Virus record (IMG/VR): IMGVR_UViG_3300035661_000009
Span: 96,016-160,015 of that record
Reading direction: 5' to 3' (one strand)
Length of the DNA stretch: 64,000 nt
Source: a virus
Shown here: piece by piece, positions 1-64,000 of the stretch
Layout of the letters: each line of letters opens with the position of its first letter
How positions within the stretch are numbered: position 1 is the first letter of the stretch
Notes under the pieces: generated by a model
What the model saw: the letters and a program-made list of their open reading frames with translations, nothing else
What the model was told of the DNA's origin: nothing
Database searches by the model: none
Made by a program: the position numbers and the translations under genes

Positions 1-157
1 ACCAAAAATATTCGCTTCCTTGTTTACAGAATAAAGTTCATAATGATTTAAAATCCTATTTGGACAATAAATCCTATACTTCGGGTGACCTTTCTTTGGC
101 TCAATCTCTAAGACATCATATTCGCCAACTTTTTTATGTACAAACATAGTTTTGTGC

Positions 158-520
158 TTAAAGCCACTCCACAGTAATTGGGTTAAATGGATCGTTAGTC
201 GAATAAACGATCTTATCAACGCCTGCATTACGCAAAATAACCTCACAATCAGAGCACGGCCTACTCAAACCGTATGGTTGTTCCTTACGCAAACGAACAA
301 TATATACGGTAGCTCCCCTCAACTCGCCCGGATTAAGTTTATTAAAGGCGTGGATTTCAGCATGGATCCCGGTAGCATACATATTCCTACCAGTCGCAAT
401 AACCCTACCGCCCTTAATAATTACGCAACCATGGCGATGATTATCTGTAACCTTAGCGGCGAGCTTAGCAGCGAGCTTAATATAACTTTGGTCCCGCCTG
501 CTAGCGTTCTCGGTTCGCAT
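158..520 (-). CDS. Zn-dependent cytidine/dCMP deaminase-family protein
   Basis: HGCVI, HAE and PCxxC (SRPCSDC) deaminase motifs. Confidence 0.85.
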   Translation of the reverse strand: MRTENASRRDQSYIKLAAKLAAKVTDNHRHGCVIIKGGRVIATGRNMYATGIHAEIHAFNKLNPGELRGATVYIVRLRKEQPYGLSRPCSDCEVILRNAGVDKIVYSTNDPFNPITVEWL

Positions 521-531
521 ACCTCACCCTA

Positions 532-1116
532 TCACGACCCGATCGGCCACGCAAGGGGCGCAGAAGAGTCAATATCGCAAGCATCTATCTCATTTGAAGT
601 GTCTGTAGGACCTGCCAGTTTACTCAGCCTATTAGGATCTGTAAATGTCTCCCACATAGCATCAATAATAGCTGGATCAGTCTTCAGACTTGAAGAATTT
701 ACAGTATTTACAGTATTGACAGTATTGACAGTATTTACTGGCACTTGTCCGATATAACTAGGGCTAGGCTGGCCCATCAAATTCTTCTTAGCTAGCTCCG
801 TTACGATATCATTAAGAGATTCGGAATTGTCCTCTCCCTCGATTTCAGTAATCTCATTTTCTTCAGCAATTTCTCCCAATTCTTCATGTTCGTCTGAATA
901 ATAGGGAACTCCTGACAAAACTTCGATTAACGCGCTAGGAACGACATAAAGAACCAGATCGTTATCAAACGATACTTCAACCTCTTCTTTATCTAGCCTA
1001 ATAGTCACGACTTCATTAGTGTAAGAGTTTTCCATACACCACTCAGTCTGAGACATTTCAATAAAGCCCTGCGAAATCATGAGATCAATACACTTGTCGT
1101 ACATTTGTGGGGTCAT
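532..1116 (-). CDS. hypothetical acidic protein with (VNT)n repeat
   Basis: 194-aa ORF co-oriented with neighbours; no motif recognised. Confidence 0.7.
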   Translation of the reverse strand: MTPQMYDKCIDLMISQGFIEMSQTEWCMENSYTNEVVTIRLDKEEVEVSFDNDLVLYVVPSALIEVLSGVPYYSDEHEELGEIAEENEITEIEGEDNSESLNDIVTELAKKNLMGQPSPSYIGQVPVNTVNTVNTVNTVNSSSLKTDPAIIDAMWETFTDPNRLSKLAGPTDTSNEIDACDIDSSAPLAWPIGS

Positions 1117-1193
1117 TTGGGTTATTGCCTTATTTTTCTATGTAAAGAAGGTGGTCATATACTTACTGGTCATATACTTACTGGTTTATGTAA

Positions 1194-1607
1194 TTAACTA
1201 AGGTTCGTTACAAAAAAAGACAAAAAAGACGCCGGTACTTCTTGTGTCATTTGCCAACTGCCAATTTCACTAATAGTTACTTCCATGGCTTTCCGCCATA
1301 CCAACCTTAGGATTTCGTTACGGAGCTTTCCCATATTTTGATTTAAAATCTCAATATTCTGAGAGCTTGGACGGAGATAGTTTGATAAAGCATTTCTAAA
1401 AAGATAGCGATGTTGCTGATATTTATACTGTGGCGCAATATTTACCTTCGGATCGCGCAAAACATTTTCTACATAAATATTATACATAATCCCGTGAAAC
1501 ATCCCAAGCTCTTTAGTAAGAAGAGAGATAATTAGTGGCTCTTCAATTAACATTCCAATTTGGGAAGCGTCGCGAACCGTTAAAACGCGTTTATAATTAT
1601 TCCACAT
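1194..1607 (-). CDS. hypothetical protein
   Basis: 137-aa ORF in minus-strand block. Confidence 0.6.
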   Translation of the reverse strand: MWNNYKRVLTVRDASQIGMLIEEPLIISLLTKELGMFHGIMYNIYVENVLRDPKVNIAPQYKYQQHRYLFRNALSNYLRPSSQNIEILNQNMGKLRNEILRLVWRKAMEVTISEIGSWQMTQEVPASFLSFFVTNLS

Positions 1608-1640
1608 TAATGAAGGTCCTTAGATTCATTGATCAGTTAA

Positions 1641-1784
1641 TTAATCGTTATGGAGACAAAACCCGAACAAATGGCCGACTTTATCTACCAAAACAATTCC
1701 TAGCTTAAAATTATTGCTAAGGAATAGGTTATTCATAGCAATGCCGATTTTCCACACCAAAAACTTAGTCTTTGAATTGGCCAT
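1641..1784 (-). CDS. small hypothetical protein (47 aa, MANSKTKFLVW...)
   Basis: ATG with GAGGGG upstream, directly after the promoter at 1800-1828; below ORF-track cutoff. Confidence 0.4.
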   Translation of the reverse strand: MANSKTKFLVWKIGIAMNNLFLSNNFKLGIVLVDKVGHLFGFCLHND

Positions 1785-1799
1785 ACGCCCCTCTGCCCT

Positions 1800-1828
1800 A
1801 CCCTAGCACGTCAAGGGGTGGGCGTCAA
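1800..1828 (-). promoter_or_regulatory. sigma70-type early promoter
   Basis: TTGACG-N17-TAGGGT with TG extended -10. Confidence 0.75.
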
Positions 1829-1858
1829 GGCCCACCCCTTGGATATTATCTTACTGTA

Positions 1859-3010
1859 TTACTTAACGCCCTTTACTACAATACTTTCTCCATGATCGTT
1901 ATGCTTCAGCCAACCAATACCTGAGACATACTCAAGTTCTTCCAAATCGTCTAAATCAACTTCTTTTTCCTCGCCGCTTTGGAAACTCTCCCACGCTTCC
2001 GATAGTGTTTCTACGTCTTCTGTATGACGGCGATCCGCTTCTAAAAAACCATTTACCACCTGATCGTAGGTGCGTCCCTGACCACTACCACTACCGGTTG
2101 AAATAATTGTCCCGTCTTTTGATGTAGTTGTGATATTTGAAGCGCCTCCATTAGCTAGTGGTGGGGTGGGGCGGCCACGAAGACTTGAGTATTCAGAATT
2201 ACTTGAGTCATCTTCTGACCAATTACCGCTAACGCTAAAATCATATGCCCTGTTATAGCCTCGATATTGATTCATACCACGCATATCAGCACCACCATTA
2301 CGCCAATCAGGCATATAAGTATTGTATCGGCTCTGGAATTCGAGCTTCATATCTTCCTTATACAGACAGCCGTCTTGAATGTAATACACTTGTCCGGTCT
2401 CGATTTTGAATTCAAAAGTATCGATACCAGCGGCTTTAATAGCCATTTCCGCATGACCATCATCGCTTGACCAAATAATACCAGTAGCTTCATCGGCATT
2501 TTCGCTTGCCTTAATCCCATGTACCGAAAGATCGCCACCACTTAGCTTACATAGATAAATACGGGTCGGATCTGACTTCCGAGTCCATACAATACTTCCA
2601 TAACCCGACAAATCCGACAAATCCTTATCTTCATTTAAATGAGCGAAGATATGCATCGAATCTACTTCAAACTTACGGTTATACTTAATTTGGAGTTCCG
2701 AATGGTTCGTAATAATCCCATTATGTGCGCCAATAATATCGCCAATATCAAATGGATGGCTATTGGCGGCACAAATAGATCCTGTAGTCGCCTTTCTAGT
2801 ATGGCCAATTAGCCTATCTTTGCCAATTAGAAGGCGGGCCCGTTCGGTTAGCTCCCCTACGCCGCGAGTTAGATTAGCAAAATCATAGAACCCCCAGCTA
2901 TCACCACCTCGCGAATCATTTCCAATAGCTAAAATTGCCGCTACCATTGCCTTTTGTTCATTTGATACGCCACTATTTTCAGTATACTCGAAGCCCAGAA
3001 GCCCACACAT
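1859..3010 (-). CDS. class II (Ntn) glutamine amidotransferase
   Basis: N-terminal MCGLLG; RGGDSWG, GHTRKAT, HPF, HNG, VDS motifs; adjacent to an amidoligase. Confidence 0.9.
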   Translation of the reverse strand: MCGLLGFEYTENSGVSNEQKAMVAAILAIGNDSRGGDSWGFYDFANLTRGVGELTERARLLIGKDRLIGHTRKATTGSICAANSHPFDIGDIIGAHNGIITNHSELQIKYNRKFEVDSMHIFAHLNEDKDLSDLSGYGSIVWTRKSDPTRIYLCKLSGGDLSVHGIKASENADEATGIIWSSDDGHAEMAIKAAGIDTFEFKIETGQVYYIQDGCLYKEDMKLEFQSRYNTYMPDWRNGGADMRGMNQYRGYNRAYDFSVSGNWSEDDSSNSEYSSLRGRPTPPLANGGASNITTTSKDGTIISTGSGSGQGRTYDQVVNGFLEADRRHTEDVETLSEAWESFQSGEEKEVDLDDLEELEYVSGIGWLKHNDHGESIVVKGVK

Positions 3011-3054
3011 TGATTATAGCCTTTCTTTAATTAGTTAAAAATTAATTCTAATTC

Positions 3055-4275
3055 TTACTTATCGCCAAACTTCTTCTTACGCTCAATTAGCCAATCTTTT
3101 ACGGTCTTATTGGGAGCAATGCTGTGAAGAATCATGAAACCTTCCCCCTTCATGTTCTTAATCTCCTTTTCAGACATTTCGAAAGCATAATCGATAATAC
3201 TCGCCCATAGCATGGCCCAGTTAGTTATATTTTCGTAACTAACAGTACCTTCAAACAAGCGGCATTCGAAGGTTCCACGGAAAATGTACGAATGGATATT
3301 CAAAGCGCCGTACCGAGCGTTATGATACTTCTCCCCACGTACGCTTGCAAGCGATTGGTTCTTGACACCATAGACATTTTCTACGATCTTCTTACCATTT
3401 TCTTGCGGAACCGCGAACTTCTCTAGATCCTTAATGTACTTCTTGGCCGTTCTTGCACAATACCTAGTGTTATTGCGACGAACATCGGGCATTAGGTCGA
3501 ATAGCGTATCCTCTAGCTTATCATAAAGGAAGATTAGCTTACGTACATCGAAGAACGTGTAATCGCGAGCGTCTACGTGAATATGATAACCGCAAGAATC
3601 GTTAGCTACTGCCCCAATTTCCTTCAATTCGTCAGTAATTTCCTTAACTTGAGTAAGGAAGGTATCGCCTTGAGCCGGAGCAGTATTAATTTCGAATGGA
3701 GAACCTCCATGAATACTTCCATCATGGACGATACCACCCCGCCAATTAGTTACAATAGTAGCTAGGTTGGCGCCAGACTTAACTAAATCAGCTACTTCCA
3801 ATTCAGCAGAAAGGAATCGTTCTGATTTATTTACCTTAAAAGTCTCGCTTGTGTGGAATTTCGGTTGACGCGGACCAGTTACATAAACCGCTAGTTCATC
3901 CCGGCAACTACAGCAATTATCACAATTGCCACAAACATTATGTGTTTGTACATCGCGAGCCCCGCAATCGGCACAGCGCACGCAGTCACAGCAATTATTG
4001 CAATTATCACATGAAGAACAAGCGTTGTCGGCAGCCGAAGAATGAGACGTATTACAATTCGGGCAATTCCAACACTCACAGCAATTGGCACAATCGTTGC
4101 AAGTAAAACAAGTATCTTGGCTAATAGTCGTGCAACGTGAGCATTGAATACAAATGCATTCATCGTTGGGAACGCTACATACAGCGCAAGTATCTACGGG
4201 AGTTGTGGGAGTTGTGGGAGTTGTGGGAGTTGTGGGAGTTGCAGAAACTACGGGCGGATCGATATTAGAAGGCAT
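3055..4275 (-). CDS. putative amidoligase (COOH-NH2 ligase) with Cys-rich N-terminal region
   Basis: ELE, HDGSI, EINT, SCGYHIHV, RYGALN, TFECRLFEGT motifs. Confidence 0.85.
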   Translation of the reverse strand: MPSNIDPPVVSATPTTPTTPTTPTTPVDTCAVCSVPNDECICIQCSRCTTISQDTCFTCNDCANCCECWNCPNCNTSHSSAADNACSSCDNCNNCCDCVRCADCGARDVQTHNVCGNCDNCCSCRDELAVYVTGPRQPKFHTSETFKVNKSERFLSAELEVADLVKSGANLATIVTNWRGGIVHDGSIHGGSPFEINTAPAQGDTFLTQVKEITDELKEIGAVANDSCGYHIHVDARDYTFFDVRKLIFLYDKLEDTLFDLMPDVRRNNTRYCARTAKKYIKDLEKFAVPQENGKKIVENVYGVKNQSLASVRGEKYHNARYGALNIHSYIFRGTFECRLFEGTVSYENITNWAMLWASIIDYAFEMSEKEIKNMKGEGFMILHSIAPNKTVKDWLIERKKKFGDK

Positions 4276-4453
4276 TTAGAGCTTCCTCTCGGTTAATGAA
4301 CTTCATATTCTCTTCTTTAAGCATCTTATTAAGATACTTCGTAATGTTCCTCGTATGGGTTAGGGCATCGTGAACGTCAGTCGCAGGAGGATTATCCTGC
4401 ATATCTTCTACTTCACTCTTTAGCTTCTCAATCATTTGAACTAGATCGTCCAT
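4265..4453 (-). CDS. hypothetical protein
   Basis: 62 aa, first gene after the 4508 promoter, overlaps the amidoligase start. Confidence 0.65.
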   Translation of the reverse strand: MDDLVQMIEKLKSEVEDMQDNPPATDVHDALTHTRNITKYLNKMLKEENMKFINREEALNAF

Positions 4454-4500
4454 GACCTTTTCTTTGCTTTGGTGTAGGTGGCTTGGGTTTCGTTGCTTGC

Positions 4501-4540
4501 CCTCTCAACCCTACCACGGTCGGTTTCCGGTTGCAAGGGC
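4501..4540 (-). promoter_or_regulatory. repeated early promoter, copy 1
   Basis: TTGCAA-N17-TAGGGT (4508-4536); 40 bp identical to 9971-10010. Confidence 0.8.
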
Positions 4541-4568
4541 TAGGACCCGCACAAGCGGGTATATGTAT

Positions 4569-4757
4569 CTATTGTAGTCTATTTACTTGTATCCACGTAC
4601 CGCCATAAATACCTTGCAGACTTTTGTATTTAGTATTAATAGATACGCATATAAATTCGCCCTTTACAGTGCTTATATGAAATTGATACCGCATTTTCAT
4701 CCTAGATATTGATAGTTTCTTAATCTTTACGCTACTATTCCAGATTAGGTGGATCAT
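4569..4757 (-). CDS. small basic hypothetical protein (MIH-start)
   Basis: 62 aa, ATGA overlap with upstream ORF. Confidence 0.5.
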   Translation of the reverse strand: MIHLIWNSSVKIKKLSISRMKMRYQFHISTVKGEFICVSINTKYKSLQGIYGGTWIQVNRLQ

Positions 4758-4966
4758 TGTTTTGGCTTATTAATTAATGTTTTAATTTCGTCGCCTTGAC
4801 AAGAACGTCTTTTGAACCTTAATTCAGTAAATATGTAAGATCTTAATTCTCCGTAATCGGAGTTAAAAATGCTGGAATCTGAAAACCCATCTGTATATGC
4901 TCTGGAGTATACAATCCTATCGTCTTTTATTGAAGACTGATATGCGTATCCATATAAATGTATCAT
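4754..4966 (-). CDS. small hypothetical protein (MIH-start)
   Basis: 70 aa, coupled to the next ORF. Confidence 0.5.
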   Translation of the reverse strand: MIHLYGYAYQSSIKDDRIVYSRAYTDGFSDSSIFNSDYGELRSYIFTELRFKRRSCQGDEIKTLINKPKQ

Positions 4967-5167
4967 TAATTAATGTCGTTGTTAGCCCGTCGATATGAAC
5001 TAACGGATTGCGAGAAACTGCGTTTTGAATAGTAACCCCCAAGAGGGTTTGGAAGTAATTATAGTTACAAGATTGTATCCGTTTACGCCCGTATCCAAAT
5101 CTTTTTTAATCTTGCTTACAGCTTTGCCATATCTAAAGACAATTGTGGGGAACAAGAGTTCTCGTTT

Positions 5168-5193
5168 AAATAAAAATAAAGGCCCGAAGGGCC
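5168..5193 (-). terminator. intrinsic terminator
   Basis: GGCCCTTCGGGCC hairpin followed by TTTATTTTTATTT on the minus strand. Confidence 0.75.
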
Positions 5194-5288
5194 TCTATAT
5201 CTTACTCATTGGGGGGAGATTAAAGGATTACAACAGAAGATGAAGCAGCGCCTTCAATTACAATGAGTCTGATTCTGTTAATTCTTTA

Positions 5289-5588
5289 TCAGGCAGGAAC
5301 GGGAGCTAAAGCTACCGTCGCGGTACGTTCAATAAGCAATTCACCTACAGGCATTTGAGTAACTACCGAACCTACTTTTTCGCCACCCTTTTCTAGGTAT
5401 TTATCGAATTCGCCAGTTTCGAAGACGATTTCGGCTTTCTCAAGTACGTAGTGGGTAGCAGTAACTTTCTTCATATTGCCACGATAAGCATAGGTTGATG
5501 TTTGAATATAATACCTACCTCCAATTACAAATAATCCTTCAGCAAGCATTTGATCGGTAGCTACGGAGACTTCATTGTCAGTTTTCAT
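5289..5588 (-). CDS. hypothetical protein (small beta-rich)
   Basis: 99-aa ORF with purine-rich leader. Confidence 0.7.
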   Translation of the reverse strand: MKTDNEVSVATDQMLAEGLFVIGGRYYIQTSTYAYRGNMKKVTATHYVLEKAEIVFETGEFDKYLEKGGEKVGSVVTQMPVGELLIERTATVALAPVPA

Positions 5589-5644
5589 TGTTTTCTATCT
5601 TTCTTTCTTGTTTATTACATACGGCTAACTACCTACCTACACCT

Positions 5645-5718
5645 TGGGTTCGGTGGGGTACGATCCCACAGCCTATTGATTAAGAGTCAATTGCACTGTC
5701 CATTTGTGCTACGAACCC
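5645..5718 (-). tRNA. tRNA-Lys(CTT)
   Basis: Cloverleaf GGGTTCG/CGAACCC, ATTGA-CTCTTAA-TCAAT; atypical T-loop ATCGTAC; no encoded CCA. Confidence 0.85.
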
Positions 5719-5727
5719 GCTTACTGT

Positions 5728-6249
5728 TTATTTACTGCTGTATTTAGCATAATCTGCGGCGTCTTTATCTTCCTCGTTTGCTATATCATTTTGATAATTA
5801 GCTTGTTTTATAGCTTTATCATAATCAACTTCATACTTAGCTTTTAATTCTGCTAGTAATTTCTTTTCTTTTTCAACCTTTTTAGCTTCTATTTTTGCTG
5901 CCAAGGTCTGCTTCTTTTCTTGAGCTTTAGTCCAGTTTGATTGGAGCGTACGAAGCTCTTTATCTATCTCTTCTTCTGTCTTTTTAATTACGTAATTTGC
6001 AATTAATTCAACGTCACCATAATTATAGCGACTATCGTAAACAGAATTAGTAGATAGTGACAGTTGTTGAATTTTTCCTTCTTTTTCTTTAGCTAATAAA
6101 TTAGTTAATTCTATAATAAGAATTTCTATGTCGCTATGTGACAGGTCTTCAGTAAATATCTGTATTGGCGGAACATAAAACGAAGGCATTTTAGGCGCTT
6201 TATTTTTAATCTTTGGCTTTGTGTTTGGCTTTGTGCTCGATTTTGACAT
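5728..6249 (-). CDS. hypothetical Lys/Glu-rich coiled-coil protein
   Basis: 173-aa ORF. Confidence 0.7.
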   Translation of the reverse strand: MSKSSTKPNTKPKIKNKAPKMPSFYVPPIQIFTEDLSHSDIEILIIELTNLLAKEKEGKIQQLSLSTNSVYDSRYNYGDVELIANYVIKKTEEEIDKELRTLQSNWTKAQEKKQTLAAKIEAKKVEKEKKLLAELKAKYEVDYDKAIKQANYQNDIANEEDKDAADYAKYSSK

Positions 6250-6496
6250 AATTCAGCGCTCCGATAAAAGTGTTAATACGGATTCAAAAGATAATTTTAT
6301 ACTATGGTTAATTATTTCTTCTCCATAACGGTTTAGTGTACTTAACCAAATCTATATGGGGATTGAAGCCAGACACTTTATATCCGGGAAACAAGATTTC
6401 GCATGTTTTAATGGTTTGTTTAACCAACTCAAAATAGAACTTTTCTGAGATTAGGGCCCCCCATTCCTGTCTAACGGATTTAACATCATCTTCATG

Positions 6497-6565
6497 TACT
6501 CCCGAAAAGAGTCGAACTTTTCCGGCAGGCTTATAAGACCCGCTTCCGCAACCGGCGACAGGAGC
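6497..6565 (-). tRNA. tRNA-Ile(TAT) with reduced D-arm
   Basis: GCTCCTG/CGGGAGT acceptor, CGGGT-CTTATAA-GCCTG anticodon arm, AAAAG-TTCGACT-CTTTT T-arm; 69 nt. Confidence 0.7.
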
Positions 6566-6623
6566 AAAAACCCTAATTCATCTAGGGTTAAATCCAAATC
6601 TATGTAATTTGCTATCTAACTAA

Positions 6624-6878
6624 TTAGACAGCGGGGGTCTTTTCGAATTCAACAACGAAAGTAGTCTCGTCGCGGTTTAGCCGCGCAAGAACACCGCTTA
6701 CTTCCGATGAGGGAGAATCAGCATAAGTTTCATCAGCCATATCGACGGTAAAACCTGCCGCCGTCAATAGTGAACTAACTAGCTCGCCAACGGCCTTCTT
6801 ACCTGATTTCGCGGGACCAGCAATCGTAATAGTAACAGTCTTTGACATATTGTTTCTCTTTCTTACTGCGTAATACAA
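6624..6878 (-). CDS. small protein with P-loop-like N-terminus (start probably MSKT at 6848)
   Basis: TITIAGPAKSGKK resembles a Walker A loop, but the protein is only about 74 aa. Confidence 0.6.
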   Translation of the reverse strand: MYYAVRKRNNMSKTVTITIAGPAKSGKKAVGELVSSLLTAAGFTVDMADETYADSPSSEVSGVLARLNRDETTFVVEFEKTPAV

Positions 6879-6921
6879 CGTTGTACAGCACAGCCTTACC
6901 TACCCCATGTAGATAAGACAG

Positions 6922-7003
6922 TTGAGTAGGTTGGAATCGAACCAACTGTATCCGAAGATGGCAGATTTACAGTCTGCTGACTTCCCATGAAGTCATCTAC
7001 TCA
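6922..7003 (-). tRNA. tRNA-Tyr(GTA)
   Basis: TGAGTAG/CTACTCA acceptor, GCAGA-CTGTAAA-TCTGC, long variable arm, GTTGG-TTCGATT-CCAAC. Confidence 0.85.
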
Positions 7004-7047
7004 ATAACAACCAAACTAACTGTAACTATTAACGAAGTCAATCCGTT

Positions 7048-7150
7048 AACCACTGCTCAACCACTGCTCAACCACTGCTCAACCACTGCTCAACCACTGC
7101 TCAACCACTGCTCAACCACTGCTCAACCACTGCTCAACCACTGCTCAACC
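7048..7150. repeat. perfect 11-bp tandem repeat (AACCACTGCTC x9)
   Basis: Nine exact copies plus 4 nt, intergenic, no spacers. Confidence 0.95.
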
Positions 7151-7173
7151 AACCCGTCCGCTACCGCCCGACA

Positions 7174-7202
7174 ACCCTATCACACCCGGTTCGTACCGTC
7201 AA
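7174..7202 (-). promoter_or_regulatory. sigma70-type early promoter
   Basis: TTGACG-N17-TAGGGT; one mismatch to the promoter at 14438-14466. Confidence 0.8.
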
Positions 7203-7329
7203 CACCCCGGCTTAACGCGCTGTGTTGCGGTTGCGCCGCTTATTCTTGCCTACCTGTATGCCCAACCCTAAGGCCGCAGTTAAAGCTATATTTAGTTATA
7301 TAGCTTGGAAAGTGCCAAAAAAATATGTA

Positions 7330-7944
7330 TCACGGATAGATGACCTTTTCTCTGTTTAACTTACTATCTGTTACCGCAATTGCGGTGATTATGCCAGATA
7401 CGCAATACATGTCCACTATCTTTCTAGCGACCTCTTCAATCGAACTAAAATAACTGCTAGGGAGGTGATAGTCAGACCACCTATAGCCAAGATCGTTTTT
7501 AATTAGACAGACATTGTGTCCATTTTGTTTACCTTTATCATCTATCCAGCAAACAGATAGCATCCGGGTAGTCAGGTCTTTTTCTTCAAAGCTCCCTTCA
7601 TTTACGGCATTTTCTATAACGGTAACTTGATACAGAGCGAATTCATCACAGTCATGACTATCTACCGTATCTGTTCCGGTTCTTTCAAAATACGATGGAT
7701 AAGAATAGGCATTCCATAATTCCTTAGCTCCGTCGGCTACCCAAAGCTGTTGGCGTATAAAGAAGTATATGTCTTTAAAGGTGGCATATTTACTTACTGG
7801 CTTATCTTTCCAGTCTCTTTGATATATCCACCTATATGCCTTGCTCCATTTACAGTCTAACCCAAGACTTAGGACGGTATATAGGGTTATTTTAATAATA
7901 AAGACATAAAGCTGCATTAGTTTACGGAAGATAACTTTGTTCAT
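7330..7944 (-). CDS. membrane-anchored transglutaminase-like cysteine protease
   Basis: Hydrophobic N-terminus; DCDEFA, GHNVC, WSD triad-like motifs. Confidence 0.6.
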   Translation of the reverse strand: MNKVIFRKLMQLYVFIIKITLYTVLSLGLDCKWSKAYRWIYQRDWKDKPVSKYATFKDIYFFIRQQLWVADGAKELWNAYSYPSYFERTGTDTVDSHDCDEFALYQVTVIENAVNEGSFEEKDLTTRMLSVCWIDDKGKQNGHNVCLIKNDLGYRWSDYHLPSSYFSSIEEVARKIVDMYCVSGIITAIAVTDSKLNREKVIYP

Positions 7945-7966
7945 ATCCGTAAGATTGCTTATGAAG

Positions 7967-8037
7967 CGCGACCTCTGGGAATTAAACCCACCCTACTAAC
8001 CTATACCGGAATCTATGTCCTACGGAAACAAAGTCAC
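7967..8037 (-). pseudogene. degenerate tRNA-like element
   Basis: GTGACTT/AGGTCGC acceptor pairing and TGGG-TTTAATT-CCCA T-arm at tRNA spacing; anticodon arm does not pair. Confidence 0.35.
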
Positions 8038-8193
8038 ATTGCTGTGCTATATAGTTTCCATTCAATAGTTAGCCTAATCTGGCGATCGCTTATTTCTTTT
8101 ATAGGAACCTTGACTATTACCGCGTAGTCAGATGTGAGATCTCTTTTAAATATTGTCTTTTCGTAGGCTTGTTTTGTCATAGTTACACGGACA

Positions 8194-8264
8194 CATAGAC
8201 ACATGGAGTCGAACCATGGCGAGAAGTTTTGGAGGCTTCTATGCTGCCGCAACATTTTGTCCGT
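8194..8264 (-). tRNA. tRNA-Trp(CCA), divergent
   Basis: GAAGC-CTCCAAA-ACTTC, CATGG-TTCGACT-CCATG, G73; mismatches in acceptor and anticodon stems. Confidence 0.65.
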
Positions 8265-8267
8265 AAG

Positions 8268-8338
8268 AGGGCTGACACAGAATTGAACTGTGATACAAAA
8301 GTTAACAGCTTTTTGCTTTACCGTTAAGCTATCAACCC
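8268..8338 (-). tRNA. tRNA-Asn(GTT)
   Basis: GGGTTGA/TCAGCCC, AAAAG-CTGTTAA-CTTTT, CACAG-TTCAATT-CTGTG. Confidence 0.85.
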
Positions 8339-8343
8339 ATAAA

Positions 8344-8417
8344 TCAGACATGAAAGATTCGAACTTTCGGCCTCTTGCGCCCAAGGCAAGCGCTCTACCA
8401 AACTGAGCTAATGTCTG
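8344..8417 (-). tRNA. tRNA-Pro(TGG)
   Basis: CAGACAT/ATGTCTG, canonical D-arm, CTTGC-CTTGGGC-GCAAG, GAAAG-TTCGAAT-CTTTC. Confidence 0.92.
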
Positions 8418-8469
8418 AAAATACCCCTATTTCTAGGGGTTTGATGCCTTTAAGATTGATACCTCCACA

Positions 8470-8913
8470 TTACTCCGATACATGAACCATCGTGCCAACT
8501 TGGCTAAAATTGGGGATAGCGACAATTTGCTGATTGTAATCCTCAAAGGAGGCATTGCCGGTTATGGCTGTGATATTTAAATCCTCTAGCTTAAGAAAGG
8601 CGGCAAAAGCCCATGTCCTTAGTAATTTGCCTGATTCATAAAAGCAGCCAACTTGCTCATTTACATCATCGATGGCCCATACCATGCCCCCATTGTCTGT
8701 CATAAAGGGTGAGATCCCGAATGCTTTATCGTCGCCGCAGCCGAACTTAACCATTTCTGAATGGATAATATTCGTTAACGTCGCAGTATCTCCCCAGCTA
8801 CCTTTTCCACGAAGTAGCGCATTTTGAAGAATTTCAGGCAATAAATCTCCTAGCTTACGAGTATATAGCCATACTGCCCGAGCCCCATGCTTAACTACGA
8901 TATTTCCACGCAT
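8470..8913 (-). CDS. hypothetical phage protein
   Basis: 147 aa, TAATG-coupled to upstream ORF. Confidence 0.75.
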   Translation of the reverse strand: MRGNIVVKHGARAVWLYTRKLGDLLPEILQNALLRGKGSWGDTATLTNIIHSEMVKFGCGDDKAFGISPFMTDNGGMVWAIDDVNEQVGCFYESGKLLRTWAFAAFLKLEDLNITAITGNASFEDYNQQIVAIPNFSQVGTMVHVSE

Positions 8914-9218
8914 TAGTATTCATCCATTTCTGAGAGAAAGATTCCAGCCTCTACTTCATTTACTTCATTTACTTCATTTTCATCGATATAACCATCATTA
9001 TAACTGTCATGGATAAGGTCGAATAGATTATCCCACTGTTCGGGCGATAAGTCAACTTCTTCTAGTGATAGCCATTCATTGCCCGATCGTTCATAAACCT
9101 CAATAATCTCAGCTTCATCGTTGGCAATGTAAGCGTCTACTAGTAAATCCCTAGTATCTGCAAAGAACTCTACGCGTACATTAGCTAAATCATTTACATT
9201 AGGCAGTGCGGTAATCAT
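8913..9218 (-). CDS. small highly acidic hypothetical protein
   Basis: 101 aa, Asp/Glu-rich, overlapping start/stop with neighbours. Confidence 0.7.
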   Translation of the reverse strand: MITALPNVNDLANVRVEFFADTRDLLVDAYIANDEAEIIEVYERSGNEWLSLEEVDLSPEQWDNLFDLIHDSYNDGYIDENEVNEVNEVEAGIFLSEMDEY

Positions 9219-9907
9219 AGTTTGGCCAACCCTTCCAGTAGTTTAGTTAAATTCGCCTTACTTTCGTCTGAAGAGAGGTTAATCGGGACATCAACATAAC
9301 TAACCTCCGCTGATTTACTGTTAATACCCAACGCGACTTTAACTCCGTTAGGTAGTTCTAGCCCCATATTGAATCCGGGCTTTTCATTTACAATTTTAAC
9401 CGTAGTAAAATCCTTCAACGATTCCTTAATCCGGTTAAAGATTTCAAGCCTTGCTGGAGCTTCTTCGATCCGCTTCTTTCTAATGCTATCGACCATATCG
9501 GTATCGATACGTTGATCGAATAAAAGCTGATTTTTTACAGCAACTACTTCCGTAAGAGTCTTAACCAATTCACGTAAACGACTCTTATATCGTTCCTTAT
9601 CCCAGATAGAATCGGTTTCGACGATGATGTAGCTATGTTTATTTACGGCAGCTACCTTCTCACCTTCAAGGTTTACAGTAATACGAATACGACGGGCCTG
9701 AGAAGGATCTTGTACAACTCCCGAATTATTCCCACGACTGCCTGGAGATCGTTGGTTTTCAACGAAAATGTTAATAATGTTCTTCAACTCAGGATGGTCA
9801 ATAGTTAGCTTACCCTCACTATTGTTTGCTCCCGTAAGCATTACCTTAAATTCTGGGTATCTAATGCCGAAGTCAATTAAAGCCTGCGTCATTTCATTAA
9901 TAAGCAT
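9215..9907 (-). CDS. hypothetical protein
   Basis: 230 aa, first gene after promoter copy 2. Confidence 0.75.
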   Translation of the reverse strand: MLINEMTQALIDFGIRYPEFKVMLTGANNSEGKLTIDHPELKNIINIFVENQRSPGSRGNNSGVVQDPSQARRIRITVNLEGEKVAAVNKHSYIIVETDSIWDKERYKSRLRELVKTLTEVVAVKNQLLFDQRIDTDMVDSIRKKRIEEAPARLEIFNRIKESLKDFTTVKIVNEKPGFNMGLELPNGVKVALGINSKSAEVSYVDVPINLSSDESKANLTKLLEGLAKL

Positions 9908-9970
9908 TATGGTTTCCTGTTTAGTTTCTATTTACTGCGACAATTCCAAAGCCTTACCGCGTCCGACCGA

Positions 9971-10010
9971 CCTCTCAACCCTACCACGGTCGGTTTCCGG
10001 TTGCAAGGGC
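9971..10010 (-). promoter_or_regulatory. repeated early promoter, copy 2
   Basis: Identical to 4501-4540. Confidence 0.8.
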
Positions 10011-10018
10011 CGAGCGGA

Positions 10019-10246
10019 TCAAGCACTTGCCATAAATAAGTAATTCCAACGCTCCCCAGCTACTTCTTTATTTACTAGGAAATCGTATGGAAGTTGATCA
10101 GCAAAATGATTTAAGCATAGATCACATGTCTTGCTGCCATCAACAAAAGCCTCTTCTATGCGAGCTTGCTGACATAAATCGCAACAATGGGGTGGTTTAA
10201 CTACTTCTAATGCCGCTAATGCTTCAATTTTTTCGATTGTATTCAT
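10019..10246 (-). CDS. small Zn-ribbon-like protein
   Basis: CDLC...CDLC pairs. Confidence 0.6.
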   Translation of the reverse strand: MNTIEKIEALAALEVVKPPHCCDLCQQARIEEAFVDGSKTCDLCLNHFADQLPYDFLVNKEVAGERWNYLFMASA

Positions 10247-10257
10247 AATTTCCTAGG

Positions 10258-10653
10258 TTAGTCTAATCTTCCTGATTTCATCTCTTTGATTACGGCTCTT
10301 AATATCTCAAATCCTTCATCTGAAAGCGGAAAGTCATCTTTACGGAGTTTATTTATAATACGTTTCGCTCTCTTTTTAGCTGACCTACTCGGCCTCTTTG
10401 TATAATCAAACTTCTCATATTTCTCATACTGTCCGTATTTAGAGCGCCGACCACGCAGTATATCTATTTCTAGCTCAAGCTGCTTGTCGGTCATATTCTT
10501 ATACCTATCCCGAGTCTCCTTCATATCGGTAGGATTGATTGAGTTAGATGGGTTACTTGGACCCAGATCTCCGGGATCCTCATCTCCACCATATGGATCA
10601 AAATCCCTCCTAACTCCTGGTTTATTCAGGTTTTCATTTTTATATCGGCTCAT
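10258..10653 (-). CDS. hypothetical basic protein
   Basis: 131-aa ORF. Confidence 0.65.
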   Translation of the reverse strand: MSRYKNENLNKPGVRRDFDPYGGDEDPGDLGPSNPSNSINPTDMKETRDRYKNMTDKQLELEIDILRGRRSKYGQYEKYEKFDYTKRPSRSAKKRAKRIINKLRKDDFPLSDEGFEILRAVIKEMKSGRLD

Positions 10654-10945
10654 TTACTATCGTTTCTCCACTGCAAGTGGTTGATCTATAAACAGCAGTA
10701 AGTAGGTAGTTTATCCATTCTTTAAGCGGGACGCGGTTAAGACGGGCGGGAGAGGGCAGCCTATACTTCCTCCAAGCAATAACCTTTGGTCCAGCATGAA
10801 GTATTTCTACAATACTCATATCTCCTACGATATGGGCTGGCATACGCCAACAAGTATTTTCATTAATTGAAAAAAGATAGAACTTCTTTTTCGTTTTGTT
10901 GTAAAGGAACTTCTGACCTAAATATATCTCTTGTTTCCATGCCAT
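10640..10945 (-). CDS. hypothetical protein (tandem paralogue family)
   Basis: 101 aa; KFLYNKTK motif shared with neighbours. Confidence 0.6.
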   Translation of the reverse strand: MAWKQEIYLGQKFLYNKTKKKFYLFSINENTCWRMPAHIVGDMSIVEILHAGPKVIAWRKYRLPSPARLNRVPLKEWINYLLTAVYRSTTCSGETIVNEPI

Positions 10946-11242
10946 TTAATATCTCCACAGGCTAGACAGCGTAGAATTGCTGGAAACGGTGTTAACTGGC
11001 CGTTCAAACATACTTAGCGCGTATTTAAATAAAAAGTTTCTGTCTTTATTAAGCCCAGCATAGGTTCTATCGATATGCAAATCCCACCAGTCACGTGGCT
11101 TATTTGCACTTAGCAGCGAAGATAAATCAGTCGTAATTGGTGGCACTCTCCACACTCTACCATCTAGGGTCACTATAAAGGTTCTTTTTTGAGTCGTCTT
11201 ATAAAAAGTGTCGTTGCTGCCGCTAATATGTCTAATCCACAT
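10946..11242 (-). CDS. hypothetical protein (tandem paralogue family; start MWIRH)
   Basis: ATG at 11242 overlaps the upstream TAA. Confidence 0.6.
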   Translation of the reverse strand: MWIRHISGSNDTFYKTTQKRTFIVTLDGRVWRVPPITTDLSSLLSANKPRDWWDLHIDRTYAGLNKDRNFLFKYALSMFERPVNTVSSNSTLSSLWRY

Positions 11243-11595
11243 TAAGCATCTCCAAGGCAAGAGAGGGGTCGAGCTTGCGGTGATAAGGCGAATTTAAGTA
11301 ATTCTTTGCGAGTATAGATAGTGGGATTAGGATCAGGATTAGGATTGAGAGGTACGTCGCTCCCGTTCCAATCTAAAGCGGCCCATTGATTATAAAATTT
11401 ATCTAAATTTGGATTCACATCTTCGTGTTTAAATTCTAATATTCCTGGGAATCTAAAGTAATCTAAGTTTTTAATTGGAAATCTAAGTTTATAGATATAG
11501 GGTTCGGTCAACTTACGGAGATCTACAATTATAAGGTATTCTTTAGTTTTAGTTATTAAAAACTTGCTACCGCAGTATTTATAATTTATAAACAT
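11242..11595 (-). CDS. hypothetical protein (tandem paralogue family)
   Basis: 117 aa, MFI start, KFLITKTK. Confidence 0.6.
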   Translation of the reverse strand: MFINYKYCGSKFLITKTKEYLIIVDLRKLTEPYIYKLRFPIKNLDYFRFPGILEFKHEDVNPNLDKFYNQWAALDWNGSDVPLNPNPDPNPTIYTRKELLKFALSPQARPLSCLGDA

Positions 11596-11611
11596 ATTAG
11601 TTTTTATTCTT

Positions 11612-12034
11612 TTACTCCATCAATTCTTCGATTTCATAATTTGGGTAATGGTATTTAATGAGACTCTCGCCCTCAAGCGGAATAGACTTTAAATAACACT
11701 TATTCCCATCATCTACCCATTTGACACTATCTACGGCTTCCAAGTCGTTGGTATTGACACTTAGCTTATCAATACAATACGTAACCTTGCTAAACTCAAC
11801 AATAGCGACATGACTCCCAGCAAAGAAATCTTTCTTGCATCGGCCACATTGATACATGGCTGTGTTAAAATCACGACAAGTTACTAAACCATCGCAGTCT
11901 TTATGGTAAATATCCTCAAATGGGACCATAGCGAATTCTTCGTCGATATCCATTGGCCGCTTTGCGGTAATGTGAAATAACGTCGCTTGAGCTTTTGCCT
12001 TTTGAGCCGTTGGGCTCGTCGTTCTGGTGACCAT
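11612..12034 (-). CDS. hypothetical Zn-ribbon protein, probably leaderless
   Basis: HKDC...CGRC; ATG lies 6 nt after the TAGGGT -10 box. Confidence 0.65.
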   Translation of the reverse strand: MVTRTTSPTAQKAKAQATLFHITAKRPMDIDEEFAMVPFEDIYHKDCDGLVTCRDFNTAMYQCGRCKKDFFAGSHVAIVEFSKVTYCIDKLSVNTNDLEAVDSVKWVDDGNKCYLKSIPLEGESLIKYHYPNYEIEELME

Positions 12035-12038
12035 GCCG

Positions 12039-12070
12039 CAACCCTACCACGGTCGGTTTCCGGTTGCAAG
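12039..12070 (-). promoter_or_regulatory. repeated early promoter, copy 3 (leftward)
   Basis: 32 bp identical to copies 1 and 2. Confidence 0.8.
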
Positions 12071-12104
12071 AGGCGTTGGCGGTTTGGCGTGCGGGGTGGA
12101 GCGG

Positions 12105-12134
12105 TTGACGTGCAAGGTAACGGTGTGATAGGGT
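12105..12134 (+). promoter_or_regulatory. rightward early promoter of the divergent pair
   Basis: TTGACG-N18-TAGGGT at the strand switch. Confidence 0.75.
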
Positions 12135-12253
12135 CGGGCTGGCGGTTTTCAAGAAACCCGGAAGACAGTCATATTCAAGGGAAGCCCCGCGATAGTCTTA
12201 TACAAAAGTATTCGTAGGTTCCGCAGCACACAAATAACCCAAAACAGCAATCC

Positions 12254-12778
12254 ATGAGATTAGAAACCAGAGCACAAAGATATGCTAAGAAAGCCCGAGA
12301 CTCAAAGATTGTTAAACTACCTTTTGCATTCGCTGCCACAAATTTCACAAATGATGGTAACGTTGCTTTCCTAAGCCGAGCGTTGGCTTGCTTTGGTGGG
12401 CATACAATGCATATAATCGGACGTATGCCGTCTGAGCATGAATTGTCTCGCCTATCTGGCGGGCATAGCAGGTTAGTTAAATGGGTTAGTTATAAGAACC
12501 CGACCCACTTCCTATCTGATAATCAAGATAAAGAATTGGTCTGCGCTGAGCTAGACGACAGAAGCGTGCCATTAAATGAGGTTAAGTGGAATTATGTTCA
12601 TGAAACCATTGTAATTCTTGGCAATGAAATGGATGGTATCCCTGTAGAAATTATGGCCAAGAGTAAGTTGGTGGAATTGCCAATGAAATCAAAGGGGTGG
12701 TGCCTTAATACCAGTATGACCGGTAATATCATTGGTTATGATTATATGAATAAATATCTCAATGGGTCAATGACATGA
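12254..12778 (+). CDS. SpoU/TrmH/TrmL-type SPOUT RNA methyltransferase
   Basis: GNVAFLSRA, ILGNEMDGIP, ELPM...CLNTS SPOUT motifs. Confidence 0.85.
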   Translation: MRLETRAQRYAKKARDSKIVKLPFAFAATNFTNDGNVAFLSRALACFGGHTMHIIGRMPSEHELSRLSGGHSRLVKWVSYKNPTHFLSDNQDKELVCAELDDRSVPLNEVKWNYVHETIVILGNEMDGIPVEIMAKSKLVELPMKSKGWCLNTSMTGNIIGYDYMNKYLNGSMT

Positions 12779-13002
12779 TCCCGTTCTTCTGGGACAGTGT
12801 GCACAATAGATTGCAAATAAGTCGAGTCGCCAGTAATCCCACCAACCCATTTAAGTTCTTTACCAAAGCATATAGATCTAATATAAGGTCCGCTCAAGGG
12901 AACGAGACGGTTGGTATTGAGCGTTGGCATTATGCCCAAATAGACGGACATACCGCTTACTTTATAAATGATGTTAATTGGTCTGTTATAGATAAGGAAT
13001 AG
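12775..13002 (+). CDS. hypothetical protein
   Basis: 75 aa, ATGA-coupled. Confidence 0.5.
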   Translation: MIPFFWDSVHNRLQISRVASNPTNPFKFFTKAYRSNIRSAQGNETVGIERWHYAQIDGHTAYFINDVNWSVIDKE

Positions 13003-13010
13003 AGGCGTTT

Positions 13011-13241
13011 ATGTTTGTCGTACAAGGACAAGCCGCAGTTTTAGTTGGAAAGTATTGGTCGCCTAAAACGGGCGATTTCTATAGAACCGGAATGGCGTAC
13101 CCGGCTGATAAATTTGGCCTGTTAAGGGCTCGGTATGCTGTTATTAGACTTAACTCAGTTTTTCGCATCGAAGCCAAGTCTAAAAGTAAAATACCGGGCC
13201 ATCTTGCTCAAAAACGATTAAAATATGGAGAAGAATTGTGA
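13011..13241 (+). CDS. hypothetical protein
   Basis: 76 aa, GAGG RBS. Confidence 0.55.
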   Translation: MFVVQGQAAVLVGKYWSPKTGDFYRTGMAYPADKFGLLRARYAVIRLNSVFRIEAKSKSKIPGHLAQKRLKYGEEL

Positions 13242-13408
13242 GTATAACTGTTGAAGACGCGATCGATGGAGGAAGTAGGGTTATTTGGGGTTGCGCTTGG
13301 TTCTACGGAGCGTATAATATAGACCAGACCTTTTGGCAAGCCGCCATTCCGGCGTTAACTATCATTATTTTAGCGGCTTTGTGGATGAAAAAGGACATAG
13401 GTGAATAG

Positions 13409-13666
13409 ATGAGTTACTCTAGTTTTACTAAAAAAGAAAAAGCGGCTTTATATAGACTTGCAGTACAAATAGAACATGAAGGTGGATTGCAAGGGTTATT
13501 TAAAGGATGTGACAATTGGGCCCCTTATATGGATAGCTTGCCGTTTGAGTTCTCACAAGAGCTTTCTGAACTAATGAGCAAATTCGATAAGTTCGAGAAA
13601 AGAATTTACGAGGGCTATCTCTATGCTGAAGAATTTGATGAAGTAGAAGCGGGGCTAGATGATTAA
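13409..13666 (+). CDS. hypothetical protein
   Basis: 85 aa. Confidence 0.65.
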   Translation: MSYSSFTKKEKAALYRLAVQIEHEGGLQGLFKGCDNWAPYMDSLPFEFSQELSELMSKFDKFEKRIYEGYLYAEEFDEVEAGLDD

Positions 13667-13883
13667 AATCAATGACTGGATGGAATTATCTAAAAAAATG
13701 GGTGGTGTTAGGGCCCCGGCGGAATGTCAAGACACCGCTTTAATCGAAATAATCAACCAAGAATTAGCTGCTATGGAAGCTCGTATTATAGAAGTATTTA
13801 AAGCTAAACTTAAAGACCAAGAGCAACAGATAATGTATCAATTTGCCGCTATGAAGCAAGCAGCAAGAAATAAAAAGGGATAA
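13659..13883 (+). CDS. hypothetical protein
   Basis: 74 aa, overlapping start. Confidence 0.6.
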   Translation: MIKINDWMELSKKMGGVRAPAECQDTALIEIINQELAAMEARIIEVFKAKLKDQEQQIMYQFAAMKQAARNKKG

Positions 13884-13947
13884 ATGAGTAAAATATCAAA
13901 TCTTTCAATAGAATATCAACTTGAACATACTTACGTAGTCCCATCCA

Positions 13948-14196
13948 ATGATTCATTTTAAAGGCAGAGACAGGTTGATTATTAATACAGCCGGATCTAA
14001 AATGATGAAGCCGCATTCTTGCATAAATGGACATTGGGAATCTGGCTTTAATTTAGATCCAGAGGTAGCTGTATTGGGCTTTACCCATAGGTACAGTGAG
14101 GTTGGCCCAATTAATTATTATATTAGAGGTGTTTATATTAAGGGCCATTTATACGCAAGAAGCTCTATATTAAGAGGAACTTGGTATGTTCATTAG
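13948..14196 (+). CDS. small hypothetical protein (MIH-start)
   Basis: 82 aa. Confidence 0.5.
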   Translation: MIHFKGRDRLIINTAGSKMMKPHSCINGHWESGFNLDPEVAVLGFTHRYSEVGPINYYIRGVYIKGHLYARSSILRGTWYVH

Positions 14197-14416
14197 CTCA
14201 AAAACAAGCCGATGCCATATAATGAATAATTTTAGCGTTCATTTACAGCTTATTCAAAAATTTAGAGTTTATGGATACTTAGCCATTGGAAGAAATTTAT
14301 TGTTTTCTCAAACTAATCTATATACGCCATTAACGTTTTCTCGTTGTGAACTTAGAATAAATTATAGAACGAAAAGCAAAATACATAAAATGCCCGGAAT
14401 GACATTATCTTACTGA
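14186..14416 (+). CDS. small hypothetical protein (MFI-start)
   Basis: 76 aa, GAGG RBS. Confidence 0.5.
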   Translation: MFISSKTSRCHIMNNFSVHLQLIQKFRVYGYLAIGRNLLFSQTNLYTPLTFSRCELRINYRTKSKIHKMPGMTLSY

Positions 14417-14437
14417 TTGGGGCTGGTTGGGCTGGTG

Positions 14438-14466
14438 TTGACGGCACGAACCGGGTGTGATAGGGT
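14438..14466 (+). promoter_or_regulatory. sigma70-type early promoter
   Basis: TTGACG-N17-TAGGGT. Confidence 0.8.
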
Positions 14467-14571
14467 TGAGGTGGCGCGCGTGGCGCGGCGAAGAGATGGC
14501 GAACGGGAGTAAGGCAGTCAATCAAAGGGTGGTTTTGGACGTTTTATTATATTTGTAAATACGGGCAGTAA

Positions 14572-14640
14572 GGGCTAGGTGCTGGGGTACAAAGACGCTT
14601 TGCAAGCGACTTTCGATGGGTTCGATTCCCATATGGTCCA
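14572..14640 (+). tRNA. tRNA-Ala(TGC) with reduced D-arm
   Basis: G3:U70 pair, GACGC-TTTGCAA-GCGAC, ATGGG-TTCGATT-CCCAT, A73; 69 nt. Confidence 0.7.
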
Positions 14641-14641
14641 T

Positions 14642-14923
14642 ATGTTCATAAAAATAAAGCGAGCTTATCAAAACGAGACATATTTATATAAAGAATATAA
14701 AAATTTAGACGTTATTTTGTCGTGCCGCGTACCGTCGCGTGGGATCAACGGAACAAGAACAAAGACGATTACAATATATAAGCGGCCATACACGGGTGTT
14801 TTTAAAGACACCTCTATTGAAGTTTATAGATACGACGGATTTGTTAATTGTGGAAGCTTTACCATATCAGAGTACGGATTTGCGAAACAATTACTTCTGT
14901 TAGTTAAACAAACATTGAGATGA
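14642..14923 (+). CDS. hypothetical protein (MFI-start; start moved past tRNA-Ala)
   Basis: In-frame ATG immediately after the tRNA. Confidence 0.55.
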   Translation: MFIKIKRAYQNETYLYKEYKNLDVILSCRVPSRGINGTRTKTITIYKRPYTGVFKDTSIEVYRYDGFVNCGSFTISEYGFAKQLLLLVKQTLR

Positions 14924-14929
14924 GGGAAC

Positions 14930-15202
14930 ATGTTCATAAGACCTGAATTACACCAAAATAACTATGTCTATCTTTATAAAGTGTCTAAAAATAGCGAATT
15001 CTTACTGCGGCGTGACAAAGGCGGTCAAAGCAGTTGGTATCTCTATAAAAGAGACTTCATTCTAGCTCCACGAGGCAAAGACAATTTCCTTAATTATAGT
15101 TTAATAAAAAGAGGTCGTTTAGATCAGTGTGCAAATGACACAAAGATGTTCATGTCATATATAAACCTTATTGTCAAAGAAAATAGAACCCCGAGAATTT
15201 AA
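14930..15202 (+). CDS. hypothetical protein (MFI-start)
   Basis: 90 aa, GAGGG RBS; YLYK motif shared with the previous ORF. Confidence 0.55.
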   Translation: MFIRPELHQNNYVYLYKVSKNSEFLLRRDKGGQSSWYLYKRDFILAPRGKDNFLNYSLIKRGRLDQCANDTKMFMSYINLIVKENRTPRI

Positions 15203-15225
15203 TGTGAATAGTTTTACCGCATCGC

Positions 15226-15299
15226 TGCCCTATAACTCAACTGGCTAGAGTGTCACCCTTTGAAGGTGAAAGTTTACGGTTCGAATCCGTATGGGGCTA
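15226..15299 (+). tRNA. tRNA-Gln(TTG)
   Basis: ACTC/GAGT D-stem, TCACC-CTTTGAA-GGTGA, TACGG-TTCGAAT-CCGTA. Confidence 0.9.
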
Positions 15300-15330
15300 T
15301 TGACTGTATTAATATTATTAAACATAATCT

Positions 15331-15597
15331 ATGAAAACAAAGCTACTGTGTCTATTTTTAATGACAAGCTGTATAACCGCCAAAGAGTTAGGTCGGTGGC
15401 AAACTACCCCAAATGCCAATAAAAGGCATGAAGTCGGCGTTTGGCTTCAAAACTGTATAAACAACTGTAATACCTTATTTTGTCAGCACGAATGTCTAGA
15501 ATTGAGTCACGAATGGTGTCGTAACGAAAAGTTGGAAAGTGGTTGCGGTATTGATCAATTGTATGGTGTAAGAAACTGGCGTAGCTTTAATCAATAA
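15331..15597 (+). CDS. Cys-rich putative lipoprotein
   Basis: MKTKLLCLFLMTSC signal/lipobox; several Cys in the mature part. Confidence 0.6.
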   Translation: MKTKLLCLFLMTSCITAKELGRWQTTPNANKRHEVGVWLQNCINNCNTLFCQHECLELSHEWCRNEKLESGCGIDQLYGVRNWRSFNQ

Positions 15598-15631
15598 AGA
15601 AATAAAATAAAGAAATAAAGAAAGAAAACAA

Positions 15632-16363
15632 ATGAACTTCAAATTTCATGACAGTAAGGGCGACGTAAAGCGGTTTCTAGGCGTTGAAATGGAAGTTTCA
15701 CATATAGGCGACCGAAGTAAGGTAGCTAAGGTAGTTGAAAAATGGGGCGGCGAAGTAGGCTCAGATGGCAGTATTGATCCTGAAGATACCGACATTGGTA
15801 ATCGTTCTTGTGGAGATACTGCCGAAATTCGTACGGCCCCCGCCAGAGGAGAGTTGTTTGAACAGCAGATAAAAGAAATCTGTGAAGTATTGGTGGCTAC
15901 TGGCGGCAAAGTCAATGAATCATGTGGGTTACACGTTCATGTAGACGCCCGAGACTTCAACTCAGACGACATATTCAAGACCGTTCTTGTATGGGAGAAA
16001 TACGAATCGCAGATGTTCCAAAAAGTAGCTAAGCACCGTCGAGATAATGACTACTGTGAAGCCATTGGCGACACTTTTGCCAGTATTGTAAGAGGTGACG
16101 GGTTCCCTATGGTGAAGCTAGAAAAAATTAAAAATGAGTGGCAAGATCTAGATAAGCACTGTTCGCTTAATTTAATCAATCTTGAGCACCTCGGTACGAT
16201 TGAAAACCGTATGCATGAAGGTACGATAGATGCTGAGAAGATAATCGCTTGGGGTAAGCTAAACAGCAAACTCATCGACTTCTGCAAGAAGAGTGATCTA
16301 AAATCAGTAACTAATATGAAGGCGTTCTCGACTCGCAGTTTGGGAAGTTATCTACGGAAGTAA
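15632..16363 (+). CDS. putative amidoligase (COOH-NH2 ligase), paralogue of 3055-4275
   Basis: GVEMEV, SDGSI, EIRTAP, SCGLHVHVDARD, TIENRMHEGT. Confidence 0.85.
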   Translation: MNFKFHDSKGDVKRFLGVEMEVSHIGDRSKVAKVVEKWGGEVGSDGSIDPEDTDIGNRSCGDTAEIRTAPARGELFEQQIKEICEVLVATGGKVNESCGLHVHVDARDFNSDDIFKTVLVWEKYESQMFQKVAKHRRDNDYCEAIGDTFASIVRGDGFPMVKLEKIKNEWQDLDKHCSLNLINLEHLGTIENRMHEGTIDAEKIIAWGKLNSKLIDFCKKSDLKSVTNMKAFSTRSLGSYLRK

Positions 16364-16387
16364 GGAAAGTAAGGAAAGTAAGGGCGT

Positions 16388-16453
16388 TCTAGAGTGCTCA
16401 ATTGGTAGAGCAAAGGGTAATCCTTGTCGTCGGTTCGACTCCGATCTCTAGAA
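16388..16453 (+). ncRNA. tRNA-like RNA lacking a normal anticodon loop
   Basis: TCTAGAG/CTCTAGA acceptor, GCTC-AATTGGTA-GAGC D-arm, GTCGG-TTCGACT-CCGAT T-arm; anticodon arm only AAGGG-TAA-TCCTT. Confidence 0.7.
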
Positions 16454-16455
16454 TT

Positions 16456-16674
16456 ATGTTAATTCATCTTTCTAATAATCTTGAAGGAGCGCATAATTGC
16501 CTCTCGATAGGTGGGAGCAATAGATCAATAATAGCTAATTATTGGATGTTCAGAAGGGCGCTCTATGCAAAACCGTTACGGTATTTTCAAACAAAGATTA
16601 ATCCGTTTTTTTCTTCGGCAATAAAACGCAAAATGGCGATTTTTATTAAACGAGGCAACAAATATGGACAATAA
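16456..16674 (+). CDS. small basic hypothetical protein (MLIH-start)
   Basis: In-frame ATG just after the tRNA-like element. Confidence 0.45.
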   Translation: MLIHLSNNLEGAHNCLSIGGSNRSIIANYWMFRRALYAKPLRYFQTKINPFFSSAIKRKMAIFIKRGNKYGQ

Positions 16675-16880
16675 AATAATTACGATTTATCATCAGCCAA
16701 CAGCGGTAACACGTTATTTTCGAAGTAAAACAGAGGCTAACGGGTTTATAAAAGAGGCTTACTTAGCCGAGAAGGCTGATGGTTTACAGTGCTGTTGCAT
16801 TTTCGAAAATTCCAAGAAATAAAAGCAGAATATGAAATAAACGAAGAGTTTTTTCATTATAAGAATGGGAGTTTATAAGC

Positions 16881-17204
16881 ATGAAAAAGATAATTAATAC
16901 AGACGGAAGTATCATTTTAGAAGGCTCTGTCGAAGAAATTCTGGAATATGAGCGTAATCAAGTAGGAATTAAATCATACAACGCCTATCCTCTATGCAGG
17001 CCAGAAAAATATCAGCTCGTGGGAAAGGCGCATTTAATGCCCAATGGGAATTTGCGTAAAGACTATGAGCCCAATATAGTTAAAGACTATAAGCCCAATA
17101 TGGTAACAACTATAGCGACGGGCGTACGTGACTATGCTGGCCCACAAGGGCTAGAAATGGATTCAAACGGCAATTTCTACTGGGCTGGTACAAATAAGGC
17201 TTAA
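16881..17204 (+). CDS. hypothetical protein
   Basis: 107 aa with internal KDYxPN duplication. Confidence 0.6.
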   Translation: MKKIINTDGSIILEGSVEEILEYERNQVGIKSYNAYPLCRPEKYQLVGKAHLMPNGNLRKDYEPNIVKDYKPNMVTTIATGVRDYAGPQGLEMDSNGNFYWAGTNKA

Positions 17205-17211
17205 TTGTTGT

Positions 17212-17745
17212 ATGAAAAATATTCTTTACGTATTCCCGGAAGCAGAGTTATGGGTAAAACCATATAAAGATCATGGATATAACATCTTAACTCAAAATAC
17301 AGTTAAACCATGGGATAATATTCACGGGCTATTGATGGTGCCCCCTTACGATTCCTTTAGTAACGCGGGCCATAAAGGCTGGAATCACAGAGATGAAGTA
17401 GGTATAACAACTACAGCAGTAAATGAGGCCCAAAAGGCATTTAATTTAGTTCAGCTATATAGTCCTATATTTTGGGCCGTAGCGGGTCCAGTTGGGCGTA
17501 TGCAAAGACTTCTAAGCATACCCGACCCAGTATTAAGGTTTAATCCAAACGATTATGGCGACGATTATAGGAGGCGTATCAATATATGGGGAGTTTTTAA
17601 TATCCCACCCAAAACCCCAAGAAGACTACCTACTCTAAACCAAGACGCAAAAGACATTTTGAGGATAGCTGGCCAAAGCAAGAAAATACCAAAAACGCTA
17701 ATCCCTCCTAAATTTGCTGAAGAATTTATGAAAGCAAACCCGTGA
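17212..17745 (+). CDS. DNA C5-cytosine methyltransferase-like protein, catalytic motifs degenerate
   Basis: HGLLMVPPYDSFSNAG, PIFWAVAGPVGRM, FNPNDYGD, PPKFAEEFMKANP resemble short phage C5-MTases but lack PC and EN. Confidence 0.6.
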   Translation: MKNILYVFPEAELWVKPYKDHGYNILTQNTVKPWDNIHGLLMVPPYDSFSNAGHKGWNHRDEVGITTTAVNEAQKAFNLVQLYSPIFWAVAGPVGRMQRLLSIPDPVLRFNPNDYGDDYRRRINIWGVFNIPPKTPRRLPTLNQDAKDILRIAGQSKKIPKTLIPPKFAEEFMKANP

Positions 17746-17999
17746 ATAAATCAGATTATAACGTAAATATGTATTTAAATGAAATATTAGGCGAATTTGC
17801 TGATGCTGCTGTCGATTTAGGCGGTGGCGTCAATGACGTTTTAAGAGCAAAACCAGAAGATTTAGCTAATGTAGCTATTATTTACACAAAGCTGGAAAAG
17901 AACTATAACTTCTTATTTGAAGAGTTGCTTAAGGCAATTCATCTAATATCTAAGGATTTTGAGCTAGACGAAGGATATAGTATAGATGACTCAATATGA
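17742..17999 (+). CDS. hypothetical protein
   Basis: 85 aa, GTGA-coupled. Confidence 0.6.
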   Translation: MNKSDYNVNMYLNEILGEFADAAVDLGGGVNDVLRAKPEDLANVAIIYTKLEKNYNFLFEELLKAIHLISKDFELDEGYSIDDSI

Positions 18000-18220
18000 T
18001 ACATATAGTTAGAAAACTTGAAATTAAGATAGGTGACGATCGTTGGTACGTCAAAGCCACAAGGGCGACGGTCCGAGGATCTATTTTAAATAGATTATAT
18101 ACGTCACGAACTGAGGGTTTGTATAGAACCTTAATCGTGAGTGATTGGTTTGATATTTTCCTTGGATTAAATAGAAATGTAATTAATGAAAGAAATCGAT
18201 CAATAGTATCAAGAATATAA
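17996..18220 (+). CDS. small hypothetical protein (MIH-start)
   Basis: 74 aa, ATGA-coupled. Confidence 0.5.
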   Translation: MIHIVRKLEIKIGDDRWYVKATRATVRGSILNRLYTSRTEGLYRTLIVSDWFDIFLGLNRNVINERNRSIVSRI

Positions 18221-18221
18221 T

Positions 18222-18788
18222 ATGAACCTAGACAATATAGAGACCCCGAAAGCAGTTTTAGATTTTATAGAGAAATACATAACCTCAACAAACCAATTAT
18301 TCAATCCAAGATCAGAGAATCCTAGGGAGCTGCTCCCCACGCCGGAAGATAAGATTCCATTAATTATTTTGAAAGATTCAGATCCCACTGCTGATATAAT
18401 TCTTGCGTTTAATACATATAGGGTTAAAACTGATGGGAAAGCTATAATCCTGTTACCAGCTAAAGTGGATGAAAAGCATTGGATTAGATATGTTCAGCCA
18501 TTTTCGCTTTTGCAGGATTGCTACCTCTATTTCCTAGGTAAAATGAAGATAAACGAGCCCGGCCAAAAACCTAAGAAAAGTAAGGACGGCTATGCTCTGC
18601 TCGTAGTGGGGCTTGACCTACTCGATACCGCCGTGCTAGGGTTAGCAGAGAGCGCCGGGATAGAGGCGGGAGCAGAAGTCAAGGCTAGGGCGGCCGACGA
18701 CGGCGTGGCGGCAGGAAAGACCAAAGTTAAGACCAAAGTTAAGAAAACGGATAAGTCAGATAAGTCAGACACCTTAAAGGCGGTATAA
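18222..18788 (+). CDS. phage Dam-like N6-adenine methyltransferase homologue, degenerate
   Basis: IETPKAVLD, AIILLPAKVDEKHW, YFLGKMKI resemble the phage Dam family; no NPPY/F motif. Confidence 0.5.
   Translation: MNLDNIETPKAVLDFIEKYITSTNQLFNPRSENPRELLPTPEDKIPLIILKDSDPTADIILAFNTYRVKTDGKAIILLPAKVDEKHWIRYVQPFSLLQDCYLYFLGKMKINEPGQKPKKSKDGYALLVVGLDLLDTAVLGLAESAGIEAGAEVKARAADDGVAAGKTKVKTKVKKTDKSDKSDTLKAV
18613..18642 (+). promoter_or_regulatory. early-type promoter embedded in a CDS
   Basis: TTGACC-N18-TAGGGT in a locally GC-rich patch. Confidence 0.6.
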
Positions 18789-19049
18789 ATGGATTCGGCT
18801 ACATTAAAGATATTAAGTGATATAGAAAATACGCAAAAACGTACAGCTTCTCCTTCGGAAGACATGGATGAAGATGAATATGAGCCTACTCTAGAAGACG
18901 AAGTAATTGATTTGCGTAGCGAGGTTGATTCGCTGAAGAAGTTGATATTTATCTTTATAAATAAGTATAATACGCATATACATAGGCCAGACAATAAAGT
19001 ATTGAGCAATAGTCTTATAAACACTAAAGAACAATTAAAGGCATTATAA
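18789..19049 (+). CDS. hypothetical protein
   Basis: 86 aa, abuts upstream stop. Confidence 0.6.
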   Translation: MDSATLKILSDIENTQKRTASPSEDMDEDEYEPTLEDEVIDLRSEVDSLKKLIFIFINKYNTHIHRPDNKVLSNSLINTKEQLKAL

Positions 19050-19051
19050 CT

Positions 19052-19618
19052 ATGTTAAAAAGCTCAGATTTCGGTACTGATTTGCAGTGTAAGTCTTGTA
19101 AACAGAGATTTACACTATATAAAAACTATAGTCACGACCATATTCTAACGCCAGCTTCCAAAAACGCTACATTCCTAGTTTGCCACTATGTTCATCCAAT
19201 GCCGATCTCGGTCGGGAGTGGCTGTGTTGATTGGTTGCGATGGTTTAGCGATGGCGAATTCTTTAATGGAATAACTATAAAAGACGCTCATTTGACACTT
19301 AGTGGCTATGCCGAACTACATCAACCACAAACTGCACAAACTGCACAAATTGCTTCTGCTCCAGCACCAATTCCACAGCCCGCGCAGGTACCTGCGCCGC
19401 GACCGATGATAGGCTTATCACAACAAATAAACACAATGAATCAAGTGACTAATAAATACGTTGGTAAAAAGATAGACCCTGTGCTAATGAAGGAACTAGA
19501 AGACGAGCTATTAAAGTATACTGAAAAAATGATTAATAAATGTGAGTGTGGTTCTGCTAAAATAGGTATTAAAAAGGGTCAAATCGGACATAGCTCTTGG
19601 TGTCCATGGGTTAAATAG
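19052..19618 (+). CDS. hypothetical protein with C-terminal CECG...HSSWCP metal-binding motif
   Basis: CKSC N-terminal and CECG/HxxxC C-terminal motifs. Confidence 0.65.
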   Translation: MLKSSDFGTDLQCKSCKQRFTLYKNYSHDHILTPASKNATFLVCHYVHPMPISVGSGCVDWLRWFSDGEFFNGITIKDAHLTLSGYAELHQPQTAQTAQIASAPAPIPQPAQVPAPRPMIGLSQQINTMNQVTNKYVGKKIDPVLMKELEDELLKYTEKMINKCECGSAKIGIKKGQIGHSSWCPWVK

Positions 19619-19621
19619 TTT

Positions 19622-20095
19622 ATGCGTATTCAAACGACAGACTATAATTGCGGGATTTTTGCTACATATAACGCATTAAGCGTCTTAGGTAGTCGTCCGT
19701 CGTTAAGGAAGTTAGGGAAGTTAACTAACACTACCGCTGAAACCGGAACTAATGAATTCGGGATTATGCAAGCGTTAATTGGCTATGGATACTATCCTAG
19801 GCAATTTCATATTAAAAGTAACATTGAAATGAAGAAGCATCTCAACACATATGAGAAGTTCATTTCAGAAAGCGGCGAATCTTTCCCTATACAATGGCCC
19901 ATTATAGCCTGCGTAGACAAGAATAAGCATTGGGTAGTTATAGCTGGATGTATTGAAGACCGATATCTCATACTAGATAGTAATAATACATTAGCTAATA
20001 AAGCTAAAAACGGTATTCATTCTCTTAATTTTAGTGGGCTGGCTGAACGATGGAAGTATAATGGTGTATTCTACGGTATTACAATAGAGCGTTAA
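19622..20095 (+). CDS. peptidase C39-like cysteine protease
   Basis: QTTDYNCG, HWVVI, ILDS catalytic motifs. Confidence 0.8.
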   Translation: MRIQTTDYNCGIFATYNALSVLGSRPSLRKLGKLTNTTAETGTNEFGIMQALIGYGYYPRQFHIKSNIEMKKHLNTYEKFISESGESFPIQWPIIACVDKNKHWVVIAGCIEDRYLILDSNNTLANKAKNGIHSLNFSGLAERWKYNGVFYGITIER

Positions 20096-20123
20096 GGCGT
20101 TAAGGCGTTAAGGATAGAAAACT

Positions 20124-20537
20124 ATGGGAATGTTCGACAACGTAACTCTTCATATGCTTGAAGAACCGATGGATGGCCAATATCAAACAAAAGACCTTTA
20201 CAATGGGCTTTATAATCTAGGCCTTTGTGAAAAAGGGCTGTTTTACATAAAAGAGGATGGAACTTGGCTTCCTTTGACATGCACTGTACCATATTTTACT
20301 ATAACTCGATGGATAGGAAATAGCTATATTACGCACTTACTTGGGCTGAAAGATGGGCAGATAACCTTCTTTATGGAAGATATTGGCAGTGAAAGGTCGT
20401 TAGCTTATCTTCAAGAAATGCAAAATGAAGACGCTTGGGCTGAAGATGGGGAAGTAACTACCAACTACCTTATAGAGCTTTATAATAAGCGCCCTTGGTA
20501 TAGTAAACTCGGTGACTGGATAAAAGGGAAGAAATAA
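20124..20537 (+). CDS. phage hypothetical protein (MGMFD...YQTKDL type)
   Basis: Recurrent phage N-terminal motif. Confidence 0.65.
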   Translation: MGMFDNVTLHMLEEPMDGQYQTKDLYNGLYNLGLCEKGLFYIKEDGTWLPLTCTVPYFTITRWIGNSYITHLLGLKDGQITFFMEDIGSERSLAYLQEMQNEDAWAEDGEVTTNYLIELYNKRPWYSKLGDWIKGKK

Positions 20538-20737
20538 TGGAATACGCAGTTGGCCACGTTTTAGGATTGACCGTAGGAATAGGCTTTTTTATACTTTTTT
20601 GCTAACATCCTCGAAGGAGGATGAATGATAGATTTCGCTGTTGGATACTTATTTGGAACAATAATCGGATTGATAATAATTTATATTCTACCTATGAGTA
20701 TAGATTTGTATCATAAAAACAAAAGAAAGAACAAGAA

Positions 20738-21073
20738 ATGAGTATAGTTCCAAATTGGAAGTTAGCGACCCAAATTATAATGGGCGTTTGCGGGGTGGCT
20801 TTAGTCGGTTGGGATATATTCGCTGATACAAATAAGACTACTGGAGATACTATATCGGAGATTATGTTCAATCTCTCCCGTTCGGCTCCTATATTGGTCG
20901 TTATTTGTGGCGTCGTTTGCGGTCATTTATTTACGTCGTTTGACACGCCCGGTACCCCTATCTCTTTGTTCGGGAGTATGGTACTGTGGTTACAGACAAG
21001 ACCCATATTCGCATTTATGGCTGGAATGGCTATTGGAAGTTGTTTTTGGTATCAGCAGGCTAACTTTAAATAA
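20738..21073 (+). CDS. membrane protein (about 3 TM segments)
   Basis: Hydrophobic segments; DTISE and GHLF motifs. Confidence 0.7.
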   Translation: MSIVPNWKLATQIIMGVCGVALVGWDIFADTNKTTGDTISEIMFNLSRSAPILVVICGVVCGHLFTSFDTPGTPISLFGSMVLWLQTRPIFAFMAGMAIGSCFWYQQANFK

Positions 21074-21081
21074 ATTGACCA

Positions 21082-21570
21082 ATGAAAAATCTAATTCTTG
21101 CTTTATCTTTAATGTCATGTTCTGGAAGTCGTGAAATCTGTAAGACAAAGTGTGGGGTCTCGTTTTATGGTCAAATAAAGACCCAAGACACTATAGGCGA
21201 CAATACCTGTGCAGAATTACAGCGTATTGAAGATCTAACCATGAGCGTTTATTCCGATATAGTAACTGATCCTCGTTTTAATGTTAAAAATATGTGCCAG
21301 TCTTTAAATGGGTATTCATTGTGGACTAATCCCGAAAGCCATTGGATTGATGGCTGGAATAGAGATATTGCTGGAATGACCGAATGCGACACTAAGATCA
21401 TAGAAATCAACAATTCTCCATTTAACCTATCTTCTATTCATCATGAATTTGCCCATGTAATTCAGAATTGTGAGGCTGTCTTGCCCATTACAGATGGCGA
21501 AGATATAGATCATGCTGACTGGACTAGAGACTTCATTAACAAAGGAATTGACCAACTCTATGGAGAGTAA
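21082..21570 (+). CDS. lipoprotein zinc metallopeptidase
   Basis: MKNLILALSLMSC lipobox; HEFAH (HExxH). Confidence 0.7.
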   Translation: MKNLILALSLMSCSGSREICKTKCGVSFYGQIKTQDTIGDNTCAELQRIEDLTMSVYSDIVTDPRFNVKNMCQSLNGYSLWTNPESHWIDGWNRDIAGMTECDTKIIEINNSPFNLSSIHHEFAHVIQNCEAVLPITDGEDIDHADWTRDFINKGIDQLYGE

Positions 21571-21838
21571 GCCATTTTGGGATGAAATTTACATGAAAAA
21601 TAAGCCGGTCATAGAAAATAAGCCGGACGACCTTAATTACACCGGATTCAAATCTCAATGTGGTATGTGCCCTAAAATAACTGGCTATGTCTTGGATGTA
21701 GAAGGGTGTCCCGGCATCCCATGCTGTAGTTTGGAATGCTATGATAAGTTCGATAAAGGTGATTTAAAGGATTCAAAAAAATCGAAGGATGAAATCCTTG
21801 TAACTCAAATTGTACCACCGATTACGGCGGCGACTTGA
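21560..21838 (+). CDS. small Cys-rich (TRASH-like) protein
   Basis: CGMC...CCSLEC; start placed at MESKPF. Confidence 0.55.
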   Translation: MESKPFWDEIYMKNKPVIENKPDDLNYTGFKSQCGMCPKITGYVLDVEGCPGIPCCSLECYDKFDKGDLKDSKKSKDEILVTQIVPPITAAT

Positions 21839-22245
21839 GTGACTTAATTACCGCTTATTGTGATGGCAGTAGTACGGGTAAAAGTAATAAACCTTGGGGT
21901 TGGGGGTTTGTGGTTGTTCACAATGATATTGTAATTGGCTATGGCTATGGCGGCGGGCCTTCTGGCACTAACAATATGGGAGAGTTATCCGGCGCTATTC
22001 AAGCCATGGAGTATTGCATTGAAGCTAAAATTAAAAAAATTCTGCTTATTTCGGACAGTATGTATTGCTTAGATCTACTAAATGGTGATAAAATCGCTTC
22101 CAAGAATAGAGAATTAGTAGAATGGATGCTCTACTTAAAAAGCCAAATTGATGTAAAGACGCGATGGGTAAAAGGACATAGCGGTGATAAGTTTAATGAA
22201 ATAGCAGATAGATTAGCTAAAAAGGGAAAACAAAAACATGTTTAG
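21835..22245 (+). CDS. rnhA: ribonuclease HI
   Basis: YCDGS, TNNMGEL, SDSMY, WVKGHSG, NEIADRLA. Confidence 0.93.
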   Translation: MSDLITAYCDGSSTGKSNKPWGWGFVVVHNDIVIGYGYGGGPSGTNNMGELSGAIQAMEYCIEAKIKKILLISDSMYCLDLLNGDKIASKNRELVEWMLYLKSQIDVKTRWVKGHSGDKFNEIADRLAKKGKQKHV

Positions 22246-22906
22246 AATTCACTTCAAAAAAGACAAAGCCTTAGGTTTTACAGACGATGCTGAAATGGCT
22301 ACAGAACAAGATGATTTTCTTTACGGCTTTCTACAAGCTCCTATTACACTAGATGAAGATGTAACCTTGCTAGACTTCCTTCGATTAGTTACTAAAAGCT
22401 CCTCAACCTCTGATTTATTGACCGATATCTTCTCAACTCCATTTAGGGCCATCTTAGCTGAAATGGAGCCGGGCGGGGAAATGATTAAAGACGAAATCCT
22501 CTCAATAGGCAAGAGGATAGAGGCGTTTGAGACAAATCACCAAAACAAGAATTGGATAGCAGAAACTACCGATATGTCTATTGTCAAAGACGGGCAGAAG
22601 TTTGCTTGTTGGGGTATGACAAATGCTGAGTTAGGTAGACTTAGGCTGGGTATTGAAGCTACTATAAACATAGCCATTTTAGATAAACAGTATAAAGACA
22701 AAGCTAATTTGGATGTAGACTTTGAACCTACATTCTATGAGTTCATGACAGTTATGGCAAATGAACTCGCTTTTGCTCCGTTAGACAAAGACAAAGAAGA
22801 CCTTACTAAAATGTTGCTAGAACGAGCAAATGATACAAAAGGCTCGGTTGAGTGGAAAGATACAAAATGGGCTAAAATAGTAGCTCAAGATATTGAGGAC
22901 ATGTAA
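22238..22906 (+). CDS. hypothetical protein
   Basis: 222 aa, coupled to neighbours. Confidence 0.75.
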   Translation: MFRIHFKKDKALGFTDDAEMATEQDDFLYGFLQAPITLDEDVTLLDFLRLVTKSSSTSDLLTDIFSTPFRAILAEMEPGGEMIKDEILSIGKRIEAFETNHQNKNWIAETTDMSIVKDGQKFACWGMTNAELGRLRLGIEATINIAILDKQYKDKANLDVDFEPTFYEFMTVMANELAFAPLDKDKEDLTKMLLERANDTKGSVEWKDTKWAKIVAQDIEDM

Positions 22907-23436
22907 TGAGAATAATTCTAGATATAGATGGCACGTTAGCTGACGCTACCCATAGGTTGCATTACATTGAACACGCTGAGTTAAAAGACCAAGATTGGAA
23001 AGGCTTCCTTAAGCCGGATGAAATCGCTAAAGATCTTCCTATTCCAGAAGCCCAAAGAGTGGTTAATGAGCTAAAAAATCTAGATTGCGGGCCCGAAATA
23101 CTCTTTTTAACTGGCAGAAACGAGTCATTAAGAGAGGTAACTACGAATTGGCTGTTATCATACTTCGTAGACACTCTTACTTCCGATAGACTGCTTATGC
23201 GCCCTGTAGATAATGCTGAGAAGCCGACGGTCTATAAGACTGGGCATTTAAAGAAGCTTGATCCTAAGGTTGGGGAGTGGTATTCTGTTCCTCCGACGCT
23301 TTGTTTTGACGACGACCCATATATGCAGACAGTCTATATGTCTTTTGGGTTTATACCCTTCTTGGCGCCGAGGTGTTGGGAAATAATGTTTAATGCAAAT
23401 GAAGATCTATTACCAGAGACTTATTGGAGAAAATAA
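22906..23436 (+). CDS. HAD phosphatase, polynucleotide kinase 3'-phosphatase-like
   Basis: DIDGTL, LTGR, LLMRP, K, FDDD. Confidence 0.85.
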   Translation: MRIILDIDGTLADATHRLHYIEHAELKDQDWKGFLKPDEIAKDLPIPEAQRVVNELKNLDCGPEILFLTGRNESLREVTTNWLLSYFVDTLTSDRLLMRPVDNAEKPTVYKTGHLKKLDPKVGEWYSVPPTLCFDDDPYMQTVYMSFGFIPFLAPRCWEIMFNANEDLLPETYWRK

Positions 23437-24893
23437 TGTCAATAAATGAAGACTACATACACTTAGAAAATGTAACAAAATGGAAAGAAAAAAATCCAAC
23501 GCTAAAAAAAGTAAATGACGTTTTACAAGCGCTTTTTTACCCCATCGTCAATATAAATAATATATTTATAGGCGGGGGGTTTATTATGAATGCTGTCGAT
23601 GAAAGCCACCCTTACACAGATATTGATGTTTATGTAAGAACTACTCCAAGTGTGAGTCTTAAAAATTCAATATTATTACAGTTAACTAAAAAGTGGGTAC
23701 ATGTAGCAGCCAATCCATATACAGGAGACCTAGATTACATTACCGCCAGACAAAATGGCGTTGTCACAAATAGCACGTCTAATAATGCAATAAGAGTTGC
23801 TGGGCCACCGAATTTTTACAACACGAATGTTTACAACACGAATGTTTACAACGCGAATGTTTACACCTTACCAATAACTCCGATAGAAATTACAGATATT
23901 AAAGTCAAGGCTAGAAACGCAAGTATTGCTGAATATGAAGATAGGCTTCATATTCAAGATATTATTGAATGCAATATAGATGAGCTTAAATTCCAACTAA
24001 TTGTAGTAGAAGAGTATGCAGATGCTTCATTTCAAAGACAAATTCTCCAATCGTTTGATTTTGATACCTGTAAGGTTGGAATTACAATGGATGGGTTCAA
24101 TCTTGCGTATAAAACAGATACATTAGAATTAATCTTAGAAAAAGAGCTTGTCTTAGCTGAAGATGTTGAAATAAACGAAAAAATCAAAAAGCGTATAGAG
24201 AAGTATGTAGCTAAGGGCTATAACCTAAGTTCTGGGATTCTAGCTAAGCTAGAGGCTTATAATAATACCCATAATATCCATAATACCCATAATACTAATA
24301 GCATGGCTGTAAATCAGATAGCTAATTTATTTAGAATTGGAGTGTCTACGATGAATGGCGATAGAAATACCATATCCATGGTAAATCCATGTGTTGAGAT
24401 AGAGATTCCCCCGCCAGCAGAACGCATTGCAATGTATAGCATACCAAATACGGAATTCATTGATAGATTAGATACTTTGTCTGACGAAATTCGTGCTAAT
24501 GCAGGTAGCATGATAAATAGCTCTAACTGGAGCTATATTGACTCATACACAGACATATCCCCAGCGGCTCGTCCGTTTGCTGAACAAGCTCCAGCAATTA
24601 ACGAACAAACTGAACGATCCCCTTGGAGAGCAATTCTTAATAATAGAGCGACACCTCAAGAGGTTTTTGAAGCCTATTCTAGCCCACCGATAGACAGGTT
24701 CTCCTCATTATGTGGATGCGAATGGTGTAATAATGGGCTGCCGCCGCCACCCGCAACGCCGTCGGGTAGGGTGGAAGACATTGGCGATGATAGCTATTTA
24801 GGGAATACGAGTAATAACTCCTTAAATAATTCTTTAAATGCTACTATGTCCAGAAGGGCCAGAAATAGATCGAGTTCAGATATAGACGAATAA
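23424..24893 (+). CDS. nucleotidyltransferase (tRNA-NTase/polyA polymerase head-like) with low-complexity C-terminal extension
   Basis: IGGGF...TDIDVY, SFDFDTCK, RIEKYVAKGY; start may be 23436. Confidence 0.7.
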   Translation: MEKIMSINEDYIHLENVTKWKEKNPTLKKVNDVLQALFYPIVNINNIFIGGGFIMNAVDESHPYTDIDVYVRTTPSVSLKNSILLQLTKKWVHVAANPYTGDLDYITARQNGVVTNSTSNNAIRVAGPPNFYNTNVYNTNVYNANVYTLPITPIEITDIKVKARNASIAEYEDRLHIQDIIECNIDELKFQLIVVEEYADASFQRQILQSFDFDTCKVGITMDGFNLAYKTDTLELILEKELVLAEDVEINEKIKKRIEKYVAKGYNLSSGILAKLEAYNNTHNIHNTHNTNSMAVNQIANLFRIGVSTMNGDRNTISMVNPCVEIEIPPPAERIAMYSIPNTEFIDRLDTLSDEIRANAGSMINSSNWSYIDSYTDISPAARPFAEQAPAINEQTERSPWRAILNNRATPQEVFEAYSSPPIDRFSSLCGCEWCNNGLPPPPATPSGRVEDIGDDSYLGNTSNNSLNNSLNATMSRRARNRSSSDIDE

Positions 24894-24903
24894 TTGGTGA
24901 TAT

Positions 24904-25410
24904 GTGAAGCGAACCTTAGTATTAAATAATAATTATGCCCCACTTGGAACAGTAAATTGGCAAAGAGCGGTTATATTACTGTTCCAAAACAAGGCTGAAT
25001 TAATAGAAACCTTTGAAGATGTGATTCATACCACAAATAGAACATATCCAATGCCAGCAGTAATTAAGGTTTCGACATATATTAAGGCTCGTTCCGTTGG
25101 GGTTAGATTTAATAAAGAAAACGTTTTCCTTAGAGATAAGGGTAAATGCCAGTATTGTCTTAAAAAACTAGTAAGTAAATTAGCTACATTTGACCACGTA
25201 ATACCCAAATCCAAAGGCGGAAAAACTCAGTGGAATAACATAGTAACAAGTTGTTATGACTGTAATCAGTTCAAAAGCAATAAGATGCCGGAAGAAGCTG
25301 GAATGAAGTTGTTAACCAAGCCTATTAAACCTACTCCATCGTCTATGAACATGACATTTAAAATGACTAATAGTAGCATACCCGAAAGCTGGAAAAAGTA
25401 TTTATGGTAA
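24904..25410 (+). CDS. HNH endonuclease
   Basis: LVLN, RDKGKCQYC, TFDHVIPKSKGG, WNNIVTSCYDCN. Confidence 0.9.
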   Translation: MKRTLVLNNNYAPLGTVNWQRAVILLFQNKAELIETFEDVIHTTNRTYPMPAVIKVSTYIKARSVGVRFNKENVFLRDKGKCQYCLKKLVSKLATFDHVIPKSKGGKTQWNNIVTSCYDCNQFKSNKMPEEAGMKLLTKPIKPTPSSMNMTFKMTNSSIPESWKKYLW

Positions 25411-25724
25411 TTAAAGCAGATATTGAATTAGACGAACAAGACTTTAAAGCGGCGAAAGAAATGATGGATGAGCTTATTAATGTAGACTATTTTGGTAAAA
25501 TAAGCTATGATTGCTTCGTATTGCTGGAAAAAGTGCTACAAACCATTCGTAAAGCTGAAGAGAACCAGAAGATTAAAGAAGGAATGAAGCGCAAGGCTGG
25601 TAGTTATGAATGGCAATCAGATAGATGTGTATGTGGACATACGGCGCACGATCATGCATTGATGGGAACTACCCTTTGTATACTTGAAGGCTGCCGATGT
25701 GAGTTATTTAAGGAGAAGAAATAA
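25404..25724 (+). CDS. hypothetical protein with C-terminal Zn finger
   Basis: CVCGH...H...C...CRC. Confidence 0.65.
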   Translation: MVIKADIELDEQDFKAAKEMMDELINVDYFGKISYDCFVLLEKVLQTIRKAEENQKIKEGMKRKAGSYEWQSDRCVCGHTAHDHALMGTTLCILEGCRCELFKEKK

Positions 25725-26287
25725 TGAGTTTTGTATTAACCCCAGATAAGCAAGTGTTTATGTCGAGTTTAGTAAAGGCCGCTTTAGCGGTTCGTCCTGC
25801 AATGAGCCTAAACGCCCGTGTGCTACTAACGGCGTGGGCCTGCCATGAGTCGGGGTGGGGTCAGTCGAACCCGGCTAAACGGGCCTTCAACCTCTGGAAT
25901 GTCAGCAAAGGGGCTTGGACCGGACCGACTTTGGCGGGTGGAGATACTGAATTTACCGTAGGTAGCAAAAATCCTCCAAAAGCCATAACACAGCAATGGC
26001 GAGTTTATAGAAGTATGGAAGAGTCTGTTAAAGACATCTTCAATTTCCTTGAAAATAGCCCCGGATTCGTGAACTATCGAGAGGCCGCTGCCCAGCTAAT
26101 GGCGGGTGACGCTCAATTCGCGACAACCCTAGGGGTGCTTGACAGAGGCCCCGATGGTGCTATAATCAGGGTGGATACCCGGAAGGGAACGGCAGGTTTC
26201 TACACGCTGCCCCGAAAAGATTACCAAAAGGGCGTCGATGATATCGTTAATATGATATCTGGATTTATACAAACTAATTGTACCTAA
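25724..26287 (+). CDS. glucosaminidase (GH73/FlgJ-like) peptidoglycan hydrolase
   Basis: HESGWG, NLWNV, WRVYRSMEESVKD motifs. Confidence 0.75.
   Translation: MSFVLTPDKQVFMSSLVKAALAVRPAMSLNARVLLTAWACHESGWGQSNPAKRAFNLWNVSKGAWTGPTLAGGDTEFTVGSKNPPKAITQQWRVYRSMEESVKDIFNFLENSPGFVNYREAAAQLMAGDAQFATTLGVLDRGPDGAIIRVDTRKGTAGFYTLPRKDYQKGVDDIVNMISGFIQTNCT
26139..26166 (+). promoter_or_regulatory. consensus sigma70 promoter inside the glucosaminidase gene
   Basis: TTGACA-N16-TATAAT with TG extension. Confidence 0.6.
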
Positions 26288-26290
26288 ATA

Positions 26291-26542
26291 ATGTTTAATT
26301 TACCAAACATAGAAGATTGGGAATTTGACTTTGCTGCTGATGGTGGGAAAAGTAGTTCAAAGCCAGGGAAAGAACTTATTAATACTGCACCGGTAAAGAA
26401 AGATATAATGCTGTGGAATTGTTATATTTGTGGTAGACCCAAGGCCCTAGAAGAAGGCGCGGCTACGACATTGAACGAAAGAGAGAATTTGCTTATACAT
26501 TATGAATGTAAAAAATTCAACATTGATGACAATAAGTATTGA
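26291..26542 (+). CDS. small Zn-finger-like protein
   Basis: CYIC...HYEC. Confidence 0.6.
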   Translation: MFNLPNIEDWEFDFAADGGKSSSKPGKELINTAPVKKDIMLWNCYICGRPKALEEGAATTLNERENLLIHYECKKFNIDDNKY

Positions 26543-26810
26543 ACAACTCGCTATATTAAGTTCATTATCTACCTCTCAAGAACCAAAATCGCTACTAGCG
26601 TGGGAGCTAGAGCGATTTTTTGGTCATAATTACAGTATGGCTAGTAAGGTAGTTGATGGGCTTGTAGTTATGGGGTACGCTCGATACGTACCAAAAATAG
26701 GTAAATACGAGATTACATCAGAAGGTATTGAGGCGATGTCAGAAGGTGCTAAGGGATTTAAGGCGTGCTATGACATTATCTACCGTGTAGCTAATATCAA
26801 CAATCACTAA
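26502..26810 (+). CDS. winged helix-turn-helix protein
   Basis: LVVMGYA...YEITSEG wing signature; start probably 26526. Confidence 0.55.
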   Translation: MNVKNSTLMTISIEQLAILSSLSTSQEPKSLLAWELERFFGHNYSMASKVVDGLVVMGYARYVPKIGKYEITSEGIEAMSEGAKGFKACYDIIYRVANINNH

Positions 26811-29215
26811 AGATTTAATCCAAAGCTTATTGGCAAGATTTGTGACGTTCCGTTTATTTCTAATACTATATTAATCATTAATACTGGGCCATTTTGCTGT
26901 ATATCTAACGAAGCAACGTTTCTAAACGTCGAGTCACCCTTAAACATAGTTAATATAGCTGAAGTTAACTCTTTAATATTTACGTCAGCTATACTGTCGC
27001 CTACGTCGAAATTAATGCCATATTCAGGATGGAGTGGCAATGTTCCTTGCTTGGTAGATAAAGCTAACTTAATTCTTTGAATAATGTTTTGCATACCATA
27101 AGCTAGCTTACAATCTCCGTCTGGTGTTATAGCTAAGTCTCCATCTGGGGTTAATAGCAAATCTACGCCGCCAACATCCAATAAAGTATCCATTTCGTCT
27201 ACGTCAGGAACTTTAGATAGTTTTGGATCTTCCCTTGGTGTATTTGCGCTTGGGATATAGATAACTTGTTGTGAATTCACCGTTCCGGGTAAAAACGCCT
27301 GTAACGTGGCTGAAGCCGCGATTACGTAACTATCTAGATCTGCGTTACCAGAAAGCTCAACCTCTACAAAGCCTGTGTATATTTCTCTAATATTATTAAT
27401 AGTTCTTTTGTTATTGGGCTTATTAAGAGAAGAGATCCAGACGTATTGACCAATATATAAATTAGTTTTATCTGAAACATAGCATTTTCTGCCATCTCCG
27501 TTAACTAAGAATGGGAGTTGAAATCCAGTTTCATCTACATAAGGCGCTCGTAAGCCATTTAGGGCTGCGATCTCATGCCATCTGTCTGTATTGCCTAGAT
27601 ACATTTGCGAGACTTGTTCTAGTGTATGATTATAAGGAAAAGGAATGGCGAACTTACTTACTGGAGTGGTAAAAGCAATGCCGCTTCTCTGAGCCAAACC
27701 TGCAATATATTCTAAGCTAGTGAATTTAGGTGGGTTTACATCTCTTGACATGGCAAGATAATCCAATGATTGAATTAAATTGTCTAAATAAAACAACGTA
27801 TTTAGCTCATCATCGGTTAAGTTAGGCTTTAATGTAGTTATTTGAATACTAATAGCATCTAGCTGATTAGCCATGTTTTCATAATCAGTTCTTGTCTGAT
27901 TAGCTACTTTATTTTGGTATTGAAATATAGCATTTTTCATTGTGCTACTTAGCTTAATATCTCTTGGATTCAAACCATCAAAGAAGTCATGTAGCTTTCC
28001 ACCCATAGGTTCGTCGCCGGGCTTTGGCAATATATGACTAGGAATGCGACGACCATCTAACCCTGGATAGTTAACTGTATCGGTAGTTACATTTATTCCG
28101 TATAGATCTTGAGTAAGCTGATTCCACTTTGTCTGTAGCTGATTACCTACGTCTAAGTTGTTGTAATCGGCTATTTCAGCTTGCATTGAAGCTACAACGT
28201 TTTGAAATAGATTATGAGGAAGGTCTAGTACAGAAAGCGGGATATTAAGTATGCTTTTGACTCCACCTGATAAATTCCTAATAGTTTCGCTTAATGCAAA
28301 TCCAAGACCGTTGCCCACTGAATTTAGCAAATCGTTAATCGATTGAAACGCAGTCGAGGCGTTTTTAATTAGATTAAGTATACCAGTAGCTATATTCGGT
28401 AGTTTTGCAGAAGGAATTGCAATAGGGCTATCAAAACTACCCCCATCTATCATAGCCGGGTTTACACGTTTCCAAGCCTTTAATTTCAATGTGTATAAAT
28501 ATTCCATTGGAGAGTTGACCGCTCTTTTCATATCAAATGAAACACCGCTGCATATGTAGGCGGCTTCGTCTTTATTTATGATTAGAGCCAATCTCAAGTC
28601 AGTTGAATTAACTACTGATTTTGGCGTATTTACTTGGATCTTGCTCTTCTTTAATTCTAAGTATTGCTCTAAGAATTGTTGGAATAATCGAAATTGATAA
28701 TAACCAGTAGACTCTGTTGGAATTCTGTCCGGATCTAAGTCAGTGTAGCTAAGACCTTTATTTATATTGCTTTTAAATATATTCAAAGGATTGGCTGAAG
28801 ATAGGTCGTTTAACGAACCACCAAGAATGTAACCCAAAACTGGCGGAAGCTGGGCTACAACACTATTCTTAATAGGCGTAAATCCAGTAGTCCCTTGTAA
28901 CGTAATATCTCTAAATGGCGAGCCGTTGTGATATTCGACGATTCCATTAAGCGTGGCTTGGACGTTTGTGGCTATAGCTCCGGTTATGGTTAGTTCTTGT
29001 GGTGGGATAGGTAAGACAAACTCCCAATGAGATAAATATTTAGAGGTTCCGTCTATTGGAGACAAAATAGCCATTTTATATGGATAATATTTATTCCAGT
29101 TGTCTGGGAAAAAGAAGTTTTGATCCCATGAGATAGTAGACAAAGCCTTAAGGGCCTCATCCCCTTTGCTCTCGACGTATCCAATTCCATTCTTACTGTA
29201 TTGTATTAATTCCAT
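26807..29215 (-). CDS. baseplate protein: tube-initiator-like N-terminus + LysM + gp25-like C-terminus
   Basis: ITLQGTTG; TLEQVSQMYLGNTDRWHEIAALNGL (LysM); GDLAITPDGD...NIIQRIKLALSTKQGTLPLHPEYG. Confidence 0.7.
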   Translation of the reverse strand: MELIQYSKNGIGYVESKGDEALKALSTISWDQNFFFPDNWNKYYPYKMAILSPIDGTSKYLSHWEFVLPIPPQELTITGAIATNVQATLNGIVEYHNGSPFRDITLQGTTGFTPIKNSVVAQLPPVLGYILGGSLNDLSSANPLNIFKSNINKGLSYTDLDPDRIPTESTGYYQFRLFQQFLEQYLELKKSKIQVNTPKSVVNSTDLRLALIINKDEAAYICSGVSFDMKRAVNSPMEYLYTLKLKAWKRVNPAMIDGGSFDSPIAIPSAKLPNIATGILNLIKNASTAFQSINDLLNSVGNGLGFALSETIRNLSGGVKSILNIPLSVLDLPHNLFQNVVASMQAEIADYNNLDVGNQLQTKWNQLTQDLYGINVTTDTVNYPGLDGRRIPSHILPKPGDEPMGGKLHDFFDGLNPRDIKLSSTMKNAIFQYQNKVANQTRTDYENMANQLDAISIQITTLKPNLTDDELNTLFYLDNLIQSLDYLAMSRDVNPPKFTSLEYIAGLAQRSGIAFTTPVSKFAIPFPYNHTLEQVSQMYLGNTDRWHEIAALNGLRAPYVDETGFQLPFLVNGDGRKCYVSDKTNLYIGQYVWISSLNKPNNKRTINNIREIYTGFVEVELSGNADLDSYVIAASATLQAFLPGTVNSQQVIYIPSANTPREDPKLSKVPDVDEMDTLLDVGGVDLLLTPDGDLAITPDGDCKLAYGMQNIIQRIKLALSTKQGTLPLHPEYGINFDVGDSIADVNIKELTSAILTMFKGDSTFRNVASLDIQQNGPVLMINIVLEINGTSQILPISFGLNL

Positions 29216-29241
29216 ATAGTTAAGATTGTTTCCTTGTCTTG

Positions 29242-29853
29242 CTATCCAGCTATTGTCATATTAATGGAAGAATTGCCGTCTATAGTGAAGTTAGTGCCAG
29301 TTGAAGGGGAGTTGTTCTTAACCGCATACAAAGTTATGGTTGGAGTGCCTTGTAAGGTCACTACGAACGTCCCAGTTACGTGTTTTTGATTAGTATCAGT
29401 AATATATGTAAGTAATTGATTGCTTTGAGTTCCGGATACGTCAATCCAGTATTGCAGTAAATGAGCGGGAGACGCAGAAACGGCTATATCGAATTGTACA
29501 GAAACTAACGCCTGTCTAGGTACTGATATGCTATCCGTAACAGTAAAGGCTATTAATGGCGTAGGGATGCCTCTAAAGGTAATGGTTGACGGCACTGGCG
29601 ATATAGTTTGTTGAGCGAAGAATGGGGCCATGTACTTAACCGATACGGCTAATCCAGCCTTAATGCCATCTTGTGAGACATTGTAAGCATCACCGCCGCT
29701 TGGAACCAAAACGTCATAATTAGGCACCGGAATAGCTTTAGTTCCATAATCGACGCCATTAGCTTGCAAACCTTGGCGCAATACCTTATCGGTATCTAAC
29801 GCCATTTGGTCTAACAATGCCTTATCTGCTATATTTACGCTAAATTTTGCCAT
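29242..29853 (-). CDS. virion structural protein (beta-rich)
   Basis: Position after spike; composition. Confidence 0.55.
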   Translation of the reverse strand: MAKFSVNIADKALLDQMALDTDKVLRQGLQANGVDYGTKAIPVPNYDVLVPSGGDAYNVSQDGIKAGLAVSVKYMAPFFAQQTISPVPSTITFRGIPTPLIAFTVTDSISVPRQALVSVQFDIAVSASPAHLLQYWIDVSGTQSNQLLTYITDTNQKHVTGTFVVTLQGTPTITLYAVKNNSPSTGTNFTIDGNSSINMTIAG

Positions 29854-29856
29854 TTA

Positions 29857-30897
29857 TTAATCCCCGTGGGTGTGTTTAGTGCTTAGATATGTAGAGGCTT
29901 GGGCTTCAAAGTTGGCTAAATCCACACCCATTTTGGTTACTGCCGTTATAGCTTGGGTTAATGAATAAGCCATAACTCCAAAACCGGGCAATGCTAATAC
30001 TCCACCCAGCATAGGTGCTGCATTAGCTGCAGCGGCTACTCCTAAGGCTATTGTAGCTTGTGTAAGCGCCGCCGTAAGGTTGGCTATGTCGGTAGACAGG
30101 TTGGTATGTAACGTTTGTTGCTGATTCCTGAAATTAGTGCCATTAAGCCAAGCTTGTTGACTAGCCGCGTCAGGATTGACTTTCATGCCGTTAGCTGTAG
30201 TTATTTTGAGATTAGCATCTGTCTTAAACTCAGTATTATTCTTACTATACGTCTTTATGTTTTGATCTTTCTTACTTATTTTAAAAAAGGCATTGTCTGT
30301 GGCCGAGTCGTCTAAACTACCTATATAGCCAAGGATGTGCTCACCATTAATGGTCTGTTGATAAGTAGCGTCTTGGTGTTTCTCAGAATCAGCGACAGAT
30401 CCGTCTGCGTTAGTCTTTCCTCTGCGGGTTAGCTGGAATTCGCCATCTTCGTTAATAAAGACATTCATTCCGTTATATTCAAAATCTAAAAAGATAGAAT
30501 TCCCGTACGTTTCTTCTGTACCAGCATATGAATGGGGAATACCGCCTATAATATATGCTTCTCTAGAATTACCATTAACACACATAACTAAAACTTCACT
30601 ATTAAGTCTTAAAAATGATTTTGGATTAGGGTCGATTCTGGGTATCCAGTTAATTCTATCCGCCACTCCACCAAATAAAGTGGTCGTTTTTACTCTATAA
30701 TATGGAGTGTGAGCTTCGGCACCGCCATCGCAATATCCGACTAAAACATCATATGTCATTGTCTTATATTGTTCATCTGGAGGATAAATATTAATAATTT
30801 TACCTAATCTAAGTCTAGAGTCATTTAGAGAGAGTTCATACGAACTAGCCTGCAATTGAGCGATATCGCCTAAATAAGATGGAAAGATTTCGCTCAT
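29857..30897 (-). CDS. baseplate spike (gpV/gp5-like)
   Basis: OB-fold-like VLVMCVNG...AYIIGG, C-terminal HTH (KHTHGD) metal-binding tip; follows hub. Confidence 0.7.
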   Translation of the reverse strand: MSEIFPSYLGDIAQLQASSYELSLNDSRLRLGKIINIYPPDEQYKTMTYDVLVGYCDGGAEAHTPYYRVKTTTLFGGVADRINWIPRIDPNPKSFLRLNSEVLVMCVNGNSREAYIIGGIPHSYAGTEETYGNSIFLDFEYNGMNVFINEDGEFQLTRRGKTNADGSVADSEKHQDATYQQTINGEHILGYIGSLDDSATDNAFFKISKKDQNIKTYSKNNTEFKTDANLKITTANGMKVNPDAASQQAWLNGTNFRNQQQTLHTNLSTDIANLTAALTQATIALGVAAAANAAPMLGGVLALPGFGVMAYSLTQAITAVTKMGVDLANFEAQASTYLSTKHTHGD

Positions 30898-30898
30898 A

Positions 30899-32752
30899 TT
30901 ACTCCCTTTCTACCGTAATTGAATCCATATGCTTATTTTTTGGATTATTTATGTAATATACGTGGGCACCCTCTGGATTATTTTCAGACTCACTAAGTAC
31001 AATGCCATTCGTCAAGGTCAATTGAATAGAAGACGACTTCAATCCAGAACCATTTATATTCCCCGTCATATTAACTGATTCAATATGAAAAAGAAGATCG
31101 CTAATTACACAGTTATCCCCAATTGCTATAGGATCTGAAAATCCAACTACAGTGACCGTTCCAGTAAGTTTTAAATGATTCATCCCATTTATATCTAACC
31201 AAAACTTATTATAAAAAGACGTTCTTGCTGTAATTTCTCCATTTATAGATCCTGTAAAAGCTGCTGAAATATTTTTAACGACGCCTTGAACGCCACTTCT
31301 TTTAATATCAACAGTATCGTGCAATGGGGTCAATGAATTTCTTATGTCATGAGGATCTATCCCTTGTCTAATCGGGAGTAAATAAGTAAAGTTCATTTTA
31401 GCGCCGTTAGATTTTGTAAATGAAAATGAATTAATCATTGCATCATCTATTTCCCAGCGAGGAAGATCTAAATATTTAGTTATATTAAAATTATCATTAA
31501 AATCGAACTTAATATCATTTTTTGGCGCAGTAGTTTTAGCTTGCTTAATTTCTCTTTTAATTACATTATTAGCATTTTTCTCTTGTGGAGTATTTGCCGC
31601 CCCTGCTGCCTGGCTTTTTAATTTGGCCAATACGGGAACTATTTTGGGAGTTGAAAGTGGAACTCTTCTTACGGTCAGTGACGGATATATAAGATCGTCA
31701 GAAGACACTCTCATTGAGGTGAACATTTCATTTATTGGAGAATTCAAATATCCTTGCAGGATCCCCATAACTTCTTGCATAGCCCAATAGGTAGGCTGGA
31801 CTACAATTGGATCGTTTAGTCTTTTGGTACAATTATTTATTATAAATCCAGTGTCTTTAAATAAATTATTTTCCGTATCTATTTCAGGAGCGTAGTCAAT
31901 AAACTCTTGGACGCCTACGGTTACGTTTAAAATGTTTGCGTAAGTCTGGCCGCCACCTGAAGTAGAGTCTCTCCTAAATAGTGTATTGATTGTATCGGGA
32001 ATAAAATATGCCTCATTTGGAGACATACTAACTGAAGTGTTTTGATTGCCAAATTTGGCTTTCTGGCTAGGTCCGTATCCCAAAAGCATTGTCAATGTAA
32101 GAGGAATCGCAAACTGAGTTGGCATTATACTAGTGATGGCCCCTTTGGTAGCGCCAGTTAAATTATTAAAATCCATCCAATAGTCAACTGGACCATTTTT
32201 AAGATTTTGAATATAAGGGTCGAAGAAAATCATTGCCCCCAGCTCTGAAAAGCTAGTACAACCAACGTTCATGGTCATGTTCTTGATACCTCCCGCACCT
32301 ACTTGCACAGAAGAAGTGACGGTGTTTACACGACCTAGAAATTTCAATCCTAAATCTTTATGGTTAAGTTTTTTATTTCCAACATTAAAGGTCTGATTTT
32401 TAAGTGCCTCTTTAACATTTAAATAATTAGTTTTATTATCAAAATACCAAAAACATACCCAGTCGCCAGGATTTATTTCAGATAGATAATTTATTTTACC
32501 TACAAGTAAATTTAAATTTAAATCTCCAGTCTTAGATCCTTTTGAAGACCTACATGTCCATGATACACAATCGTCATCTATTATTAAAGGATCTCCATCT
32601 TCTTCGACAGGATCTTTAATATTATCTATAGATTGCTGGGTGTCAAAATCTAAAGTAATTTTATCTTTAAACTTGACTACATAAGCAATCCAGTAGGGGG
32701 AGATTTGATGGGCGTCTCCGGAATTTGGAGATATTTTATTATTCTTTTTCAT
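30899..32752 (-). CDS. baseplate hub protein
   Basis: Follows tape measure; INPGDWV, FLGRVNTV, GTVTVVG...IAIGD...FHIESV. Confidence 0.7.
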   Translation of the reverse strand: MKKNNKISPNSGDAHQISPYWIAYVVKFKDKITLDFDTQQSIDNIKDPVEEDGDPLIIDDDCVSWTCRSSKGSKTGDLNLNLLVGKINYLSEINPGDWVCFWYFDNKTNYLNVKEALKNQTFNVGNKKLNHKDLGLKFLGRVNTVTSSVQVGAGGIKNMTMNVGCTSFSELGAMIFFDPYIQNLKNGPVDYWMDFNNLTGATKGAITSIMPTQFAIPLTLTMLLGYGPSQKAKFGNQNTSVSMSPNEAYFIPDTINTLFRRDSTSGGGQTYANILNVTVGVQEFIDYAPEIDTENNLFKDTGFIINNCTKRLNDPIVVQPTYWAMQEVMGILQGYLNSPINEMFTSMRVSSDDLIYPSLTVRRVPLSTPKIVPVLAKLKSQAAGAANTPQEKNANNVIKREIKQAKTTAPKNDIKFDFNDNFNITKYLDLPRWEIDDAMINSFSFTKSNGAKMNFTYLLPIRQGIDPHDIRNSLTPLHDTVDIKRSGVQGVVKNISAAFTGSINGEITARTSFYNKFWLDINGMNHLKLTGTVTVVGFSDPIAIGDNCVISDLLFHIESVNMTGNINGSGLKSSSIQLTLTNGIVLSESENNPEGAHVYYINNPKNKHMDSITVERE

Positions 32753-35262
32753 TATTTCTTTTTTAAGCCAGTTATAGGATTATTTTGTCTTTCGGAAATA
32801 GCCTTCCTAACTTCAGCAACTCTTTCCGGAGGAGAATGATTCATTTCTAGAACTAATATTTGTAGCTCTTGAACTAACCCAATAGCATCATCCCATAATT
32901 TATTATCACTTCCTTGGACAGTCTTCCAAAAAGCACTTGCGTCTCTAAAAGCAGAGGTAATTTCAGGTTTACTCATCGCTTCTACTAGGCCCTGCATAGT
33001 TATTGCTGCCGTTCCGGCTGCTGCGCCTGAAGAATGTTGCTGTAATCCAGAGACTGTTTTTGAAGCGGAAGCCATACTTTCGATCGATCCGTCGTAGCTA
33101 CCAAGCGCTTCGATTGCCTTAGTTCCTTCTACTTGATTCATTCCCTTAAACGACTGATCTCTTTGTCTAAGAATTCCGGCCATTAAAGCAGGATTCGATT
33201 TCATGGCCCCACGCCAACCGCCGCTAGCATATGCAGCACCGAGATTTTGATCGCTACCTGCCGCTTCCTGGGCCATGCGATCCATGTCGCCTTCAAATTC
33301 TTGTTTTCTTTGTGCGTCAGTGACGCCAAATGACCGTAACTCATCGGAATTACCAAGAAGGTCCGTAAGTGAAGCGTTGCTCAAGGCCTTAGTCTTATAG
33401 AAGCTAGCATCGTCACCTAAATTATTTCTTGTTTGCGAAAAATTAACCGCTTGCAAAAAAGGGTCGCCGCCCAAGCCTTCAGACAAGGCGTTTAATCCTT
33501 TTGATCTTTGCTCTATATCAGCTTTAATGCCACCTCCATTTCCAAGTAAATTAGCTAATGCGGATACTCCAGCTTCAGTAAATCCTCCGCTCGGACCCAT
33601 CATGGCTTGACCAATTGAAGAAGCAATACTTTCTCTAGTTTCTACGTCAAATCCCGACTTAACGCCAGCGGCTACGGCTAAAGTTAGCATTCTTTGAGCT
33701 TTTTCTTGTCTGTCTGCTCCGTTTCCTGACATTAAACCTGACGCATTGCCCATAAACTCGCCAGTCATTTGTCTATCAAATCCATACTTCTGAAATTCTA
33801 ATGAGCGTTCGTACAATCCGCGTTGTTTGTAAGAAACTCCTCCTCCTCCACCACTTTTAGGCGTAGCGATAGCTTCAGGTAATCCATTTCCTTCATGAAT
33901 CCCATAATGATGGCCAATATCATCCGACATAGGTATATGGGTTCCAGGTATTAGATCTCCACTTAGCCATCCCTTTTCGGTTTTACTTAAAGGGTGGTTT
34001 GTTAAAAAACCTCCCGTTTTTGGAGCCGCAGCTTTTTGATCCGCAGCTATTTTAGCCGCCGAACCTCCAGATCTATTTTGAATACCCATTGCCATGTTAG
34101 AGCCGTATTTATTACTCAACCCTGAAGCGAATTCTAAGCTTTCACTTAAAGACATGCCCTGTGCGGCACCGGCCCACCCAGCTTGCATAGCTTTACCGCC
34201 AGTACGTCTATCTGCTGCTAATAATGCGGGGGCATATTGCTGTAAATGTTGCATCAAGGGTGCTAAAGTTGGATCTACCTCTGTTTGGTAATTCCTAATA
34301 CCAGACTCAAGATTTCCGGTCTGCATAGCCTCTTTGCCGCCCTGAAGACTAAAATTGGCAGTATTTATTCCGGCAGTTAGTCCAGCACCAATAACTCCAG
34401 TGCCAGCGCCTGCAGCGCCTGCGTTAGCTAATCCAGTTCCGGCAGAAGCGGCAATGCTACTGGCATTCCCAAGAAAATTAGCGGCGGTTAATCCTGCCGT
34501 TCCACCAAACGTATTATCAAGAGTGCCGTTAATCCCACCTCTTAATGATGGAAAATCCGCAAGATTCCGAGGTCTGTCTGGATGTAGTCTAGCTGTTTCG
34601 TAAGCTAAAACATCACTAAAATCACCTCCAAGCATTCTGGATGTAATTCCCCCTCTATATCCTCTTACTTTAGCTAAATTACCATACGTAGCCAGACCTG
34701 CCGTTCCAGCATATTGAGCAGCTTCAGCGCCCACCCCCATTATTTGAGATGCTTGAGTATATCTATAAGCTGCCGCCGAAGTTTGTCCCATGTGAGATAC
34801 TTGGGCTTGGTGTTGGGCTTGAGGGGTTGCTGGAGCCGAAACGAAACCACCATTAGGGAGTGGGAGCAACATCACGTTGCCATTTATAGCACCGCCCCCG
34901 TTGCCACCACCACCACCACCACCTCCGCCGCCACCACCACGACCGCCACTTGCTCCACTTAATCGCTTGCTACTTGCAGCTACGGCAGATATGCTACTTG
35001 CCATGCTTTGGAGGGCGGCGGCCTGTGATTTAGCTTCAGCCCCAACAGATTTTAATGCTGCAATAAACGACCTATTCCCTTGAACCACCTCTTTCATACT
35101 GGCGGCAATAGCTTTGAAATTATCAGCAAACTTCTTCAAAGCACCTTGATTTTGGTTAATCAAAGCTTCGAGTTGTTTAAACTGATCTTTAGCTTTCTTA
35201 ATGTCGGCGCTTAATTGCCCTGCGCTGCCACCAATTCCACCGGGGTTTTTGGGAGTTGCCAT
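32752..35262 (-). CDS. tape measure protein
   Basis: 836 aa, Ala/Gly-rich helical, located after two chaperone genes. Confidence 0.7.
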   Translation of the reverse strand: MATPKNPGGIGGSAGQLSADIKKAKDQFKQLEALINQNQGALKKFADNFKAIAASMKEVVQGNRSFIAALKSVGAEAKSQAAALQSMASSISAVAASSKRLSGASGGRGGGGGGGGGGGGNGGGAINGNVMLLPLPNGGFVSAPATPQAQHQAQVSHMGQTSAAAYRYTQASQIMGVGAEAAQYAGTAGLATYGNLAKVRGYRGGITSRMLGGDFSDVLAYETARLHPDRPRNLADFPSLRGGINGTLDNTFGGTAGLTAANFLGNASSIAASAGTGLANAGAAGAGTGVIGAGLTAGINTANFSLQGGKEAMQTGNLESGIRNYQTEVDPTLAPLMQHLQQYAPALLAADRRTGGKAMQAGWAGAAQGMSLSESLEFASGLSNKYGSNMAMGIQNRSGGSAAKIAADQKAAAPKTGGFLTNHPLSKTEKGWLSGDLIPGTHIPMSDDIGHHYGIHEGNGLPEAIATPKSGGGGGVSYKQRGLYERSLEFQKYGFDRQMTGEFMGNASGLMSGNGADRQEKAQRMLTLAVAAGVKSGFDVETRESIASSIGQAMMGPSGGFTEAGVSALANLLGNGGGIKADIEQRSKGLNALSEGLGGDPFLQAVNFSQTRNNLGDDASFYKTKALSNASLTDLLGNSDELRSFGVTDAQRKQEFEGDMDRMAQEAAGSDQNLGAAYASGGWRGAMKSNPALMAGILRQRDQSFKGMNQVEGTKAIEALGSYDGSIESMASASKTVSGLQQHSSGAAAGTAAITMQGLVEAMSKPEITSAFRDASAFWKTVQGSDNKLWDDAIGLVQELQILVLEMNHSPPERVAEVRKAISERQNNPITGLKKK

Positions 35263-35285
35263 ATATTATAAGATTGCTTTTTGCA

Positions 35286-35771
35286 TTAATCGGGGAAATC
35301 GTCAACAAACTCGACCTTTACTTCTTCGGGTAAGTCTTTTGGAAGCGCTTCAGGCTGAGATTTAAGAGGCTTATTGGGAGGTGGGATTAATGGAGCTTTC
35401 TTTTCTTTAGAATTAGCTGCCTTTAAAGCCTTATTCTTAGCTAATATGTCTTGTAATGACAATCCTTCTTTAACCTCTTGTTCTAGGTCGGATAGGCTAT
35501 CGTCTTCTTCCTTAAGTCTCTTCTCACGTTCTTCTGGAGTTTCTAGGAGGAAAATGATCTGGTTATGCTGCTCTTCGGGCTCCATATCTTCATAATAAGC
35601 TTCGAAGTAGTGTTGGTAAATGTAGTCTTTGGGTAGATTTTCGACTTCGTGAAGTGGAGTATGAAATTTGACACTATACCAACGACATAGCTTTCGCATA
35701 TAGGCTTGATAATCTGGATCTAATACAGAAAGCAAGGCGGCTTTCTGTATTTCATTTAGATAATCAGCCAT
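35286..35771 (-). CDS. tail assembly chaperone (second)
   Basis: Position before TMP; RWYSVKFHTPL. Confidence 0.55.
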   Translation of the reverse strand: MADYLNEIQKAALLSVLDPDYQAYMRKLCRWYSVKFHTPLHEVENLPKDYIYQHYFEAYYEDMEPEEQHNQIIFLLETPEEREKRLKEEDDSLSDLEQEVKEGLSLQDILAKNKALKAANSKEKKAPLIPPPNKPLKSQPEALPKDLPEEVKVEFVDDFPD

Positions 35772-35776
35772 AAAGC

Positions 35777-36190
35777 TTATTGATTCTTTACAACTTCCTG
35801 CTTTTCGGCCATTTCCTTCAACCTAGCTTCTGCTGCTTTGCCTTTGTCTTGAACTTCCTTAATGGCAGCTAGACGAATCTTAATAGTTTCTGACCAAACT
35901 TCTGAAATTACGTTATCATCTACAAGGTCTATGCCAAAGCCCGCTTCTTTCCACCAAGCAGGAACTTCAGCTAAACAGACATAAAGATCTGCGAACACCT
36001 CAGCCTTGTCTTTTGCGTTTTGCGACGCTGAATCGGGGTTTTCGCCCAATAATTCCCGATACTTACGATCTCTTGCTAATTCTTGACGGTGAGATAGTCT
36101 ACGAAGACACTTAAATGACCCCATATAGGTTTCGCCCGACTTATCACCATTTACTGACACTCTAAACTCTGTTGTTTCTAGGAGATTCAT
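35777..36190 (-). CDS. tail assembly chaperone
   Basis: GSFKCLRRLS...VPAWW pattern and position. Confidence 0.65.
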   Translation of the reverse strand: MNLLETTEFRVSVNGDKSGETYMGSFKCLRRLSHRQELARDRKYRELLGENPDSASQNAKDKAEVFADLYVCLAEVPAWWKEAGFGIDLVDDNVISEVWSETIKIRLAAIKEVQDKGKAAEARLKEMAEKQEVVKNQ

Positions 36191-36238
36191 GTTTTATCCT
36201 TATTTCTTCTTCAAACCAAGCCAATCAGCCATCGGTCC

Positions 36239-36267
36239 TTGACGTACCAATCTTCTAGTGGTATTAT
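36239..36267 (+). promoter_or_regulatory. promoter for antisense ORF 36327
   Basis: TTGACG-N17-TATTAT; spacer also contains ACCAATCTT. Confidence 0.6.
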
Positions 36268-36326
36268 AGCATAGCCAGCATAACCAGCAGGCTTTATCAA
36301 GCTACATCAAGGAACCGCAATACATA

Positions 36327-36518
36327 ATGTATACAACAATAGGACCGAATGGAAAGGGTTGTAAACACGAGCATGAAACGTTTGACGAAGCTCAGGAGTG
36401 TTTACATGATTTTCTAGAAACATGCCGAAAGGCCAATAAAGTGGCCAATCGGGTAGTTGTTGAATGTAATTCGTTAGAAGAATTAGAAGACGAATTGGAC
36501 CAAATGGCTATATACTAA
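36327..36518 (+). CDS. small hypothetical protein
   Basis: 63 aa with its own promoter; CKHEH...AQEC. Confidence 0.6.
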   Translation: MYTTIGPNGKGCKHEHETFDEAQECLHDFLETCRKANKVANRVVVECNSLEELEDELDQMAIY

Positions 36519-37208
36519 CTAGCGCTGTAATTGCTTTAGTAGCTCTTCCAACGGATTGACTACTCGGATTACGGTTTCGGGCGGCAACTTTTCTACCTCT
36601 ACTGTCCCGTCTATTAATCCATCTTCTTTTGCTTCTTCCCATCCAAAGAACCAATCTTTATTGTCTATTTTCTCTAAAAACTGTTCTTTGGTAAGTTTAC
36701 TTCGCTTACATACTTGCTCGGCCATTGTTAGTTTAATGACGTTAAGAAACTTGGCTGTGCTTTCAAGATCTTGCTCCTTCCCCTCGCCTTGTGAGCTTGG
36801 GCCATGAGCCATTAAGACTGTACGTTTAGTAGTTAAACGAAAGTCACAATATTGAAGAAGAACGAAGCCCATTGACATTGTTTTAATGTCAGCGACACAA
36901 GTAACTGGCGATCCGTAGGTTTCAATAGCTCTGACTAATTCCATTCCATCAAAAACTGAACCACCGGGGCTATCTATCCTTAACCAAAGATTGGTATTAC
37001 CTGATTCCTTTAGCTCTTGTATCTTAGCTATATATGCTTTTACGTTGCTCGGTGTGATCTCAGCAATTTGGAGCATAACTGGGGCAGAAATAACTGGAAT
37101 TGGCGCTGGTTCTCCCACTGGTTGTGCAATAGTGCAGGCGGCGACTACGACGATAAAAGCGATAGAAAGTCTCATTAAATTACCCATATATTTGAGATTG
37201 GTACTCAA
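36519..37208 (-). CDS. clpP: ClpP-family (S14) serine protease with lipoprotein-type signal
   Basis: IDSPGGSVFDG, MSMG, MAH, DWFFGWEEAKEDGLID; N-terminal MRLSIAFIVVVAAC; start probably 37186. Confidence 0.8.
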   Translation of the reverse strand: MSTNLKYMGNLMRLSIAFIVVVAACTIAQPVGEPAPIPVISAPVMLQIAEITPSNVKAYIAKIQELKESGNTNLWLRIDSPGGSVFDGMELVRAIETYGSPVTCVADIKTMSMGFVLLQYCDFRLTTKRTVLMAHGPSSQGEGKEQDLESTAKFLNVIKLTMAEQVCKRSKLTKEQFLEKIDNKDWFFGWEEAKEDGLIDGTVEVEKLPPETVIRVVNPLEELLKQLQR

Positions 37209-37236
37209 ACGGGTAAAATCATCATTTTAGTTATTT

Positions 37237-38637
37237 TTATTGATAAACTACAGTACCCCAGACATTTGGAGTAGAAGGTAGGGCCGTAGGGGAGGCTGCT
37301 CTTAAGGCAGCTATTGTGGTCACTGCACCATCTATAGTTATTTCATTAGTGGCCTGTAATGTAGCTGTTGATAGAATCTTCACTCTGCCGCCTCTTGATA
37401 CAACTACATAATTAGTGTTACCACTTTCTGTAATAGGAAAACCATTTTGAGCTCCAATGTTTGCATAGAAATTTGGAGCAGCAGACGAGATTACAGTAGT
37501 GCAGTTGATACATGCGTGAGATATTAGTGCGACTCTCACTGCGTTGGGAGCGGCAGTGCCAGCGGCACTTTCTATATTGCTTATTACTGTGCCCCAGCCT
37601 TCAAATAAAATCGAACTGCAAAGAATAGACCCTAACGACAATCCCAACGCGGTTCCAGTTCCAGTATTCTTTTGCCAAACGTAGCTTTCAGCTATGTTGA
37701 ATGCTATTGGAACGCTATTGGCTGGATTACTAAATACGGCTGCCGTTCCACTTGAAATAAGAGCCATTCTAGACATCGCTAATGTCCCCGAATTCATTGA
37801 AAATGAAGAATTAGTGGATGAATTTATCGTCATTTCTCTTAAGGTGACTATACTATTGTTAGATCTAAGTAATACACCTATTTGAGCGGTACTTACAGTA
37901 ATTGAAAAATTCTGAATAAGTATGCCAGAAGCGGAGAATGGAGATTCATTTCCTATAACCATTCCGCTGGTGGTTCCAGCAGAAAAGGTAGGAATGTTTG
38001 CATTGCAAGTAACAATACTGACATTATCTAATATTTGATATTGATTACTGGGGAACCCAGAAAAACTAGTAAGAGTAGGGCAGGTTATTGTAGTTGCTGT
38101 ATTACTAATTATCGGATAATTTACGCCACTGCCTACAAACGTTACAAACTTTCCTTTAAGATCGTTTACTGTCCACGATTGAGTAGTATCTGTGAATGTC
38201 CCTGAAGCCCCTTTTGAAGTGGCTGTTCCTTGATTACTTCCAGTAGTTACGGTAGATAAAGCCGTTGTGCCTTGGATCTTAATTCCTGGAGTTCCAAGAA
38301 CGTTGGTTTTAGAATAACTTACTTGATGGCCACCTAAAAAGAATCCATCATAGGTGCCCGCAGCAACATTTATTGTAACTAATTCACGAATTTCATAGTT
38401 AAGTAGGCTATCAAGGGCCGCTTGAATAGTCTTATAAGCAAAATCTTGTGTTCTTCCATTAAAAGAGTCATCTCCCTTAACAGAATCTACGAATATTACT
38501 AAGGGGGCGTCTATAATAAGATTTAAAGCGGACGATAAATCAATATCAGGATCTAATAATTTATTTTGACGAAGCATCGTGCGAAACGCAATATCGATAG
38601 CATTTTTCTTTTCATCATTAATTGCTTTTCTAGCCAT
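37237..38637 (-). CDS. tail fibre/spike with parallel beta-helix (depolymerase-like)
   Basis: FVDSVKGDDSFNG...AYKTIQAALD...INVAAGTY; Ser/Thr/Gly/Asn-rich. Confidence 0.65.
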   Translation of the reverse strand: MARKAINDEKKNAIDIAFRTMLRQNKLLDPDIDLSSALNLIIDAPLVIFVDSVKGDDSFNGRTQDFAYKTIQAALDSLLNYEIRELVTINVAAGTYDGFFLGGHQVSYSKTNVLGTPGIKIQGTTALSTVTTGSNQGTATSKGASGTFTDTTQSWTVNDLKGKFVTFVGSGVNYPIISNTATTITCPTLTSFSGFPSNQYQILDNVSIVTCNANIPTFSAGTTSGMVIGNESPFSASGILIQNFSITVSTAQIGVLLRSNNSIVTLREMTINSSTNSSFSMNSGTLAMSRMALISSGTAAVFSNPANSVPIAFNIAESYVWQKNTGTGTALGLSLGSILCSSILFEGWGTVISNIESAAGTAAPNAVRVALISHACINCTTVISSAAPNFYANIGAQNGFPITESGNTNYVVVSRGGRVKILSTATLQATNEITIDGAVTTIAALRAASPTALPSTPNVWGTVVYQ

Positions 38638-39017
38638 TAGAGTAATTTCCCTTGTTTAGGTTTTGATGCTATTGCTTTAATATGATCATCTAGTGGTTTC
38701 CACCACTTAAATTCAGCGTGTCTTGAAGACAAAGAGCCGTTAGGTGAGAATGGCTCGTTTGGAACCAATGGAGGTTTTTGATCTATTGGTTTATTGCGGC
38801 TTATTTGGCCAGCGGTTAAATCACTACCACGTTGATTAACACCTTCTGTGCTAATTCCCGGAGTATTGTTTATTTGCCACTTGCCTTCGCCTGCGGAGTT
38901 AAGTTCATTAATTACATCATGAGTAGTTGTAGCAAATGGTTCGTGCTGAGCTTTATTAAGATTCTTAAGCTCAATAGCAATTATGTTTAATATAGCTAAT
39001 GCTTGCTTATTATTCAC
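38637..39017 (-). CDS. hypothetical protein
   Basis: 126 aa, TAATG-coupled. Confidence 0.6.
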   Translation of the reverse strand: MNNKQALAILNIIAIELKNLNKAQHEPFATTTHDVINELNSAGEGKWQINNTPGISTEGVNQRGSDLTAGQISRNKPIDQKPPLVPNEPFSPNGSLSSRHAEFKWWKPLDDHIKAIASKPKQGKLL

Positions 39018-39019
39018 AA

Positions 39020-39412
39020 TTACATCCCTAAATGATTAACTAATCTTTCTGCTATGAAAGTTAATACACCGCCGCCACCGCCAATGACAATTGCGTAAAT
39101 CAGCTTTCTATGCCACTTAACCTTCTCTACCTCTGCGCGGTCACGTTTTTCTAACGCTACGACACGACCTTTAATCTTGCCTTGCTCGTCAACTACCTTG
39201 CTAGCAAATTCGGCCATAGATTTATTGGTTTCTTTAACCGAGTTGGTTAATTCGCCAATTTCTTCCTTAACTGATTCGAGGATGGTCGTCTGCTTACTCA
39301 TTTGTGTAGCTACCTCTACCCTTTCCCTTTCAAGGTGCTGGATACGATCTTCTTGATTTTCTAAAATTACGGTTAGCGGAAGCTTGGCTTGGTCTGACAT
39401 AGTTTCTCTCAA
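39020..39412 (-). CDS. coiled-coil protein with C-terminal TM helix (holin-like)
   Basis: Heptad pattern then LIYAIVIGGGGGVLTFIA. Confidence 0.55.
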   Translation of the reverse strand: MRETMSDQAKLPLTVILENQEDRIQHLERERVEVATQMSKQTTILESVKEEIGELTNSVKETNKSMAEFASKVVDEQGKIKGRVVALEKRDRAEVEKVKWHRKLIYAIVIGGGGGVLTFIAERLVNHLGM

Positions 39413-40084
39413 TTACGCAATAGACCAACGGAGGATCTTTGCGCCGGTTACCGCTGAAGAAGTTGTTACAGTAAAGCTTCCAGCAGTGGGTACTACGATA
39501 TGGGTAATTCCGGCACCTAAAGCCGTTTCCCATTGAATATTGACTACATCGTTTGCAGTAACTAAACTGTTTGTTACGGTCATGGTAGATGCCGCATTAG
39601 CCATAGCTGCTCGACCTTTAGCTGTATTGCCAACGCCTGAGCCCGGGGTGCCTGAAATATCAGTAAAACCGGCAGTTCCAAGTCTTGTAGCGACTATTGG
39701 GGCGGTTATATTGATATTTGTACCGTCAAACGATATAAATGAGTTCGCTGAAGGACCATCTAAAATAATTGAGCCGCCAACTGGGATTTCTTGACCATTA
39801 TCTGCGAAAAGAAAATCGACCTGTTGCGGCTGCGTGAGTTTTGCTGATAATGCTACTGTATAGGCTGAACTAGGGAACCTGGTATATTGTCCATATATCT
39901 TAACTGCTAATTGAGTTGAAGAAAGAATGGCATCTACAAGTAAAGACACTGTAGGTAAGCCGGTTGCTGACAAATAGCACGTCGCTCCTACTTCAAATAG
40001 ACTTGTATCTGCAAAAGTTAATATACCATTGCTACCGCCATCGGCGGTAAGCGAAGCTATGATTTGCTGGGTCATTACAGTCAT
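39413..40084 (-). CDS. virion fibre/decoration protein
   Basis: N-terminal domain paralogous to 46989-48098; late motif upstream. Confidence 0.65.
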   Translation of the reverse strand: MTVMTQQIIASLTADGGSNGILTFADTSLFEVGATCYLSATGLPTVSLLVDAILSSTQLAVKIYGQYTRFPSSAYTVALSAKLTQPQQVDFLFADNGQEIPVGGSIILDGPSANSFISFDGTNINITAPIVATRLGTAGFTDISGTPGSGVGNTAKGRAAMANAASTMTVTNSLVTANDVVNIQWETALGAGITHIVVPTAGSFTVTTSSAVTGAKILRWSIA

Positions 40085-40134
40085 TGATACACCTCAATCT
40101 ATTAGATTAAAGATTAGTATCAATAATGAATGAT

Positions 40135-40680
40135 TTACAGCGTTATATTAGATTCAACTTCATTACCAAAACAATCCCAACCTTCGACCTTTTGTCTGGC
40201 AAAAAGCTCAATTCTAGGTAAGGGACCGATTAATTTAAGTATTAAATCACGAACTTCGGCTGGTTTTTCTGAATGTCTACCGATTGGTGAAGTAATTAAT
40301 TGGTGGATGCCGTGATCAATTACTTTGGGTTTTCCCCTAACTCCTATAAAACAAGGCTCGGTACAGGCCCGCGTATAGCGCCCCATGCCCCAAAACGGGG
40401 TTTTAGCCTTTTTGTTTAGCTTGACCCACTGGAACCCAAGGGTTTTGTATTCGAAACCCCACGAGGCCATTACGCCCAAGCAATCGGGTAGTTTAGGATA
40501 AGTCGCCCACATAAATAGAATACAATTATCGTCCGCTATGTCTTTTACCTTCATTTTACATAAATCTTCAGTAGAAAGAGTGGGATAATGGTTTTCTGCG
40601 CCACCTCTTGGGGTTTTATCATTATATGCCCATGGAGGATCCGCTAATATGATTTGGTATTTTTTAGTGATTATGGTCAT
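40135..40680 (-). CDS. MT-A70 family N6-adenine methyltransferase
   Basis: ILADPPW, LFMWAT, HSEKP, RIELFAR, GNE. Confidence 0.92.
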   Translation of the reverse strand: MTIITKKYQIILADPPWAYNDKTPRGGAENHYPTLSTEDLCKMKVKDIADDNCILFMWATYPKLPDCLGVMASWGFEYKTLGFQWVKLNKKAKTPFWGMGRYTRACTEPCFIGVRGKPKVIDHGIHQLITSPIGRHSEKPAEVRDLILKLIGPLPRIELFARQKVEGWDCFGNEVESNITL

Positions 40681-40886
40681 GATAGTGGAATAATCGTACT
40701 GCCATCTGTCTTTGACTCTTCAGATAGACAAGATGAGCAGACATAAAAAGAGACATATTGGGGTCGAAATCTAACCTTATAGTCGGCTGGAGCAAAGCAT
40801 TCTCTGCATTTCATTAAACCATGGTGGGAAACTGGCCCCAGTATTTTATTTAAAACCCAATCAAAGAATTTATCTATCTTATTCAT
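40677..40886 (-). CDS. small Zn-finger protein
   Basis: CREC...CSSC; ATGA-coupled. Confidence 0.55.
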   Translation of the reverse strand: MNKIDKFFDWVLNKILGPVSHHGLMKCRECFAPADYKVRFRPQYVSFYVCSSCLSEESKTDGSTIIPLS

Positions 40887-41126
40887 TTATTTTTCTTCTA
40901 TTTGAACAAGGGTTGGGGTTTGTATTATTGGAGAATTGATTACATTAAGAGAAAAGGTTCCAAGCCCCGTGTATTTATAAGTTGTGGGTCCAAACCAAGA
41001 ATATATTTCGTGTATATCGTATTTGAGGTCGTACGACATGTGTGGATTTTTAAATCCAATATTTATTTCTTCTTCATCTTCATAGGTTATTTTTATTTCA
41101 ACTTTTTTACGCGATTTGTTTTCATT

Positions 41127-41663
41127 TTATTCTTTCGTAATAGTAGCTATAAGGTCTTGGCAAGCCTCTTTGTAGTTGTTTACAGCGAATTGCTGGAATT
41201 CCGTGCTACGAACAGTAAGATCTTGACGTAAGCTATAACCCCACGTCGCACTCCAATTGCAAGTAAACCCACCCGGTAAGAATTCTCCGTCTGTATGAGG
41301 AGCATTCTTTGCTCGCCAGTCTTTATTTAAATAATAATACCACATTTCAGCTACGGGGGGCCATTTGTGAGTTGGATCGCCTAAGGCTCGATTGCTAGCC
41401 CAATGTGGTGTAATTATTGAACATTTTCCACCCTTCTTCATAACGCGATATAATTCGTTTACAAAATGCATACGTTCTTCTGCGGTTAAATGCTCTACGA
41501 AGTGGCTGGCATGAGCTTCTGATACGGTTCCGTCAGCCCATGGGAATGTATCCTTGCCTACATTTAAAACTACATCGACTCCGGGGAAGGAAATTGAATC
41601 AACTCCTAGAAATCCTTGGCGTTTGTTCGGTCCACAGCCGAAGTCTATCTTGATATCTGTCAT
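41127..41663 (-). CDS. class I SAM-dependent methyltransferase (type 11-like)
   Basis: IDFGCG, HASHFVEHL, ELYRVMKKGG, DPTH. Confidence 0.88.
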   Translation of the reverse strand: MTDIKIDFGCGPNKRQGFLGVDSISFPGVDVVLNVGKDTFPWADGTVSEAHASHFVEHLTAEERMHFVNELYRVMKKGGKCSIITPHWASNRALGDPTHKWPPVAEMWYYYLNKDWRAKNAPHTDGEFLPGGFTCNWSATWGYSLRQDLTVRSTEFQQFAVNNYKEACQDLIATITKE

Positions 41664-41664
41664 A

Positions 41665-42144
41665 TTATTCCTTTATGGTTTGCTCTACGCCCTCTTCGAG
41701 TAGCGAAGATAGGCCATTTTCGGCTAAAATTTGTGCTAGATTGTCTGTATCTTTAACCGTTACGAAGAAAAAAACGCCATAGGGCTGAGACAGGTCTGTA
41801 ATCGCCATTTTAATTGAGCCCGGAGGGGCGAGACTTCCAATAACCTCTACTCCAGCAGCAATAACTTTATCTAAGGTCGGTAAGACGAACTGATTTAAAA
41901 TATCGCTTGGAGTTGACGATTCTTCACCTAATATGGTTTGATATAGTGTGGTTCTTACAATTTTTGATAAAAACAAAGTTCTATATCCAGCGTCTTTGTC
42001 TGCAATTTTATTAAATCTTGTTTCTGCAATTGTTTTGTATTTATCTGGTACAGGTAGCTTGGTAATTGATAAATGTCTAGAGGCTTTGTTTTCATCAATA
42101 GCTTTTTTAAAATTTTCAATTGCTTCCATTATTTTGTCGTTCAT
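41665..42144 (-). CDS. hypothetical protein
   Basis: 159 aa between GT and MTase. Confidence 0.7.
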   Translation of the reverse strand: MNDKIMEAIENFKKAIDENKASRHLSITKLPVPDKYKTIAETRFNKIADKDAGYRTLFLSKIVRTTLYQTILGEESSTPSDILNQFVLPTLDKVIAAGVEVIGSLAPPGSIKMAITDLSQPYGVFFFVTVKDTDNLAQILAENGLSSLLEEGVEQTIKE

Positions 42145-42158
42145 ATTATTCCTTTAGG

Positions 42159-42872
42159 TTACCACGTAAATCCGTCACCCGAACTATCGTGGTGACCTAC
42201 AAGTATACTACAGTCAATGGCACAACGATAGCCGTATTTTCTAAAGTCTGTCCAAGCATAAAGATCTTGCGTCATAATCCCGCCATCTCCAGCCAAAGTC
42301 TTAAACCATGGTTTGCGGAGACGCTCATCCTTAAACATGCTAGTTCTGAATAAATTAAAACCCATACCCGTGCCACAGCATTCTACTAATTGTCCGGGAA
42401 TGGGAGGTTGCGGTCGGAAATTCAATACGGGGTCTTTGGGATCGCCCCAAATCTGTGGAACGCCGCCCTCGCCCTTGGTCCAGTATAAACCACCTATGCA
42501 TGAAAGCTCTGGGTGCTTTTCCATTTGGTTAATAAGTTTTAATACGCCATCCGCTGGAGGCATGTTGTCGTGTTCTAGCGTAAGTATGTATTCCCATTGG
42601 CTTAAGTCAGGGTTTGCAAGGATTTGGTCAATGGCTTGACTATAAGCCTCACCTACTTCTAACCCTAATGCGAGCATTCGGTAAACAGCTTGATTGGGCG
42701 GAAACATTAAATTCCAGTGCGATAATGCGACTTTACTGTCTATCATTTTCGCTGCTGGGATTATTACGATTATTCGTTGTTTCTTCCAACTGCCGCCTTC
42801 AAATATGCGTTTAGTCGATTCTTCAAGATTTTTGTTATGTTGACCGGGGTCGGTCTCGGTAATTATGGTCAT
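42159..42872 (-). CDS. GT-A fold (GT2-like) glycosyltransferase
   Basis: IIVIIPA, EYILTLEHDN, IGGLY, GTGMGFNLF, PWF, TQDLY, VGH. Confidence 0.75.
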   Translation of the reverse strand: MTIITETDPGQHNKNLEESTKRIFEGGSWKKQRIIVIIPAAKMIDSKVALSHWNLMFPPNQAVYRMLALGLEVGEAYSQAIDQILANPDLSQWEYILTLEHDNMPPADGVLKLINQMEKHPELSCIGGLYWTKGEGGVPQIWGDPKDPVLNFRPQPPIPGQLVECCGTGMGFNLFRTSMFKDERLRKPWFKTLAGDGGIMTQDLYAWTDFRKYGYRCAIDCSILVGHHDSSGDGFTW

Positions 42873-42878
42873 AAGTGC

Positions 42879-42887
42879 ATTATACCA
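42879..42887 (-). promoter_or_regulatory. extended -10 promoter giving a leaderless GT transcript
   Basis: TGGTATAAT 6 nt upstream of the GT ATG. Confidence 0.55.
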
Positions 42888-42896
42888 CAGATATAG

Positions 42897-42925
42897 AAAA
42901 AGAAAAGACCGCCAAAGCGGGCTTT
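42897..42925 (-). terminator. intrinsic terminator after the repeat fibre gene
   Basis: AAAGCCCGC-TTTG-GCGGTCTTT followed by a T-rich run. Confidence 0.6.
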
Positions 42926-43111
42926 GTTATATTTACGTTGTTTAAGGAACGTTAAAAGCTAAACATAAGAATAAACTGCAATATCGTAAAAATTTGATCA
43001 TTGATATCTTTATTGTTGAATTCAAGGAATCCCGGAATTAGGCTTCATTGTGCGGAGCAGTATACCACGACGTGCCAGAGTCAACCACCCAAATACTTAA
43101 ATTACAAAGTC

Positions 43112-46100
43112 TTACAACGTCTTGCCGATAACAGCCAGCCACAGTGAGCCGTTACTGGCTTGTGTGCTGATTTGACTTAGCGGAATAGCTGTTGTAGTTT
43201 GAGTGCTTGCGCTGTACGATCCAAAACCTGGGCGGTAATTACTAGTGGTTATGAACACAGAGTTGCCAATTTCAGCGTAACTGTTGGTAGATCCAGTGAA
43301 ATATAACATTCCTGGAGTAGTCATCATGGCTACGCGGTTCAATGAATAGTTAGTAGAGCCAGTAGTTGTAGATTGAATCATTCCTATCCAATATTCACCC
43401 GGCGTAACATTGCTCCCAGCTAACGGGACAAATAATGGGCGTATTCCTGACATATGAACATATGGGAAGTTCATTTGGAATGAAGATGAGAACGAGTTTG
43501 CATTAGTGGACGTACTACTAAATGATGATGAAGATGAGGAAGTCGTAGCCGAAGTTGTTACGCCACCGCCACCGTCAATATTTTTAATAAAACCTACTGC
43601 CGCTGAGGTTGTAAATGAAGCTGTGGCAGAAGAGACATTTGTAGACCAAGATACTGAAACCGAATATCCAGCGGACATTGAATAAGTATTTGACTGAAAC
43701 GTTTGGATGCTATTATAGCTGGCATTTGTTTCGTTAGTATTTAATCTACTAAACCACAATACTGTTCCGGTCTGACCCCACGTTCCTGAGCCAGATGAGG
43801 CGCTCCCTGCCGAAACTGAAGCAGAAATACTCATCGTACTGGATACGGAAGCATATGATTGCTGAAATTGAATCATATCTCCGTCATAATAGCCATCTAA
43901 TTCAACTGGACGGATAAATAACGTTCCGTTGGCGTGTGAAGAAGTGAGGGTGTTCCCCCAGATCTCTGGTTCCCACCAGCTACCAGTGAAAGCTGCCCCG
44001 CCAGCATTAACCGATGCGGTAATTACAGAGTTGTTACTCATTCCGAAGGTAACGCCGTTAGAGTTAGCAAAAACTAGCGTTCCAGAGGCATTAGAAGAGA
44101 AGGTCTGGGTTCCTGCGGCTATTGCGTTATCTATATCATTAAATGAAGCGGTTAGTGTTCCACCATTTAATCCAAACGAGACTGAATTTGCATTACTAAA
44201 TAAAACCGTAGTAGAAAGAGCGGCAGTGGACCCGGCTACTGCAATTATATTATAACCATCTCCACCACCGCCACCGGCTGGAACAGAGATAATTACGTTC
44301 CCTGCTGAATAACCTACAGAAGCTATGCCTGCTCCAGAGAAACTTAAGGTTCTAGCGTCAAATGTTGAGCTTGAACTTTGACCGGTAGTGTTACCTACGG
44401 CGTATAGCCCTATTGTTTGATCAGTTTGAGCTGGAATGTTCGGTACTGTATAGCTTGCCGTAATTTGACTAGATCCTGATAATCCAAAACTAATACCATT
44501 GCTGTTTACAAAATTTAGGGTGCCTGAGGTCCCTGTTTGTGTCCCTGCTGCAAAAGCGCTTGGGCCAGTTGATTGACTATAACTTGCAGAAGCTGTTATA
44601 GTCGAAGCATTAAAGCCGAAGGTGATATTGTTACTATTGCTAAAGACTACGTTACCAGAAGAACCTTGGACCTGTACCGATCCTTGAGTTTGTACTGATT
44701 GTGAAAAACTCGCTGTTACTATTGACGAGTTATTCATCCCAAAAGATACGTTATTTGAATTACTGAAAACTACAGAACCCGAGGTATTGGCGGTCTGCGT
44801 ACCGGCTGCTATTACATTATAAGTCTGTACTGATTGAGTAGGAACGGTGTAACTAGCCGTAATCTGACTTGACCCAGACATACCAAAACTAATGCCATTA
44901 CTATTTGCAAATGCTATTGTTCCAGAGGTCGCTGTTTGAGTACCGGCCCCAATTGCTCCAAAATTTCCTGTAGCTGTGGCTCCAGCACCAACAGAGGCGG
45001 TTATTGTATTAGCGTTAGCTCCGAATGTAATACCGTTACTATTGGCGAAAGAAATGTTTCCGCTTGAACCCAACACCTGCACAGAGTTTTGAGTCTGTAC
45101 TGATTGAGAAGTGCTGGCCGAGATAATAAAACTACCGCCAGAGTTACCAACTGAAACTATGCCCGCTCCCGAGAAGGAAAAAGTTCTGGCATCGTAGGTT
45201 GAAGAACTTGATTGACCGGTAGTGTTACCTACGGCATAAACACCTTCTGTTTGCACAGATTGAGTAGGAACGGTATAGCTAGCGGTCAATACTGAAAAGT
45301 TTGAAAGACCGAAGCTAATACCATTGCTATTTTGAAACAAAACTGTTCCAGTTGTATTAGCCGTTTGAGTACCAGCGGCAATGATATTTACACCATCTCC
45401 TGCTCCACCGCCAGAAGGTACTGAAATTACTACAGAGCCGTTTGAATAGCCTACGGATGCAACGCCAGCCCCTTGAAATGTGATGCTTCTGGCATCGAAA
45501 GTTGAAGAGCTTGATTGTCCAGTAGTATTGCTTACAGCGTATAGGCCAATAGTTTGATTAGTTTGAGCTGGAACGTTTGGAACAGTATAGCTTGCCGTAA
45601 TTTGACTAGATCCTGATAATCCAAAACTAATGCCGTTTGAATTAGCGAAGTTTAAAGTTCCAGAAGTTCCTGTCTGTGTACCTGCTGCGAACGCACTTGG
45701 TCCAGTTGATTGACTAAAACTTGCAGAAGCTGTTATAGTCGAAGCATTAAAGCCGAACGAGACATTATTTGAGTTACTGAATACTACGTTACCCGAACTT
45801 CCTTGGACCTGTACTGAATTCTGGGTCTGTACTGATTGAGAGGTTGAAGCTGAGATAATGAAGCTACCGCCAGAATTACCAACTGAAACTATACCACCGC
45901 CAGAAACACTCCAAGTTCTAGCGTCATAAGTTGAAGAACTTGATTGTCCAGTTGTATTACCAATGGCATAGATACCTTCCGTCTGATTGCTTTGGCTTGG
46001 TACGGTGTAGCTTGCCGTAATTTGACTAGATCCTGATAATCCAAAACTAATACCATTACTGTTTACAAAGTTTAAAGTTCCAGAAGTTCCTGTTTGAGTT

Positions 46101-46960
46101 CCAGCAGCAAAACCACTTGGTCCAGTAGATTGACTATAACTTGCAGAAGCTGTTATAGTGCTGGCATTAAAGCCGAAGGTAATATTATTTGCGTTAGCAA
46201 AAGTAATAGCGCCGGTCGAACCTTGAACTTGAACAGAGCCCTGAGTTTGAACAGATTGGGTAGGAACGGTATATGAAGCGGTTATAGTACCGGCATTCAT
46301 TCCAAATGAAACACCATTCGCATTGCTAAAACTTACCGTACCTGAAGTAGCTGAAGTTGTGCCTGCTGCAATTACTGCTGGAGCAGTAGATTGACTAAAA
46401 CTTGCAGAAGCTGTTATAGTGCTGGCGTTAAAGCCGAAGGTGATATTGTTTGAGTTACTGAAGACTACGTTACCAGAAGAACCTTGGACCTGTACTGAAT
46501 TCTGGGTTTGAACAGTTTGGGTAGGAACGGTGTAGCTAGCAGTGATTTGACTGCTATTACTCATTCCAAATGAAATACCGTTTGAGTTAGCGAAGTTTAG
46601 AGTTCCGGATGTTTGGGTCTGAGTGCCTGCTGCTGCGGCTCCAATTCCGGCTGCTGCGCCTGCTTGAACAGACGCAGTTACTACGGAGCCATTTAATCCA
46701 AATGAAACACCATTACTGTTGCTAAAAACGATGGTTCCTGTAGTGTTTGCAGTCGAACCGCCAGCAGCGATGATATTTACACCATCGCCTGCCCCACCAG
46801 CACCACCTACGATATTTAATGTACCTGCATTAACAGATAAAGTAATATTGTTACCACCGGCAATTACTACACCTGCGGCATTACCTACTGTAGACGCACC
46901 TACAGTATTCCCTGACAAAGTAAGGGCGCTGACTGTACCGTTTGGTGGATAATATGGCAT
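43112..46960 (-). CDS. 1282-aa Ser/Thr/Gly/Asn repeat fibre protein
   Basis: 16 FxN[SA]Nx[VI][ST]FG modules and 4 NTTGQSSSST[YF]DAR modules; in tail gene block. Confidence 0.75.
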   Translation of the reverse strand: MPYYPPNGTVSALTLSGNTVGASTVGNAAGVVIAGGNNITLSVNAGTLNIVGGAGGAGDGVNIIAAGGSTANTTGTIVFSNSNGVSFGLNGSVVTASVQAGAAAGIGAAAAGTQTQTSGTLNFANSNGISFGMSNSSQITASYTVPTQTVQTQNSVQVQGSSGNVVFSNSNNITFGFNASTITASASFSQSTAPAVIAAGTTSATSGTVSFSNANGVSFGMNAGTITASYTVPTQSVQTQGSVQVQGSTGAITFANANNITFGFNASTITASASYSQSTGPSGFAAGTQTGTSGTLNFVNSNGISFGLSGSSQITASYTVPSQSNQTEGIYAIGNTTGQSSSSTYDARTWSVSGGGIVSVGNSGGSFIISASTSQSVQTQNSVQVQGSSGNVVFSNSNNVSFGFNASTITASASFSQSTGPSAFAAGTQTGTSGTLNFANSNGISFGLSGSSQITASYTVPNVPAQTNQTIGLYAVSNTTGQSSSSTFDARSITFQGAGVASVGYSNGSVVISVPSGGGAGDGVNIIAAGTQTANTTGTVLFQNSNGISFGLSNFSVLTASYTVPTQSVQTEGVYAVGNTTGQSSSSTYDARTFSFSGAGIVSVGNSGGSFIISASTSQSVQTQNSVQVLGSSGNISFANSNGITFGANANTITASVGAGATATGNFGAIGAGTQTATSGTIAFANSNGISFGMSGSSQITASYTVPTQSVQTYNVIAAGTQTANTSGSVVFSNSNNVSFGMNNSSIVTASFSQSVQTQGSVQVQGSSGNVVFSNSNNITFGFNASTITASASYSQSTGPSAFAAGTQTGTSGTLNFVNSNGISFGLSGSSQITASYTVPNIPAQTDQTIGLYAVGNTTGQSSSSTFDARTLSFSGAGIASVGYSAGNVIISVPAGGGGGDGYNIIAVAGSTAALSTTVLFSNANSVSFGLNGGTLTASFNDIDNAIAAGTQTFSSNASGTLVFANSNGVTFGMSNNSVITASVNAGGAAFTGSWWEPEIWGNTLTSSHANGTLFIRPVELDGYYDGDMIQFQQSYASVSSTMSISASVSAGSASSGSGTWGQTGTVLWFSRLNTNETNASYNSIQTFQSNTYSMSAGYSVSVSWSTNVSSATASFTTSAAVGFIKNIDGGGGVTTSATTSSSSSSFSSTSTNANSFSSSFQMNFPYVHMSGIRPLFVPLAGSNVTPGEYWIGMIQSTTTGSTNYSLNRVAMMTTPGMLYFTGSTNSYAEIGNSVFITTSNYRPGFGSYSASTQTTTAIPLSQISTQASNGSLWLAVIGKTL

Positions 46961-46988
46961 GTGAACCTTATATTAGTTATTAGTTAAA

Positions 46989-48098
46989 TTAGTTAGTTAT
47001 TTCAGTAACTAAAGCGTTACCGTTTGCGGATACCCAAATCCCATCTATTTGGCCAGTGTATCCCGCTGGTACTTCATAATATGCGTTTGGGGCCATCTTA
47101 ACAGAATACGATGAAGAACTTGCAGTTACTCCAAGCTTTAGATATAAGAATTGAGTGGAATCATTGAATATAGTTAGGCCCATTCTTGCCCCATTACTTG
47201 CTTTTAAAGTAACGTTGGTAGCTGAAGAAGCAACTTGAGTAATTGCCGTAGAACCTGATTTTTCTACTATACGTAAATTGCCGTTTAAGTCTACAGATAG
47301 TGCGACTTGATTGCCATCTGAATAACTTGGATTAGCCGTATTAGCGATTGCATTTAATACTGGGACGTTAACAGTACCTAATGCTGTATTATTGCTTCTA
47401 CTTCCTTGTACGTAGAATGGATTAGCTGCAATTCCAGCTTCAACTGAACCACCAGATCCTGATTGACGTATATTTACGCCAAGAACGTATTGCAATCCCG
47501 CACCTGTATCTACATCAAAAACTCGAGCGCCTTGCATATTTGCGCCGTCATTAAAGCCAACCGCCGTTGCAATACCTGGGAATCCACCACCTATTGAAGA
47601 AGCCGTGCCTCCTCCGCCGCCACCAGAAATGCCGGTAACTACTATAGGATTAAGGGCGGTTCCTAAGACGTTAGTCCCGTCAGTTACCTTAACTGGCCAG
47701 CCATTAGCTAAGGAAGAGTTAGGCGTGCCTTGAGCAACTCCAGCAACGTCTCGCATATCACGCAATATGCGGTAAACATCGCTAATTCCAGGATCCTTAT
47801 TTACGAAGAAGTTAGTCTGTTCCGGCTGAGTTATTGTAGCAGCAAGAGCTACGGTGTAGGCCGAAGAGTCGAACCTTGTGTAAACGCCCGGAGTCGTAAG
47901 TTTTACATAAAATGTAGTGTCGTTTACGATATCTGCTATTTGTAAACTTACAGAAGGCAGGCCGGTTGCATTTAAATAAACTACAGACCCTATCCTTAAT
48001 CTAAAGGTAGAGGCTATAGTTAGAAGGCCGGTCGAAGACCCGTCAGCTACTAAACTTTGTTTTTCAAATGGAACTAATGATGTGCCCCAATCAGCCAT
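46989..48098 (-). CDS. virion fibre/decoration protein
   Basis: N-domain shared with 39413-40084; C-terminal RMGLTIFNDSTQFLYLKLG...YTGQIDGIW domain. Confidence 0.65.
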   Translation of the reverse strand: MADWGTSLVPFEKQSLVADGSSTGLLTIASTFRLRIGSVVYLNATGLPSVSLQIADIVNDTTFYVKLTTPGVYTRFDSSAYTVALAATITQPEQTNFFVNKDPGISDVYRILRDMRDVAGVAQGTPNSSLANGWPVKVTDGTNVLGTALNPIVVTGISGGGGGGTASSIGGGFPGIATAVGFNDGANMQGARVFDVDTGAGLQYVLGVNIRQSGSGGSVEAGIAANPFYVQGSRSNNTALGTVNVPVLNAIANTANPSYSDGNQVALSVDLNGNLRIVEKSGSTAITQVASSATNVTLKASNGARMGLTIFNDSTQFLYLKLGVTASSSSYSVKMAPNAYYEVPAGYTGQIDGIWVSANGNALVTEITN

Positions 48099-48142
48099 TT
48101 TTCACTCTCGGGTTAATATAGTAAAGATTGGTATTAAGCTGA

Positions 48143-48643
48143 TTAGGCTGAAGCTTTGGAATTTAAGATGTTTATCGGCAACCCTTCTATTTCGTCCTTA
48201 TCTATTTCTACTTCCTTCATTCCTTTAAACTTTTCCATAGGAACAGGGGCTGAGACAATTGATTCATCTATTTTAGCTATTAAATCCCGACCCATGATTC
48301 CAAACTTTTCTTTAATGTCTTTTTGCATTTCCAGCTTTGTAGTTTCTTTGCAAAGAACAGAGAACAGTCGCAACATGTTTCTAGTTAAAATGACAACTGG
48401 ACGCTTATCTGGAGTATTTTCTGATATTTTCTCTGCGGCGATGATATCATCCTTAAGATAGGCTAGTTTATCCTTAAAATCCATAAAAACATCGAAAACT
48501 CCAACGATTTTATTGAGTAATTCATCTTTTGATTCAATTTTATGGATATTCTCTTTAATTTGGTAAATAGTTTCCATATTAAGTAAATCAAATATTAAAT
48601 CTACTTCTTTTGGTGATAGTTTTATACTTAGATAGTCTTCCAT
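48143..48643 (-). CDS. hypothetical protein
   Basis: 166 aa, AAGGA RBS. Confidence 0.65.
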   Translation of the reverse strand: MEDYLSIKLSPKEVDLIFDLLNMETIYQIKENIHKIESKDELLNKIVGVFDVFMDFKDKLAYLKDDIIAAEKISENTPDKRPVVILTRNMLRLFSVLCKETTKLEMQKDIKEKFGIMGRDLIAKIDESIVSAPVPMEKFKGMKEVEIDKDEIEGLPINILNSKASA

Positions 48644-48661
48644 TTGATTCCTTAGTTAACA

Positions 48662-48692
48662 AATAAAAAGCCCACGTACAAGCCGTGGGCTT
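48662..48692 (-). terminator. intrinsic terminator after tail tube
   Basis: AAGCCCACG/CGTGGGCTT stem then TTTATTT. Confidence 0.8.
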
Positions 48693-48719
48693 CATTATAA
48701 CATACTTCTTATTTGTTAG

Positions 48720-49178
48720 TTAGCTACCGTAGTTAGTAGCTCCATTATCGTCGTCGTGAGGGTTGTTTTCGTCGTTAACTACTGTGCCCATAAATCTAGC
48801 TGATAGATCTTGTACGCCACGGGCTGAGGTTGAGGTGCTGTAGCCTAATGGACGAACGTTTTGAACGGTCATAATTTGTTGATGGCCTTGACGATCTTCT
48901 AGATAAAGAGAGAAATCTTGGTGATTCAATAAATCTTGAAGTTTTGGAATTGAAATACTACCATACGGGCCCTTATTCAAAACGCGGAAACCTGAGCAAC
49001 TTACGGTAACCGTATCCATATCGGTGTAAACTAATTCAGCAGCGTTGTATCGACCAAGAATATAAATCGGTGAAACACCATAGTTTACTTCATAGCTAGC
49101 GCTAGTAAAGACACCAATTAAGTTGCCGTTTATATATAGTCTGGCGCGCGCGCCAGTTAATGTTTGTGCTTGTGCCAT
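48720..49178 (-). CDS. tail tube protein
   Basis: 152 aa directly after sheath; TGARA...PIYILG...AELVY. Confidence 0.8.
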   Translation of the reverse strand: MAQAQTLTGARARLYINGNLIGVFTSASYEVNYGVSPIYILGRYNAAELVYTDMDTVTVSCSGFRVLNKGPYGSISIPKLQDLLNHQDFSLYLEDRQGHQQIMTVQNVRPLGYSTSTSARGVQDLSARFMGTVVNDENNPHDDDNGATNYGS

Positions 49179-49192
49179 TTTATTCTCCTAAA

Positions 49193-52066
49193 TTACTGTG
49201 CTGCCGATTGCTGAACTTGATTTACGATAGTTGTTATCGGAATGAAGTACAATCCGGTAGCTTCATAAATTTCAACGCTTACTTGAGCAACTGGGCCGTT
49301 TATTGCAACTGTTGCGTTACGGTAGCCAGCAGGAGCACCGTCAGACGAGGCAATTAACTTCAATCTCTTTAGGTCACTTAAAACGCCCTGTACGAAGGCT
49401 AGAATGACTCCTGCGCCAACATCCGCTAGTGATTGACCTACGAACGCTCTTTCGACTCTTGAAGCTAGAGTGAGCGCAATAGTGTCAGCTACGTACATAG
49501 CTTGGATTGAGTTATATACGAAATTGCCATCAACTCCATAGGTGGTTTGGTCAGAAACCCAACGATATCCGCCAGTATCCGCTTGTTCGGCAGGTAGTAA
49601 GCCATTTGAAAGAGCATCTTCTACTTGGCTCAATATTTGATCTGAGTATGAACCATCGGCCATTAATACGCCCGAGACGTTCATAAACTTATTAACTATT
49701 GGCTTATAGAACCCAGCCGCTTGCATTGAGGCAGCAACTACCGCTAGGCCCCATGGTTGCATTTGAGTCAAAACACCTTGGCTATTTGCAGCCTTGATAT
49801 CTTGAAAGCACATTGAAACTCTTTGTGAAGCAAGGTTGGCAGCAGCAAGCTTAACTGAAGTAAATGAAGCCTTCTTGCTAACAAACCCTAGACGGTGGCG
49901 GCGGCGCTTGACTTGGCTCATTGCCAAAACATGAGTCTTGACGTATGCGTTGATTGAGTCTACAAGATAGGTTGAAGAGGCGTCAGTCAATGCGTCTGTA
50001 ATATCTGCCGTAGAATCTCTTGAGAAGAGAGTTACTAGGAAGTTACCACGAACCTTCTCTAATTGGTCAATAGCTGCGGTTACTTGAGTAGTTGAACTAC
50101 CGCCACGAGCGCCCCCTGATAGGAATACTAATGCTTGAGCTTCAGGTTGGCCTGATGCTGGAGGCAAACTTAATACTGAACCAGCTTGGCTGATAAAGAT
50201 TAAGAATGAGGATTGGTCAATCGTTGTCCAGAGGCTATATGCTGCTTTCTTGACTCTTCCGGGCGAAGCTGATAGATGACTTGCGATACCCCAAGTTCCC
50301 TTATCTAGCACAACTTGTGCAACGTTGTTATTGTCAGTAAAGTTTAGTGCAGTTTGCCCATATAGTGAAGAAGCAACAGAAGCGGTGTAGCCGGTTTGTG
50401 AGTTAATGTAACCAACTAAATCGTTTATGGTTCTGTAATTCTTTAGGTTTATGGTTAAATTACTTCCCGTTCCACCAGTAACTGTAGTAGTTAAGGTAGT
50501 TCCTGAAATCGTCATTGAACCAGTAATTGAGGTTGATAATCCGCTTCCGTTATAACCTACAGCTAGAACTACTGCCGGATCTCCACTGAATGATTCTGAG
50601 ATATTATCAGTTGAGCGAGCACTTGAAACTAAAGCTTTGTATTCCGACGCCGAGGTTAGTAAGAACGGAGCTCCTGAGACAGAAATCCAAGTAACTGGAG
50701 TTGCTGAAAGATTAAATAATTGGAGTTGAGGAGTTACGCCCGAAAGAGCGAATACTTCTAAGGTTTTGCCAGTTCCGTCAATATCTGGACGTAGACAAAC
50801 TAAGTCAGTAGTCAGAGCAACGTTAGCTGAAGCGAACGAAACTGGGGTGCCATCGCTTAATCTGGTCATTGTTATAAATGAGCCACCAGCTAATACTGAA
50901 GATCCTGAGGCTGTAACGCGATACCAGCCCGCATTTGTTGCAGGGGTCCAACCCGCTGGGGCATTTGAGGCAATTTGTAGTAAATCACCTACCGCTGGGG
51001 TTGCAGCCCAAAGTTGTGTAGTCGCTAAGGTCAGAGTTAATGACTGACCTGAAGCCGTACCAGTCACGCCTTGACCGACTAATCCAGTCAATACAGGACG
51101 AGCGGTGCCGGTTGCGTTATTTAAAGTAATTGGTGAGTAGCAAAGAACGTCGCCAGTAGCGACGATCGAGGTTGACGTAACTACGGTAGTAACATTAGTC
51201 GCACCACCTGAAGTGGCATCTGCTAATTTAGTAGCAGAAATTGAACTTGAGCTAACTGCCGTAACTACATAACTACCTCTGTTGTTTACTGCACCTGAAC
51301 CTAGTACCGATGTTGAAGTAATGGTTAAAGTATCGCCAACGCTTGGGGTATTTGCCCAAGTTCCTGAGTTTGTTATAACTATTTGACCAGTGGTGCCGGT
51401 TAGAGCTAAGGTCCCAGTAATAGTAGTAATTACGCTACGATTTAATCCGCCGGTCGCATAGACGCCTGAAAGTGCGTTTAATTGACCAGCCACTACGGTT
51501 GGAGTGGTTGAAGCCGCCAGGGCTAAAGTTTGAGTCGCACCACCATTTACACGTAAACCAATGCTTGAAGCACCGGCTGAGCCAAAAGGAATCCAAGTAA
51601 ACGCACCAGTGGTTGGAGCTACTTCAGCTTGTGCTGAAGTTACTGTTACGTTAGTTAAGTTACCTAAAGCTCCCCAAGCATCATCTGCTGCTGTACCCCA
51701 AGCAGTTAAGCCCGCACGAGTTAATGAAGCTGAAGCCTTACTGGGAGTATTGGTTTTTACTATATAAGCACGAGTAAATGATCCGGTAATCTGCGGATCG
51801 CTTGAAGCGGCAACTGCAAGTTTAAAAGCGTCTACAATCGGCCCGCTCTTATATTTAGCTAAAACGGCACCTAATTGATCTGGCCCGTAGAAATTATTTG
51901 TAACTAGAGTTGAATCTAGGGTTACATCAGGCCCTGCGTCGGCTTCACCAACTAGCATTAATACACCAGTCGTGGCAACGCCTGAGTTTGATTGTCTGAC
52001 TTGAACGTCAACAACCGAACTTGGCTTAATTAATGTACCAAAAGTACCTGTATAGCTTTGTGCCAT
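49193..52066 (-). CDS. contractile tail sheath protein (957 aa)
   Basis: LVGEADAG, WGALGN, HVLAMS, WVSDQTTY, C-terminal YFIPIT. Confidence 0.85.
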   Translation of the reverse strand: MAQSYTGTFGTLIKPSSVVDVQVRQSNSGVATTGVLMLVGEADAGPDVTLDSTLVTNNFYGPDQLGAVLAKYKSGPIVDAFKLAVAASSDPQITGSFTRAYIVKTNTPSKASASLTRAGLTAWGTAADDAWGALGNLTNVTVTSAQAEVAPTTGAFTWIPFGSAGASSIGLRVNGGATQTLALAASTTPTVVAGQLNALSGVYATGGLNRSVITTITGTLALTGTTGQIVITNSGTWANTPSVGDTLTITSTSVLGSGAVNNRGSYVVTAVSSSSISATKLADATSGGATNVTTVVTSTSIVATGDVLCYSPITLNNATGTARPVLTGLVGQGVTGTASGQSLTLTLATTQLWAATPAVGDLLQIASNAPAGWTPATNAGWYRVTASGSSVLAGGSFITMTRLSDGTPVSFASANVALTTDLVCLRPDIDGTGKTLEVFALSGVTPQLQLFNLSATPVTWISVSGAPFLLTSASEYKALVSSARSTDNISESFSGDPAVVLAVGYNGSGLSTSITGSMTISGTTLTTTVTGGTGSNLTINLKNYRTINDLVGYINSQTGYTASVASSLYGQTALNFTDNNNVAQVVLDKGTWGIASHLSASPGRVKKAAYSLWTTIDQSSFLIFISQAGSVLSLPPASGQPEAQALVFLSGGARGGSSTTQVTAAIDQLEKVRGNFLVTLFSRDSTADITDALTDASSTYLVDSINAYVKTHVLAMSQVKRRRHRLGFVSKKASFTSVKLAAANLASQRVSMCFQDIKAANSQGVLTQMQPWGLAVVAASMQAAGFYKPIVNKFMNVSGVLMADGSYSDQILSQVEDALSNGLLPAEQADTGGYRWVSDQTTYGVDGNFVYNSIQAMYVADTIALTLASRVERAFVGQSLADVGAGVILAFVQGVLSDLKRLKLIASSDGAPAGYRNATVAINGPVAQVSVEIYEATGLYFIPITTIVNQVQQSAAQ

Positions 52067-52109
52067 TTTAACTCTCCTAAATCAAATAAAAGATTAGTAT
52101 TCTAACGAT

Positions 52110-52748
52110 TTATTGATTCTTTTTTAATTCTTCTATTACTAGCTTTAATTCTTTAATAATTTCAGTCTTAGACATTTCTTCTCTTTTGAAGAATTTGTCC
52201 ATTTTTGTAAACTCTTCTTCCGACATTTTAAGTCGTTCCAGAGGGGCCATGGGTAGTTTTGGCTTATTTATCTGGTTTACATTAGCTACGCCGAATTTAC
52301 CTGCTACTGCGGATGTTCCGTAGGGGCCCGGGCCGTATTCTTGATCAAATCCGAAAGAATTACCTAGTTGCTGGGCTGATGCGATTTTTTGATGTAAAAA
52401 TGGGTCTTTTATTCCGCCCTTAACGGCATTATTGGCTACAGGGTTGTAAATATTTAAATATGCGTCTCTGTCGGCTTTTGAGCCTCCGATTGGTTGTATT
52501 CCCGGGTTTGTAGCGTCAGGATTTGGTGCGGCAATTTCTGAATTAGGATTAGGTGTTAAATCGCTAGCCGTCGGTGCCCAAGGGGTTGCCCCCGGGGTCT
52601 TTAATTTAGGTATTGAAGTCAAAGGTGCCGGGGCTTGACCTAATGGTTTTGGGGTCGGGGGGGTCGGGGAAGCTAATGTTTTTATCGCAGGAGGCTTTGC
52701 AAGCCCCTTTTTTGCTGCTGGATCTGCAAATTTCTTTAAATTACTCAT
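52110..52748 (-). CDS. Pro-rich low-complexity protein, probable internal head protein
   Basis: Composition; MSKTE motif. Confidence 0.5.
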   Translation of the reverse strand: MSNLKKFADPAAKKGLAKPPAIKTLASPTPPTPKPLGQAPAPLTSIPKLKTPGATPWAPTASDLTPNPNSEIAAPNPDATNPGIQPIGGSKADRDAYLNIYNPVANNAVKGGIKDPFLHQKIASAQQLGNSFGFDQEYGPGPYGTSAVAGKFGVANVNQINKPKLPMAPLERLKMSEEEFTKMDKFFKREEMSKTEIIKELKLVIEELKKNQ

Positions 52749-55009
52749 TACTTCACCGGTTTGGGCTTAATTTGACTAGGGTGTGGAGCTAGATCTGGGC
52801 CATTTCTTATTGAATCTCTCGCCCCTTGACGAATTTGCTTAGCTTTGTTAATTAAAGTATCTATATGACTTCCGGTTTCGTTTAATTCTTCTTCACCCAT
52901 AGCTAATAGGCTTGGTTTTGGCTTCAAAACATTACTTACTAATCCGCCACCAGCCTTGGGTGAATTCATTGATTGCATTGAAGCGCCGGGGTTGATAGTC
53001 TGTGACTTAGGTTGCGGAACCGCACCGGTGCCCTTTAATGGAGGAGCTAATGGAATTCCTGAATTAGTTCTCTGGCTTGGAATAGCTCCAGTATTTAAAC
53101 CAGCAGTTCCAGGAGCTTGTGGTTTAGGTTGAGCTAATTGTGGGCCACCATTAGTTCTTAAAGATGGATTAAATGAAGGAGGTTGGGCTCCCGCAGTTCC
53201 ATAACTTACTTGTTTTTGAGGGGCTAAATCTAATGGAGCGTCCATATTAGGATCTGGATCCCACATATCGACACCTTTATTTAGTTTAGGATCGGTCTTG
53301 CCCATCCATCCACCTACCATATTTTTAATACCGCCAATGCCTGCCGCTCTGTGTTCGGCAATAGTTCTGGCGTCAGGAATGCCTGCTGCTGCTCTGTCGT
53401 CACTGTGAGTTTGTTGATCTAATGTTTGTGGGCCTTGCTCTTGTGGAGGTTGGAATCTATTTTTTAGATTTTGTAATCCAGTGCTTAGTCTTTGACCCAA
53501 AGAAGGCTTAATTCCAGCAGCTAGTTTATCGGCTTCAACTTGCTCGTTTGATACCGGAGCTTGTTCAGCAAACGGGCGGGGTGTTGGATCTTTTTCAAAC
53601 TGTGCGGATCTTGCTCCAGCAAAAATTGGAGATTGACTTGCTCTCATTTGTGGCTTAGCTTGTGGTAGGTCGCCCTTAGGCGCTACTCTGGGGCCTCCCC
53701 ATTCATTTAATGGATCTTTGGCTGGATTTGGAGCCGGGGGCTGCGTAGCTGGTTGAGGCGCTGGTGCCGAAGCTTGACGAATAGGAGAAGGTGCTGTAGG
53801 AGGAAGCTGTGGCTCTGGAGCCGGAGCGGGGGGCGGCATTGGACGTGGCGGTGGCGCTGAAGCTACTGGTTTTACTGGACTATCTACGGTAGGGGCGGGC
53901 TCTGGGACGGCTCCTGCCGACATTGGTGCAGTGGGTGATGGTGCAGTGGGTGATGCCGCTGGAATAACTGGAGCCGGAGCGAGCCTCGGCGTAGGCTTTC
54001 CAGTCACAGGAGACATTGGAGGATTTGACAAATGTGCTGGCTTTGGCTTTGGAGTAGGCTTAACTGGACTGCCAGTCACAGGAGAAACTGGAAGAGCTGC
54101 TAAATGTGGGGCCTTATATGCTTGTTGAGCAAATCGTTGCGCTTCATTGCCAACTTCTGGATTAACAGTCGCAGCGGCGGCTTGCATATCCGCGCCTTTC
54201 TTTGCAGCTACAGGATCGGCTCCCTCTAAAGCATCTATTTTGCTTTGGATATGAGCTTTATCTTTAGGATCTTCCGCAAGATCTAAGTCTTTTTTGTGTT
54301 GGGCTATTTTAGCAGCAGTTTCTCTACTAACTGGAGCTTTTCGGCTAGCTTTGTCTTCTTTCTCTGGTGCTGGCTTTGAATCCTTCTTTGCTGTTGGCTT
54401 TGAATCCTTCTTTGCTGTTGGCTTTGAATCCTTCTTTGCTGTTGGCTTTGAATCCTTCTTGACCGCCTTTTCTTTCTTGGCTGACTTAGCTGGGGTCTTC
54501 TTAACTGTCTTATCTGCTTTGGCCAATTCTTGAACTAAAGGTTCATTTTTTTTTACTATTTGACCACCGCTGCCCGTATCCTTGTGACCAATTAATTTCG
54601 GCTTCTTATCTGAAGGTAATACAGTGCCCGAGCGGCGGGTCATATTCAATAGTTTTTGATCAACTGGGTGATTTTCTGATTCTTCTTTATCGCCAAGACC
54701 TTTAGGATGAACTTTCTTGTCTGATGAAGATACTTCTGATTGTTCGGGGCTATCTTTGCCGCCTGAACCTGAAAGACTTTCTTCTGATTGCTCTGAAGTT
54801 TCTGACCATGAAGACTCTGAGGTCTCAGATAGTTCCTTTTGGTATTTCTTAAGTTGAGCAATTTGGGCAAGTCGTAGTTCTTGCTGATTAATTTCCGCTG
54901 AAACAGCCGTTAAGCCATTCTCGGTCTTGAATAGCTCTACTTCCTTACGCATGGCAGTAGCAACTAGTTTGAGGGCTTCTGCGGGTGTTAGCTTTTTGTC
55001 TTTAGACAT
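52748..55009 (-). CDS. Pro/Ala/Lys-rich disordered protein, probable internal head protein
   Basis: 753 aa; LFKTE, LAKAD, LNKG motifs; (KKDSKPTA)n repeat. Confidence 0.55.
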   Translation of the reverse strand: MSKDKKLTPAEALKLVATAMRKEVELFKTENGLTAVSAEINQQELRLAQIAQLKKYQKELSETSESSWSETSEQSEESLSGSGGKDSPEQSEVSSSDKKVHPKGLGDKEESENHPVDQKLLNMTRRSGTVLPSDKKPKLIGHKDTGSGGQIVKKNEPLVQELAKADKTVKKTPAKSAKKEKAVKKDSKPTAKKDSKPTAKKDSKPTAKKDSKPAPEKEDKASRKAPVSRETAAKIAQHKKDLDLAEDPKDKAHIQSKIDALEGADPVAAKKGADMQAAAATVNPEVGNEAQRFAQQAYKAPHLAALPVSPVTGSPVKPTPKPKPAHLSNPPMSPVTGKPTPRLAPAPVIPAASPTAPSPTAPMSAGAVPEPAPTVDSPVKPVASAPPPRPMPPPAPAPEPQLPPTAPSPIRQASAPAPQPATQPPAPNPAKDPLNEWGGPRVAPKGDLPQAKPQMRASQSPIFAGARSAQFEKDPTPRPFAEQAPVSNEQVEADKLAAGIKPSLGQRLSTGLQNLKNRFQPPQEQGPQTLDQQTHSDDRAAAGIPDARTIAEHRAAGIGGIKNMVGGWMGKTDPKLNKGVDMWDPDPNMDAPLDLAPQKQVSYGTAGAQPPSFNPSLRTNGGPQLAQPKPQAPGTAGLNTGAIPSQRTNSGIPLAPPLKGTGAVPQPKSQTINPGASMQSMNSPKAGGGLVSNVLKPKPSLLAMGEEELNETGSHIDTLINKAKQIRQGARDSIRNGPDLAPHPSQIKPKPVK
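54372..54458. repeat. 24-bp in-frame tandem repeat (KKDSKPTA)
   Basis: GGCTTTGAATCCTTCTTTGCTGTT about 3.6 copies. Confidence 0.85.
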
Positions 55010-55056
55010 ATATCTCCCAAGAATTACTAATTAAAGATTAGTTTCGGTTTTGTACC

Positions 55057-56073
55057 TTATCCGATACCATCGTCTGGATCATTACCACTATCGTCATCCC
55101 CAGTCATTCCCCAACCTTGTTGCTGAGCTAGTGCTAAAAACGACTGAGGGGTGGTCGTACCGCTTATTATTTCTATTCCGTTTATTAACGTCCCTTGCAT
55201 TTTCGGGGAAATCATTTTGGGCCAGTATTGACGGCAATATCCGGTTAATGTCACATCTCTGGCAAAAACAAGCTCATTGTCGCTTTGGGGTAGTTTATGG
55301 ATATAAAGTGGCCCAGAAGACGGAATTGACCGGTCAAACCCTCGTTTTTCCATAAATTCTTCTTTATATCGATATAATATAAAAAGTAATATACTATGGA
55401 GGTAAATTAGATAAATGGGGTCGTTCATTGCGAAGCATTTAAGCTGATATGTTTCTTTAAACATAACGCTTTCAATGCTTACGACATAAAATGCGTCTAT
55501 CGGGGTTACGATAGCATTGGTAAAATCGATATTAAGCCCCGTAGCTATAACTAACTGATTTGAACTTAATATATCGGTTATAATAAACCCTTGATTCGCA
55601 TTTGGGGAATAAAGTATTTGATTTAAGACTACATTATCAGTGACAAACCCTGTAGGTAGGGTGACTACACCTTTAACTGAGTCATAGCTTGGAGTAAATG
55701 GGCCCAAAACTGGATCTATTTTGATATTAAAGTCTGAAGCTGGCTGTTCTTCAACGGTATCGTAGTTAACATCGCCTAAAGTAGCTTGATCTTCGCCAGA
55801 AGACTGTAAAGCGATACTAATCATTGGAAACTTTGGCTCATCTACACGATAATTCATTGAAACAGCTATATCGTTAGTCAAAAACCAATTCTTGGCTCTT
55901 TGCTTTTCTTTGTCCCCGTACGTTCCATTAGTTAATGTATCTGTATTATACCAATTAAATACGTAATCTAACAAAAAAGTGTTGTTACGCAAGTCGTTCA
56001 ACCCTGCTATAATGGCAGTGCGGATTAAAACGTCTGATGGTACGATTCCATGTATTTTTTGTGAATTTATCAT
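55057..56073 (-). CDS. tail terminator/completion-like protein
   Basis: FPMISIAL pattern; position between neck genes and sheath. Confidence 0.5.
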   Translation of the reverse strand: MINSQKIHGIVPSDVLIRTAIIAGLNDLRNNTFLLDYVFNWYNTDTLTNGTYGDKEKQRAKNWFLTNDIAVSMNYRVDEPKFPMISIALQSSGEDQATLGDVNYDTVEEQPASDFNIKIDPVLGPFTPSYDSVKGVVTLPTGFVTDNVVLNQILYSPNANQGFIITDILSSNQLVIATGLNIDFTNAIVTPIDAFYVVSIESVMFKETYQLKCFAMNDPIYLIYLHSILLFILYRYKEEFMEKRGFDRSIPSSGPLYIHKLPQSDNELVFARDVTLTGYCRQYWPKMISPKMQGTLINGIEIISGTTTPQSFLALAQQQGWGMTGDDDSGNDPDDGIG

Positions 56074-56078
56074 TAGTT

Positions 56079-56106
56079 ACCAATCTTAGACTTAGTTAAG
56101 ATTGCT
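56079..56106. promoter_or_regulatory. paired late-type AATCTT motifs on opposite strands
   Basis: ACCAATCTT on + (56079-56087) and AGCAATCTT on - (56098-56106) between divergent genes. Confidence 0.65.
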
Positions 56107-56120
56107 TCTTAAGGAATTAT

Positions 56121-56405
56121 ATGTTTGAACCAAAAGTTTCGCCTATTGAGTTATCTATAATATTACTAAAATTGCATAGCCAGCTTAAAAGCGTCAAAAT
56201 AAAAAATCCAGTCGTTAGGAACATTAGGCACGATTGGATCAAAGCAACTAGCTCGAAGATTATTGAAGTATTAGAAAAAGAGATTAAAATCTATAATGAA
56301 AAGAATCCTGATGTTAAGTTAAAGTCTGGTGACGTTTTAGCTACTGTAAACACAGTATTGAATAGATTATTGAAGGCGATGGGCCTATTGAAGCCTTTAA
56401 GCTAA
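56121..56405 (+). CDS. hypothetical protein (antisense to late block)
   Basis: 94 aa, AAGGA RBS, AATCTT motif upstream. Confidence 0.65.
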   Translation: MFEPKVSPIELSIILLKLHSQLKSVKIKNPVVRNIRHDWIKATSSKIIEVLEKEIKIYNEKNPDVKLKSGDVLATVNTVLNRLLKAMGLLKPLS

Positions 56406-57182
56406 GTCATTTAATATATCAGGCAGTAAGACGTTATCCCACTTATCCTGAGCCCAGCTTTGAGCGTCTGACCAAATTTCGCTTGGCTGGATTCCGGGGT
56501 GATTCCACTTACCTGTACCTTTTTGAGACTCTGAAGCTGTACGGAACGTATAGGCTTCTTTCTTTACATTACCGCCCATTGGAGCAGCGCGATCATAGAC
56601 TTTAACTCTGTGAAGTAATGGATCTCTTGGATTATCCTTCTTCATTTTTAAAGACCACGGTGGTCTATCTTCATCAGATAGTTCGTCGTAAGCGTCTTTC
56701 TTAGTAGCTGGATAATCAACATTAAAAGAATCGTATTTTTCTTCTGACCCGGAACTATCAGAGTCTTCCATTCCAATATGTCTGGAAGACATTTCCGATT
56801 TAACTGCCATTGCAAGCACGGTTTGCATTGGGGTCATTACATCTTTGCTGTGACTAAACGGAATAATTAAATATCTTCCGTTTTTGCCAGTCTTAGCTTT
56901 GCCTGAGTTAAGAAAGCCGTCAAGCATGTTGTGGGGTTCAGAACCTTCAATAATCCAGTTAGCTGAATCATCTAGCGCAACGCCCCAACAGCCGTCTTCC
57001 ACTCTCTTAACTTTCAAAGCTTTAATAAAAGCGTCTTTTCTGGTGTGGAATTCTTCGTTCGCTTTATCAACAAGATATGCATGAACCATACCGGCCAGCC
57101 ATGCAGTTCCATCCTCTACGGCTGTTCTGATATTGGTATCTTCAATGGTTCCTACGTTTATCTTAATGATGTATTTACTCAT
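56397..57182 (-). CDS. neck/tail-completion protein
   Basis: ANWIIEG, GRYLIIPF, YTFRTASE...WNHPG pattern typical of large myovirus neck proteins. Confidence 0.6.
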   Translation of the reverse strand: MSKYIIKINVGTIEDTNIRTAVEDGTAWLAGMVHAYLVDKANEEFHTRKDAFIKALKVKRVEDGCWGVALDDSANWIIEGSEPHNMLDGFLNSGKAKTGKNGRYLIIPFSHSKDVMTPMQTVLAMAVKSEMSSRHIGMEDSDSSGSEEKYDSFNVDYPATKKDAYDELSDEDRPPWSLKMKKDNPRDPLLHRVKVYDRAAPMGGNVKKEAYTFRTASESQKGTGKWNHPGIQPSEIWSDAQSWAQDKWDNVLLPDILNDLA

Positions 57183-58633
57183 TACTGAAATTTACCACCC
57201 CTTTTAGGTGATTGAGGCACACCTTCTGAGCCCATTATCATTCCTTGCCCACCTTGATGCCAGTGCCCATTAGCCATTTTTACCTTATCTCCGGTTCTGT
57301 GGCCGACGGGTACAGTGTGACCTTGTAATGATTTATCTAGCACTACTGGATTTTGGTGGGGCGGTAGCTCTGGTGGAAGCTCTTCTTTAATAACCTTGTC
57401 AGTGCCTTGGATATTTACTTTGGTTCCTCTTCCAGTAAGCGGTGCGTTAGTTTTACTGTCCAGAAGACTCCGCAAATTATTCATTATTTTGGGACCTTCT
57501 GGATGTGCGCTCATTGCTTGTATAAATGGTTGGTGATTTATATGTTGTGTAATAAAACTGAGCTTAGCTCCGGGGTTGGTTTGGGATTTTAATCCGCCCA
57601 CAAAACCCGCAAATGTATTGTGTAATTGAGATTTCGGTGCTTGAGGTAATTGTGGAGTCTGCATAGGGGCGGGGGCATCATCAATAGGTGTTAAAGCGTC
57701 GAGTGGATCAGGATCAAAGTCGCCTTTGTTTAATCCGCTTCCAGTAAAATAAGATCTACCGAATCCGACGCCGCGCCCCGCCTTCTCAAGTCTTTCTGCT
57801 TTCAATAACATTAATAATTCTAAAAAACTTCCAACGGCGTCACCTTCACTTTTAACCATTTCGCCGTGAGTTTGAGCCATTTTGACCATAGAATCTATTA
57901 ATTTCTTAATAGCATCAAAAGCTTTTGGATTAATTTCTTTTAATCTCATTATATCTACAGAATAATGCTTAACAAGACTTAAAGCCTCTAATACTTTTTG
58001 CTTAGTGCTTTGCTTCTGCCCGTCTGTAGGACCTGCATAGTCTTGGCTTGATCTAGCTTGAGTCTGGCCTTGTGGGGCTTGTCCTTGCTGACTTTGTACT
58101 TGTTGGGGCACCGGTTGCCCTTCTTCCGGCTTTGGAGTGCTAGCAGTCTGATCAATTAAACTCTTAAACTCCATATCTTCTTTATGAAGGTTGGGGAAAG
58201 AAATATCATATCCGGCCTTTGATAGATCTTCGTCGTTCTCAATAGGATCTCCATATCCTTCAGTATCGAGTTCGCTGCTATAAAGAACGACTCTATGTCC
58301 ACCTTCTAGCTCTGATTGACCCATTGCCTTAAAAGCTTCGCTTGGATTAATTCCAATACCTATAGCTAGCTGAGTTTTGGCTGTATATTCATACTTATGA
58401 GCAAATTCAGTTAGCTTAAGTATTTTTTCAGCCGGAATTTGAATAACTATTTGATTCCCAAACGCAGATAAGACTCTCCCGCAACCTTCGGTATTGGTCC
58501 ATTCCTTAATTTCAGCAAAGGCACGCTCTAAAGGTGCGGAATAACGAAGTAATTCCTCTGGATCGTCACCAATTAGCGCTTCTTCAAAATGTTTGTGGCC
58601 GCAGATCGGCTTTATGAATACGAAAGATAGCAT
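57182..58633 (-). CDS. head-region protein with multiple LxK[SAG] motifs
   Basis: Globular N-terminus then low-complexity segments bounded by LSKAG, MVKSE, LLKAE, LEKAG, LNKGD. Confidence 0.55.
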   Translation of the reverse strand: MLSFVFIKPICGHKHFEEALIGDDPEELLRYSAPLERAFAEIKEWTNTEGCGRVLSAFGNQIVIQIPAEKILKLTEFAHKYEYTAKTQLAIGIGINPSEAFKAMGQSELEGGHRVVLYSSELDTEGYGDPIENDEDLSKAGYDISFPNLHKEDMEFKSLIDQTASTPKPEEGQPVPQQVQSQQGQAPQGQTQARSSQDYAGPTDGQKQSTKQKVLEALSLVKHYSVDIMRLKEINPKAFDAIKKLIDSMVKMAQTHGEMVKSEGDAVGSFLELLMLLKAERLEKAGRGVGFGRSYFTGSGLNKGDFDPDPLDALTPIDDAPAPMQTPQLPQAPKSQLHNTFAGFVGGLKSQTNPGAKLSFITQHINHQPFIQAMSAHPEGPKIMNNLRSLLDSKTNAPLTGRGTKVNIQGTDKVIKEELPPELPPHQNPVVLDKSLQGHTVPVGHRTGDKVKMANGHWHQGGQGMIMGSEGVPQSPKRGGKFQ

Positions 58634-58688
58634 TTTATCCTCAAATCAAAGATTGCTATTATGTGGTATAATGGAATCAGAGGTTTAC

Positions 58689-58847
58689 ATGGAATCGAAG
58701 AAGCAAATATTAAAGAATTTAACAAATGCGTACAAACTACTAGAAAAAGACTTAGATGGGATTGAAGACCCAACTGCGTTATATTTATGTACAGAGATAC
58801 TTACAAGAATCCGAGACTTAGCAGAAGATATTAGAACTCTCGAATGA
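58689..58847 (+). CDS. small hypothetical protein (antisense to late block)
   Basis: TGGTATAAT at 58664-58672 and GAGG RBS before MESKKQ. Confidence 0.5.
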   Translation: MESKKQILKNLTNAYKLLEKDLDGIEDPTALYLCTEILTRIRDLAEDIRTLE

Positions 58848-59835
58848 TTTCGTAGATTACTTCGATATCCTCGTCTAGCATTTCAGGCGAAAAATCTAGG
58901 TAGCGACCAGTTTCATTCTTTTGTAATGTAATGAATTGCGAAAGGTCGGACAAGCACATACATCCAACGAATTCTTCAGACTTAAACATCTTGCCGCCGC
59001 ACTCAGAACATACCTTACCCATATCTTCTTCGCTAAGCTTTAAGCTAGCCTTTCTAGGCTTTAAATGCCTACGTATCTTAAGTCTTGGACGGACTGCGCC
59101 GCCACCATGAGCCGGGACGCCCTTCTTGGGCTTGAACTTACTTATTTTCTTTCCCTCATATCTCTTATCCGCATGAGGTTGGTGAGGATGCTGAACGCGA
59201 TATTTGTAGTCAGCAGCTGTTTCTTGGCTCTTATTTAAAGAACTTAATCTAAAGTCTGCGGTTTCTGCAATTGTTTTAGCATGTTCAACCTTAGTTAATT
59301 TATCGGCAACTATTTTATCAGTAGGTTCGTGCTTAACTAAATACGGAGCTTCTACGTCGCCCGTATACTCAATTATGAATTCACCGTAATCTAGAGTAGC
59401 TAAATATTGTTCTTGAATTGATTTAATTAAATTGGTCTTGACCAGTGCATCTATGCTTTTGCCAAGCTGTAGTAAATCGTTTTTATTTAATTCTTCTACG
59501 CTCGATAACTTACTGTTAATAGCTATACCAATAGCTGCGGCAACGTGCATTGGAGACGAATTATTAAATGTATAAAGCTTTTCTTCAATAGTTACAGCGC
59601 CTTCAAAGCCGTTATCGGTTTTCTCTAATACGAGGAAGGTGTCTTTAGCTCCCGGAACTCTACCCTCAAAGCCATAATTAGCTATATTGTTAACCCAAGA
59701 TAGAAGAACTCTAGGAACAAGGATGTTAGCAAAAGACGGATTATTGCTTACGGCTCTTTGTATTGCCTGTGAGCCATTAATCCCTAATACCGTGTCTAAA
59801 AATGTTATATTCATATTAGCGTGGGCCGAAGACAC
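58831..59835 (-). CDS. head-region protein with LxK[STN] motifs and C-terminal Zn ribbon
   Basis: CSECG...CMC; LEKTD, LNKND, LNKSQE, MFKSE, LQKNE. Confidence 0.6.
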   Translation of the reverse strand: MSSAHANMNITFLDTVLGINGSQAIQRAVSNNPSFANILVPRVLLSWVNNIANYGFEGRVPGAKDTFLVLEKTDNGFEGAVTIEEKLYTFNNSSPMHVAAAIGIAINSKLSSVEELNKNDLLQLGKSIDALVKTNLIKSIQEQYLATLDYGEFIIEYTGDVEAPYLVKHEPTDKIVADKLTKVEHAKTIAETADFRLSSLNKSQETAADYKYRVQHPHQPHADKRYEGKKISKFKPKKGVPAHGGGAVRPRLKIRRHLKPRKASLKLSEEDMGKVCSECGGKMFKSEEFVGCMCLSDLSQFITLQKNETGRYLDFSPEMLDEDIEVIYEIIREF

Positions 59836-60616
59836 TATCGCGTGGTTGAATTACTTGGCGATTGGTGGCTGAAGCGTCATCCTTTTTATCTTCTTTAAAC
59901 ATATAGTATTCACGAGCTAAGTGGGCTTGGTAAGGTGCTCTTTGCGAAGTTTTCTTTTGCGTCTTGAAGTCTATTTTATTTATTATTCTGATTTCATGCA
60001 TTAAACGATTTACATAATAAAATGGAGTGTAACGATATCTAACTGAATAAATTACTCCACGATTTAATTCTTGATTAAATCCTGGGCGTTTACCTACCCA
60101 TTTGATCTTACCATCGACTACAGCGTAATCGCCATCGGCATATTTAATTCCATTTTCATCGTAAATGGATTCAATGCTTACGGCATTATAATTAACCTTA
60201 TCTAATCCAGTTATGTGAGCTTCTACCTTCTGGCTGCCAATGGATAATACAACACAATCACAGATATAGAATCTGTCAAAGCTTTGTATGTATATTTCGG
60301 TCTTACCGTCGTCATAATAGCGAGGAAAGGTGACGTTAACTACAGATCCGTCCAATAAGCCCAAATCAGTTAGCTGCATGCTTGCCGGATTACTGGTAAA
60401 TAATGGAGTTACTGTGCCAGCAAATTCATAGATATGACCATTTGAACAATTTGGGTGGGCTTCATGCCCACCACGAGAATCCATTACATCAGTAGTGCCT
60501 ACTGGGCAAGGGATTGAACGGTAATGCTGCATTTTGATGCCATTGCTGACAATAAACTTGTCTTGGGCGTCAAGATCTATACTTACTTGTTCAAATGGTA
60601 TATTAATATCTGGCAT
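59816..60616 (-). CDS. head closure/neck protein
   Basis: SIPCP...CSNGHIY, FDRF, YSVRYRYTPFYYV...HEIR pattern; position. Confidence 0.6.
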   Translation of the reverse strand: MPDINIPFEQVSIDLDAQDKFIVSNGIKMQHYRSIPCPVGTTDVMDSRGGHEAHPNCSNGHIYEFAGTVTPLFTSNPASMQLTDLGLLDGSVVNVTFPRYYDDGKTEIYIQSFDRFYICDCVVLSIGSQKVEAHITGLDKVNYNAVSIESIYDENGIKYADGDYAVVDGKIKWVGKRPGFNQELNRGVIYSVRYRYTPFYYVNRLMHEIRIINKIDFKTQKKTSQRAPYQAHLAREYYMFKEDKKDDASATNRQVIQPRDSVFGPR

Positions 60617-60864
60617 TATTTTTTATCCGGCTCAGTGGGGTCTGGAGTTGTAACCAAATCTTTTGTAATGTGCCTTGTAATTGTGTTTGCGCCGAGATAT
60701 AAGCCAGCTAGCGTGCAAACTGTCGTACAGAGAGTGGGGTAGACCGAAGTAAGGTTCGTATAAATGCCAGCAGCTATCGCTACGCCTGTCACCAAAACCA
60801 TAGAGAACAGAACGACTAATAATTTTCTACTCTTAAAGCCCCCGTCTAGTTCTCTGTGTTTCAT
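60616..60864 (-). CDS. holin-like two-TM membrane protein
   Basis: KSRKLLV...GLYLGAN. Confidence 0.6.
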   Translation of the reverse strand: MKHRELDGGFKSRKLLVVLFSMVLVTGVAIAAGIYTNLTSVYPTLCTTVCTLAGLYLGANTITRHITKDLVTTPDPTEPDKK

Positions 60865-60865
60865 A

Positions 60866-61195
60866 TTACTCTTGCTCCCTTAGCATAACATTGATTAAAT
60901 CGGTTACCTTATTCCAAACTGGGAATAAGTGATTAAACATAACTGGATCGAATTGTTCTGACTTTGATAATTCATCTAGAATGGTATCGGGAAACTTCTG
61001 GACAGCCAATTGACGAGCAAATCCCCGATGCGGACCTGAGCCTAGTATCTCTACGCCGGTTTCGTCGCCATGCTTAGCTACGACATTAAAGCCGCCTCTG
61101 GTAACAAACTCAAATACTGGCTTACCCTTGTGCATACCGATCTTCTTCGGTGGCTTCTTAGGATCTAACTGGTCTGCTGTAATAGCTAGTTTCAT
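60866..61195 (-). CDS. hypothetical virion-associated protein
   Basis: 109 aa; LSKSE motif. Confidence 0.6.
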   Translation of the reverse strand: MKLAITADQLDPKKPPKKIGMHKGKPVFEFVTRGGFNVVAKHGDETGVEILGSGPHRGFARQLAVQKFPDTILDELSKSEQFDPVMFNHLFPVWNKVTDLINVMLREQE

Positions 61196-63357
61196 TGTTC
61201 GGCTCCTTCAGGTGCTTCTTGTTTCTCTTGTGCTTCCTGATGAATAAGATTGCTATAGAATTTACGAATAAACTCTGATTTTGGTCCAAAGTAGTTCTTT
61301 AACTCCATTAATCGATCAATAGTTGGGGTTGGGTTAATTCCAAACTTATTCAATAATTCCGTTAACTTATGCACTGAGATTAAATAAACCCAGTGAGCTA
61401 AAGCGTCTTCAACTCCATGGCTTAAGCGAGGTAAAACATCCATTTTTGATTCAGGAGTGAGCTCTTTCCACTTCCTTCCTGAAAATACACGTAAATAAAA
61501 CGGAACCCATGACCTTGGGTCTTTCCCCGGATTAAAGCTTGGACCGGCGAAGGCGCTTCCTGCGTCTATTAATCGAAGATTACCGAACTTATCAATCATT
61601 ATATTGCCACCGTGACGGTCAGGATTACCCAAAACATAATCAAGAATGGCCCATTTGTAAAGTAATCCGTTGTTAACGAATTTACTGAACTCTTGTTGTA
61701 GATTTAGCTCTTTACTCTTCTTCACATCTTCGACCGACTTAAACTCTTTATCAAAGAATTGAAGAATAGCTACTTCTTCTCCGTCTAGGGTGACTAAAGC
61801 TGATTCTGGGACATATCTTTCAAGGCCGAATATCTTAGCGGCTTCATTAAATGCTACTTCCCTGCGACTTGCGGAAGTTTTTTCTTCTTGAACGCCCCAA
61901 GCCTTGCTTGGTTTGCCGTTTCCAGGCTTAATGAACCAAACAGTATCGGTCGATAAGTCTTTGAATAGCGCGGCACCTTTACAGTGCTTGCCATTTAACT
62001 CAACAGCGTGTATCTTATTATCCTTGTAGCCTTCTTGGATTTTCTTGGCTATTTTGGCATATTCTTTAAATACTGGCTTTACCATTCTGGGCATAATAGC
62101 TACATCGAACTCAAATTTACCGAATTCTTGAATCATAAGGAACTTGTCAAGAATTGAACGGTTTTCTGAGTTTACTGGAATACGGTAACAAGCTAAGGCG
62201 ACGGCAGCATAGTCGCCTTCATAGTCTTGAGTTGCATTAATTATATCGTCTTCATTGGGATCGTAGCCTTCGGCCATAAAACGAGCAGCATTATATTCTG
62301 GGGTTAATACGATTGAATTAACTCCCATAACAAACGCTCGTTTTTGGTCTTCTGGGGTTGGCTCCCACTTCATCAACTGTTCGACTTCGTGTTTTTTAAT
62401 GCTATCTATGTCTCTATTAATCCAAGAGTTGGTAGCTTTATTACTAGCGTATTGTAAATGCCTAAAAGCGTTTTCCATATCTCCATCGAACTTCGCAGCT
62501 TGTTCTGGAGTATGCCCCATTTGATTGTGAAACTCTGATTGTTCTTCTTCTGGCATTTTAAGATAGTCGATTATTGAAGAAAGCCTGTTATGTTCCCAGT
62601 TATGTGGAGTTTCAGCGCCATTACGAGAATAGCCGCTATTATATTGGTGGAATTTTTCTGCGCCGAGCTTACCTTCTTCCGGGATAAAACTATAGAGATT
62701 TCGACTTAACTGGCCTGCCGCTTTTGGACCCAATCTTAAAGGAAGATCGCCAAAGTCTCTAGAATTATTAGGATCTAACTGACCGGAAGTTGTTGTTGTT
62801 AAGTATCTATTGTTTTGTACAGAAGGAACTATTAGTGGCTTTTTTTGCCAAGAGATAATTTCCTTTTTACCATCCCAATTATCTGGCATTGGTTGTCCAT
62901 TTTGTGGATCAACTTCATTCACCTCATTGTCAATGCCGTGCCAATAAGCTCTTTCTGGATCTACCCAATCCGTGTCTGGATCATCTTCTGGACCATCTGC
63001 AACAGGAGTTCCAGCAGCAGGTTCATTTCGATAATCTATGTGATGGCTTCCAGAAGCTAAATGCGTGTCTCTGTTTGCTTCTACGGCACCCATAAGTTTA
63101 TTTATACTTTCTCTGTGAGTTTGGCCGGATTGCTTATTTTTAAAATTTTGATTATCTAGTGCTTTCTTAGGGTCGGCGGGAGCTTGTCCGTCCGAAGTTA
63201 CATTAGAAATTTGACCGTAAGCGTCCTGTAGGACGCCCTCGTTATCTTGATTTGCTTTATCGGCTGCCCCTGCGTAATGAAAAGGCTTGTTTTCGTCGGC
63301 TTTCTTAAGTTTTTTTGGTTTTAAGGGTGTTGACATTTTATTTCTCCCAGCCTTCAA
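61192..63357 (-). CDS. multidomain protein with C-terminal PI3/PI4-kinase-like (HipA/CotH-like) domain
   Basis: WFIKP, REVAF, LDYVLGNPDRHGGNIM, LIDAG. Confidence 0.75.
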   Translation of the reverse strand: MKAGRNKMSTPLKPKKLKKADENKPFHYAGAADKANQDNEGVLQDAYGQISNVTSDGQAPADPKKALDNQNFKNKQSGQTHRESINKLMGAVEANRDTHLASGSHHIDYRNEPAAGTPVADGPEDDPDTDWVDPERAYWHGIDNEVNEVDPQNGQPMPDNWDGKKEIISWQKKPLIVPSVQNNRYLTTTTSGQLDPNNSRDFGDLPLRLGPKAAGQLSRNLYSFIPEEGKLGAEKFHQYNSGYSRNGAETPHNWEHNRLSSIIDYLKMPEEEQSEFHNQMGHTPEQAAKFDGDMENAFRHLQYASNKATNSWINRDIDSIKKHEVEQLMKWEPTPEDQKRAFVMGVNSIVLTPEYNAARFMAEGYDPNEDDIINATQDYEGDYAAVALACYRIPVNSENRSILDKFLMIQEFGKFEFDVAIMPRMVKPVFKEYAKIAKKIQEGYKDNKIHAVELNGKHCKGAALFKDLSTDTVWFIKPGNGKPSKAWGVQEEKTSASRREVAFNEAAKIFGLERYVPESALVTLDGEEVAILQFFDKEFKSVEDVKKSKELNLQQEFSKFVNNGLLYKWAILDYVLGNPDRHGGNIMIDKFGNLRLIDAGSAFAGPSFNPGKDPRSWVPFYLRVFSGRKWKELTPESKMDVLPRLSHGVEDALAHWVYLISVHKLTELLNKFGINPTPTIDRLMELKNYFGPKSEFIRKFYSNLIHQEAQEKQEAPEGAEQ

Positions 63358-63919
63358 ATTCTATACTTTCCGATCTATTTAATTGGTCAAATTCGTTTTG
63401 CGGAATCTCAAACTCTTCTGTTTTGGGCTCCGGTTCTTCGAATTCAAAATGCTCACTTGCTCCGGGAATCGTTAGTTGGGAAAGATGATGGGGCTGAACC
63501 TTATTGGCCATTTCATTAAACCGTCGATGAAGTTTTTTAGCTACAGTAAAATATTTTTGATAATGCATATTTTCTAGTTCTTTAGCTTTATCAAAACGTT
63601 TGTTTTCCGGTGTCTGAGTAAGAATTGACCTATCTAGATCAGATCTTACATAGGGAGGCAGATAGTCTTTGAAAGCATTTCTTTGACCGCTTGAATTTAA
63701 TATATTTAATATTTTTGCATAATACTCATCTGGAGGATTGTCGGAATAAGATCGCTGTTCTTTGTCCATTGCTTGTTTAAATTCTGGTATTCCTTGAATG
63801 CCTTCTTTTTCCATACTTTTATAAGCCATATCCAATAAATTTCTTTGAATGTTTTGTATATGTGAACGTACCATTCTTACACCTTCTAAAATTTTAATCC
63901 CCCATAAACGAACATCCAT
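63338..63919 (-). CDS. hypothetical protein (may extend beyond the window edge)
   Basis: 193 aa; LNRSE near C-terminus. Confidence 0.55.
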   Translation of the reverse strand: MDVRLWGIKILEGVRMVRSHIQNIQRNLLDMAYKSMEKEGIQGIPEFKQAMDKEQRSYSDNPPDEYYAKILNILNSSGQRNAFKDYLPPYVRSDLDRSILTQTPENKRFDKAKELENMHYQKYFTVAKKLHRRFNEMANKVQPHHLSQLTIPGASEHFEFEEPEPKTEEFEIPQNEFDQLNRSESIEFEGWEK

Positions 63920-64000
63920 AGCATGTGAATTTTCATGAAGTTTAATACCAATTACATCATTTAAATCTTTTATCCTATTTAAAACCCATTCATAAATCTT

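Follow-up and report, generated by a model that had tools for sequence, protein, structure and literature searches.

A mobile cassette of tailed phages joins a Ser/Thr-rich fibre-like protein to a GT-A glycosyltransferase and a small methyltransferase and may glycosylate a virion appendage

The region analyzed here lies in a 64,000-nucleotide stretch (the window) of the IMG/VR record IMGVR_UViG_3300035661_000009, positions 96,016 to 160,015, which belongs to a 160-kb, uncultured, Mx1-like phage with a genome completeness of 99%. The initial annotation had described four ORFs in this region, and all four are present on the minus strand (Table 1). It had also placed them between the tail tube and tail chaperone genes; a tube-like gene is indeed found upstream, next to a sheath gene whose product is 46% identical to its counterpart in Myxococcus phage Mx1, but the chaperone could not be confirmed, as the genes downstream of the region gave no PHROG match. 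An MT-A70 DNA methyltransferase gene lies 450 nt downstream of the gene for P0004. NCBIfam and PDB sequence searches with the glycosyltransferase, the methyltransferase and the neighbours returned nothing informative.

Table 1. Features of the region and its surroundings, numbered from the first nucleotide of the window
Feature	Position	Strand	Length or remark
Tail sheath gene, upstream of region	49193-52066	-	phrog_279
Tube-like gene, upstream of region	48720-49178	-	phrog_985
Gly/Ser-rich protein, neighbour	46989..48098	-	369 aa; N-terminal ~85 aa paralogous to 223-aa protein
Ser/Thr-rich repeat protein P0001, putative virion fibre, proposed glycan acceptor	43112..46960	-	1282 aa
Spacer between fibre and glycosyltransferase genes	42873..43111	-	239 nt
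GT-A fold glycosyltransferase P0002, GT2-like family	42159..42872	-	237 aa
P0003, ORF without assigned function	41665..42144	-	159 aa
Class I SAM-dependent methyltransferase P0004	41127..41663	-	178 aa
223-aa protein	39413-40084		N-terminal paralogue of the ~85 aa of the 369-aa protein

Not every gene of the neighbourhood belongs to the conserved unit described below. P0003, initially counted as its middle member, has no match in Pfam, PHROG or NCBIfam and no homologue among 81 related loci, and on sequence comparison is an insertion peculiar to this phage, outside the conserved cassette. Two candidates for a fourth component were also rejected: the N-terminal domain common to the 369-aa and 223-aa proteins occurs only in this phage, the 369-aa protein being lineage-specific and outside the cassette, and a 135-aa phrog_3758 protein encoded upstream of some partners was found in only 4 loci.

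The giant Ser/Thr-loaded ORF of the initial annotation is borne out by the composition of P0001, with 31% Ser+Thr, 13% Gly and 9% Asn; the protein lacks Cys and has just 33 charged residues. Its supposed enrichment in N-x-S/T sites is not, since the 36 sequons present are at chance level (34.3 ± 4.7 in shuffled sequences), nor did the fibre reveal a conserved acceptor motif. The protein consists of a variable N-terminus, a repeat shaft and a conserved C-terminal beta-sandwich: residues 1 to ~980 comprise an N-terminal 'MP..GGNNITLS' segment followed by 16 repeats of ~44 aa with the core N[SA]N[GNS][IV][ST]FG, visible at the protein level only, as a DNA tandem-repeat search of the gene found none, and residues ~990 to 1282 form the C-terminal domain, which is common to partner proteins of 260 to 1216 aa in related loci. 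P0001 has no match in Pfam or PHROG; a BFVD homologue (E 2.8e-19) carries the name 'Parallel beta-helix repeat', and one partner protein, in locus L057, begins with an Mtd_N tail-fibre domain (38.1 bits). The C-terminal domain was modelled with moderate confidence (pLDDT 67.5), and the modelled beta-sandwich resembles a carbohydrate-binding module. Its closest folds in the VIA-wide comparison are 9jwb_Z (Z 12.4) and 9d93_Pa (Z 12.0), at 9-10% identity, and no PDB entry was matched by Foldseek at E≤0.001. The putative receptor-binding distal domain is only 15-41% identical across phages, and its divergence, down to about 20% identity, is as expected for a receptor-binding or exposed surface part.

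P0002 is, by predicted fold, clearly a GT-A glycosyltransferase, as initially proposed, and its predicted catalytic residues are invariant. The AF2 model (pLDDT 77, pTM 0.78) has 169 PDB matches in Foldseek at E≤0.001, the top ones listed being almost all GT-A enzymes; the best is STIV A197 (2c0n; E 4e-8, TM 0.56/0.68, 13% identity), followed by LH3, Mnn9, mimivirus R699 and TarP, with RmlT also among them. Residues E100-H101-D102 align to the DD motif of SpsA, and D102, D203 and H227 are invariant among 42 relatives at 29-45% identity, whose consensus is 'EDDN', which makes E100/D102, D203 and H227 the candidate catalytic or metal-binding residues. Because the score of P0002 against Pfam Glycos_transf_2 (13.5 bits) lies below the gathering cut-off of 23.3 and only 5 of the 42 distant relatives reach E≤0.01 for that model, P0002 belongs to a distinct family inside the GT-A fold and is not a curated GT2 member. 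This family is large: it counts more than 6254 homologue clusters, and tblastn confirmed a relative encoded in 293 viral stretches of IMG/VR. The assignment of P0004 as a class I SAM methyltransferase likewise holds: it passes Pfam Methyltransf_11 (23.4 bits, cut-off 21.2), matches phrog_6636 (E 2.7e-14) and carries SAM-binding motif I (DFGCGPN) at residues 7-13, and its Atlas neighbours are 60-98% Methyltransf_11.

A terminator followed by an extended -10 promoter had been proposed ahead of the glycosyltransferase gene. The spacer does contain two TGGTATAMT motifs, at 43059-43067 and 42879-42887, and TGGTATAAT stands 6 nt ahead of the start codon. However, the hairpin with U-tract at ~42900-42925 is weak (-8.9 kcal/mol, z -1.55) and was not called in the terminator scan of the region, nor was TGGTATAAT called in the promoter scan. 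We consequently do not maintain that the glycosyltransferase is expressed separately and early, for which the evidence is the presence of the motif, with neither promoter nor terminator called.

The fibre, glycosyltransferase and methyltransferase genes are found together, in almost unchanged order, in more than 100 unrelated uncultured phages. The co-occurrence of the two enzymes with the fibre, a test set beforehand, was strong in both directions. Starting from the glycosyltransferase, a Ser/Thr-rich ORF (at least 200 aa, at least 24% Ser+Thr, ending at most 1.5 kb upstream on the same strand) was present just upstream in 61 of the 71 evaluable loci, against a background of 111 of 807 ORFs, and a methyltransferase lay within 2 kb downstream in 67/76 loci. 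Starting from the fibre, with loci collected through an alignment of the N-terminal 'DWNSAH' domain, a glycosyltransferase was found within 2.5 kb downstream in 28 of 31 evaluable loci and a methyltransferase in 29. The same gene order is present in the complete 42.6-kb podovirus MW202524 (glycosyltransferase 66% and methyltransferase 55% identical). Carriers of the cassette differ in structural gene layout and range from the 160-kb myovirus and a genome deposited under 'Podoviridae' to a phage whose tail fibre is of lambda-J type and a contig of 447 kb. The glycosyltransferase genes are located within virion structural gene blocks, in layouts that run, with X for the partner, portal-X-GT-MT-capsid, tail fibre J-X-GT-MT, capsid-X-GT-MT or, as here, sheath/tube-X-GT-MT. 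What the region holds is a mobile unit of three genes found in tailed phages, coding for a fibre-like protein, a soluble GT-A enzyme and a small SAM methyltransferase.

When P0002 was compared by tblastn with 50,697 GenBank phage records (E≤1e-3), only three Manatee Spring metagenomic records matched, and the cassette was found in no cultured phage of that set. Twelve matches to the glycosyltransferase among genome_contigs lie on MAG contigs whose taxon labels span many phyla; these contigs are probably mis-binned phage DNA. One match, at 46% identity, lies on a 3.1-Mb contig (locus L095).

We infer, with somewhat better than even confidence, that the fibre is modified by the glycosyltransferase and the methyltransferase with a methylated glycan and serves as an accessory virion appendage. 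Late in infection the three proteins would all be made in the cytoplasm. As no sugar-nucleotide enzymes are encoded by the phage (its genome holds no other GT2, epimerase or NTP-transferase), the glycosyltransferase would use a nucleotide-sugar supplied by the host. Transfer of the sugar to the fibre, most probably through O-linkage to Ser/Thr, would be followed by methylation of that sugar by the methyltransferase, and the fibre so modified would become an accessory appendage of the assembled virion.

A different reading makes the fibre a receptor-binding protein and has the two enzymes modify a host envelope glycopolymer, the receptor itself or a precursor of it, from the cytoplasmic side, blocking superinfection or keeping progeny from sticking to debris; the genes would then be linked through the common receptor. 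The fold matches of P0002 include RmlT and TarP, the latter a prophage GT-A enzyme with wall teichoic acid as its substrate, the fold of the fibre C-terminal domain is like that of a carbohydrate-binding module, and the linkage data are also consistent with enzymes acting on the fibre's receptor. However, receptor-editing enzymes should co-vary with the receptor-binding domain, so that the mismatch between a glycosyltransferase 66-82% identical among otherwise unrelated phages and a putative receptor-binding domain at 15-41% counts against such a role. Furthermore, the cassette always lies in late structural blocks, those of the 160-kb myovirus and the 447-kb contig included, and not in the lysogenic-conversion positions where enzymes of that kind are typically encoded, and the enzymes have no lipid-carrier domain and, like every protein of the cassette, P0002 included, no transmembrane segment. 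We regard receptor modification as unlikely. Highly improbable, in our judgement, is a role of the two enzymes as assembly or folding factors of the fibre, with little or no catalysis. Genes directly downstream of phage fibre genes commonly encode chaperones, a position that these genes occupy, and the glycosyltransferase falls below Pfam thresholds. Nevertheless, conservation over hundreds of clusters extends to the DxD-type acid, His227, the putative base Asp203 and SAM motif I, a pattern expected of active enzymes.

Other targets of catalysis must also be weighed. The enzymes might act on capsid or tail tube proteins, instead of or besides the fibre, which would then be a neighbouring accessory gene; capsid and tail-tube subunits are the targets in mycobacteriophages (PMC12363180), and the cassette adjoins portal or capsid genes in several loci. 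Since the capsid, portal and tail genes around it come from unrelated families, while the Ser/Thr-rich protein is the only constant companion of the enzymes, we hold this to be improbable. Scarcely credible is DNA hypermodification, in which the glycosyltransferase would glycosylate a hydroxymethylated base and the methyltransferase would act on DNA or on the sugar. Phage glycosyltransferases that glycosylate DNA have been described, and the nearby MT-A70 gene could point the same way, but among the other cassette loci just one has MT-A70. No Thymidylat_synt-type hydroxymethylase is encoded in the genome, which is 99% complete, and neither a DNA-modification pathway nor a hypermodification gene is annotated in the complete 42.6-kb podovirus that carries the cassette; together these absences make DNA an unlikely substrate as far as gene content can tell. 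A Tet_JBP search of the genome also gave no match, but this control was uninformative.

The two-way co-occurrence, the GT-A and SAM methyltransferase assignments and the improbability of a DNA substrate make a dedicated fibre-plus-modification module well supported. We give slightly less than even weight to the fuller proposal of a widespread, horizontally moving 'glyco-fibre' cassette, comprising a fibre whose N-terminal anchors can be exchanged, a GT-A enzyme of a new family and a SAM methyltransferase, that lays a methylated O-glycan coat on an accessory appendage. Gene content across these loci suggests that many environmental phages may put methylated sugars on a surface fibre. Among tailed phages, the only demonstrated cases of virion protein glycosylation are, to our knowledge, a few mycobacteriophages, in which the modification changes antibody recognition. 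If the proposal is true, such glycosylation would extend well beyond actinobacteriophages, self-glycosylation of an appendage would be common among never-cultured phages of freshwater, soil and groundwater, and a new protein-glycosylating family would be identified with its acceptor. It would also provide a role for a large family of strongly conserved proteins that Pfam, PHROG and NCBIfam do not currently model, and the compact enzyme and acceptor set (237-aa glycosyltransferase, 178-aa methyltransferase and repeat acceptor) could be of use in glyco-engineering phage or protein surfaces.

Several bacterial systems pair a Ser/Thr-rich, repeat-rich surface fibre with a neighbouring soluble glycosyltransferase that acts on it in the cytoplasm, ahead of its export or assembly, among them AIDA-I/Aah, TibA/TibC heptosylation, HMW1/HMW1C and the serine-rich repeat adhesins with GtfAB. 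The present cassette has the same adjacency of a repeat-rich, Ser/Thr-rich fibre gene and a soluble glycosyltransferase gene, but those glycosyltransferases differ in fold and family (GT-B or the BAHT family), have no methyltransferase partner and are cellular, not viral. In particular, the serine-rich repeat adhesins depend on the GT-B pair GtfA-GtfB and an accessory Sec export locus, whereas here the enzyme is GT-A and no further glycosyltransferase was found in the genome, so that the resemblance is one of logic only. Among viral enzymes, STIV A197 is, like P0002, a small, soluble, single-domain GT-A protein, but it comes from an archaeal virus and is only 13% identical; we know of no established substrate for it. 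The closest folds to the fibre C-terminal domain, both without a repeat shaft, are a Bxb1 tail-tip domain (9d93_Pa) and cyanophage A4 gp25, which we infer to be chain Z of 9jwb from its 201-aa length and the published description; gp25 is an auxiliary cement protein whose carbohydrate-binding module, joined to an N-anchor, is exposed at the capsid surface (PMC12002296).

Closer parallels combine glycosylation with methylation. In chlorovirus PBCV-1, A064R (a GT-A domain, a second GT domain and a SAM methyltransferase domain) and A061L (a 209-aa SAM methyltransferase) supply a glycosyltransferase plus sugar O-methyltransferases that act on the capsid glycan (PMC9614988). As here, a virus-encoded cytoplasmic GT-A enzyme is accompanied by small class I SAM methyltransferases, which in PBCV-1 O-methylate the terminal sugar; that system, however, belongs to a eukaryotic giant virus and builds an N-linked glycan on the major capsid protein through fused domains and a multi-GT pathway. 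In mycobacteriophages, virion glycosylation is known, and the Corndog O-methyltransferase and glycosyltransferase cluster lies within the structural operon; the enzymes are not themselves virion components but act on virion surface proteins (PMC12363180, PMC4351075). The systems of Che8, Corndog and Myrna share with ours soluble phage glycosyltransferases and a methyltransferase encoded among virion structural genes, and differ in that capsid and tail-tube subunits are modified there, whereas a dedicated fibre is the proposed target here. The single glycosyltransferase of these uncultured phages is also of a distinct family, P0002 showing no detectable homology to Che8 gp110 or Corndog gp38 (tblastn, GenBank phage records, E≤1e-3). 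The cassette would add a further arrangement to the known virion glycosylation of mycobacteriophages and chloroviruses.

The IMG/VR virus record, of which bases 96016-160015 are considered here, is 160,015 bp long with a completeness rating of 99%, and every gene between 26.8 and 64 kb of the window is carried on the minus strand. Along its whole length, the tail sheath shares 46% identity with its counterpart in Myxococcus phage Mx1. The four ORFs described in the initial annotation, a Ser/Thr-rich repeat protein or putative fibre, a glycosyltransferase (GT), an ORF without assigned function and a methyltransferase, are all present.

Genes of the window in transcription order, followed by promoter-like sites and by features of related loci
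Feature	Position	Strand	Assignment or remark
Tail sheath	49193-52066	minus	phrog_279
Tube-like protein	48720-49178	minus	phrog_985
Acidic protein, 166 aa	between tube-like and 369-aa genes	minus	
Gly/Ser-rich protein, 369 aa	46989-48098	minus	
Repeat protein, 1282 aa	43112-46960	minus	putative fibre
Spacer, 239 nt	between repeat-protein and GT genes		
GT, 237 aa	42159-42872	minus	
ORF, 159 aa	41665-42144	minus	no assigned function
Methyltransferase, 178 aa	41127-41663	minus	
ORF, 69 aa	between 178-aa methyltransferase and MT-A70 genes	minus	
MT-A70-type DNA methyltransferase, intact	40135-40680	minus	PF05063 96 bits, phrog_359
Protein, 223 aa	39413-40084	minus	
ClpP/head-maturation-protease-like ORF	36519-37208	minus	phrog_94, E 6e-26
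TTGACT-18-TATAGT, four sites	44573-46420	plus	antisense within fibre gene
TGGTATAMT	28377, 55945	minus	
TGGTATAMT	42879, 43059	minus	in fibre-GT spacer
TGGTATAMT	58664	plus	
Further GT genes, 761, 309 and 333 aa	MW202524 (L096), 3147-7307		between major capsid gene and cassette
Three tandem short partner copies	L064, 3-2819		before one GT
Partner-type ORFs	L069, 1-9936		447-kb contig
GT relative	L095, 10001-10631		Alphaproteobacteria MAG, 3.1-Mb contig

The association of these genes was followed in both directions. Eighty IMG/VR loci and 12 MAG contigs fetched by the GT provided 83 distinct GT genes for scoring. A Ser/Thr-rich partner ORF (at least 200 aa, at least 24% Ser+Thr, same strand, ending within 1.5 kb) lay upstream in 61 of the 71 evaluable loci, against a background of 111 equally Ser+Thr-rich among the 807 ORFs of at least 200 aa at these loci, the partners themselves being counted, and a homologue of the methyltransferase was found no more than 2 kb downstream on the same strand in 67 of 76. 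In the reverse test, IMG/VR was queried with an N-terminal domain common to many partner proteins, alone ('VRPSDWNSAHN..TLSGNTAG.ST.SGTN'); the contigs recovered overlapped in part with the forward set, many were new, and GT identity went down to 52-64%. The GT followed within 2.5 kb downstream in 28 of 31 evaluable distinct loci, with one more at +2.6 kb, and the methyltransferase was present in 29 of the 31. Whichever end the search starts from, fibre, GT and methyltransferase are linked almost obligately, and the existence of a cassette is near certain. The initial annotation had named a lack of such co-occurrence as grounds for dropping its idea, which passes this test.

In GenBank phage records the only relatives of the GT occur in three metagenome-assembled Manatee Spring records; neither the Mx1 record nor that of any cultured phage contains a match. 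One of the three, MW202524, was deposited as Podoviridae sp. and is complete at 42.6 kb, with the order capsid gene, three other GT genes, 598-aa repeat protein, methyltransferase, GT, methyltransferase. Its Ser/Thr/Gly/Asn repeat protein opens like that of the window ('MP...GGNNITLS'), its cassette GT is 66% identical to the window GT, and its last methyltransferase 55% to the window methyltransferase. The three extra GTs suggest that this phage makes a longer glycan or glycosylates further virion proteins. Partner genes are multiplied elsewhere, in tandem at one locus (L064) and on a 447-kb contig, where two ORFs exceed 1100 aa (29-30% Ser+Thr) and two others are smaller. The only GT relative on a chromosome-sized contig (L095, 46% identity), where an ORF scan recovered no clean frame, may belong to a prophage or be a cellular homologue, and might give a clue to the host.

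With residues 981-1282 of the window repeat protein as seed, an iterative HMM picked up the ORF immediately 5' of the GT at 46 loci; the proteins range from 260 to 1216 aa, and the match always ends about 20-25 residues short of the C-terminus. These C-domains are just 15-41% identical to that of the window, yet their alignment shows conserved motifs. AlphaFold models the C-domain with moderate confidence (pLDDT 67.5, pTM 0.64) as an all-beta sandwich, for which Foldseek returned nothing significant from the PDB and a Foldseek-independent search gave two standout matches (Z 12.4 and 12.0; next best 8.6). The better one, over 154 residues, is chain Z of the cyanophage A4 capsid, most likely gp25, judging by its length of 201 aa and by the account in the paper; gp25 is a trimeric 'auxiliary cement' with an N-anchor and a carbohydrate-binding module (PMC12002296). 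The other is a domain of a 610-aa Bxb1 tail-tip protein. The top BFVD match, a homologue of 834 aa from an uncultured Caudovirales phage (E 2.8e-19), is named 'Parallel beta-helix repeat', which hints at a beta-helical shaft in the repeat region. N-termini are of several types: DWNSAH in 24 of 42 full-length partners, 'MP..GGNNITLS' in the window protein and MW202524, the Mtd_N tail-fibre domain in two loci (L057 and L062, 38.1 bits), and others. With X as the partner and MT as the methyltransferase, the layouts include terminase-portal-X-GT-MT-...-major head protein (L008), central tail fibre J-X-GT-MT-tail-fibre-like protein (L024), major head protein-X-GT-MT (L074) and, in the window, sheath-tube-...-X-GT-(ORF)-MT; the cassette also occurs on the 447-kb contig and on one of 127 kb. 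Because a variable anchor, a repeat shaft and a conserved distal sandwich are always found amid late structural genes, the predicted anatomy is that of a putative accessory virion fibre or spike.

At normal thresholds the GT has no match in Pfam, PHROGs or NCBIfam, and its sole Pfam signal is Glycos_transf_2, at 13.5 bits against a cut-off of 23.3. In a profile of 30 homologues its 'EYILTxEHDN' aligns to the DxD segment 'EYITYATDDN' of SpsA. The AlphaFold model has a GT-A fold (pLDDT 77, pTM 0.78) with the viral GT-A STIV A197 as top PDB structural match (E 4e-8); the next matches listed are the glycosyltransferase domain of the lysyl hydroxylase LH3, Mnn9, mimivirus R699, RmlT, TarP, POMGnT1 and polypeptide GalNAc-transferases. 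Among 42 relatives, just 29-45% identical, D102, D203 and H227 are invariant and E100 nearly so, which is the pattern expected of an active metal-dependent GT-A enzyme. Since only 5 of these 42 distant relatives reach Glycos_transf_2, and weakly, the family forms a branch of its own within the GT2-like fold class. Metagenomes hold more than 6254 homologue clusters at the 90% level, of which most are 66-82% identical and none has a recorded Pfam domain, and 1193 representatives with E<=0.001 at the 50% level. The methyltransferase passes Methyltransf_11 (23.4 against 21.2 bits), matches phrog_6636, has DFGCGPN as motif I, and has viral Methyltransf_11 clusters as language-model neighbours. The 159-aa ORF, which had been counted as a cassette member, has no homologue in any of the related GT loci and is, on this comparison, an insertion peculiar to the window phage. 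No membrane segments are predicted in any cassette protein.

The window fibre consists of 18.4% Ser, 12.9% Thr, 13.1% Gly, 10.4% Ala and 8.8% Asn, with just 33 charged residues and no cysteine, and carries 16 copies of a repeat core, N[SA]N[GNS][IV][ST]FG, spaced mostly 43-44 residues apart. Tandem Repeats Finder detected no repeat in the DNA of this gene, where the copies are too diverged; the four identical antisense promoter-like sites most likely arise simply from the repetition in the coding sequence. The initial annotation had also argued from a loading with N-x-S/T sites, and this argument falls, as the 36 sequons are not enriched over composition-preserving shuffles (34.3 +/- 4.7). It had further proposed a promoter for the GT alone, preceded by a terminator. 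The motif TGGTATAAT does lie six bases 5' of the GT start codon, with a second, TGGTATACT, farther upstream; the hairpin 5' of TGGTATAAT is weak (-8.9 kcal/mol, z -1.55) and a consensus scan called neither hairpin nor promoter motif, so that separate timing of GT expression is unsupported. TGGTATAMT occurs 5 times in the window against 1.37 expected, a count reached by 1 of 100 shuffles, and may be a -10 element of phage promoters.

Around the cassette, the MT-A70 gene just downstream is placed outside it, since only 1 of 81 other cassette loci has one. The flanking 369-aa and 223-aa proteins have a common N-terminal domain of about 85 aa (54% identity, E 1e-23); as no homologue was found in more than 150 related cassette loci, it appears to be an attachment domain peculiar to this lineage and serving two more fibre-like proteins. 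The ClpP-like ORF lies amid apparent tail genes, distant from the head genes at 55-63 kb.

The best reading of the observed cassette and enzyme folds is an enzyme-substrate pairing, in which we infer the acceptor, linkage type, sugar and methyl acceptor. The soluble GT would glycosylate the fibre in the cytoplasm with a host nucleotide sugar as donor, the methyltransferase would methylate the sugar, and the modified fibre would then be assembled into the virion; a second GT2, an epimerase and a nucleotidyltransferase are all absent from the window phage genome. The methylated glycan coat originally proposed, which might serve adhesion, shielding or protease resistance, is thus partly supported: it retains the co-occurrence of fibre and enzymes, and loses the sequons, the promoter and the 159-aa ORF; on balance, we lean towards glycosylation of the fibre.

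Foremost among the rivals is receptor editing of the TarP kind, which accounts equally well for the gene linkage. It sits poorly with a GT conserved at about 70% identity when the putative receptor-binding domain has diverged to about 20%, and with the constant position of the cassette in late structural blocks. The two enzymes could modify other virion proteins; however, from locus to locus the neighbouring genes for capsid, portal and tail show no relationship, and the one constant neighbour is the Ser/Thr-rich protein. Glycosylation of DNA is an unlikely reading, as the window phage genome lacks a Thymidylat_synt-type hydroxymethylase and the small podovirus MW202524 an annotated DNA-modification pathway; a Tet_JBP search of the genome gave no match, with the control equally silent. 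The conserved catalytic residues are at odds with a purely chaperone-like role of GT and methyltransferase.

Viruses that glycosylate their own virion proteins with methylated sugars are already known, and two precedents exist for reading the cassette as acting on the fibre. Mycobacteriophages glycosylate capsid and tail-tube proteins by their own GTs (PMC12363180); in Corndog an O-methyltransferase adjoins three GTs among structural genes, between those for portal and protease, with none of them detected in virions (PMC4351075). In PBCV-1, A064R (GT-A/GT/methyltransferase) and A061L (a 209-aa methyltransferase) build and methylate the capsid glycan (PMC9614988). What is new here is a GT family absent from every curated library, a cassette abundant in uncultured phages and absent from every cultured one in GenBank phage records, its mobility across phages of differing structural layouts, and a dedicated fibre as its constant partner.
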